From: Phoronis australis
Lineage: Eukaryota > Animalia > Phoronida
NCBI GenBank assembly: GCA_002633005.1
Contig: NMRA01000322.1
Location: 372,001 to 436,000 of the forward strand
Direction: 5' to 3'
DNA: 64,000 bases
A program made the translations under genes and the position numbers. Positions 1-64,000 of this stretch are shown piece after piece (within the stretch, counting starts at the first letter, position 1; every line of letters starts with the position of its first letter). The notes under the pieces are model-generated. The model saw only the letters and a list, made by a program, of their open reading frames with translations. It was not told where the DNA came from and did no database searches.

Positions 1-487
1 TGTTAATTTTTGATAAACTTACAACTTTCAAGTAAACATAAATAAATCTCCAAGCGCATTAAAACTCACTGGATTCTAATTAATTATGCGTGTCTCATTC
101 TGCAAGTGACGTTCGAGGCACAAGTCAAGCAAAAATGATGCAAGGCTCGTTTTTTTTAAAAACTTTTCTTGGGAAATCATGACTTCTCAAACTTTGCTTA
201 CCCTTCCTTAAATACGCCTTTGTGCAGCTTTTGAAAAAGAAACTCCGGACCTTGACTGATATTGAAGCGGATGTGCATTTCTTTTTTCATTCGGCGAGCG
301 CAGGTCTCAAAATAAGTCAGGGTACATACCACAACTTACATATGCTTTTCAGGCATTATATGTCACCGTTACTATCACTGCTCACTTCTTGTTCCTCTTT
401 TTCAAACCACCTCTCAGAGTTCTCCCACAAACCCCCCTACAACACCATGGCTAATCGACCAACTATACAGTTTGGAACAAACCACAC

Positions 488-583
488 CTTCCTGTGTTAT
501 GCAGATGGAGCCACTTCCCATGCCAACTCTCAGTGCGTCCACGCCAGCATCAATAAGGTTCTTCGCCTGAGCGGCCGTCACCA
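488..583 (-). CDS. IMPDH: IMPDH exon 10 with catalytic Cys loop ([32 protein letters not shown])
   Basis: 96 nt; TTTAG / GTGTGG; GSGSICIT active-site motif. Confidence 0.96.
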
Positions 584-3500
584 CTAAATAAAAAAATAAA
601 ACGAACGTCAAACCAGTATTTAATTGAAAAGTGATTTTTCTACTACAAGCCAAAAGTAAATGGATCTAAAACAAAATGGAGACTGCTATAAGCTTACCGT
701 TTCCGCCGATAACCTGTAGATGCGGGTATTTATTCTTCAACGTTTGGATCATCTTGATTTGGAATACAGAATTACCCTGAGAAGAGTCCTGGAAATGCAG
801 AGAAATAATTGAGTTAAATTTACAAAAACAACTAAATATTCTTACCGGTGAAAGCATTAATAACAAAATGTCAGTCGCCAGTTTCAGGTAGTCTGTTTCA
901 GCTTGCACCGTCCATGTCCAGAGACTTAATATGACTATTTAATACTACAAGCTAAATAGCATAGCAAGGCAAAAAGTCTCCAAGACTGCTCGACAGAATG
1001 TAGCAAACTATATGCCCCAAAAACAGTGCTCCAGGACTCGATTAATAGACTTTCGGCATAAAAGTGAACTTAGTTAGATCCTTTTTTGCAAGCCTTCGAC
1101 TTGAAGCAACTAAACAATAACTCATCACCGTTTCAATTTTCAAAAAGATACAAAGACCAGAACCAATTTATGGCCTAATAGTTAGTTGCATCTTCGTGTG
1201 TGTGTGTACCTGTGTGTATCCTGGTTATCTGGACAAAAACTTAGACAAACTGAGATCAGAGTAACAGGAGTCATTTTTATTGCTGCTTTTCATCGCAAAA
1301 AAAACAGTTACGCAGTCTTTTAATATACTTCACCTGCTTTGGGGGGAGGGGGGGTTCAACATGTTTTAACGATGTCACTAAGCGATACTAAAACATTCAA
1401 CTTTTGCCTTTCAGCATCACAATTTTTAAAACATCAAAAGTGTACGCTACCAGCAAGCCCAGACATCTTCCCTCCAGTGTGTGAAATGGTGATAGTAAAT
1501 GGTCTCAAAGTCTGTTGGGCCTATATTCCCTCACACGACCTACACTCCCCTGAGATGCGAAGGTCAGTAGTAAATAATAACTTCCTCTTAATTGTGGAAT
1601 ACGTCAAGTTTTGTTGAAAAAACGTAATTGGCATCTAATTTTTTCACTTCAATAGCAGATATCTTCATTCATGTTTTTAGCATACCTACTTCAGGGTTTT
1701 ACTATTTCTTTGTCACAAGTCAAGCACTTATCAACATTTTTGTACTCGCTGCCTTGAAGAAGAATCGCATGCCAAGATTTTTCTTGTATTATAATTCTTT
1801 ATTCAAGTTAATCACCAACTGTTAAGGTTTTGAGAATAGCTGCCACTTGTCTTTTAAGTATGGCAGAGTAAAGTTATTGAAATACAAAAACCAAGCATAC
1901 TTTTTATAACTTTGTTTATGTCCTACAATGTAAGTGTTTCAAAAAATATATTGACAATTTCAAGTCATAAAAAATAAAAAGATGATCCAAAAGATTGTAC
2001 ATTTTCAATTATTGCTTAAAATACTATAACGGTTTAAGAAACGTTTACTTAACTCTGTTTGATTAAGACAGCTAAACAAAACAAATCCTTAGGCCTTAAC
2101 ACTGACTGCTAGACTACCCAAGGTTCAACAACCAATTTCACAAATTCCCAGCAAACACCAGATGAGGTCGATGCCTCGATTTCAGAGGACTAACTGGAAG
2201 CCTTTGAGAGGAATGGGTCAATATATTGTGTATGTGTAACAACCAAACCAGAACCAAAGTCTTTATTTTCCATTTTATTGAGGTTCTACTAACCAGCACT
2301 ACTGCATCCACTCCAGCCTGTACAAGTAGCTCCACACGATGGTAGTCATCCTGATGAGTGCCCACAGCTGCACCAACCAACAGCTGCTTCCTGGAAAATG
2401 GACATTACCACAATGTGAGGCCATCAGCAGAATCTTTATCAGGTACTCAAAAGGTGGCGCAGGGCACACGTTTCTTGGAACTGACAAATAACAACCAAGG
2501 TATAAAATTGCAGTTTCATAATAAATGGACCAGGACAAATGTACTGCCAGCTGTGTATTACAGTGGAGAGAAATTAATGGAACAAAGTTGTATTGTTACA
2601 AATAGTGAAGACAGTATTAAAACTTTTATGTGGAGTTGTATCGTAAGTAAAGCAAATATAGCATTTGGTATTTAGTTGTTATCCCAGCACATTCACTAAA
2701 CTTTGAGAATGCGAATATGTTTCAACGTTTTCTTATACCCAAAAATGTGATCATACCATTTCAAACTTTTGTCAATCCAAACTCAAACTTGCTTAAATGT
2801 CTTAATATTTTTGACAGTTTTCCCTTAAATTGAAGGTGTACTCTGACTTAGGCAAGCATTTAATGAGAACCCTTTGTTATTAATTTAGCTTTCACAGAGT
2901 ATTTGATATGGGAGACCCACTGGCTAACATTTTAGAGTTCCTCATTCCACAGACTGGAAGTTGTCAATACTTTGAGGCATAACGAAATCTGCTGTCATCA
3001 GTAAATATTGCAATATTGATTTTGTGACAAACTGCGATATATCATAAAGTAAGATAGATAATTCATAAACCAGTCCCTGACTTCCTCCTTGGATACACCA
3101 AAATTGCACAACTTTCTTGAGAGAAAATCATCGTTGACCGTATCAGAGATTTGCATGGATGTTCATACTCTGCATTCTCGCCCTGGCAGTTTTTTTGTTA
3201 AAGATTAAGTTCTTTCCAGTCCTTGCAAGGCCATCATATCTTAACTGTACTTTAACACGATCAACAAAAACAGATTGTATCTGTCAGTTTAACTACAATA
3301 TAACTGGCATGCAGAAACAGTATTAGCGATGTAGTTAATGTAGTTAATGTAGTTAATGTAGTTAATGTAGTTAATGTAGTTAATGTAGTTACTAAATATT
3401 ACTTCTCATCCTTTGAGGCAAGAGGGAATTCTCGATTCTTCTTAAGATCTGTCCTTGCAATGATGGAAACTAATTCCCCCTTCTCATTGACGATAGGTAA

Positions 3501-6500
3501 TTTACCTGTCAAAATAGAAAAACAGTGAAAATGCACACGTGAATGAAATGTTACGTCATAAAACATACAGTAACTACAAACTGCTCGCCAAATTCTAAAC
3601 ATCTGTACGGTGTGCCAAGAAATCATTACCGTCTATCGTTAACATTTTTCAAATAATCATTAACAACTCATTAAAATCCAACTGATCACAAACGCGTTGC
3701 ACTTACGGCTTCATAATGAAGCATTTATCTGATGTTAACTTTATAAAATAAAACCAAAGCAGTTCATTGATATACGCCCAAAACGTGCATAGCATACAGC
3801 GCATATACAAAGGACGACTATTAATTTCAACAGTCCTACTAAAGGCAAAAATCAGGGACGCAACTAGGCTTTGAAAAATGGGGGGGCCCAAATTCGTGAC
3901 AATGATGAGTCGCACAAAGCACGATTCTTAGGCACTGAAGGGGGAGGTCGAGAGGAGGTTTCCCCTCAGGGAAAAATGGAATTCGTATAAAAGATTATTT
4001 ATCCTTGCATTTTAGCACACTGCTTGCATGTTTTTTTCTTATTCAAATGACGGCATAAGAAGGAAACTAAACAAACATGAAAAGGGTTTCCTCTATTCAA
4101 GATGTGTGCATTGTCACCAGAGTGCAGAAAAATAGAGATGTCTTTTTTGCAAGATAATCTGTGCAGAGCGGCGGGTTGAGACAAATAATTCACAGCACGA
4201 CTTCAGAACTCAATGTATCTTGAAGCTCTCATAAGAACAGATGTGTATTATTTTATCGCAGCTGAACAAGATAATTTAATCTTATGAGAAAACAATGAAG
4301 TTGTATTCGAAAGGACAGGAAGAAATTTCATTTCCTTGAGTACATGTGTTTGTCAACGTTTCATTACGCCACGCAGTACTACAATTCAAAAGCCTGCAGT
4401 GAACAATAGAACAGATAAATTCACAACTTAGGCTTTCCAGTGCTCAACACAGGTGAAAATCTACACTCGAAAATAGCAGTGACGGCATATTTGTATTCGT
4501 ACTTGTATTCCTGGATTTGGCGGCTAAAAACAAGTCTGGTTTGAAATTAGTGCTCGTATATTTGCTTTTTCCACTTGTATTTCCACGCGTTTTACTTGCA
4601 ATTTGGTGCCACCTGGAGTTTGACTACGGATGTCGCCAAAACATTGTTTTGAGTGTCATCTACAGCGCATTATACATGAACACTTCGTTAAAATTGACTT
4701 ACCAGACACAAAGTCAACCACAGTCTTTCATATGCTACAAATTTATTATTAAAAAAAATTTTTTGTTCTCTCGCACTTTTAAGAGCGGATTCCCGGTCTG
4801 CTTCGCAGACGAAGTGACAGAGATCGTGCATGCGACTAGCTGACCTATTTTTTTCCACATATGCCACTCTGCGGCATAGAAGCAAATACTCAAATCACCC
4901 AATTTGATGGAATTCTGCACTACATTGAAATATTTTGAGGCTTTTAATTTCATGCAAAGTTAGCCAATGAACATGTAACCAATATTAGTCACACTTTTTT
5001 TTCTTGTGAAGTTTACACTGAATCACTCTCATGCATCAATGTACGTCATTCAGCATGGGCAGATTTTTTTGACACAAGTTTTTTATTCATTTGTTAGAGT
5101 TGCAGCGGAACAGCGCAAACAAAGTGAGGAAGTTTGCATTTAGTTTTATCTGGTTTGCATGCTCAACGACATTGAAGACATTTGTACGGCAAGTCAGTCC
5201 TAGAATTTTGGCGGGTATGGTCATTTTTTCAACATGTATTTTCTCCTATTTCAAGTTGGCTGCTCTGTTGAATACTTAGTGCCGATTCAAATTCCACATC
5301 CGCAACAAGCATTAGGGGTGTGGCATATCCTTTGAGCTTTGGTTCTGTGTACTTCAATTTCAAAGATTGAGAGTCCACGTAGTGCTTGATGCAACATTTC
5401 TTGAAACTCGCCATATGCGTGGAATTCTGTTTGAGGTCACCCTAATGTCGCAGAACTGGGAGGTATTCCCCTAAAAATATGGCTGCCAGTATTTGCCGAT
5501 CACCATTGTGAACAGCTTATTATTTAAAATGACTTATTCTTATTAAAATGACATAGGCAGAAAATTGAATTTTAGGCCTAAAAAGCGAGGCCCCCTATGC
5601 CTATGTCATTTTAATAAGAATAAGTAATTTTGAATAATAAGCTGTTTGTGATATTTATGGTAGGAATTCATGGCAGTAGTCTTTAATCACGAGTTGTGTC
5701 TGAATATTTATCGAACTAAAACAATGGATTGTAGGTTTCAATAAAACTTATTAATCAGAAATTTTAAAATTCTTCGCTTGGACATCGTTTTCGCCGAGGT
5801 TGTCTTGAAACGAGCCGTCTTTTTTCTGTCGTGGCCGTCATTCATTAAACTGACTGTACCAATGACGGCTGCTAGACAAGCCAATGTTATTTACCTTTTT
5901 TGCTTTTTTGCAATATTGAATTAGCCTCATGGAGCGTGACGTCTGCCGCAGCCACAATCAAGTCCTCCCGTTTCGTCATAACCTGAGACAATACAATAAG
6001 AATTTCGCATGAATCTAAACAGCCCGATGCACTAACACTTAGAGTATCGATATGCAACCACTGTATGCATTTCATGTAGCAAAGATACAGGAATGATCAT
6101 TATATCTAAACAATTTTGGTAGAGGGCGTAATACTAGAGCTGGCTACCAAAAAACAAAACTGCCACTAGGGGGCAGCACAACACAGTTAGCCGTCCCATT
6201 ACTATCTTTTACGTACATGGTTTCATATACAAAGGGAATGGCGACTACAAAAAATAAATTGTCACGATAACCTGAATCATCGGAAATTAAACATGTGCCA
6301 TTCATTCATTGATACAAAGAAGGCAACACATTTGCAAAATTTTATAAAGATCCATCACAGGACACGGAATACATTGAAACAGATGCACGTAAGGATATGC
6401 CATATTAGTCACATCCATCCATCCAACAATCAACGCCTCCTGGGCTCTCCTCAATACGAGCATATTTATGAGTCAATTTGCAAAACTTCAAGAAGATCCA

Positions 6501-9500
6501 TAAAGTCTAGAAATGACAATTAATGAAAATATATTATACAACACTGAAACATTCGAATTTGCAACATTTGACAAAAAATCTGAACATTTAAGTGCTATCT
6601 GCACGTCTCAAATTACACTGTCTTTTACCTGCTTTAAAAATCCAATTTGTGCAGATTTGTATTACTGAGCAATTATAGTATTGCTTAGTCAGAAACTCTA
6701 TGCATAGGAACAGTCATAGTAAAATGGTAATAACATCTCATTGTAACTTTGCAGTATATGAAGCAAAAACTGTGCAGGAAATCACTGCTAAATGACCGTT
6801 GCTGTCAATCAAAAATGAACTGTCACAAAAAATTGCTCTACACGTTTTGACAGGTTTCTAGCAAGAACACATTACCAAACAACTGAATGAGTAAGTAGTG
6901 ACACGTGACAGTTTATGTACAAACACAACAAGTGACAACTAATAACTTGAAGAACACACAGCAGCTAGAGTATAGCAGTAATTCTCCACAAATTTCGCAC
7001 AAAATTTGAGCCAAATTTATTCAAAGGCTACTGCAAGCAACAGAGACTTGACCATATGTTGTTACATGACACAATTCTTCACTCATTTCGCACAAAATTA
7101 GAGCCAAATCTATTCAAAGGCTACTGCAAGCAACAGAGACTTGACCATATGTTGTTTCATGACACCTGCTGAGTACACACCATGTCAAACTAATGTTAAC
7201 TTGATATTTATTTTGCAGAGAAATTTTATACCATAGTACACTCATATTATGCGCTAAATATGTGAAGAACCCATAGTTTCAAAAATAATGCTGTGAATAG
7301 GAATGATAATTCTGATTCTAAACACATTTAAATGCATATCACAAAAATGTTGCATAAGTAACGACAAACAGGCATTTCAACAAGATTTACGAAACATGAA
7401 ACAAAATTCAATGGTTTCACAAACGAGAGCAACGCAAGAGCGTCGACATGCTCCACAATGCATCGCAAATGGTATGCCTCCAAGAGTACTCAATCAGCTT
7501 CATTGTAAAGTGCAATAATACAACAACAATTTGACCATTAAGAGAGCCGGTGGATTGTCTTCTTATACCTTGGAGTCAAGTTTCCTTGAAATCGATTATT
7601 CAGTTCTTTAGACACCATTCCCAAACGCTCTTTCCCACAACACTCAAAACCTCCTGTGGCCATTAGGAAATGCTGCAGTGGTTGAATCTGCCCAAAAATC
7701 AAGTGGTGCTCCTATGCTTGTGTATTGTAATCGCCTATCCCTCTAGTGAATTGTCACCACTCATCACTCTAGTGAATTGTCATCACCCACCTCTCTAGTG
7801 CATTGTCATCAACCATCCCTCTAAATCAAGTTTCATTGAAATCCATCAATCAGCTGACATTATGCTGAAACACTATTATTCATAAAACTATTCTGTCAAT
7901 CAGTTCTCTAAAGTGTCAAGCACTATATCAGTAATACCCCAATACCCTACACCACCGCTTCATCTAGTGTCGGTGAGCGTCTAAGGCATCCAGCTGGATG
8001 CCGAGTATTGGATTTGGATGCCTTTCAGAGGATGCCCAAACTCAATTTTGGACACCCAGTTTCATATCAACTTCGATTTTTGGATGCTCAGTTTATTTTT
8101 GTTAACCAGTGCTAGTGTTTGAGTGATTGGCGAGAGCAGCGAGCCAGCGATTTTCATATTGAGAAATGACCAAGAAAAGATTATAATCACAGCAGGCTTT
8201 GTGAGGAACACTCCCGCGTGGATTATCCTGTTAACAGTCAGATTATTTTACTTAAGTTTACTTTAATTATCGTTTGTTATATTTTATTTCAATAATACAC
8301 ATTTTATTAGTATCTCACTCTTCTTGTTTTTACCAAAAGACATAAATATTTTGCAATAATGCAACAGATCAACTTTTAGGGCGTGACGAGACACAAATCA
8401 ATGTGACGGAATTCCTATCCGTTCAGTCAGAAAAATGCTAGCAAAATCCTGGATGAAGCCGTGCCCTGCATCAAGATCTGACCACTGCCTATAGAGAAAC
8501 AAGTAGTCAGCCCGATACCCGGACTGGATGGTGACAATATGCAACCACATAATCATGTAGGCACATTAAAAAGACAACATACAAAACAAAAACGATGCAA
8601 TACAAGGTATCGTATATTTAAACTGCATTTAGCCCTGTTAAGCTGCCTAAAAACAAAAATCCAACTGGACCTTTTACCCTCATAAAATAAGTTTTATCTT
8701 GACTAAGGATTCTATTTCCTTTACCAAATTAAAACACAGGCAATGCGTATCAGTGTTTTCCACAACACCAAATTCAAACTAGAGCTGAGTTACAAAATTC
8801 CTGCACATAATTTTTATTCGAAAGTCTATGTCCACACTTTGGAGAGTTAGTATGCTCGGTCTTGAAATAAATGCATTGAAGTGGTACAAAAAATACAAAA
8901 TGTTCTAATTTAAGTAATAACCAACCTTCCAATCCTTCAAACTCATTGCATAGGTTTTCAAACTTGACGTAAGTAAGCCAAACTAGTCACCACAAAATTC
9001 AACAAGTCAAAACAGGTTGTGGAGAACGCTGCGTGCATGAGCAATTTTGGGATTGGCCAGTTCTAATAAACTGTCAGTTGCTTGTAGTTTTGATGTTCTT
9101 GTTGATAATACAAATCAAATCCTATCATGTTAAGGGTCATTTTTATTTTTTGTCAGCTAAACATGGCTAAAAGCAGCATTTAGTAATATATAAGTGACCG
9201 ATTGTTGACAGCAACTAACGCAGTACACAAGACATAACTAAACAAAAACAGTAAAAAAAGGGCAAAAATACAAAGTGTGATAATATTCTGTTAAAATGTG
9301 AATGTCTACATTGATTTCTTACAGTAAGATGCAAGAACCAGAAGTTTGAAGTTATTTAGACACCTGTTTAGGTAATATGATTATTACCTGGGGACAATCT
9401 ATTTCCCTCAATGGCGGAGCATGTTACATGTATTCAATTCATAAGGTCGCCCACCTTGATTTCAGTGAAAGTCTGGCAGAATTGGCGAAATAAAATAATA

Positions 9501-12500
9501 ACAATAACGTGATAAAATCACAAAGGATTTTGTTGTTTTATAGCCTAAGCTCTGGTCAAAGTTTAATACTAAAGTTCTTCAAATAGTCTATTGCGTCCAA
9601 CAATAACACCAAAACTGCATTCTTCGGCCATAAAACAATGATGTCCCATTAAAAACATATGAGTGAAATTACACGAGCATTGGTCTAGCAGTTTGGTAGA
9701 CAGTATCGTGGACTGTTGTCAGTTTCCACTACAAGCCATTTGTTCCACAACTGACCAATCGCAGGCTCCGCCCCCTTGCGTAATGTTGACTACCAAACAA
9801 TAAGTTTTACACGGCAACGGGTTGTTTGTCGGGTAAAATGGCGGCTTGGAAACGAAGGTGTGTCAAGAATGATGAGTTCTAAATGGTCAGTTAAGCCGTC
9901 ACTCAAAGTCCTGGCGATAGGTCAATTAGGGAGTGCCTCTGATACAAACCAAAATTCAAATCTTCAACAAGGCATTCAAATGGTAAGTAAGGAAGAGCTG
10001 GGCGCCATAAACTGAAATTACCACTAATGGCCGCACCACTTCATAGATTTCTCAGAACATTGATGAGTAGTGTGCATCCGCAGCACAATGGACAAGCTGA
10101 ATTTCGCAGTTGGGTGACTATAAAGAATTAATTGTCACACGGTCGAGCACATCATTCACCTGATTTGTCTAGAAATTAAACAAGTACTGGCAATCTTTGA
10201 TCTGGATACATCTGCCAGATTATATGAAGATCCATCTCAAGACTTGTTAGACAGTGAAGAACACACGCACAAAGAAAACTGACAAAACTGCCACAAGGGG
10301 GTGCCACAGCAGTTAGATGCATGTAGAAAACAAAGCCCTATGTGCTCTCCTCAATAGAAACACAGATGCCAAACCTCACAAAGATCGATAGCTAGATATT
10401 GATTCAGAAGAAGATGCAAAAAAATTCACTGCCACTATGATGCAGCACAGTGTACAGATCAGTCTGAAAATCAACAACTGTGCTGCCCTCAGTAGGACCA
10501 CATATGAAACTTCATTAAGGTACAGTGAGGAATTTTGAAGATACTGAGACGGACACAAAAATAAGATTGCCACTTGGGGACACACTGTACCTGGACCCAT
10601 CCAAAAATCAACATCAAACTCGCTCTGATCACCAAGAACACACCTGCCACCTTTCACGATAATTCGTAGGCAGACAAAAAAATAATAAAAAGGTCACAAC
10701 GAGGTACAGAATACGTCAAATCACTCCAAAAAAGACAGATGCCATAGTAGCCTTAATAAAAACTACTATTTACAAACGAAGGCACCTAATTGCACATTAA
10801 ATCGTAGTCTGAATGCGTTCATTGACTGCTTCACACGATAGATTCACTGTCGCTAACGTGATTTATTCCAGTACCACAATAATTCAAAGTTCTACCTATC
10901 GTTAGTAAAATCTTATACCTTTAAGTTTTTGTTGCAATGTATGTAATTACAACTCATTCACTCCTGCTATGAAACTTATTCCGAATGTTAATGTGGGACT
11001 TAGTGAAAAAATGGGAAAGAAATGAGAAATAACTGTTCAAGTTATGGCTTTCTTTGACAGCTGCCACAAGAATGCAATATCACCATAGCGAGTCCTCGCT
11101 TACATGAAATCGAGGAAGGCTTTAGCCTTTAATTAACAGTGTCGTTGACCTATCTTATGGATGACATTCAAGATATTGATCAAACAGTGCTTTATAAAGA
11201 ATTTGTGAAATAATTTCAAAGCAACGTCAATTATCAAATACAAAGTTAACGGATTGCGTTCTTGAACTCATTCCAGAGTCATTGATTGGTTCATCAACAA
11301 TGATCAATCTCAAAAAAAAATTTTCTTGTAATTTTCACCTATCTAATCAAGTAAATTAATTTTTATAAATAAGATCGTCAATAATATTGTTTTTAAATCA
11401 AGTGTTTAAATATTCAAATCTGGCTGTCTCACATTACACAAAATTTGTTACCTCAATAAAGAATGGCAGACAATCAGTATCACAAAATGTCAGAAAAAAA
11501 ACAGCTGAACACGACAGTTAAAACTACAATGACAAGAAAAACACACAAAAATCAGCAAACAATTAGTAGGTGGACAACAAAAAATTCATAGAACAATTCA
11601 AAGGAAACCATTGTCGGCCATACGACAAACCCATCAGCAGACAACGACGCGCCTTTTTACTGCAGTTAGTCCTACCTCATGTACCCTGACCGTGTGACGC
11701 TTATCTTTAGGGAGAAAGTCGACGTCACGCTGAGTGACGAGTCCGACCAGTTTCCCACCGACCCGACCATTGTCTGTCACCGGGAAGCCAGAGAAGCCGT
11801 GCTTCTTTTTGGCCTGGATCACATCAGCTATCGCCTGTCCCGGGGACATCACCACCGGGTCCATTATAAAGCCCTGTTCGTACTTCTACAAAGTTAAGAG
11901 CAAACCACACACAGGTCAGAAAACCAAACATTGAACTCCAAACTAAGCATTAGTTCTCACTTCCACTTGCCCAGCGGGGACACGCATTACAAGTAGTTTT
12001 AAAAATTAACGATGTCTCACCTCACCAAAATTGGCAGTTTTCACCCAATTCCCTTCAGGTTAACAGTAAATTATGCAGGTTTACCTTTCGCAGTCTTTTT
12101 CCAAGACAAATTACCAACTTCCCTTTTTCTGATAATTTCACAGAAACCAGACAAACATCGTCAATTTTTTAAAACCATTATAATGCAGGCAGTGGTGGCT
12201 ACACACACAAGTACGCACCTACCCACGTTAGCCTGTAAAAGCACGCACACAAAGTCCGGCTTGTACCCACTCGTACTCATTCACACTCATACACAAACAC
12301 ACAAACACACACACACACACATACCTCGGTGATAAGGCGGTGGTGTTCGTCTTGGGTTAAGAAGTCAAAGTCACGCTGAGTTACCAGTCCAAGGAGCTTC
12401 CCACCAATGCGGCCAGTGTCAGTCACTGGGTAGCCAGAGAAACCATATTTGGCTTTTAACTCAACGGCCTGGTGGACAGTGGCGGTGGGCAGGATGCAGA

Positions 12501-15500
12501 CAGGGTCAAGGATGAACCCTTGCTTGAATTTCTAGACGAACGCACACAGGAAGAACAGACAACTCATTTAAAAGACACCAGGCATTCAGCTCATGTCAGT
12601 TGGCTGAGTGCAATAAAGCCTTGAAGTTGTCACAGCAAGATTTGAAATGGTGACATTTAATTAAATTTTGTGCATTTTCATTTTCCAATTTATAGAGCAG
12701 AATCAAAATATGAATACTACTAATAGTGCTACAAAATCTTGGTGAGAACAATAGTACGTATTCAGTTTCCTATTAGCTTAGAAACTTTAACTCTCGAATC
12801 TTCAGCTTTAACTGGCTAAATTATCACATATATTTACAGCTGCAAAAATTTGCCTTGCTTTTGAGCCATCTTTGGGTATTTTTTAGGGGAAATGGGCTGA
12901 CAACCAGCACCAACATTGAGACAACAAGTACCCTACAACAAAGCCAAAGTGAGATGCAGATCACGAGTGATTGGAACGAGCAATTCATGACAGTCAAGAA
13001 AATACTTCCATAACTAGTCTTTAACTTTTAGTGGCTCCCTACTCTGGTCTGTTCCAGCATCCTGAGTCTAGCACTGTCTTGCATTTAGTCCATTCTAAAT
13101 GACTTTTTGTATTGAGTTTAAAATTATTGTAATAAAGAAAGAATATTCGAAAACTGAGCAAAAAGTCTATATTGTATGCGACTAGTCACCATGACATAAA
13201 TTTTCATTTTGATTTGATGACCTCATCATGCCGTTTTCGTAACGTTACTCCATGCATATTCACAGTATGCAAATCACCCATCTATTGGCTGTTATGCAAT
13301 CACTAAGTGACGGGATCAGTCGGGTGTTTCTGTATTTAGAAGGAATCAATATTTTACATCTACTAGCGTGAAAAGTTACTGAATGAATCAAAAAGTGTCA
13401 AGCACCTCAACAAAAATGAAATGTGACAACAAATAGGTTGTTGCGCCGATTCAAAACTATGTGCAGTTGACACGAACACAAACACACAAACACACACACA
13501 CGCACGCGCACACGTGCACGCACCAACACGTACAGACATGAGCACAAGTACAAAACAAGTGAGTCTGATAAACAATATAATTACAACATATCTGAATAAA
13601 CGATTACTAACAGTAAAACCTCTGCAATTTGGGATATGGAAACTTGCAGAAATTTCTCGATTCCTATGGAGTATGTGAATTTGCGGTCTTTCTGGTGATT
13701 CTTGTGTTTGGGATGACCATTTTTGTCTTAATCCCCGACCTGGCACAAATTATTTAACAATGATTTCACTGTCCCGAATTGGAGAATTTTAACTGTACTA
13801 TCAGAATCACACAAAGACATTGCATTGCAGGATGGTTGGTTAACCCCAATAAACTCTTAAGTGTTTTCCTAAGTCACCCTACACTCTTTCAATGTTCTAC
13901 TTGGTAACAGAAATAAAAGGAATTTTACAACACCCATTCCATGAGCGTAAAAAAGCTTAAGTCGATTTTCATTGAAATTAAACACAGCAAAATGCAGCTA
14001 CAAAGTTCCCAGTAAAACCCCGTCAAAATGAATTCAACTGTTGCCAAAATAAACTTAATTAAAAAGCACAGTATAAATCAAGGGAAAATTAGTCGTAAAT
14101 TACGAAATAATGGATAGTTTTGAAAAATTCAGTTAGGCCACGCCCACCATAGCAACCGTTGTGAAGTTCCACGAGCACAAAGTGAACGAGGCTTCATTTG
14201 GATGTCGAATAGATTCAGACAGTGTGACATCACAGCTGCGAGTATTTTTAGCTAAGGTTTTTCAAATTCGGTGAAACAACGGGTGTGCAGTTAAGCTATT
14301 CTAAAGCACAACTTATAATCAGAAATAGACAGCATCAACCTTCGCTGGAGAACAGTTGCAGTTTGCTCTTGGGAATAAGAATACAAGAGACTTGGGTTAT
14401 TGGCAAGGTAATGATTCCATAAGTCATGTTATGGTAAAAAAGAAAATATTTGTAAAAAGTTAAGATTAATTTATTTTGGACTCGCACATTATGAAATATA
14501 TCCCAAAAACCCCAGGCCTTTTATTTTTCATTCTCCATAAATCATTACTCTGCACTTTATGGGCTCCAAACTCCACGAAAAAAACATTTTCCTGCTCTCG
14601 TTAGCAACAAATGTTTACGAGACTGAAGATATTTTCCTGTGAGCTGAATAACTAGCATTCATGAAAAATTGAAAACTTGTGAACGAATTGACTCTAGGTT
14701 TAAGTGTCCAGGAACAATTATGACTAGTCTAACTGCAATAGAACGTGTAGGTAGTGGGCTCACCTTGACTTTCCTAACCTCCTCTGCCTGATACTCAGGT
14801 GTACAGTTATGGTGAATGATACCACAGCCCCCACACAGCTACAATAAATGATGAGAACACTTCCAGACTAACAATAACGACTAATAACAACAATAACGAC
14901 TAATAGCAACAATAACGACTAATAGCAACAATAACGACTAATCAGCAGGTGCTCCCCATTGATATTATTAGTTCATATTTTCATCATGTCATTTACACAC
15001 AAAGTTCATTCACATATTAGGAAAACGTAACAAGATCATGTGATCCCATAATGCAAGCAGTTACGCTGTCCCGAATTGGCACCATAAAAAGTCTCGTACT
15101 TGGTCAAAAACCAAATAAATACAATGCTTATGGAGAGATCCCTCACTTGCACCCACAGCACACTTTAAGTCAAAATGAAGACGTGAAGTTTAAAGCCCCT
15201 TTCATACTAACGTCGAAGCGTCAATGTTTTGTGGAGTTTTGGTCAGTGTGAATGGTTAACTTTGGTCCTGGATCCAAGTTAACAGCATCAGTTAACTTCG
15301 CAGTAAACAGGTGGATTTACCAGTGGATTGTCAACGCTGCGGTATGAACGGTCAACTTTGGTCTCATCAAAGTTATCACCAGGGACCACTGTTATCCTCA
15401 ACAATTAGAAAGCAGCGTCATCACTAATAGTTGCTTATATTTTGCTCGAATAATCACCAATCGAATTTGAGATGAGTTTTATGACAATTAGCACACGTAA

Positions 15501-18500
15501 ATGTTCTCAAAAATCTTAGCATGCATGGAATGCATCAGCGCTACCTTGCGATTACTTCGATAACAAAAGCGTCACCTATCATTTATTTCGAAGCCGTTAA
15601 CTACCAAAGCTGGTATGAACAATTCAATAAACTTCGCACTTTACATCGACGCTCTGCTCATACTGGAGTTAAGTTAGTACGAAAGGGTCTTGAGAATAGT
15701 TTACACCTGCATAGCGGGACATACAAAAGTCACACAATGGCAAGACACTGACAATATCTAAACCCTGATAACAGTGAAACCAGAAATTCAGAGACGGTTC
15801 CAAAAAAATCAAAGAACGAACTTTCCAGCCAAAAATCACTATCAGTTCCAAAAATATTATAGTCACAAAACAGCAAATGTTTGTACATTTTTTTGTCAAT
15901 ATTTGGCATGTCAAAGACTGAGCAACCACTCATTAAGTGGTGGCCAGATGCCCTCACAAATGGCCTGAATGACCCAGTATCGCTATGACAAGCGCTGAAC
16001 TTTTGAAATTTTGCTTTGTGTTTCTATCAGGTGGACAGTGCGATGCCTTCTCAAACAGCAAAAGCAAGCCACTGACATCAGTATAACTTTCACTTACTGC
16101 CATAACTATGGCCATTTGAGACTCAGTCACTGTATCCATGGGTGACGACAACAAAGGTGTCTTCAGGGTAATTTTGCGTGTAAGGGCAGAGGTCAAGTCC
16201 TGAAAAGACACAAAACATTTAAAAACGGATGTGAAGACTAAACAAAATTATGCAAATGACTGACCCAATTATGACTGACACATACGATGGTCACTTCGTG
16301 ATACTCATATGACATATTAGACAGGAAAACAGTTCATAAGGCATACAACAGTGATGTCATACAACAAGTACCCATTATTTACATAGAGGAAAATTACAAC
16401 ATCTGTACACAGGAAGATGGCAACAGGAATGACCCACACCTTAGTGATGAAAATAAATATGCAAGTCCCTCATTGCGTAACTTAGGGTACTGCTTGGGTC
16501 GATACCCATCTGAAATTTGCTTTTAACTGTTAAAACAGTTTGAAAAACAAAATCCACCTGTGACATTTCAAAGCAATTTTATCTTTGATCCAAGAGCTTG
16601 TTTGAAACCTTTCCAACTTGACAGACACTACACTTAACACAGAACCCCCAACATTAGTGGGAACGAAACTAAAAGAACCTATAAGTTACATAAATGGGCT
16701 ATAATTTGCAAGAACAAATCTGACACCTGTGAACCTATTAATCTGAAAATTAGGACTCAACCACAGATAATTACAGCGTGATATAACTACATGTGACGAT
16801 ATTACAGAATTACACCTCAGGATGGCAATTAGCTGTGGAGAGCATTCTGCAGAAGGTCTCAGAGGTAATGAATGATAGGGATCAGAACTGATTGGTGACA
16901 CCAGGGGACAAGTCAGAGTAGGGCTATCCATACCCCGAGCCTCAAACTGACACATGATCAGACTAATTAACAACGCACAAACATACCCAGTAATAACTAA
17001 TCAATAAGATTTCCTAAACATATACTTGCACACACATTCACCACAGCCTCCAAACCCATGTTTAAAAACAATAATTTAAACACCTATGTTCGGTAAAATT
17101 TTTAACAGTTGGAAATTTTAAATCATAAAAATGACATTTTCATGAATGCCCACTCATAAACGGTAACTTCCAAAATGCTAACAGCACACTGCATACTTTG
17201 TATTCACAGGAACATAGTTCAACTTGGTTTGAAGTTGAATTGACAAGCGAACAGGATCACTCCCAAAGCAGGAATGCGAATCAAAAACATTTTTAATTCT
17301 AATGTTCCGTATCACACCTGCCAAGACCGTGAAGAAGGCGCTAGCTGCAACTAGGCCGTAACCGCTAAATTCGACTACTGTATTATCGCAGTCCCACTTT
17401 AAACTGTCACAACTTCGCCATTTCTAAACGTACAGTCATAACTTTGGTATCCACATGCTCAGGAAACATGTAGAATTTGTTTCACAATATCAGTTTCACA
17501 ATATCAGTTTTACATCACAATTACGAACTTTGAAGTTCACGCTTTCTACGAACTTAATGCAAAATCGCGATATACGTCAGTGACGTCATCAACGTCAAGA
17601 GACATCTAGTGATGAATGTTTTGTAATCGCACTTCAATTTTATTTCAAAGGCTTGTTACTTAGTTAAAACACTCAAAATGTTTGATTTATTATAACTACC
17701 TTGTTCAGTACTACCGTTACACCGGTCAACAGTTCCATTGGTGGATATCAGTTACTTATCATGACAGAGGGGCCAGCAATGCACAGCCGGCTGTGGACCT
17801 TTGGTATTACAAAACCATGTGAATGGCCACCGATACCAAGTGGTATCAGAATTATATGGATCTCCATCACCCTCTTTTTAAATCAATGTTTTTACAGTCA
17901 AGGTCATAGTTTTATTTAAGCAGACAAAGAAAAAGTGCACAATAGCACAAACACTAGGCTAGATCACAGTTTACCATACCCAATGTGTATGAGCCAATCA
18001 GCTTCTTCCATGGGTCGTCAATGGTGACCAGTGGTGTGAAAAGGCAGCATCCATAGATTATTTTTTACTGGTCCTGACCAGTGAGGTCCAACAATAGTTC
18101 TATACCCCTGTTCCCTGTCAGATTTTAGAGTGTGAACTGGGTTTCAGAAAGACAATATGTGACTCAATTTCAGAAGAATGGACCCATTTGCATTTTAGGA
18201 AGAGAGTAATGACGAAATTTACCCTTAGAATATAAATTGCCATGTAACTCCTAAAACTGCTGTGACAAGTGCACTACTCGCAGGTGAAACAAACCATAGT
18301 CAATAAAAAGGTTTACTTACCACTTCATCAGCAGTGAAATTGATGAAACCAGGCAAGATGAGAAAGTCACTAAAAAGATGGAAAATACCAATTAGAGATA
18401 AATTAAGGTGACGGTTAACTAGCCTTCATCAATTCGTTTCATGTTTCATCAAATCACTTTACGTATAGCCAAGGATTCATTGTCAACCTATAGTTTATAT

Positions 18501-21500
18501 TTATTTTAGGTCTCTTGTTATTTAAACTCCACAGCACCTTAAGAGTAGATTTATAACAATATTGTTGCATCTTGAATTTTCAAAATGCTAAGGATTTCTT
18601 TACAAACACAGGACAGCAACTGAAAAACAATAATTTAATCAAGTTAGCATTTTGTTTTATTTACATATTATAATGTGCTCCAACTATCTGACTTTGAATT
18701 CTACTAAGAATATGTAAATGACCTATCAGAAAATACTTTTGAAAATGAAAAAGTCCAATGCACCAAGTTTAAATCTGTAGCAACATCTTATGATTTTTTT
18801 TACTTGATATTATTGCAGTCTTTAAAATTTAATCGTTTTAAGGTTCTTGGATGTGAGATACATTTTATTTTCTGCAAGGTTAGAAAGTAAAAATAAGACC
18901 TAATGTTCTTTTTATTGGCTGAAAAGTTGTAATTCTAGGGTGCGATGGATTTATGGAACGAAATGAATGTACAAATTTGAAGTGGGCGTGTGACTTAACG
19001 AATAATCCTTGAGTTCTAAAATTTCGGTCAATAGTATTGAAAGAGAATTTTGAAGGCTGAATACTAACAACTAAACTTTTTATCGCTTTTTTGTGACCGA
19101 TGTACCACACCACAGCATCCAGGAGTTGGCCTNCATCACAGCTGCGAGTATTTTTAGCTAAGGTTTTTCAAATTCGGTGAAACAACGGGTGTGCAGTTAA
19201 GCTATTCTAAAGCACAACTTATAATCAGAAATAGACAGCATCAACCTTCGCTGGAGAACAGTTGCAGTTTGCTCTTGGGAATAAGAATACAAGAGACTTG
19301 GGTTATTGGCAAGGTAATGATTCCATAAGTCATGTTATGGTAAAAAAGAAAATATTTGTAAAAAGTTAAGATTAATTTATTTTGGACTCGCACATTATGA
19401 AATATATCCCAAAAACCCCAGGCCTTTTATTTTTCATTCTCCATAAATCATTACTCTGCACTTTATGGGCTCCAAACTCCACGAAAAAAACATTTTCCTG
19501 CTCTCGTTAGCAACAAATGTTTACGAGACTGAAGATATTTTCCTGTGAGCTGAATAACTAGCATTCATGAAAAATTGAAAACTTGTGAACGAATTGACTC
19601 TAGGTTTAAGTGTCCAGGAACAATTATGACTAGTCTAACTGCAATAGAACGTGTAGGTAGTGGGCTCACCTTGACTTTCCTAACCTCCTCTGCCTGATAC
19701 TCAGGTGTACAGTTATGGTGAATGATACCACAGCCCCCACACAGCTACAATAAATGATGAGAACACTTCCAGACTAACAATAACGACTAATAACAACAAT
19801 AACGACTAATAGCAACAATAACGACTAATAGCAACAATAACGACTAATCAGCAGGTGCTCCCCATTGATATTATTAGTTCATATTTTCATCATGTCATTT
19901 ACACACAAAGTTCATTCACATATTAGGAAAACGTAACAAGATCATGTGATCCCATAATGCAAGCAGTTACGCTGTCCCGAATTGGCACCATAAAAAGTCT
20001 CGTACTTGGTCAAAAACCAAATAAATACAATGCTTATGGAGAGATCCCTCACTTGCACCCACAGCACACTTTAAGTCAAAATGAAGACGTGAAGTTTAAA
20101 GCCCCTTTCATACTAACGTCGAAGCGTCAATGTTTTGTGGAGTTTTGGTCAGTGTGAATGGTTAACTTTGGTCCTGGATCCAAGTTAACAGCATCAGTTA
20201 ACTTCGCAGTAAACAGGTGGATTTACCAGTGGATTGTCAACGCTGCGGTATGAACGGTCAACTTTGGTCTCATCAAAGTTATCACCAGGGACCACTGTTA
20301 TCCTCAACAATTAGAAAGCAGCGTCATCACTAATAGTTGCTTATATTTTGCTCGAATAATCACCAATCGAATTTGAGATGAGTTTTATGACAATTAGCAC
20401 ACGTAAATGTTCTCAAAAATCTTAGCATGCATGGAATGCATCAGCGCTACCTTGCGATTACTTCGATAACAAAAGCGTCACCTATCATTTATTTCGAAGC
20501 CGTTAACTACCAAAGCTGGTATGAACAATTCAATAAACTTCGCACTTTACATCGACGCTCTGCTCATACTGGAGTTAAGTTAGTACGAAAGGGTCTTGAG
20601 AATAGTTTACACCTGCATAGCGGGACATACAAAAGTCACACAATGGCAAGACACTGACAATATCTAAACCCTGATAACAGTGAAACCAGAAATTCAGAGA
20701 CGGTTCCAAAAAAATCAAAGAACGAACTTTCCAGCCAAAAATCACTATCAGTTCCAAAAATATTATAGCCACAAAACAGCAAATGTTTGTACATTTTTTT
20801 GTCAATATTTGGCATGTCAAAGACTGAGCAACCACTCATTAAGTGGTGGCCAGATGCCCTCACAAATGGCCTGAATGGCCCAGTATTGCTATGACAAGCG
20901 CTGAACTTTTGAAATTTTGCTTTGTGTTTCTATCTGGTGGACAGTGCGATGCCTTCTCAAACAGCAAAAGCAAGCCACTGACATCAGTATAACTTTCACT
21001 TACTGCCATAACTATGGCCATTTGAGACTCAGTCACTGTATCCATGGGTGACGACAACAAAGGTGTCTTCAGGGTAATTTTGCGTGTAAGGGCAGAGGTC
21101 AAGTCCTGAAAAGACACAAAACATTTAAAAACGGATGTGAAGACTAAACAAAATTATGCAAATGACTGACCCAATTATGACTGACACATACGATGGTCAC
21201 TTCGTGATACTCATATGACATATTAGACAGGAAAACAGTTCATAAGGCATACAACAGTGATGTCATACAACAAGTACCCATTATTTACATAGAGGAAAAT
21301 TACAACATCTGTACACAGGAAGATGGCAACAGGAATGACCCACACCTTAGTGATGAAAATAAATATGCAAGTCCCTCATTGCGTAACTTAGGGTACTGCT
21401 TGGGTCGATACCCATCTGAAATTTGCTTTTAACTGTTAAAACAGTTTGAAAAACAAAATCCACCTGTGACATTTCAAAGCAATTTTATCTTTGATCCAAG

Positions 21501-24500
21501 AGCTTGTTTGAAACCTTTCCAACTTGACAGACACTACACTTAACACAGAACCCCCAACATTAGTGGGAAAGAACTAAAAGAACCTATAAGTTACATAAAT
21601 GGGCTATAATTTGCACGAACAAATCTGACACCTGTGAACCTATTAATCTGAAAATTAGGACTCAACCACAGATAATTACAGCGTGATCTAACTACAGGCG
21701 AGGATATTACAGAATTACACCTCAGGATGGCAATTAGCTGTGGAGAGTATTCTGCAGAAGGTCTCACAGGTAATGAATGATGGGGATCAGAACTGATTGG
21801 TGACACCAGGGGACAAGTCAGAGTAGGGCTATCCATACCCTGAGCCTCAAACTGACACATGATCAGACTAATTAACAACGCACAAACATACCCAGTAATA
21901 ACTAATCAATAAGATTTCCTAAACATATACTTGCACACACATTCACCACAGCCCCCAAGCCCATGTTTAAAAACAATACCGTAATTTAAACACCTATGTT
22001 CAGTAACATTTTTAACAGTTGGAAATTTTAAATCATAAAAATGCCAACATTTTCATGAACGCCCACTCATAAACGGCAACTTCCAAAATGCTAACAGTAC
22101 ACTGCATACTTTGTATTCACAGGAACATAGAACTTGGTTTGTAGTTGAATTTACTTCCATTTGATAAATTGTGAATATATTTTATAACTTAAGATGTAAG
22201 TCTTTATCCACACAGTTTTTTTTAGTAAAAAAACTCACTATGAGGGGTGGGGGGGGGGGCTTTTTCTAAAATGTAAAAGCCTTGGTCTACACCTTTTTGT
22301 AAAAAAAAACCTCAGTATGTTGAGGGCGAATTGTTGGTGAAAGGTGGTGGGGGGGTGGAGGTACCACGTCGTTGGAATAATGGGGACCCTAGAATATTGA
22401 GAACTCCAATTCGAACACCTTATTTCCAAAATCCTGGAGGAAGCCCCTCTCTCAATGTTCACAACATGAACTCACAGTGCCATAAATAACACATGACCTT
22501 TGACAACTGGCATGACAATGTTTTGCTTTTTGTACCAGATATGCCACTTTCTGAACATGCCCAGAGTCCAAACAAGCCCTTATTATATAATGGTTAATGC
22601 CTTGATATAAAAAAGCAAACTGACTTAATACACGATGATCAGTGTCTATTGACAACCAATGAAAACAGCATCTGTAGACAGAAAGGTAGTGTTCATGCAC
22701 ATGATCGGAGATGGTGGGGAGTTGCAGTCTGAAGTTAAGAGCAAATGGATGCAAGCCTTTGCAAATTTAGATTGCATTTGAAGAAGTTGTTGGATACATA
22801 ATGGTCACAATATAAAACTAAAAGGCAAAGGCAAATTCACAGATATGGCAACATGATCCCACATACGCCTGTCATTGCACATTTGCAGGTTACTTGACCA
22901 CTTCAACCTTGCTACTGTTAAGTGTTTAGAAGTATAGTCAACACGGAACAAGTTGATGTCTACCTCAAAAACAGTAGTAACAAAACTGACACCATGGTGT
23001 CAACTTTTGTTTACAATATTTGTGCCCAAGGGGTATAGAAATGCACTGGTCCAAGGATACGGATGAAATTTGGCCTGTGCCTAGTGAAACTTTTCAGCTG
23101 GCTAGACCGATGTCTAGTGAATATTGAAGCAGGATAATGAAATACATTGCCTCAGTACCCCGACGCCTAAGACTGACAGCTTTCCGCACCCTTAGCACAG
23201 CTTCCGTACTGCTTGTCGATGACTGCCTCGAAGAGTCGACATACCGTGACGAACTTGGGGAAAACACACAGGGCGCATGCCCAGCTAAAACGGGATTCCT
23301 TTTGTTTCCCAACCAACGAAAAAGCCCAAACACGGGAATCCTTAAGCAACCTGAAGCCTTTGCAACAACACAACAATCATGCGTGACCGTTCCAAAACTG
23401 AACTATGATTGGTTGGAGGGCGAATTAGACGAGATCGTCTGGCAAAAGTCACAGGCTCAGAAGCAGGATGGCAAGTGGGTAGAAACAATGAAATGATTCC
23501 TTCTCAAAATGATTTTTAGTTGGTTTAGGTTATATTCAGACGGACAGCAATAGAAAATTCTAATGTTCCGTGTCACGTCTGCCAAGACCGTCAAGAAGGC
23601 GCTAGCTGCAAATAGGCCGTAACCGCTAAATTCGACTACTGTAATACCGCAGTCTCACTTTGAACTGTCACAACTTCGCCATTTCTAAACGTACCGTCAG
23701 AACTTTGGTATCCACATGCTCAGGAAACATGTAGAATTTGTTTCACAATATCAGTTTTACATCACTATTACGAACTTTGAAGTTCACGCTTTCCGCGGAC
23801 TTATAACAAAATCGCGATATACGTCAGTGATGTCATCAACGTGAAGAGACACCTAGTGATGAATGTTTTGTAATCGCGCTTCAATTTTGCAAAAAAAAAA
23901 TAGTTTCAAAGGCTTGTTGCTTAAGTAAAACACTCAAAATGTATGATTCGTGATAACTACGTTGTTCAGTACTACCGTTGATACACCGGTCAACAGTTCC
24001 AGTGGTGGGTGTCATTGGCTTCGGCATACCAGGGTACGTATATCCACTTAGTAGCAACAACAGAGCTGTTTTGAATGAGAGTCAACAATCAGTTACTTAT
24101 CATGACAGAGGGGCCAGCGACGGGAAAGACTGCAAGCCTGATGATTAGCTTGATGTTATTATTTATTATCGGAATAGGAAGTCCTCCAACTTGGTCATGA
24201 AAAATAACATTTCTAAAGCGAAAGTCCGCCCCGTTGCACAGTGGAGTGTTGTTTATGAGGTTGTATGCCCTATGAACGAATGTCTTCGTTCAAACGTCAA
24301 ACAATGTTACATTGGTCAAACGGTTTGCAGTCTTTCCTGTCGGTTATCCATGCATCTTCAAAATGGTGCCATTCAAGATCATTTTCTGCAATACCACGCA
24401 CGTAAAATCACCCGTCAAGAAATTGTGGAAAACACGTCAATTCGCTACGTGGAGCAAGATGTGCTGCATTTGAAAGTATTAGAGTCCCTTTTAATTGCTT

Positions 24501-27500
24501 TTGAGAAGCCTATTTTGAATGAGCAGCAAACAGGGTCGCGCCGCACGTTACACTTGTTTGTGTGTTCTTCCTGTTACCCCAATTCTTTAGTCATTCTTTG
24601 CAGTATTTCACACCCGCCGTGTCTCACTGTGTGTGTCGTCAGCTTATACTCTGTGGTGGCATTACTGCGTCATTTTATCTTCACTTGAGAATGAAACAAG
24701 TATGTTTCGAAATATCGTGTGTCTTTTAATTATGTCGCTAGGTCAGTTACTGTATCTATGTTCAGTTGAGAGTAGAGTTTTGTTCCGAAAGTATGAACGC
24801 AACGGAGTAAAGATTGTGAACAATGAAAAGTGTCGTGCATTTAACAAATTCTGTATAACCGAAATCTTGCTCACGAAGTACAGTCAAATTACAGACAAAG
24901 AAAAGGTGCACAATAGCACAAACACTAGGCTATATCACAATTTATCATGTAGCCAATGTGTACGAGCCAATCAGCTTCTTCCATGGGTCGTCAATGGTGA
25001 CCAGTGGTATGAAAAGGCAGGATCAGTACATTATTTTTTACTAGTCCTGACCAGTGAGGTCCAACAATAGTTCTATACCCCTGTTCCTTGTCAGATTTTA
25101 TAGTATGAACTGGGTTTCAGAAAGACAACATATGACTCAATTTCAGAAGAATGTACCCATTTGCATTTTAGGAAGAGAGTAACGAGGAAATGTCCCTTTA
25201 GCTGAAGAATATAAATTGCCATGTAACTCCTAAAACAGCTGTGAAAACAACACTACTCGCAGGTGAAACAAACCATAGTCAATAAAAAGGTTTACTTACC
25301 ACTTCATCAGCAGTGAAATCGATGAAACCAGGCAAGATGAGAAAGTCACTAAAAAGATGGAAAATACCAATTAGAGATAACTTAAGGTGCCGGTTAACCA
25401 GCCATCATCAATTCATTTCATGTTTCATCAAATCACTTTATAGCCAAGGATTCATTGTCAACCTATAGTTTATTTATTTTAGGTCTCTTGTTATTTAAAC
25501 TCCACAGCACCTTAGGAATAGATTTATAAGAATATTTTTACATCTTGAATTTTCAAAATGCTAAGGATTTCTTTACAAACACAGGACAGCAACTGAAAAA
25601 CAATAATTTAATCAAGTTAGCATTTTGTTTTATTTACATATTATAATGTGCTCCAACAATCTGATTTTGACCAGTTGAATTCTACTAAGAATATGTAAAT
25701 GACCTTTCAGAAAATACTTTTGAAATTGAAAAAGTCCAATGCACCAAGTTTAAATCTGCAGCAACATCTTTTGATTTTTTTACTTGATTTTATTGCAGTC
25801 TTTAAAATTTTATCGTTTTAAGGTTCTTGAGTGTGAGACACATTTTATCTTCTGCAAGGTTAGAAAGTAAAAATAAGACCTAATGTTCTTTTTATTGGCT
25901 CAAAAGTTGTAATTCTAGGGTGGGATGGATTTATGGAACGAATGTACAAATTTGAAGTGGGCCTGTAACTTAACGAATAATCCTTAAGTTCTAAAATTTC
26001 GGTCAATAGTATTGAAAGAGAATTTTGAAGGCTGAAAACTAACAACTAAACTTTTTATCACTTTTTGTGACCGATGTACCGCACCACAGCATCCAGGAGT
26101 TGGCCTTTGACCCCCAAGAGATCAATGAACAGTACAGTTGAAATGTTATTTTTTATAAAGTTTGGGCTTCATCCGATTGGAAATTTGATAATATAGTGAA
26201 ATACCAATAATTAACTCATTTATGACAATAATTAACAACAGACATAGTCTCAATCCATATCTTAAATCTTTACACAACTGTTAAAATTACATGAAAAGAA
26301 TCACTTGATTTGAACATAAATTTCTGAAATACGCGAAGTCCAGATAAACACAGGTTTGAACATCTAAATAACTGAGCTTGCATGTGCCCATTTCAATTCA
26401 CAGGTAGTGTTCTGTTCAGGACAGTTAAGTTCAGATTACAAAGTTCTGATTTGGTGTGCGCCAGAAGTGATCAATAAATTCAAGTTCTGAAATAAAAAGA
26501 GGAGTAGGGCAATGAAGGCAGTTGCACAATAGAGGACAATGCCCACGACAGCCACACTGATGATAAAAAGCTGTCTGAACAACAACCACCACAAGGTCGA
26601 TAATAACGGAGATGTTGCTGACAAAAAGCGAACACCATAACTCTAGACGCCAACAATAGTAATAAGATTGCTGACAATCCTGCCACTTGACGTCCATAAC
26701 ACCAAGGATGTCAAGGATAATGCTGCCAACACCAATGACAATCTTGAAAACAACATCATCGCCATCTTCATCAATGAGGCAATTGATAAACGAAGGTTTG
26801 GTAATTAAAAAAATCTCAAATAACTCGTGAACAGCGAGTCCTAAAGAGAAATTTTCCTTGCAGCACTTGATGAGGTCTATTCACATAGACAAGTTCAATA
26901 AGATCCTTCCAAGTACACCAGAGCTATGCCTCTGTAAAGCAAACTTTTGGAAAATGTTCAACACAACGTCACCTGGCATCTGATTTTAATAAAATTCCAG
27001 TACGTAAGCTTATCTCAAACCTGGCCTCCATTCTAACTCGTATATCAAAAATATTAAGTTCTGTCAACTAGTGAAAGTATATATTTTCTAAAAGAAAAAA
27101 GATCAGAGAACATAAAAATGCTTTTTATATTTAAGTACCATTATTATTTTTACGTAAAAACCTTTTTTAAGCCAAAATTTTATTTTTAAGAAAGGTACAT
27201 TCATAGCAAAACAACCCCTCGGTTGATTTTAATGAAACCTTTTAAATGAAAACTTCAACAGTTACCTCAAAAAAGTTGTTAGGAATTTTCGACTAGTCTT
27301 TTCCTTTGGTTTCTATGACAAACCAACTCGCAAAACGTAAGGTATTTTTGTAAAAAAATTTTATTTGTATTCGTTTTTGTTACATTACACAAAAACTAGG
27401 CCTTTATATCAAAAACAACAGCATTTCTGAGATTGATGACTAAATATTAAGTTTGGAAAGTTTCATTGAAATCCACCAAGCCGTTTTCAAGAACTCATGT

Positions 27501-30500
27501 TCCTAAGTTCAAATAAAGTCGATTTGCTGAAGCCGAGAAAAAAGCCGATTAAAGTGGGACAAGTGAAAATCTCAGTCTTTGGTTAATTAGTCGGTGAAAA
27601 CTTGTTTTCAGTACATTCACTTGCAATGTCAATTAATTTCGCATAGTGTAATTAACTTAATTATCATTAAAACATACCGTTCCCAGTCAACTATTACTGT
27701 TGTTTGCGACCTACTTTTTAAGTAGGTCACAGTTCATTGTTATCCATATAGCCTGTACACGTCCCGTGCTGGGAGACTGATACAAAACAAAGTAAGAAAT
27801 GGATAACAAAACTCGAATTGGTGGTTAAAGCATGTCGTTAGCAAGAGATAGAAACATCGAAATGTCAATTTATTAATCGAATTAATGAATTAGGGTGAGT
27901 ATTTATCTCTTTTCATAACTTGCTGTATTCATGACGACAGAGGCCTGCGACGACTCATAGCATTCGTTTTCAACACCAACGGTCGTATGCATTTAGACGC
28001 ACAACTCCCTCAGGATCAAAACTACGTTTTAGATTCCCCCGCACCATTCTATCATAAGTACACCTCATTGGCTCAATGTTATGGCGACTTTGTGAATGAA
28101 AGGACTGAGCGTATACGAAACTGTTCTGTACATGGCTGGAGATTCGCTTTGATTGAAAGCCTTTTACTTTTGACATCGGATAAGTAGTAAACAAATATCC
28201 ACGCGGTTGATCGGTTCCAAGGTGCTTAGCTAAATCTTTTTTTCTCACTACGCAGTATATATTTTGTATTTGAAGTTCCCCAAGAATGAAGATAAGGTAT
28301 CTTGCTAGACATATGTACAATATTGTAAAAATAGCCAACTTTTGTGAATTAGGTTTGAGGTATTCTTCAGAGATACTGAAAAGTTACACTAACAGGTTCA
28401 TGTCAATCAAAAACATGGTCCATGGCCTTCAAATCATAAAAGGTCTAGAGCGCATGTCGTTCTTGAAACCTGAGGCGACTTATGCAAGCGTGTCCAAAAG
28501 CGTAAGGGGTAAGCACTTTGAATATCAAAATTTAAACTTATTCATTGATCAATATTATAATAAATTGATTGCAATTTTATTAAATATGCTTTTGGCATAT
28601 AACAAGGAATCAAAATGGGAATTGAAAGCTTGCACTAAATATTGAGTACACTTTCAAGTCTCCGAATTTTCAATTTTTCCTAAGTGTACTTGAGACTTCA
28701 CCAAGGAAATTGATTGTCCTGTTTTCATTAGTACTACATAGAAAATAACTGAGAATTACTTATCATGATTTCAAGTTATTTTGGCAACTTCCAAAACATG
28801 AGAAAGTACTCAGTCTAAGTAGCTTTCTAATTTACAAGTAATTACATTGCCTGTGGATGCCGTAGGTATGCAGGCGATAATCTTGTAATGTACCAACTCA
28901 ACCTATTCACTTTCAGATTGATATAATAAAGAACGCTATAACTAAACACTTACTGGGCCACACTGCTAGACCCTTGAGTCAGTTCTCTAGTTCCCCAGCT
29001 CGGTTTTAACTATATATTAATAAAGCACAAAAATATTTCCAAGTGATCAGTGCAATGGGCCCACATGCGCGGCCTGCGTACGTCTGGTACAACGTGTACC
29101 AGACCGCTTGCATTAAAAAAAAAACAAAAAAAAACAGTTACCTGTGTGTAGCAGATTGGATATAAATAGAAGTGATGCCACAACTTCAATTATCTTCCTT
29201 TCAGTTTCTGTTCTGAATATGCAAATTACAGGTCACCTGACCAAAAAGAGGTTGTGACCTTGATTACAAGAAATTGTGTCAGTGAATGGACAATTTTTAA
29301 GATGAGACCAACAAACACAGGAAGTAAACGTACAAAATTGAGAATCATTCGGGAAAAATCAAAAGACCCATCTATGAGTCATGCAAAGGCAATGTGTGTC
29401 AATCGCCTGCTTAAGCCCGAGGAGCGAAGTCTGTGTGGGATATGGGGCGAGAGAGGAGAAAATGAGTTNAATAAAGAACGCTATAACTAAACACTTACTG
29501 GGCCACACTGCTAGACCCTTGAGTCAGTTCTCTAGTTCCCCAGCTCGGTTTTAACTATATATTAATAAAGCACAAAAATATTTCCAAGTGATCAGTGCAA
29601 TGGGCCCACATGCGCGGCCTGCGTACGTCTGGTACATCGTGTACCAGACCGCCTGCATTAAAAAAAAAAAAAAAAAAACAGTTACCTGTGTGTAATAGAT
29701 TGGATATAAATAGAAGTGATGCCACAACTTCAATTATCTTCCTTTCAGTTTCTGTTCTGACTATGCAAATTACAGGTCACCTGACCAAAAAGAGGTTGTG
29801 AACTTGATTACAAGAAATTTTGTCAGTGAATGGACAATTTTTAAGATGTGACCAACTAACACAGGAAGTAAACGCACAAAATTGAGAATCATTCGGGAAA
29901 AATCAAAAGTCCCATCTATGAGTCATGCAAAGGCAATGTGTGTCAATCGCCTGCTTAAGCCCGAGGAGCGAAGTCTGTCTGGGATATGGGGCGAGAGAGG
30001 AGAAAATGAGTTGTTATCGAGCACGAAATATATTCCAGTACTCGACGTTTAGCTCAACATTAAGTCACATTTGGCTAGCGACCTAGCAAAAATCCCAGGT
30101 TGCCAAACGAAATACGAGGTCGCCAAAATTGAAAATCTCAGACGGATACCTAAATAAATTCCCAGGTTTCTTATATGGGTGTCTTAAAAGTTCATCAACC
30201 AAAAAAAGGTCTGATGGCCGTAGCACCACCCGATTACGCTGTAAATGCCTAAATGTAGATGTATCTTTATTCTTTAACTAAATTGCTCCTGCCAGTGAAC
30301 GAACATGGAATGTGGATGACCGCATGGGCAAGTGGCGCGAATTTGCCCGATCTTGCCCGATTTTTATTTACTTCCTCACGTAATTTAAACATTGTGGCAA
30401 ATGTGCTGATTTCACGAAAAAAAAAACGAAACAATTGTGAATCAAAGATAATAAATCTTGGAGAGCTATTAGTAATTCAAAGTTTGGAGTCAACATGAAC

Positions 30501-32778
30501 TTTAAAACGAGTTCACAAGGAATTTATTATTATCTGACTTTGATACTTTTAGTGGCGACTTAGAATTTTCCCAAGGTCACCAAACACAATCTGAGGTCGC
30601 ATTGGCGACCTGCAGGTTGCGGACAGGTTGTGTGCTGTTTTATTCACTTCAGGTATCTAGTTTACTTCATTTTTGGCTCTTGCCAACTACAGTATGCATC
30701 ATTTACAGTACCCTTGGTGCAAAGCTACATATACTAAATTTTCGGTAGTCTTCATACAGCTAGCTGACTGCAGGAGACTTTCACACCATCCCATCTCCCA
30801 TCAATTTTCATGCTGTCAATGTCACTACAAATCGAATACAAGTCGGACTTTACTTATCCGAACTGCTACTGTTTCAAATTCGAAAATGAAATTCACAAAA
30901 CGAGTTGAATTCAGTGTCTGGTTAATGTTTGACAAGCTGAAATGATTGAGCCTTAAACTCTAAGATAAAAGCTTCTTCATGTGTGGCACAGAACTGGCTT
31001 CACTGACCCAGAGCTAATGCATGTGAGTAGAGAAAAACACAAACTTGTGCACTGTTTTTTGGAAAGAAGAAGAAATTTTCTACAATATACTTGACAAATA
31101 CTAGCAGTCGCTCACTGGCACTGTAGGTTTGATTAGCGACATGGAACTGCCACACCGACTTTGCCTGAACCTCAATCACCTCATAGCATTGACTATACAC
31201 AGTTCACACTCTTATACAACTCAAACACAGAGGAGTAGAACCGAAAATTTGGATCTCGTACATCAAGAATCTGTCTGTAACCTTGGTACTTGATGTAAAT
31301 TGTTAACTCCGAGCGTACCTACCCTTTGAAGGGATTAGAAAAATTATATTTAATCATTAAAGCAGTTAGAAAGCATCAAAAATCAAACTGACTCAAATGA
31401 CTTTAGTGCAGTAGAACTGATTTCCAAATGATTAAGATTCTTATTAAACCCAGGATTGTAGCCAAGTTTCATCCACTGAATCACTGGCCCATTATTCAAT
31501 GGTTGTTTACTAGCCGAGATAATCAGTCGTGGGAATCGAACTAGCGACACTGATAAAACCGGCGTGAGTGCTTAACCATTCAGCTCTTCTTCTTGGTTTA
31601 AGCGACCACACTCTCTCCAGAGTATTATGTCACTGTATAACAATGAAAACCAACAAAAAACGAGAACAACTATAACAGGTTTGAAAGGATATATATATAC
31701 ATATACATATACATAGTGGACCTCACTTCAGAGGTCGGTTAACACACTATTAGGTAGATCGGTAACAGATAAGGCAGTCAGTAAACGGGTGCTCCAAATG
31801 GAAGCACCCCACTATGTTGTACTGCAGAAAGGCAGACAGCTTGCTGACAAAGATATCAAGAGAAGGGACTGATGTAATGCAACCCGGCAAGCTATTAGAG
31901 TCTGCGACTGTTCTATTGCCCATTAGCGAGTGGCTATCAAAGGCTCAGATGATTCACCGCAAGCAAATCTACAACATCTACCCTTTCCAATGGAACGTAA
32001 TGTGAACACCAGGTTGTCTCTCGTACAGATCCTCAACTCCTGGAACTTTGACTATCACCATACCATGAGCACCGTCCGAGGTCTGTGGGTAGTGGTTGTC
32101 AGTGATTCATCGGTAGATCATCCGTTTGCTGACTACGCCAAATGTAGTAATGGCCGACCCGTCAATCGAAATAGCCACCCCAATAAAACCGACAAGCGTC
32201 CTAACCTTTCAGAACTTTCCACTCATAGGCAATGCAGCCTTAGCGAGTGGCTAACAGAGACTCGATATATAAATGTTCAGTATTCTTCACTCAAGTACAT
32301 GATGGTTTACCACTATGAGTTTCTAGAACAAATTAACATTTGATAGCCCTAAATCAGAGCTACAAACTCAGAGTTCAGACTTGAACTCTTAGCCTAATGC
32401 TGGGGTCACCAAGTGCAAACTAGAATTATACAACTATCCATGTATTGTAACTAATGTAACTTGTAAGCCATTGCGTAGACTAATCAGGAATTGTAATGAA
32501 CTTACCTCGACTTATCACAACAGAAGAATAGAAAAATAAAAATAATATTGAGTTCGATTTCGAGTACAAAGACTAGATCTCAATACAGGGACCACGGTGC
32601 CACATTCAACTCGTGTCATCTGTTGACTGGTCACTGTCGTTTTTCATTTCTTATCTGGCGCCTTTTAATTTACTACTTACTTGTAAGTTAGACCATCTCC
32701 ATTTCCAAATAATTGTCTTCCCGTAAGACCGTCGTCCGGCACATACCCCGTAGCACCAGAAATCAAATGTTCAGCCAT
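488..32778 (-). CDS. IMPDH: Inosine-5'-monophosphate dehydrogenase, multi-exon gene span; 3' exons lie left of the window
   Basis: GT-AG exons join in frame: [19 protein letters not shown] / DFLILPG / [13 protein letters not shown] / CBS pair / DSSQGNS / [14 protein letters not shown]. Exon sizes 98,49,102,75,207 or 210,88,103+97,91,96 match the vertebrate IMPDH layout as I recall it. Confidence 0.98.
698..788 (-). CDS. IMPDH: IMPDH exon 9 ([30 protein letters not shown])
   Basis: 91 nt; TTTCCAG / GTAAGC; DSSQG motif. Confidence 0.96.
2294..2390 (-). CDS. IMPDH: IMPDH exon 8 ([32 protein letters not shown])
   Basis: 97 nt; TTTTCCAG / GTTAGT; phase fits exon 7. Confidence 0.95.
3329..3390. 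repeat. 9-bp tandem repeat (ATGTAGTTA) x~7
   Basis: Read directly; ~12 nt from the IMPDH exon 7 donor. Confidence 0.92.
3403..3505 (-). CDS. IMPDH: IMPDH exon 7 ([33 protein letters not shown])
   Basis: 103 nt; ACAG / GTAAT; IARTDLKKN motif. Confidence 0.95.
5511..5646. repeat. Inverted repeat, 49-bp arms with 2 mismatches, 38-bp spacer
   Basis: 5511-5559 is the reverse complement of 5598-5646. Confidence 0.85.
5895..5982 (-). CDS. IMPDH: IMPDH exon 6 ([30 protein letters not shown])
   Basis: 88 nt; CTCAG / GTAAAT; start of CBS2. Confidence 0.95.
6992..7164. repeat. ~80-bp direct repeat x2 (period 94)
   Basis: ATTTCGCACAAAATT...GACCATATGTTGTT.CATGACAC occurs twice. Confidence 0.85.
7741..7823. 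repeat. ~27-bp degenerate tandem repeat x3
   Basis: CTCTAGTG(A/C)ATTGTCA.CA units. Confidence 0.7.
11676..11885 (-). CDS. IMPDH: IMPDH exon 5b, CBS1 variant B ([70 protein letters not shown])
   Basis: 210 nt open frame, phase 0/0; TTTGTAG acceptor, GAG|GTAGGA donor; overlaps ORF 11634..11864. Confidence 0.94.
12283..12322. repeat. (CA)n-rich tract; UG-rich in the pre-mRNA directly after the exon 5a donor
   Basis: Read directly. Confidence 0.85.
12325..12531 (-). CDS. IMPDH: IMPDH exon 5a, CBS1 variant A ([69 protein letters not shown])
   Basis: 207 nt open frame, phase 0/0; TCTAG acceptor, GAG|GTATGT donor; absent from the ORF track, translated by hand. Confidence 0.93.
14764..14838 (-). 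CDS. IMPDH: IMPDH exon 4, second copy
   Basis: Same sequence as 19670-19744 at offset 4906. Confidence 0.9.
14869..14942. repeat. 19-bp tandem repeat (AGCAACAATAACGACTAAT) x~4; also at 19775-19848
   Basis: Read directly. Confidence 0.88.
16098..16199 (-). CDS. IMPDH: IMPDH exon 3, second copy
   Basis: Same sequence as 21004-21105 at offset 4906. Confidence 0.9.
18321..18369 (-). CDS. IMPDH: IMPDH exon 2, second copy ([16 protein letters not shown]), probable alternate haplotype
   Basis: Same as 25300-25348 except GAT>AAT; lies in the duplication joined at N19133. Confidence 0.8.
19670..19744 (-). CDS. IMPDH: IMPDH exon 4, upstream copy ([25 protein letters not shown])
   Basis: 75 nt; TGTAG / GTGAG; GIIHHNC motif. 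Confidence 0.92.
21004..21105 (-). CDS. IMPDH: IMPDH exon 3, upstream copy ([34 protein letters not shown])
   Basis: 102 nt; TTTCAG / GTAAGT; SSPMDTVT motif. Confidence 0.93.
24119..24891 (+). mobile_element. 5'-truncated Penelope-like retroelement (GIY-YIG endonuclease end plus probable pseudo-LTR)
   Basis: ORF 24191..24688 has VVYEVVCP...C...YIGQT...L..RL..H...H...H...LESLLI...KP.LN; block is absent from the homologous position near 17780-17920. Confidence 0.82.
24682..24719 (+). ncRNA. Minimal hammerhead-ribozyme-like motif in the Penelope-like terminal repeat
   Basis: CAC-UUGAGAA-U-GAAAC-aaguau-GUUUC-GAAA-UAUC-GUG: core with U3/A8 covariant, 5-bp stem II, 3-bp stem I. Confidence 0.45.
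25300..25348 (-). CDS. IMPDH: IMPDH exon 2, upstream copy ([16 protein letters not shown])
   Basis: 49 nt; TTTTTAG acceptor, GTAAGT donor; phase fits exon 1. Confidence 0.94.
28925..30012. repeat. Direct duplication 28925-29468 / 29470-30012 joined at N29469; probable haplotype overlap
   Basis: Two ~544 bp copies with scattered SNPs on either side of the N. Confidence 0.85.
31430..31590 (-). mobile_element. tRNA-derived SINE-like relic
   Basis: Minus strand AGCTGAATGGTTAAGCAC (A-box-like) and AGTTCGATTCCC (B-box-like); no full cloverleaf; boundaries approximate. Confidence 0.5.
32681..32778 (-). CDS. IMPDH: IMPDH coding exon 1 ([33 protein letters not shown])
   Basis: ATG directly preceded by an in-frame TGA; 98 nt; donor AA|GTAAGT; Tyr12 present. 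Confidence 0.96.
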
Positions 32779-32779
32779 T

Positions 32780-32923
32780 CAGGTACTTTCAAATTCGAGT
32801 CAAGTACTGAGCTGAGGTACCAACGCACGCTTTTGTTCACCTTTGATTTCCGTCGTAAATAAAAGCGGTACACTTCCGGTTGCCTGATCTGCTGAGGAAT
32901 AAATTCGAACAATTCAGGTGAGT
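32780..32923. promoter_or_regulatory. Probable bidirectional IMPDH/MEST promoter, with ETS motif ACTTCCGG (32872-32879) and a candidate non-coding MEST exon ending at 32917
   Basis: IMPDH ATG at 32778 on -; consensus + strand donor CAG|GTGAGT at 32917/32918; the MEST ATG sits directly after an acceptor, which implies an upstream exon. Confidence 0.65.
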
Positions 32924-33043
32924 TTTTGTAGTTTATTGTGTGAATAGGATTTCAAGACATACTTAAAATTGTAACTGTGAGATAAATTGTTCATTGTTAT
33001 GAAGTGAACAAATCATTCAATGAATTGGAAGGTGTATTTGGAG

Positions 33044-33110
33044 CTTGCTGGTTCCCTGCGTGCTTAGCCCAGCCACCGCCCTACGTAGCGGCACACAGGG
33101 AACCAGCGAG
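33044..33110. mobile_element. 67-bp MITE-like element with 20-bp TIRs and a 9-bp target-site duplication (TATTTGGAG)
   Basis: CTTGCTGGTTCCCTGCGTGC / GCACACAGGGAACCAGCGAG; exact 9-mers at 33035-33043 and 33111-33119. Confidence 0.75.
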
Positions 33111-33330
33111 TATTTGGAGTAGTTAGACACCCCCTAGCGGACACGCAGGGAATCAACGAAACCCATGTGGGTCAATTGCTGTGGTCCAAAGCTTGTGCAG
33201 TGGTAAGTTTTGTCATTTTCACCGCTCGACTGTATACTATGTAAACGTACAACTAATATCCAATGTGAATGTGGTCGCCTGCCTGACACTTGAACAACTC
33301 AAAAACAAAGCATGTCAATTTCCAGGGCCT

Positions 33331-33540
33331 TCGATCCACAAGCATCCTCAGCTTCTGATCGTCCCCAATACTGCAATAGCGATAGCCCAATACATAGTAA
33401 TAGTCGGATAGTAGTGTATTGGGGACGGTACTGGTGACAAATACGCCTCCCAAGGTACTTCTTTTTTCCTTATAAATACTCACATATGTGGGTCGGTTTC
33501 AGTTAGGAACGATCAGAAGCTGAGGTTGCCTGTGTTTCGA
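33331..33540. repeat. Inverted repeat with ~38-bp arms (MITE-like)
   Basis: TCGATCCACAAGCATCCTCAGCTTCTGATCGTCCCCAA matches the reverse complement of 33503-33540 with a few mismatches. Confidence 0.65.
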
Positions 33541-34096
33541 TCTAAATGAATGATTTTGGTATCGTTGCATTCCTCAGACATCTGGCTATCCGTACAAATC
33601 CTTTTCACGACCCTCAATTACTCTAGTCTATAACTACGCTATTCCGAACTCGGTCCACTTTATAGCCACGCATCGTGAAATCGGCAGCCATTTCAGGGAA
33701 CTTACTATATCTAGCGCCATCTATCAGCGATTTTCTACAACACGCGCTGTTCCTGTTTCATCGGTCAACATGGACGACGATAACATGACGATGACAGATA
33801 CGATCGTGAGCTCAGATTCTGTTCTGATCGTCCAGGGCTCGACGCTATTAAAATCGCAAGGTCGCATTTTGCGACCTAGCCAAAATCCCAGGTCACATTT
33901 TCAAAATCCAGCTCGCATTCATAAATGCCAGGTTGCAAAATTTTCTCGCCATTTTACGTGCCAAATTTGATTTTTTAGATCATCGAGAAAATGTTTAGAT
34001 TATGCTCTTACCTGCAGCGTTAAATTCTCACAAATTTCAAATCACATCATTGACTTCGTTCATGCAGGTGCGGCGTTACTGTTCTTCACGACCGCC

Positions 34097-34227
34097 NNNN
34101 NNNNNNNNNNNNNNNNNNNNNNNNNNNNNNNNNNNNNNNNNNNNNNNNNNNNNNNNNNNNNNNNNNNNNNNNNNNNNNNNNNNNNNNNNNNNNNNNNNNN
34201 NNNNNNNNNNNNNNNNNNNNNNNNNNN
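34097..34227. other. Assembly gap (131 N)
   Basis: Run of N. Confidence 0.99.
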
Positions 34228-34348
34228 GTCCTGTTTTGGGTGAGGCTGTCCGATTTAAGAGGACCGGCGGTCATGTTGTTTCTCACCCGTGGTCAAAATT
34301 ATTGGAAAGCATGAAAAGAATCCTACGTTGACACCTTAACCGGCTGAG

Positions 34349-34494
34349 ACCGGGCAACAGGCCCAGTTTGAGCACCACACAATCTGCCCGTTCAGATCCG
34401 GGCAACAGGCCCAGTTTGAGCACCACACAATCTGCCCGTTCAGATCCTGGCAACAGGCCCAGCTTGAGCACCACACAATCTGCCTGTTCAGATC
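34349..34494. repeat. 48-bp tandem repeat x3
   Basis: CCGGGCAACAGGCCCAGTTTGAGCACCACACAATCTGCCCGTTCAGAT units. Confidence 0.9.
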
Positions 34495-35027
34495 AAAGAT
34501 ACTATGCTGTTATGATTAATTAGATTGCTTCAGGCTGCTGATGTTATCATTCTGTAGAGTACGATACCATCATAAACACATTGGGGGTGATAATAGTATT
34601 TTTAAATTAAGTTTGTAAATAGCACATTTGATTAGTTCATGAAAAGCAAACGTGATGTGAAAACTGGAAAGAAATGTGATATTTACAACCTAAAACGTTT
34701 GTTTGATGTTACCATATTTTTTCATTAATTCTACTGAGTGTGCAACATAATTGGGCCAATTACCAAACTACCAGGCAGCAGTTGGATTTTGAGGTGAGCC
34801 AAGTGTTGTGCAATTCTTGCCATGGCAGGACACAAACATGTTTCAGGTCTTTTTGGAAAGAACGTGTACGCGATGTGCCCTGTACATTCAAGAGGATTTG
34901 TTTGTGAAGTCATTGCTCATCAAGATATCATCTCTGCCTGTATAGGGTTTTGTCCAGTTTTTGTTTAATCGAGCTTCTTCCAAAATACATCCTTAATCAG
35001 TGTTTGCATTTCTTTTATAATTTTCAG

Positions 35028-35190
35028 ATGGGTTCCCTGTTGCGAACATTTCTTCTGTATGGTGTTGTTATTAGCGTCCTTCTTGCCGTTTTCTTGAACT
35101 TCCCAGCTCCTGAGCTATCTGACCGACTGAAGAACTGGAAGCAAAGGGGGCAGTACTTTGACTTTGAAGGGCACAAAATCTTTTACATTG
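35028..35190 (+). CDS. MEST: MEST coding exon 1 ([54 protein letters not shown])
   Basis: TTTTCAG|ATG; 163 nt; donor G|GTACAG. Confidence 0.92.
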
Positions 35191-38100
35191 GTACAGTACA
35201 TTCACTGTTTAATCGGGAATGGCTTGAGTATATGTTAACTCCGAGAAATGCATGATTTTTTTGCATTTATACTGATGCACCATGAAAATAAATTGTGCGG
35301 ACACAGATACATATGAATATAGGCAGACATCTATTGGAACTGAGAACCTAAAACTGCATTTGAGCAGTTATGTCTGTTCTGACTGAATAGTCATTTTTCA
35401 TTGTATTTCGTGGTGCCTGTGACGTTGATAAAATTTTGTGTAAGTTTCAGTTGCTTGTACGCAACAGAACACAAGCTTATGTAGCAGTACAAGTAAAGAG
35501 TCGGATGGCAAAGCTGACCTAGTCATGATTCTTAAACCTTGTCCACACAACTTAATTTTGGAGACCACTGTGGTTTGAGCTACGGTCTCCCGTTTGTGAA
35601 AACTGGATTTGAATCCTGGTTTTAGCAGCTGATAATCAAGCATTGCACGAAGGAGTCTCCTAACTCCTCTGAGCTCGGTCTTACTAGTGAATATATTCAA
35701 AGGAGTGAATGAGAACCTGGATATAATGCAAAGGCAATTTCTGGGGTTGTGCATTTTATTTTCATTGAACAACAGTCTGCTTTATATCATAGGAAGAAAA
35801 TTCTGCAACACTTAATTTTTACACGCAATCCTGTTAAATATAAGACAAAGATTTGAAGTTAACTCCTTGGAATTTAGTGTTTTTACTGGATGTACACATC
35901 TGGGTTTTTTTTTTTTTTACTTTGTAAGGCATTTTTAGTGCCAATTAGGCCCAGTATAGATGGAAAGCTGTGCATTTGAAGGCAAATAAGCTCACCGTGA
36001 GTGACGCCTGAATCGCGAGGATTTTGCCTGGCGAAGGAGTGATGCAAATGTCTCACTTGTAGGATTTTTTGTTTCATTGTGAGTGTAAATCCTCACAACG
36101 ATGTGAGCTAAGAGCTCTAGGGTTTATTATCAGTAGCTAATAGAAATTAATTATTTCATCGCCTGACAATGAATCTCGCTTACTCACCATGATAACCAGG
36201 CGTACAACAGTTGCGCTCTTTGCCATGAACATAGTTTAGAGAATTTTACCTCATTTTACTCTTGTAACAAGGTTGTGAGAGGTTAATTTTATTTGAGACC
36301 CAAATTTCAGCTCATTGCTTAATGTTCATCTTATTTGCTTTAAATCTTACTGTTTCCGTAGCCCTCTATAATTATGTATGCGACAATACAAAGGTTTTAT
36401 GAAACGACCAGCAAAAAGCCTACATCTAATGACTGCATTCACTTCCATGAAAAAACACAATCACCTGCTTGGTATTGTCTGTTTCAACCATTGGGTTTGT
36501 TCAATGAAAGTGAACATAGACGCGGGATGTTGGCCTTTGCTGGACCATTTACACCACTTTTGATTCTTGCTGGGGAAACAACAGCTTATTGGTGTAACTG
36601 GTGTCATTAGAAATTGTTGCATTTTCCTTTAAATTAAAGAACTCAAAAATCAAGTGGTGTACGTTGTGCAAAGTCATTTCAAACGACATTTTGAGAAATT
36701 AGTGGTGCAGTGTGTGTTTATCTGAATGCATTCTCATGCAAGAGTCGAATAAAACATAATTGGGAAGTGCGTGTATTTTACCATGAATGTGTGAATGTTT
36801 CCCACTCAGTGTTAGACAACTTCCGTACATGTTGTGTGCTGTAATTTCCGTAAGCAAAACAGGCATTCACAAGGACTGGTGCTTTCAAGGAAATCTGGAA
36901 CACATAAATTTGGAAGTGGGCAGTAAGCTGAAGATGGGCATTATTAACCTAGATGAGTATGGCATAGACTCGAACATGAATCACGTCATCGGTGTCGCTT
37001 GTGTTAGTGCAAACCAAATGTTACTGTCTCTGTATTAATTAAATTATTGTGTGATCTTCTTTGTTCCAAATTTGCAGATAACACTGGAACAGGACAGGGG
37101 ACTGTTGTATGTCTTCATGGATTTCCCACATTCAGTTATGACTGGATCAAGGTGATGTATGTGAAAAAATCACATCTAGAACTTTGATGGATGTCTAGAA
37201 TTATTTCAATCTATTACTGGCATGCATGTGTCAGATTGCGATTAAGGGAGTTAAATATGTGAAAATGAGTTAATTAAGTTTTATGTATTCGAATATTCAA
37301 ATAGACATGAAAAAATCAGCACTGAATAAAAATTAGAACAAAAAAGACGGCACTGGAGGAAGTCGCGTTAGGTTGTAAAGATAGTTTCCATGACTGCACA
37401 GCTAGTTCAAGATTGTCCTAACATGTATTATTGGATGGATCTTTCTGAAGCGATCATAACGATCAAGTAGTAAAACACATAATGATAATTTTCATTTGTT
37501 TAATGTGTTACCGTCGTCCAATCAAACTTCTCTGTCTCTTGTCAGAATATTTGGACATTTTCCAGGTACTTTTCACTCTCAAGAGATTGTTTTAAGAGAA
37601 TCCAATGCTCAAAATGTAAAACTTTTAGCTGGCCCATTGTGTAGATTTGTTGGGATCAGTGTAATTGCTCCAATATTTTGATGGTTCCAAGGACTAACGA
37701 ATAGCAGTCTGACTTAAAGTTCAGTAAAATAATTTTACTGGTATTACCAGTATTTAGCAGTAAACAGAAACACTGGTATAATGTATACATTGCTAACCCA
37801 ATGTCTTCATACCATTGAATTGAATAGAAGGTGAACTGTATTGCGAACTCTACAGTTATCCATATGGTCAACAAGGCTGTGAAATATACATTACAATAAC
37901 ATCCAATAAAAATAGAAAAATATAATTGGCTGTACAGAAATTTTTGAAACAAGAATGGATTCTAGACAAAGTAGCATTTTCATTTTTCATTTTTTTGAGT
38001 ATTTTGCAAAACCAATTAAATTGACCTGTGGCTTGCGATAATATACCTGTAATACCTGTCACGGACAGGATCATTGGGGATATACTGGTGCATTAATCCC

Positions 38101-41100
38101 CTCCCTCATTTGTCAGCCATATAATGAGCTAAATAACTGAACGAATAGTAATTGACGTTTCAACAGACAGAAACATAATAACTATCAACAAATAAAATTA
38201 ATGTAGGCATAACTGAATGTCGGCTTATTTGCTGATTTGGCAAACTGTCCCTGAAAATTCTCAAACGAGAACTTAGGTACGTGGATTAGAGATATCAAAA
38301 AGTAAATTTTGGTATAAGTGAATCAAATGTAAAATGTAGCTCATTGTCTTCAGAGTTCTCAAAATTTTGAAAACAAGTCGGGTTGGCTACTGAACAGACA
38401 TCTTTTAAAAAGTTTTTTATCAATTGTCTTGCCATTTCTATTTATTACCCCCTTTGGGTGTTGAAACCCAGTTCAAAGGTCATACTTTGTGGTGACCACA
38501 GTGTAAACCTTGTGGCTCTTGTACTTCTGACGTGCAATGGAATGGCTTGTTTTGAATGAATGTATCAAGTTGCTCTTGTTTCACCGTTTTTGTTATATCC
38601 TTCAGATACTTGCTGGTCTTGAGAAGCGTTTTGCACGTGTAGTTGCTCTGGATTTCTTGGGCTTTGGTTTCAGTGATAAACCGGTAAGAAGTATGGAATG
38701 TAATTCTTCAATATTTTTGCACAAAAGTAAAAGCCAATATTTTCATATTTTCCTCTATTTTTCAGAAGCTGGTAGTCTTACTGCAAATAGTGGAATTTTT
38801 AACATTGGCATATATACACATTGCAAATGAAACTAATAATGTCACATTCTGGGCTAAGCATGTGAAGAATTACTGTACTGGATAGATAGATCATGCTACT
38901 GTGGTTTGATCAGACCACTATTGGAGAATCACACTCATTCAGCAAAATGTAATAACTCTGGGATAGGAAAGCAAACATCAGTTTAGCAAAATAAAAGTTG
39001 GAAAAACATATTTGACTCTCCCAGATTTTTCAATTTTGTTTCAAATCCTGTCCTTGAGCAATAGACGTTTGTCAACAAATAAACTTTAATTCTGGTTTTA
39101 ACATGGTTTTGTAACAAAACTGACCAAATAGACTACATATTGCTTTGTGTCATTATTTGTAGACCAAAGTACATTGTGCAGGAGCTGACTGGGTTTACCT
39201 TCTTCGTAAATACAAAGCCTTACAAAAACAATTTGTGAGGAGTGTTATCTTCAATGCCTGTGATATATATATATATTGTCATTGATAGCCTTGTTACAAT
39301 TCATCTAAGAAGCACTGTGTCATGACATAGTCATGCCCATCACAACCTGGCTGTACGGTGTTTTCTCTATTAGTTCGCAGACTAGTGTACAAACTATTTT
39401 TCCCTTGAGAACTTTGTGTACGAATTAATAGAGACAAAATTGGCCGTACGAACTATTAAAGAAGAAAGTCGAGTGTTTGAATTTTTAGAGATAAAGATCA
39501 ACGATAACAACGAGTGCAATGACGGCCTTCGAGACGGTGGTTTGGCAAATGAATGTGAATTTAACAAGTAACAAATTATATTCGCGGGTGGTGGATTTAC
39601 TTCAAAATATACTACTTGAAAGCTTTGGCACTTTATTTTCTTTCCATGTTCGCAAACTTCAGGAACCACGCCGCCTTCGGAACCTCCGCTTTATGCAATG
39701 TCGTCTGCCGCACTTATTTTCTGACTGCAGTGCACTAGATAAAACATGCATTCAAAAAAATCAGGCCACAGAAACATGATGGTGGTTTTGCCAACACTCT
39801 CAATTCGATTTAGAAGGGAAGCTCGCGAATTTTCATGTCCCCTTACCTCCGATTCTCATCTTCATTACGTAGCGTGTTGCCATGGCAACTGAAGTTAGCC
39901 GTGCCGGGCGTTCGAGATAAGACAATCGCACTAAATCTTACCTTGACAATTCATTGGGTTGCGGAGTCTAGAGCATAACCATTCCCAACCATAAAAAACA
40001 CCTGAATTAGTTTTTCAAACATTTATTTCATCAAACAACTCAACTCTGAACTCAGAACTTTACAGCTAATACGCTCATAGTTCTGCTAATGTCACGAGAC
40101 CACTGTGGCCATAAATTTAATCCTTATGATGTAGCCTCTGCAACACGTGAAGATTGCACGCGTGCACTTCGCCACGTTAGAATAGTTGCAATCAAATTGG
40201 AGCACTGTATAGACATTTGTCATCTGCGCACTACAGTCACCGGAATCAGCTCTAACAAGACTACGGGACAGCACGGTACTGTTATTCTGCACTTTTGTAA
40301 ATTTATTTGCGCAATAGTAATCTGAGGGTAACAGAACCTTGTTTTGGGAAAAGCTGCTGTAATGACAATTTTATCGCCATTTGACGACACACGGGAAAAT
40401 CTTATCGCTATTTCCACATTTTTCTGTCACCAAAAATGGCTATCTGAAAAACGACTTTTCGAGCTCTATGCTAGCGTAGTAAAGCAAATAACGGATTCCA
40501 ATCGTCTGAATAGAATTGGTGCTTATTGATTTGTGTTCTTTTATAAGAATAAAAATTTCCATTTTACCGATCCAAAAAGCTTGTACGCATTATTTTTTTC
40601 CAACGCAAATATGTGTACGAACTATTTTTCCCTCTGACGCCTTCTGTACAAACTATTGGGAGACAAACGGCATGTTTCAAGGGTCCTGGACGAACTAATA
40701 GAGTGTACGAATTAATAGAGAAAAAACCGTACTCAGTATTTCTTTAGAGTTGTGCATTTAACCTGAACTGTTCCCATAATTCTTTTTAAGATTGCTCATA
40801 ACTACTCAATATTTGAACAAGCGGACATTGTTGAGATGCTGCTACTACAGCTCGGTGAAAAGTCAGTGCACGTTTTGTCTCATGACTATGGGGATACGGT
40901 CGCCTTGGAATTATTAGCAAGGTATTTATATCACAATTTTGAACTAAAACTTTGTTGTAGTCAAAGACTTTATACTTCACACTGCTGGGGCGTGTGGAAA
41001 CTCTGCAGTAGTAGGCCACTTTCATTACCAAAAATTAAATTTCTTAGATAACTTTCAGTAGACCCATAAAACTACGTTTTCATTAAATCAGTTTTTGACC

Positions 41101-44100
41101 ACAGTAAGATTAAAAACATTTTCATTGTCCATGGTGACCACAGAATCTTATGTCTTATAAAATGTGCATGAAAGCAATGCACAAGAAAGCATGTCTGGGA
41201 TTTGCTTTTAAGGTCGTCCAAGAGACAGTTTAGTTGTCAAAAACCAAGTATTCCGTTTTTTGAAGGAGTGGCAATTTCTTGAAGTTCATATTCGACAGCA
41301 GAGTTCTGGGGCTACTAGAATAAAGAAACAGAATTTGCAAGTATCATGTAAAAAATTTATGTTGTGAACATTATGAAAATCTCTGTGAAAAATCAAGATT
41401 TTTAGCACAACTGCTGTCACATGGTTACGAACATCTGAGCAATATTTTTTTTGCTTATAATATCATTTTGTGGTCATCATGGATTTAAACATTATACAAA
41501 TTGTAAAAGGTTATTTGATAAGTAATTTCAGAGGTTAAGATGACTGTTGAAGTCCAGGATTTAAGCTTTCACATTGACCAAAACTCTTCAGAAGTGGAGA
41601 GTTGCAACTTATTTTCCAACAAATTGGACTCACAATTGTTGCGGAGATAGGATCTTGTTTGATTCCACTCCTTCAAATCGCATGCCGTGAATAATACGCT
41701 TTTGCTTACATGAAAGTCATGCATTTCTAAAGATATGCGTGACTTTTCGCTGTTCATCCTTCTGAACGACTTTTACCGCGATTAAAGATAGCGCGGCGCC
41801 AGAGTCGGACTCAGTTGCAATGACCGCATTGTCCGGTGCGAGCAAGACCCAATTAAGTGTAATTACCCGACCATAAACTATAGTAAACATCTCTGCCTGT
41901 ATTTACTGGCGAATTTTCAAAATGCGTTAACCAACAGTTCTCGTTAAAAACAAATACCACAGCTGTATTCAGATGGAAAAAACAACCAAGTTTGATTTTC
42001 GATTTTTAAAAATCGATGAACTATGAAGCTAAAAACTGCAAACATTGAGTACGATTGAAGATAAACGACTGTGCGTATTGATATACTCGGTGATTTACAA
42101 ACGCTGATCAGAGTTAACAATATCACGTGGATTATTCTTTTAATGTACAACTAAGCTACATTGAAACATCTATGAAAAACTCACAGTGACTAAATTAGAT
42201 GTCAGTAACTTTAAAACATCGCTTATAGCTCAGTGCATGCCGAACTACTTTACTCCAGGAGTAGTACACTAACCGGAAAACCGCTGCTCGCGAAAATGCG
42301 CCATTTTCTATAGTTAGCTTGCTGTTGTAATGGAACATCTGTGAAGACAACTTAGATGGCAAGCTTTTATTTGTAGTCAACGAGAGAGTGCAAGCAGTGG
42401 ATGAGGTTGGTCGCTGGGCAAGAGCTGTGATTTCATTTTTATGACTGAGGAAAAGCTAGAATAGTTATGTAGTTACTGCAACCAAAATTGTCCAGAGGTT
42501 CCAAATCTTCAATTTGGCTATCACCATATTTGCATTTCTGTATATATGTTATGATTCGAGTTCTAATAAAAATTGAACTTGAACTTATGGCACGTTTAGT
42601 TTTGTTTGGTGTGACATGTGTGGTGTAGCTGTTATCTGGAAGATTCAAGGATGGGTTCACAATTAACTGACCGTTTGAGTTTGCTTCTATATCAGCTAAT
42701 TTCCTTGGTCAATATTCACAAAATTTGGCCGATATGTGTGTATCGAGGAGGTGCAGGGGAGACATCATTGGCCAGTTGTCACAAAGAACAACCTATAATG
42801 ATTTCTGGTCTAGATGTACTTTACTTTTTGATCCATGCTTTTTAGCATTATCCTATTTCTAATTGGGTTAACTCTTTGAAGGATCTCTGATTGTGTTGTG
42901 TCACGGCCAGGCCCATTGCACCCCAAGTTTTTGTTCTTGCTTTTACAGAATCAGCGGCGGACTAAAAGTTCATCTCAAGACACTGTGCATGTTAAATGGA
43001 GGTTAGTGTAAATTAAATCATCAAATTTTTGAATCAACTCTTTGGTAAACATTTCAAGAACATTCCATTTAAACCAAGCTTCCTTATCAGGGCCAGTTTT
43101 ATCTACCTTATTTCAGGCACAGCTTCTATTGTGAATTAGTGATGCAGTTAATTAGATTATATGCCTTGCTGGAAGCTCAGGGTCAATGGGTTTTTTTGAC
43201 AAAGTCAATATTACTTGACCAATTTTGAAGTCAAGAACCCACATAGTCTGATTTTTACTCCTCTATTCAGATTTTATGGTTTCCATTGGTTTCCATGTCC
43301 CAAAAATAGAGTCTGGGATGCTTTCAAGCTGTCTATTTAGATATGATCTGATAAGAATCAATAATTGGGCTCACTGTGTGACCTAATAAATAGGGTCACT
43401 CTGTAGTCCCTATTGAGAATGAAATGTGGATAGAAGAGTCCATATGACCACCTAACATTACTACAACTGTTCTTGTGGAGTGTAAAAATCAAGAAATTTC
43501 CACTATCATGATCTAATCTAGAATTATGCTGGGTTAAACTTGACAAGAACGCTTTTTGTGTTGGTAAACAGTACTGTGGTTGTCAGAGCTTACAGTCGCA
43601 CAAAAGGAATCAACAGGTGAAAGTTATTATTTCTCTTAAAGTCAACCGTTTTTTCTCCAAGTTTTTTGGTGAAAGTATTTCATATAAAACACATCTGCTT
43701 CATGACATTATTGAAAGTCATTTGCAAATAGTATTTTTACATATCAGTTAGGGTCAGGCAAGCTGTTTACAGCATAACTGCTGGATTACCTGAGCTTATC
43801 AGATGAAATCAGACAATAAGAGAGCAGGACTATTGGTTTGCCACTGGGAAACTGATAAAAACAGGGCTGTATCCCAACTGGCGGACCGATACTCATTGGA
43901 GAAATTTTAAATATTTCTCCATATCGATCCTTATCTCGTTTAAAGGGGATGTTTACATCATGAATACAAAATTTATGAATTTTTTGAAAAGTTGGCAGAA
44001 CTATCTTTTTCAAGTTTGTTAAATATATGGAAATGAATTTTTTCTTATTCAAAGTCACTTACAGTCTGTGGTAATTAAGTCGTTGTGCACCCGTGCTTTG

Positions 44101-47100
44101 GAATGAGTATCCCGATTTCACTGATCAGATAGTCGGGACAGTGGAGAGAATTAAACGGACCTACATTCATTTTACAATTTTCAATTAGCCATTTGTAAAT
44201 ACAAGTCTGACTTGTCGAAATGTCTGTTAAATGCCCAATGATTTAAATTCTCAAACAAGTCAGATTTTGTGATGAAAGGTTACCAGAGTCACTGTTCCAA
44301 TTTGCTGATTTTATTTGAATTGTAATGTTTTGCTTGTGTTGCCAGGTATCTTCAAAGAAACCCATCATCCACGACTGGGCCAAAAACTCTTGAGGATTCC
44401 GTATGCTGGAGCTGTGCTGAGTAGATTGACGTCGTATCCTGTCTTTAAGATTGGGTATGGGTTGTTTTTAGTAGTCTGTAGGCAAATAGTTGTCACTGAA
44501 ATCCTACATAACCCTGACCTTAAACTTCCAGGTACAGGCAGTCACCATAAGACAGCACCATCTGTAGCATATCTTAAATTAGATGTTAGTTGACTGTTAC
44601 TTATTTAACAATTCATCCATATATTAAAGAGGCTGTCATCTATCAGTTTGCAAATTGATAAATCAACTAACATTTGCATTTCGTCAGAAATCTAGTATAC
44701 CTTAAATTTGCTTTTACTCTAGAGTATTTTTAGTTTACATCCTTGTGCTCTATTGTTTTTTTTTTTACAGTGTTGTATTACATCACTTGTGGGCAATTGA
44801 TGTTAAATAATTTAAATCAATCAGTCAAAAAAGAATCGGCGTTGTGTGGCTCAGAATTGGGACTTTTGCACAACTAGCTTTCCAACAAAGAAGTGCATTT
44901 TCTTGCAAATTTGCCTATAAAAGATGATTTTTGACACAATTCCTTTCAAACGGTTCACTAGCTTTTACTGTAGCCCATGCATGCATACTGCATATCACTA
45001 TTCCACAATGCTTATTCACTAAGTTTAGTTGTTTCAGTCCTATTAATTTTGTTTTTCAGACTTGGAGAAGTATTTGGTCCAAAAAGTAAACCCAGTGATG
45101 AAGACTTTGCAGACTTTTGGGCAGCAACAAGATTTAACAACGGAGATAAAGTGGCCTATAAGTAAATCTTAAGTACATCACTTATAAGTTGTTGTAACAA
45201 ATTATAATTATCCCACTCACTCAATCAACTGTAGACAGCATATGACCATACATTTTGTGTCTCTAATGCAATAAATCTAATCTGGTGGAAATAATTACAG
45301 CACCACCTTCTAACAGAAGGGTAGTTAAAATCCCCTGACCAATAGGCATAAGTTGTGGCCAAAATTCCTTTGATGTGCTAAGACCATGTAGGGTAAAGCA
45401 CATCACCTCAGACTTTGTGCAGCAAGGTATGTAAGCGCTGTTCCCCTGTCCTGAACAATAATATGAATTGTAAACATTTGGGATAATGCTGTGGGCATTT
45501 TAATTTATGAACCTCTGGAAATGGGAGGGTGGGTGTTTAACCCGGAGATGGGTGCTTAAATTGGAATATATGATAAATATCTCTTCAAAAATTGAAATTT
45601 GGGTTGAACTTGTTTTGGCTCATCATATTTGACATGTTTCAACCGGAATTCTGTGTTTAATACAAATTCTCCTCTCAAAAAATTGATTGTGACGTTATGA
45701 TTTTACAAATGAGTAAGCAGTTGAGCTTTTTTATTTGTGAACTCATGAGGTGATTCCAGAAGTTCCTTCCAGTAGCCCAAGATACCTGTCACTAGGTGGC
45801 ACTTCCATCTACTTTGGGCACAATGTATGTTTTCTGTTTTGTTTGTGTTGCTCGTCTTAACAGTTTTTTAACTCCTAGGTTGATCCATTTTCTTAACGAG
45901 CGTGCACGGTATCAGGGCAGGTGGGTTGGTGCTCTCAAGACAACAAATGTTCCAGGCAGGTTGAGTTTTAGACGTTCTTCACTCATTTAATTAGAAGTTA
46001 TTGTTAAATTAGATTTCATCATGTGCTGGACTTTCATTGAGATTTCATCTTTAACATGTTATGAAATTTAAAGACGTTTCGTCAATGTTATTCATACCTT
46101 TGTTTTGCTGTGAACGTATTAATTAATTGGTTTTTTGAAATTCTAGTCTTTTTATTATACTTGCAGATATTTGGCTAAATGTGCAGTCTTATTGATTACG
46201 TTTTGTGCAGCCTTAATGGCAAAATGCTTGTTGTTACCTGGTGAAATGAAATGTCTCCAAGTATGTTACTTTGTCGCAAAATTTGTTTTGCACATGCTAC
46301 AAGTCACATTTTTTGTCCGACCAACATGACATTAACACTCTTCGTGCATTTTGTTAAAAGCTCGAGGCCTATTGTTTTTGTGCAAAACCAGACCAAAGAT
46401 GTCATACAGTGAATTTTCCTTTCAGTCGACATGAACTTTACACACTACATGCATCTAGTGAAAAAACTGGAAATGTATTGTCTGTGTGCAAAATCGCATC
46501 AACAATGGCGCTCTGGCAGCCATTTTTCAGTGTACTTCCGCAATTTTAACTCGAAAAGTGTGATGTTCTGACATTTCCCCCAAAGACATGGCACACTTAC
46601 GAGGGAGTATCAGTTAATGGCGGATTGGGTGGTTAGCCAAATATTGGATGGGTGCGATAGTAATATAATAAAAATGATGGTAAGAAAAATAAAATGACTG
46701 TGTACAAGAATAGCACCAGAGAGTGATACACCTAGTCATATGACGCAGGTCGCAGCTTTTTGTTGACCTCACATGGCGCATGGAGGAAAGATGATTTGTT
46801 GCGAAGCAGTGGAGTTTTATTATCTATAAAACAAAAATTTGTTTTCAGTGCACTTCACGTATGGCCCAGCGGACCCAGTCAACCCTCCTGCCTTTGTGAA
46901 GCATTACAGGTAATAAATCGGTGTTTTTATGGTATAATTAAGAATTATTACTGCAGTCTTTTTTCTTGCTATTCTTAACCATAGGTCACATTCCGTGACC
47001 AAAATGTGGTGCGGCAGAAGACTAATAGTTCTTACTCATTCCATAATAGGTAATGTTTGATTTTGAAACATTTTATTATTACTTAGTGATATTTCCTAAT

Positions 47101-48748
47101 GTGCTAGAAGTCGCTATAAATGCACTGGTTTTATACAGTGTTCATCAATTTCCATATGGTGTTATCATGTACATTACAGCATCCAGCTTGTGTAATGGAT
47201 TTCCCTCCAAATCTCAGACCCACGTCTTCTAATGGAATTTTAAGGCACTCAATATTTTCGCAAGCATACAGATGTATGGATCAAAGATTAATTTTTTTGC
47301 CTCCATTGTGGCAGCTCACCGCAGGCTTCCTTGCACACCATATTAGAACGATCAATCAGCAAATTTTTTTATTTTTTCAAAAACAATAAAAGCATCGTCC
47401 AATTTTGATTGGCAGATGCTTGGAACATCACTCATATCATGCATTGTGTCATTCTTACACTGAATTTTAGTTGAGCGATTGAACATTTTCACGATGTTAG
47501 GTTTTCACCGTAAACATGGGTTGTGTTTGTGGGAATTAAATAAATACTAAAATCAGTATGCATTGCAAAACGACAGGGTCCATCGTGATGCTTTGTTTGC
47601 ATTCGAACCTTATAAACCTCTACTTCACTAATGGTCAACATTAAGTGACACTAATAAGAAATGCGATGGAGGCGATTGCCACAGAGTATTTTAGTAGGCG
47701 GGATTGCCTAAATAGTTCAATTTATGCGAAAATATGGTCTGTGCAGGAAATCTATTGCACAAGCTCAATGTACGTGATGTCATTCGTAAAGCAACGAATA
47801 TTGAATTAAATGAGCATAGCTATAAACCAATGATCTGGTGTTAAAAACTGATGTATTTGGCTCTTTTGAAGCAATATGTTCTTAACCTTTGAAATAAATT
47901 GCTGGAAATTTCCCTTAAGTCCACAATGACTTGGCAACCGAAATTAACCCTCTGGTTTTTGGCAATAATCACCTGTCAGTTCCAGAAGTCATTTTGCATA
48001 ATTTGAGGAAGGAACCAGTTGAGACTGTAATGGGAAGTCAAAAGTTGTTTTTTGACATGGGAGGAATTATTGCCCTTCTAAAGAACCAATGTAGTCAGCT
48101 TGTACTTTATTATTTATTTATCAATGTAATATTTACAATGAGGGTAGCCCCCATCAGTTCACACTGCTTTCCATGGGGGCCCTCACATATACACACGTAT
48201 GCTCATAAGTTCAGACTGAACTTGAGGAGCTAGGGACCCGACTCAACAGTGTAGTAGCGGGGCCCACGATATTTGAACCTACTGCTGTACCTTGTGAATA
48301 GGAGGTGGACATTAATCCCAGTGGGCCACAGTGCCTCCTCTTACCTGCCATTCATTTTGTAACAAGTTTCATTCTGGACCAAAATATTCAGTAAATTCAG
48401 TGTTAGTTTTGTGAAATAGAATCCGAATTAAGGATTTTTTGTGTCAGAACACGTGTGGGTGTTTGTCTGTACGCATGTTCCAACTTGATGAAGCGGTCAT
48501 TCACCCATGTGAGAGGAAAGTTGTCTATGCATCACCAGAAGTCTTGAGAGCTGAGGAAGTCGTTTCTGCTTTTGAGTGATTACGCAACCTTAATGAATGT
48601 TTGAATATCTTACAGTACAACAGTTCCTAAACCCAGCATAACAGTTCTAAGCAATGACATTGGACACTACCCCCAGTGGGAGAGACCAGGCCTGGTGCTG
48701 CAGGATTACAACAGGTTTCTAGACGAGATCCTGACCAAAACTCAGTGA
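35028..48748 (+). CDS. MEST: MEST (mesoderm-specific transcript homolog; alpha/beta hydrolase, epoxide-hydrolase-like), complete CDS, 10 coding exons, 326 aa
   Basis: Exons sum to 981 nt in frame; hydrophobic N-terminus, [31 protein letters not shown] and GHYPQ motifs. Confidence 0.96.
37078..37151 (+). CDS. MEST: MEST coding exon 2 ([25 protein letters not shown])
   Basis: TTTGCAG / GTGATG; HGFP oxyanion motif. Confidence 0.94.
38606..38683 (+). CDS. MEST: MEST coding exon 3 ([26 protein letters not shown])
   Basis: 78 nt; TTCAG / GTAAGA. Confidence 0.95.
39356..40729. mobile_element. Non-autonomous TIR DNA transposon, Tc1/mariner-like (TA-flanked)
   Basis: Ends CGGTGTTTTCTCTATTAGTTCGCAGACT and AGTGTACGAATTAATAGAGAAAAAACCG are imperfect inverted repeats; TA on both flanks; subterminal TACGAAYTA repeats; no transposase ORF. 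Confidence 0.75.
40791..40921 (+). CDS. MEST: MEST coding exon 4 ([43 protein letters not shown])
   Basis: 131 nt; TTTTAAG / GTATTT; SHDYG nucleophile elbow. Confidence 0.94.
42949..43001 (+). CDS. MEST: MEST coding exon 5 ([18 protein letters not shown])
   Basis: 53 nt; TTTTACAG / GTTAGT; phases fit both neighbours. Confidence 0.88.
44346..44454 (+). CDS. MEST: MEST coding exon 6 ([36 protein letters not shown])
   Basis: 109 nt; GCCAG / GTATGG. Confidence 0.92.
45060..45161 (+). CDS. MEST: MEST coding exon 7 ([34 protein letters not shown])
   Basis: 102 nt; TTTTCAG / GTAAAT. Confidence 0.92.
45879..45955 (+). CDS. MEST: MEST coding exon 8 ([26 protein letters not shown]), GC donor
   Basis: 77 nt; CCTAG acceptor; RWVGAL motif; frame requires CAG|GCAGGT. 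Confidence 0.88.
46849..46909 (+). CDS. MEST: MEST coding exon 9 ([20 protein letters not shown])
   Basis: 61 nt; TTTTCAG / GTAATA. Confidence 0.92.
48160..48338 (-). mobile_element. tRNA-derived SINE-like relic
   Basis: Minus strand GGAGGCACTGTGGCCCACTGG (A-box-like) and GGTTCAAAT (B-box-like); boundaries approximate. Confidence 0.4.
48616..48748 (+). CDS. MEST: MEST last coding exon ([44 protein letters not shown])
   Basis: TTACAG acceptor; GHYPQ catalytic His; TGA at 48746-48748. Confidence 0.94.
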
Positions 48749-50220
48749 GTGAGACACAACTCAAGATCATCCTGCCATTGAATATTTTGTGAAGTTAAAA
48801 TTGAAATAAGGCTGGTTGAGAAAACAACAACCATTTTTGCTACCAATTTGATGATTTTGTAAAATGGCAGTCAATGTATGGATTCCCTCCCATTGCTATC
48901 ACAGTGCCATGTCGCTTGAATTATTAATGAATTAGTAATTGTGCCAAATAAGCTGCATCTGAAATAACTGGACACATTTTTATGCACCCAATGTGTACAT
49001 TATGTGGCCCGGGGGCATACTGCTGTCATCTTGGACGGTCGGGTGTCATAGTGGCCATTTTTATTCACTTTTGATTGTCTGAAATATTTCAGTTGAATCA
49101 TTGGGAAGATCATTATGAAATTTGGCAGACGTACTTGTATTGAAGAGATAGATGCTAATTTATGGGCAGTTTTGAATTCTGTTGTCTCCCCTGCTGTGTA
49201 CCTATTTACAGGGAGCACAGCTGGTGCTGATTTTAGGATGAGTCTGACTCAGTGACGTGTCCTCGTGACAATTTAGGTTTTCTTTGGGTATGCCCTAATA
49301 TCTACAAAGTTAACTTATTAATTCCTTGATAGGTATCCATGAAATTTGACAAATAACTCTCTATGAAGATGATGTTGACACTTACCCATGCATTCTAACT
49401 ATTCTGCACTGCCCCCTAGTGACGTGAAGAATCAACGTGGAAGTTGACAGATGTGTTCTCTGTCATGGCAGTTGTAGTTTTCGTTACATCTATCTCGGTG
49501 GCTCTCTAAATGTTGACGTACGTGATTATGTTGTGAGGAGAGTGGTCGAGTTTTGGGCAGTTCCAATTACTGATGCCGCATAGTGGCATTTTTGATTGAT
49601 TTTCGTGAGGAACGATTAGGGTTGGTGTTAATGTTTAGACACATCTAACCAGCGGGGTGCTCCCTTGGTGTAATTAGGATATACTTTGCGTCTGCCTCAA
49701 TATATATCAAGTGCTATTGACTAACAACACTCGAGCAACATGCACGTTTTTGATATGCTACAAAGTTTTGGATTGAAGTATGGAAGGTTAACGCAAATGG
49801 TTCAGTTCACCTGTCGTTAGATGATTTTTGCCTGAATGAGTGCCGAAGATGGTACGAACGTAACTTTGAGGCCAGACCCTTATTTGTTAGTTCACGAAAG
49901 GGAGTTTGAAACATAAATCCGTCAAGTCAGTATTGGTGCCCATGGTACAAGTGTCTTTGTCAATATTCTGAAGATGATCTGTGTGCTTTACAAAGTAAAT
50001 TTATTGTGATTAATAATTGATGGTGCTTTCTGTTTCAGTTTGTATAATGTATTTTATAACTGACGTTTTTGTAAATCCTTTTAATTGTGGACTTGTTACG
50101 CTGCAGCATATTAAATGTTATGCATAATATGATTATTTTTGTATTTAGTTAATAGTGAATTACTGCTGGTAGTGTACACGTAATTTTTAACATGTATGTT
50201 TTGTGATAACAATAGGAAAG

Positions 50221-50226
50221 AATAAA
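50221..50226 (+). terminator. Candidate MEST polyadenylation signal AATAAA
   Basis: Ends a T-rich ~1.5 kb stretch after the stop; not verified by transcripts. Confidence 0.4.
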
Positions 50227-50866
50227 CAGTTATAATATTGCAGGAGTGCAAGTCATTTCTTTGCTGTTCCAAGAGTATAACTGACTGCCTAACAAAACGT
50301 AAGTTTTAAACTTACCTATGACAAATTAAGAAATCTCTGCCTTGTACAAACACTGGATTTTTCTAAAAATAATTTCACAAATCAGTTCACATAATTTGAG
50401 AACAATACTGTTGATTTGTACTCAATTAGTAGACACTCCTAATTTGACGTTCGTCATATTAACAGTTTCATTGAAGTAGAAACCTCATAATTATTGTTTA
50501 AAGCATCTATAAACCTGCATTTCATCCAACTGTCTTGTTGCTCAGATGAGAACTGATTTCTGGGATTGCAAAGAACTGACAGAGTTTGTTATTCCTTGAA
50601 ACAATGCTCAGCAGGCAAGGTTACAGCTGTTTAATAAGTTGTCGAGAATACATGATTTTAGTCAAAATTTGTGACTGAATAATAACCTGTTAGTCCATAA
50701 ACAATAAATATCACACAAGCCAACACAATCCCACCACTGCTAGTCCCCAATACGTAAATTGGCCTCACTATTTCCTTTTAGATCTACAAAAATGTAATTT
50801 TAATGTTGATCCAAATGATAGCGTAGACAAAAGCACCAAAAAGCAGAGAATTGTTGCATGGACAGT

Positions 50867-50935
50867 AAATGCAAGCTAGGGCCACAGCAACTGATGAGTA
50901 GAAATGCAAGCTAGGGCCACAGCAAATGATGAGTA
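50867..50935. repeat. 35-bp tandem repeat x2
   Basis: AAATGCAAGCTAGGGCCACAGCAA.TGATGAGTA occurs twice. Confidence 0.85.
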
Positions 50936-53052
50936 AAAATGCCCCTCAAAGATAAACTGGGAGCTGTGCTCTTGTAAACGTAATATCAGCAAGTGCTGGT
51001 TGAAGATATGCCTAGACACATAAATATGTCCTCACTTACCATTCGTACATATGTCCTATAGGCTCTGAAAACGTCTACAGCAAACAAGCAACAAATGGGC
51101 ATCGTTTGTGCCATGTCTTGAAACTTAGCTATTTCAAACTCCTACAAAAACCTGTCCAGTTTTCACCAAAAATTCACTACCAGACATTGGGTTTTTCTAC
51201 CAGTACACCCCCCCATAAGTCGAACTAAAACGCACTGAATAGCCGACTATCGAATGTGTTAGATAAACAGTCGTGCAGAGATGGATGACTTTATTGATAC
51301 ATCCGAACATTAAAACAGTGCGTTCGGTTTTAACAACAGTACTCTTTTTACCTGACTATATAAAACAACAATTAGTACAAAATACATAAATGACAAAATT
51401 CACAAAAATAGAGCCATAAGTTACCTTAATAATAGCACTCTCCACAACTTCCCTGTCCAAGTCTTACATAGCACTGTCTAACCACCACCCAAATACATAG
51501 CAAAGAGACTTGCATAAGCAGGCAAATGGGCCACGAGATCACAAGATCATGCTCCAGTTAAGTCTCTGGCCAGCCAATAGCACAACAGAGTCAGAAGGAA
51601 TGTGAGGCTCTCCAAGGTGACAATAGAAAGCATTAAGGGTTTACACTAAATGCTAAATATCATACAACATGGAAGGGTTGAGGTAATAACAATACCCACA
51701 GTTCCTCACAAATACATGGGGACTTGTAAAATTAAAACAAACATGGCTGGGAGTAGCAAGAACTCCTAGAGTACATGGTCTGTCAATGACATAATTCACG
51801 AGAAGAAACTAACAAGACAAGTGGATATATGTGTGGAATGCCATTTATTACATATCTCCCTGTAAATGTGATGAACCACTGAGACGAGTAAACAACTTAA
51901 AATGTTGATTCAAAACTTGATAATTTGTGTTGTCACAATTGCCGATAGAACATAGCACATTGATCATGTCAAAGTCATATGCTATTGTGGCTGGGATATG
52001 CTTATCAGATGGTGTATGAATTGAAATTGTAACGTGACAGTGAAGTTAGATGAAAAGAAAAGTAATAAAGGACTCCATTTTCGACAAAAACGTTTTGTTT
52101 CAATGAAAAATTATGTGAAAACCAACATTTCTTCTCAATACAGTTAAATTATTAAAAAAACACATTATAATTACCAATAATCATGCTTAATTTCTACTTA
52201 TACATATTTTGGCAATCATGGTATTCCAGATTAGTAAAAATCCAAAATTGGCATAAATTCACAAATATAAGGAATGCTCAAATGCTACATGAAAAACCTG
52301 TCACTGGCAAAGTCACAGAGGGCTTCCTCTGTTTGTCCACTGCAAAAAAATCTCTAGTCAAAATTCATACTAATATAGAATTTATATTTGGGCACTTCCC
52401 TCCCCTGTTCATTGCANCCCCCCCCCCCCCCGCCCACCCACAAAGTTTTGCATTTGGCCCCATGCTCAACAGTCAAAAAATCTCCACCTAGGGATACTAT
52501 CTAATTTGGGACGTCGATATAAATCCAAGCTGACATTAAATTTTCTTGATTTTAAAGACTAGTACTTGGACAATTTTGGGGCTCATAATTTTAGTCGAAT
52601 ATTAGACACTGCGTTCTGTAACAACCCAGCCCAAAAGCAGACTTGGCAGATCATAAAATCCTTGAAAGCCGCCGACTTCGTGTGTCCTCAAGGTGAACGA
52701 TCATTTGTCACACTGACTGCAATTCTTAAATTTGGAATTATAGCCAATATTGCCTATTTCTAAAATTGTAAACTTGAACAAAATTATTTTTTAATGCCTG
52801 ACTGAAGAATTTTTGCCATACTTCTGGCTATACTAGTGCTTGTGACACAGTGAATTTTGAGTTTCCAATAGAAGCAGAGTTAAGTCATAAGCCCGTTTTT
52901 GATAATCTAAATGATATTCAGCACCTGACTTGGCTGATGTCTAAATTATGCAAGCCTCCCACGCCCATACCGTTATCAGCTTATCAAGCTTCACGCGAAA
53001 TACTTCGCCCCATTTGAATACAACTCCAGTTACGAAGAGGTGGTGCCATCTG

Positions 53053-63161
<10,109 letters not shown>

Positions 63162-64000
63162 CTATCAAAGAGTAGATAATTAGTTTTATTTATTTTAAAC
63201 ATTTTGAGTGGTTTATAATTGCTAAACTACATCGAGACGTAATAAGTAAGTATTTGTAAAAACATGGGTCAAGTGAGTGCTGAAAGAAAGAAAAATTTTA
63301 GATGACACAAATATTTCACTTAAGGGAATTCTTCACCGATTGAGTTCACAATACGGTGGACTGATCAAATAGTATTTTTTCCAAACTAATAAAGGTTACA
63401 AAAGTTCTAGTCTACTATCAACATGGCTTAAACTCTTCAGATGTCAAAAAGAGACATTTGATAAAGCTTCAATAATTTACAACAATCGGCCTTTGAAACA
63501 TACAAAAATTACAATTTTGTCAAGTATTTTTGTGAGAAATAAGTGAAGAATTAGTGTAATAATGAACACTAAAACATGGGCATCAAGCAGTTCTTAATTC
63601 AGGCTTTGATAACTACAGCCTTGGTACAAAGTTGTATACTAAATATACAGCTTTGCACTGATATGGGTAAAAAGTGGTAAGATAAAATCTGACACAAAAT
63701 TAGTGTCATTAAAAACTACAGTCTTCCTTGCGTAAACTAAATTCTTTAACAGTGTTGGAAAAATGGCGTTCTACCATATGTCCATTATCCTGCTGGTAAA
63801 GTTGTGGAGCGATCTTTAGCGACAGGTTTTGGCGCCATGAAATATTGCTTCACCTCTGGGCCAGTTACTTTTTTCGCCGATTCTTCAATCAACTGTTCTT
63901 CTTTCATGAGGTTGCGTAAACGTCACAACAAATTATCGGAGCTGGTTTCACATCATAACTTTTTAGAGTTTTGATACCGAAAAACTGAATTTCAGAAGAA

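Follow-up and report, generated by a model that had tools for sequence, protein, structure and literature searches.

Among the described systems closest to the locus studied here, OGDH and PKM appear in a human catalogue of mutually exclusive exons, in which IMPDH is absent (0 matches; PMC8373072 supplement). In OGDH, exclusion is enforced by the closeness of the branch points to the upstream donor (less than ~50 nt; PMC7969005). For exons 6a/6e of coq-2, the question of ancestral versus independent origin is unsettled (PMC7434440). IMP dehydrogenase (IMPDH), the enzyme gating GTP synthesis, is tuned in its GTP feedback in vertebrates by the retinal IMPDH1 variants (546 and 595) and by the paralogues IMPDH1 and IMPDH2 (PMC9375230, PMC9022972). 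The literature search found no case of homologous internal CBS1 exon replacement for IMPDH, in line with an earlier note on this locus, which knew of no such description.

The window, i.e. the whole stretch of 64,000 nucleotides that was analysed, carries an IMPDH gene on the minus strand; the gene runs past the window and exons beyond exon 10 lie outside. The first coding exon matched (MAEHLISG...) is at 32681..32778, followed by exon 2 (18321..18369), exon 3 (16098..16199) and the constitutive exon 4 (14764..14838), which ends with RKVK at 14764 and is the donor for two alternative exons. Exon 5a (12325..12531) encodes CBS1 and the N-terminal hinge in 69 aa and is the derived copy, whereas the consensus-like exon 5b (11676..11885) encodes CBS1 and hinge in 70 aa; the intron between them (11886..12324) is 439 nt long. 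The acceptor downstream of both is the constitutive exon 6 (5895..5982, starting with VMTK at 5982), and exons 7-10 (3403-3505, 2294-2390, 698-788 and 489-583) encode CBS2 and, as far as ITQE, the catalytic domain. When exons 1-10 were concatenated by coordinates, both versions were open and stop-free, with 335 aa for 5a and 336 aa for 5b. Second copies of exon 2 (25300-25348) and exon 3 (near 21004-21105) and a near-identical copy of exon 4 (19670-19744) were also seen, the last in a likely haplotype duplication.

Exons 5a (207 nt) and 5b (210 nt) contain no stops, are in phase 0/0 and are bordered by AG before and GT after; coordinates and translations agreed with the earlier note on all these points. 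Both match human IMPDH1 from residue 109 and span human residues 109-177, and both are recognized by the Pfam CBS model (32.0 and 29.6 bits, cut-off 24). One extra residue is present near the end of 5b. The alignment gave 38 identical columns of 70, the value estimated previously by hand, and BLASTP gave 37/64 (E 3e-30). Across the first 64 codons, 37 residues are shared, and 21 of these are encoded by different codons, again as had been noticed before. Nucleotide identity is 60%, only 33% at third positions, the flanks are unrelated, and the interval from exon 4 to exon 6 is free of N, the first one being located at 19133. The comparison of substitution rates proposed in the earlier note gave a pN of 0.26 against a pS of 0.87 (Nei-Gojobori), which means that synonymous sites are saturated. 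Because pN is this low relative to a saturated pS, and because both sequence variants found in RNA reads over 5a were synonymous (2/2), both copies are taken to be under purifying selection. At the sequence level 5a and 5b are thus confirmed as old, intact tandem copies of the CBS1 exon, both under such selection; the old duplication with selection on both copies, as first proposed, is supported by saturated pS, intact frames and a similar pair in annelids.

To follow usage in RNA, three raw-read runs from the same species (X1, X2 and X3) were used, of which ~19% each was read and in which joints were listed only from 3 reads per run upward. Joints from exon 4 to 5a (14764>12531) were supported by 1, 3 and 4 reads in X1, X2 and X3 (total 8), those from exon 4 to 5b (14764>11885) by 4, 3 and 5 (total 12) and those from 5b to exon 6 (11676>5982) by 2, 3 and 5 (total 10), all on the strand of the gene. 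Joints into both exons were thus present in all three runs, and 8 of the 20 reads leaving exon 4 entered 5a. At the threshold of 3 reads per run, no exon 4>exon 6 skipping joint was listed in the three runs, and no 5a>5b joint (12325>11885) was listed or dropped in the stretch containing both exons without exons 4 and 6; with such small counts and joints below 3 reads per run unlisted, rare co-inclusion could escape detection. Loose read ends at 11887 and 12537 corresponded to exon 4 and those at 11674 to exon 6 (agreement 0.99-1). The 5a donor sits at a masked repeat, and rows falling there are left out of the listing: one joint and no loose end when exons 4 and 6 were included, no joint and one loose end when they were outside. 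From this change in masked rows between the two read layouts, rather than from a joint displayed directly, we infer that the 5a>exon 6 junction is probably used. A further run (X4, contigs whose RNA status is a guess) did not cover the exons. Altogether, 5a and 5b are both used in RNA, very likely one per message. Of the two outcomes named beforehand as fatal for such a switch, the first (one exon never spliced in and decayed or missing in close relatives) has the reads entering 5a from exon 4 against it, and the second (both exons always included together) the lack of a listed 5a>5b joint.

A tandem CBS1 pair like 5a/5b was found in annelids, in a Paralvinella gene model, in 23 of 80 metagenome loci and in one transcript pair. 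The Paralvinella model (P0005) contains two 69-aa CBS1 copies; in locus L012 these copies form separate AG/GT exons 65 nt apart. The transcripts P0276 and P0275 show no difference along 337 residues downstream but share 32 of 59 in CBS1. In all 19 relative loci analysed, exon position 3 (residue 111) is E in the upstream copy and K in the downstream one, an order that is reversed in the window, where K111 (5a) precedes E111 (5b). Within each class, pN/pS values were 0.056/0.66 and 0.069/0.61 (16 loci). Exon 5a is about equally near both annelid classes (36-40 and 33-43 of 69). Trees (FastTree and a quick tree of 30 rows) on 69 columns had low support. In the AU test, neither a clade of 5a and 5b (p 0.31) nor placement of 5a with the K-types (p 0.56) was rejected, so the tree does not decide between shared and independent origin. 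The best matches, out of 48 candidates for 5a and 80 for 5b, reached 63% and 72-74%, respectively, and none of these candidates was a close relative. The listed isoform sets of molluscs and nemerteans showed no second CBS1 copy. Three further candidates were rejected: the Owenia proteins P0011 and P0038 are paralogues, with differences along their whole length, the two members of a Babylonia pair are on different contigs, and an insertion in Nucella is a short repeat in the gene model. Annelid gene models are wrong at this place, the Paralvinella model joining both exons and others displaying only one.

We also considered what enforces exclusion. Frame-based exclusion is ruled out since 207 and 210 nt are both multiples of three, and U12 incompatibility since both donors are ordinary GT. 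In the window, a (TG)n repeat follows immediately after the 5a donor and ACTAAT lies 69 nt before 5b; within the spacer of 439 nt, CTAAY motifs occur at +97 and +375 and the AG-free zone is just 50 nt, so that the OGDH-type steric arrangement, with a branch point within ~50 nt of the upstream donor and a long AG-free zone, is not found here (branch points in the window and in relatives are predicted ones). In the relatives, spacers measure 60-163 nt and AG-free zones at least 57 nt, each in 18 of 19 loci, and these short spacers likely enforce exclusion sterically in annelids. In Dscam-type docking/selector schemes, competing long-range pairings flank both exons. Around 5a/5b the best 30-nt duplexes had -23 to -33 kcal/mol, compared with -24 to -29 in a set of 12 random pieces of intron, and this duplex search in one species revealed no shared docking arm. 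As frame, steric spacing and U12 sites do not account for it and the duplex search gave no sign of docking, exclusion in Phoronis is likely to be set by splicing factors.

For Ashbya IMPDH, 13 CBS1 positions are named as contacting nucleotide or lying in the dimer interface; 5a and 5b are identical at all of them, although several differ from Ashbya in both copies (e.g. Ser166, replaced by Q). Both exons retain D162, R161, D164, F165, F139, I115 and G113 (human numbering), and the human phosphosite S160 is Q in both, as in molluscs, annelids and nemerteans. With the 13 contact positions identical, a regulatory effect, if any, would likely be a shifted GTP threshold and not a new ligand. Residues marking 5a as the derived copy are K111, C120, Q129, Y142 and F163. 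The first of these swaps the charge of the hinge relative to E111 in 5b: the Ashbya hinge is Glu117-Ala123 (PMC5454003), which maps onto exon positions 3-9. Changes of G113 in the hinge render human IMPDH2 compressed without GTP (PMC10055058), and known fine-tuning of IMPDH moves GTP sensitivity, not activity (PMC9375230). In the papers searched, E111 is given no function other than its place in the hinge; a supposed Glu-Arg salt bridge involving residue 111 could not be traced in the literature checked and was dropped.

We therefore favour, with somewhat more confidence than doubt, a reading in which two old CBS1 exons are used one per message and the resulting enzymes would be alike except for the hinge and the first CBS motif, and would likely need different amounts of GTP for their compression and inhibition. 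Exon 4 would be spliced to either 5a or 5b, with splicing factors setting the choice, giving two IMPDH isoforms; the hinge (K111 or E111) and the packing of CBS1 core and helix would shift the equilibrium between extended and compressed states while ligand choice stays unchanged, and mixed octamers could provide graded GTP sensitivity. The two enzymes would likely differ in the ease of GTP shut-off; given the same contact residues, only indirect tuning is plausible. The interpretation put forward in the earlier note thus stands for the old duplication, the selection and the one-or-other splicing, while its further claim of two regulatory isoforms is tentative given the 13 shared contact positions, and the identical catalytic core that it named is covered as far as exon 10. 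It is also possible, if rather doubtful, that at least two spiralian lineages duplicated the same exon independently and converged on the E111/K111 hinge swap, GTP-sensitive and GTP-resistant subunits mixing in octamers and being switched by tissue or oxygen state. If true, splicing would here do what the IMPDH1/IMPDH2 split does in vertebrates, and nature would have run an experiment on the hinge.

It is unlikely, but deserves the most weight among the alternatives, that the exons are exclusive and nearly equivalent allosterically, each being kept for folding a working Bateman domain (through subfunctionalised expression, or for stability or temperature tuning). Having the same contact positions, the two forms may not differ in behaviour; K111 is also present in lamprey and Lingula, in ordinary IMPDHs annotated as single, and hence need not be a switch, many positions differing between 5a and 5b are variable across 215 homologous segments, and both exons were used in every run. 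However, 5a alters conserved positions, carrying Q at D129 (conserved in 184/215) and C at V120 (186/215), as well as Y142 (0/215) and F163 (4/215), and the annelid copies stay two classes with E111/K111 fixed. Less probable still is a change of the Bateman surface for a role other than GTP sensing, such as nucleic-acid binding, a protein partner or hetero-octamer and filament compatibility. The differences are indeed concentrated off the named ligand contacts, at positions 120-135 and 167-176 (first helix and C-terminal linker), and ssDNA-binding, transcription and sanglifehrin roles have been reported for the Bateman domain (PMC5454003), yet a partner is hypothetical and the single difference that annelids share sits in the allosteric hinge.

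We consider it very improbable that 5a is minor or decaying, or included together with 5b. It is the more divergent copy, co-inclusion would remain in frame, and its joint to exon 6 was not displayed; on the other hand, 5a receives 8 of the 20 exon 4 reads with no listed joint to 5b, and its reading frame has stayed open although synonymous sites are saturated, with only synonymous read variants. An assembly artefact merging two haplotypes or paralogues, against which the earlier note had already argued, is refuted by reads that join one and the same exon 4 to 5a as well as to 5b. Haplotype duplication does occur here, exons 2-4 being repeated around the N at 19133, but those repeats are 93-99% identical, introns included, against 60% and unrelated flanks for 5a/5b.

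IMPDH allostery is a drug target, and IMPDH is a disease locus (retinopathy, dystonia). Natural CBS1 cassettes on one catalytic core, retained in annelids as well as in this animal, would be ready variants for finding out which Bateman residues outside the contacts determine the GTP threshold, and they provide a further example for judging how frequently exclusive exons of this homologous kind arise anew in invertebrate metabolism.

Homologous exclusive exons are a well-known splicing class (PKM, OGDH, coq-2), of which the IMPDH pair is very likely a further case. Like OGDH 4a/4b and PKM 9/10, it consists of internal exons that are homologous and close in length, in an enzyme under allosteric regulation; unlike in these two, the swap covers half a Bateman domain, and the pair is known from sequence and RNA junctions rather than from enzyme function. 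The 439-nt spacer also departs from the steric arrangement of OGDH, which the short annelid spacers resemble. With coq-2 6a/6e and mrp-1 (helminths, annelids, molluscs) it shares homologous exclusive exons in invertebrate metabolism across several spiralian lineages; in coq-2 the exchange alters catalytic substrate choice, an effect that has been tested, whereas the IMPDH pair swaps a regulatory domain. Both exons align to residues 109-177 of the Bateman domain, for which human IMPDH1 (7rer), IMPDH2 (1b3o) and Ashbya (6rpu/5tc3) are the references. Known splice tuning of IMPDH involves terminal extensions only, and vertebrate isoforms arise from N- or C-terminal extensions or from two genes; the Phoronis pair differs from these in exchanging an internal homologous CBS1 exon as a cassette.

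The CBS1 part of the minus-strand IMPDH gene is encoded by two homologous exons, 5a (12325-12531, 69 aa) and 5b (11676-11885, 70 aa), both phase 0/0, preceded by AG, followed by GT and separated by 439 nt. Translation and splice-site check thus reproduced the coordinates, lengths, phases, ends and spacing of the earlier note, and alignment gave 38/70 identical columns where it had counted about 38. Both exons matched Pfam CBS above cut-off and aligned to human IMPDH1 starting at residue 109. Exons 1-10, joined by coordinates, read through without a stop (335 aa with 5a, 336 aa with 5b); the gene extends past the window edge. No further old duplicated exon was found in the window by tblastn with a full-length homologue.

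The assembly contains haplotype repeats: 14228-17244 recurs at 19134-22154 (98.8%) and 17921-19132 at 24892-26106 (92.8%), surrounding an N at 19133 and duplicating IMPDH exons 2-4. Unlike these, 5a and 5b share 60% of nucleotides (33% at third codon positions), their flanks are unrelated and the stretch from exon 4 to exon 6 is free of N; the pair is therefore not an assembly artefact. With pN 0.26 against a saturated pS of 0.87, the proposed old duplication, with selection on both copies, held up. Near-identical blocks (93-99%) beside single-N joins, at 14228-26106 (N at 19133) and 28925-30012 (N at 29469), are likely two haplotypes fused by the assembler, and the duplicated exons 2-4 will mislead gene models. 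Duplicated blocks (94-97%) also occupy 53570-57296 and include a tandem array around 56827-57296. An alpha/beta-hydrolase gene (exons at 34908-44590, plus strand; weak Pfam Abhydrolase_1 matches) is arranged head to head with IMPDH and looks MEST-like; human MEST and IMPDH1 both map to 7q32. A SUMF1-like gene for a formylglycine-generating enzyme has exons at 59612-63189 (minus strand).

Expression was followed in three raw-read RNA runs labelled as the same species, of which about 18-19% each was sampled for placement on 5800-15200; a fourth run consisted of contigs that did not cover 5a or 5b. First mates over the exons fell on the plus strand, the orientation that most stranded libraries give for an RNA transcribed from the minus strand. 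Both exons were covered in all three runs, with 1, 3 and 4 reads joining exon 4 to 5a (14764>12531), 4, 3 and 5 joining exon 4 to 5b (14764>11885) and 2, 3 and 5 joining 5b to exon 6 (11676>5982), so that 8 of the 20 reads leaving exon 4 entered 5a. Of the junctions suggested earlier these three were read, and 12325>5982 (5a to exon 6) was not displayed. The 5a donor adjoins a (TG)n repeat, where the read-placement tool dropped rows, one joint among them. When only 11560-12759 was used, which holds 5a and 5b but neither exon 4 nor exon 6, no joint was listed, and no joint but one loose end was dropped; the joint dropped before is thus not 5a to 5b and would most simply be 5a to exon 6. Overhanging letters matched exon 4 at 11887 and 12537 and exon 6 at 11674 (agreement 0.99-1; six rows shown, one not). 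Read variants were seen in 5a (two) and exon 6 (three), all of them synonymous. Neither 12325>11885 (5a to 5b; none dropped on 11560-12759 either) nor a direct joint of exon 4 to exon 6 was among the joints listed, and since joints with fewer than three reads per run were absent from that listing, rare co-inclusion is possible. The CBS1 exon pair is real and expressed, and the two exons are very likely mutually exclusive.

The pair is paralleled in annelids. A region search with a full-length homologue gave 1443 matches, of which 120 were listed. The Paralvinella palmiformis model P0005 carries two 69-aa CBS1 segments in tandem, and metagenome locus L012 encodes the same two peptides in individual AG/GT exons with 65 nt between them. 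Two CBS1 copies occurred in 23 of the 80 metagenome loci kept (of 146 confirmed); the remaining spiralian-type loci mostly end or begin near the exon, and many lower-ranked loci belong to other eukaryotes. Leaving out duplicates (L018, L021, L027) and a frameshifted contig (L002), all 19 loci analysed, representing 18 distinct protein pairs, had 207-nt exons, E111 (human numbering) first and K111 second, and a first donor of GT in 18 and GC in one; many are close kin rather than independent cases, L012, L024 and L026 being more distant. GC donors of the first exon lie at L016:904-905 and L018:897-898. Within-class pN/pS over 16 loci was 0.056/0.66 and 0.069/0.61. Transcripts P0276 and P0275 were identical at 337/337 residues after CBS1 and at 32/59 within it. 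Listed isoforms showed one CBS1 version per species in oysters (15/65 members), other bivalves (15/15), Lineus (5/5) and Tubulanus (4/4), which does not prove absence of a second copy. In many of the loci L001-L030 the 3' part of the spacer retains a GGGAATTC-like motif, often present twice, some 12-35 nt upstream of the second exon. One isoform of Owenia fusiformis (P0284 vs P0011) carries 14 extra residues, ending ISE, immediately past the CBS1 exon; they may come from a microexon or be what is left of a duplicated exon end, and would vary the same linker by another route.

LVTQRD occurs in both 5a and 5b and in molluscs, annelids, nemerteans and Lingula, and was not found in the echinoderms, Ptychodera and vertebrates compared. 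In a FastTree of 266 constitutive residues the window's IMPDH branches next to the group of molluscs, annelids and nemerteans and not within it (support 0.84 and 0.94, with two rows left out), so the animal is probably a spiralian that does not belong to the pair-carrying annelids. We lean modestly towards separate origins of its pair and the annelid pair: the window has its pair in reversed order, K then E, and residues common to 5a and 5b are rare in a set of 81 TQRD-type segments (D146 in 10, R149 in 3, an aromatic residue at 142 in 6), although gene conversion could also yield these. A common origin, consistent with the division of K111 and E111 between the copies in both pairs and with similar C-terminal ends, was not rejected; AU tests rejected neither shared nor independent origin (p 0.31 and 0.56; 30 rows, 69 columns). 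Peptides P0184 and P0343-P0347 (ENA) represent a single-exon CBS1 with the unusual F110, K111, C120, L155 and F163 of 5a. FastTree groups it with 5a at 0.91 on long branches, and it may be an exon like 5a from some other animal. P0003 (JGI), a full-length IMPDH whose constant part falls among annelids, shares VCILP with 5a in a divergent CBS1, perhaps a third type of exon or a result of fast evolution.

Exon position 1 corresponds to human residue 109 and Ashbya 115 (native numbering assumed for chain 6rpu, consistent with Asp168 on D). All 13 CBS1 positions named for Ashbya IMPDH as GDP/ATP or Bateman-interface contacts (Asn118, Gly119, Ile121, Val125, Phe145, Ala146, Gly147, Ile163, Ser166, Arg167, Asp168, Gln170, Phe171; PMC4660370, PMC5454003) are identical between 5a and 5b. 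The hinge Glu117-Ala123 (Ashbya) differs at two positions, 111 (K/E) and 116 (L/M). Against 215 unique segments 5b is consensus-like, and 5a departs at the conserved positions C120, I121, L122, Q129, A130, L133, Y142 and F163. Because the hinge changes G113E/R leave human IMPDH2 compressed without GTP (PMC10055058) and known fine-tuning alters GTP sensitivity, not activity (PMC9375230), the likeliest effect of the swap would be a shifted extended/compressed equilibrium. K111 in the single annotated enzymes of lamprey and Lingula speaks against such a hinge effect, and the regulatory consequence is probably subtle. In the Lingula anatina RefSeq model P0139 (XP_023933184.1), which has K111 in CBS1, IMPDH is fused with a PPP4R1-like part. 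Both 5a and 5b have Q in place of the human phosphosite S160 (exon position 52; 12376-12378 and 11730-11732), as do molluscs, annelids and nemerteans, so the S160 phospho-switch is predicted to be absent.

The earlier note knew of no such case for IMPDH, and in the full-text literature searched no description of IMPDH exons as duplicated or mutually exclusive was found; an unremarked database entry is possible, the search not extending to subscription papers, supplements on bioRxiv or exon catalogues of invertebrates. In the text available, two reviews describe solely terminal retinal extensions, and a fungal paper mentions that IMPDH is spliced in Pneumocystis and Trichophyton and does not call this splicing mutually exclusive. 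The searchable supplement of a human catalogue of tandem duplicated exon substitutions includes OGDH and PKM, and not IMPDH. The IMPDH pair thus apparently is so far undescribed within that literature, and belongs to an already familiar splicing class, with coq-2 and mrp-1 as invertebrate precedents (PMC7434440).

In the window both exons keep the frame and both donors are ordinary GT, which rejects exclusion by reading frame or donor type; the spacer is 439 nt long and its AG-free zone 50 nt, and RNA pairings that could compete around 5a/5b did not rise clearly above background. As spacing, frame, donor type and pairing give no explanation, control by splicing factors is left after elimination. 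Three of the eight ACTAAY motifs in 8.8 kb flank 5b (11954, 11670, 11567) and a (TG)n run directly follows 5a; noticed post hoc, these are presumably candidate sites of STAR/QKI and CELF/TDP-43 type, and the upstream ACTAAY may simply be the branch point. In the relatives the spacer measures 60-163 nt in 18 of the 19 loci, with an AG-free stretch of at least 57 nt in 18/19; a CTAAY-type motif is frequent at some 25-55 nt past the donor. Their short spacers, with predicted branch points, resemble the arrangement of OGDH, where exclusion is imposed by branch points that lie within about 50 nt of the donor (PMC7969005).
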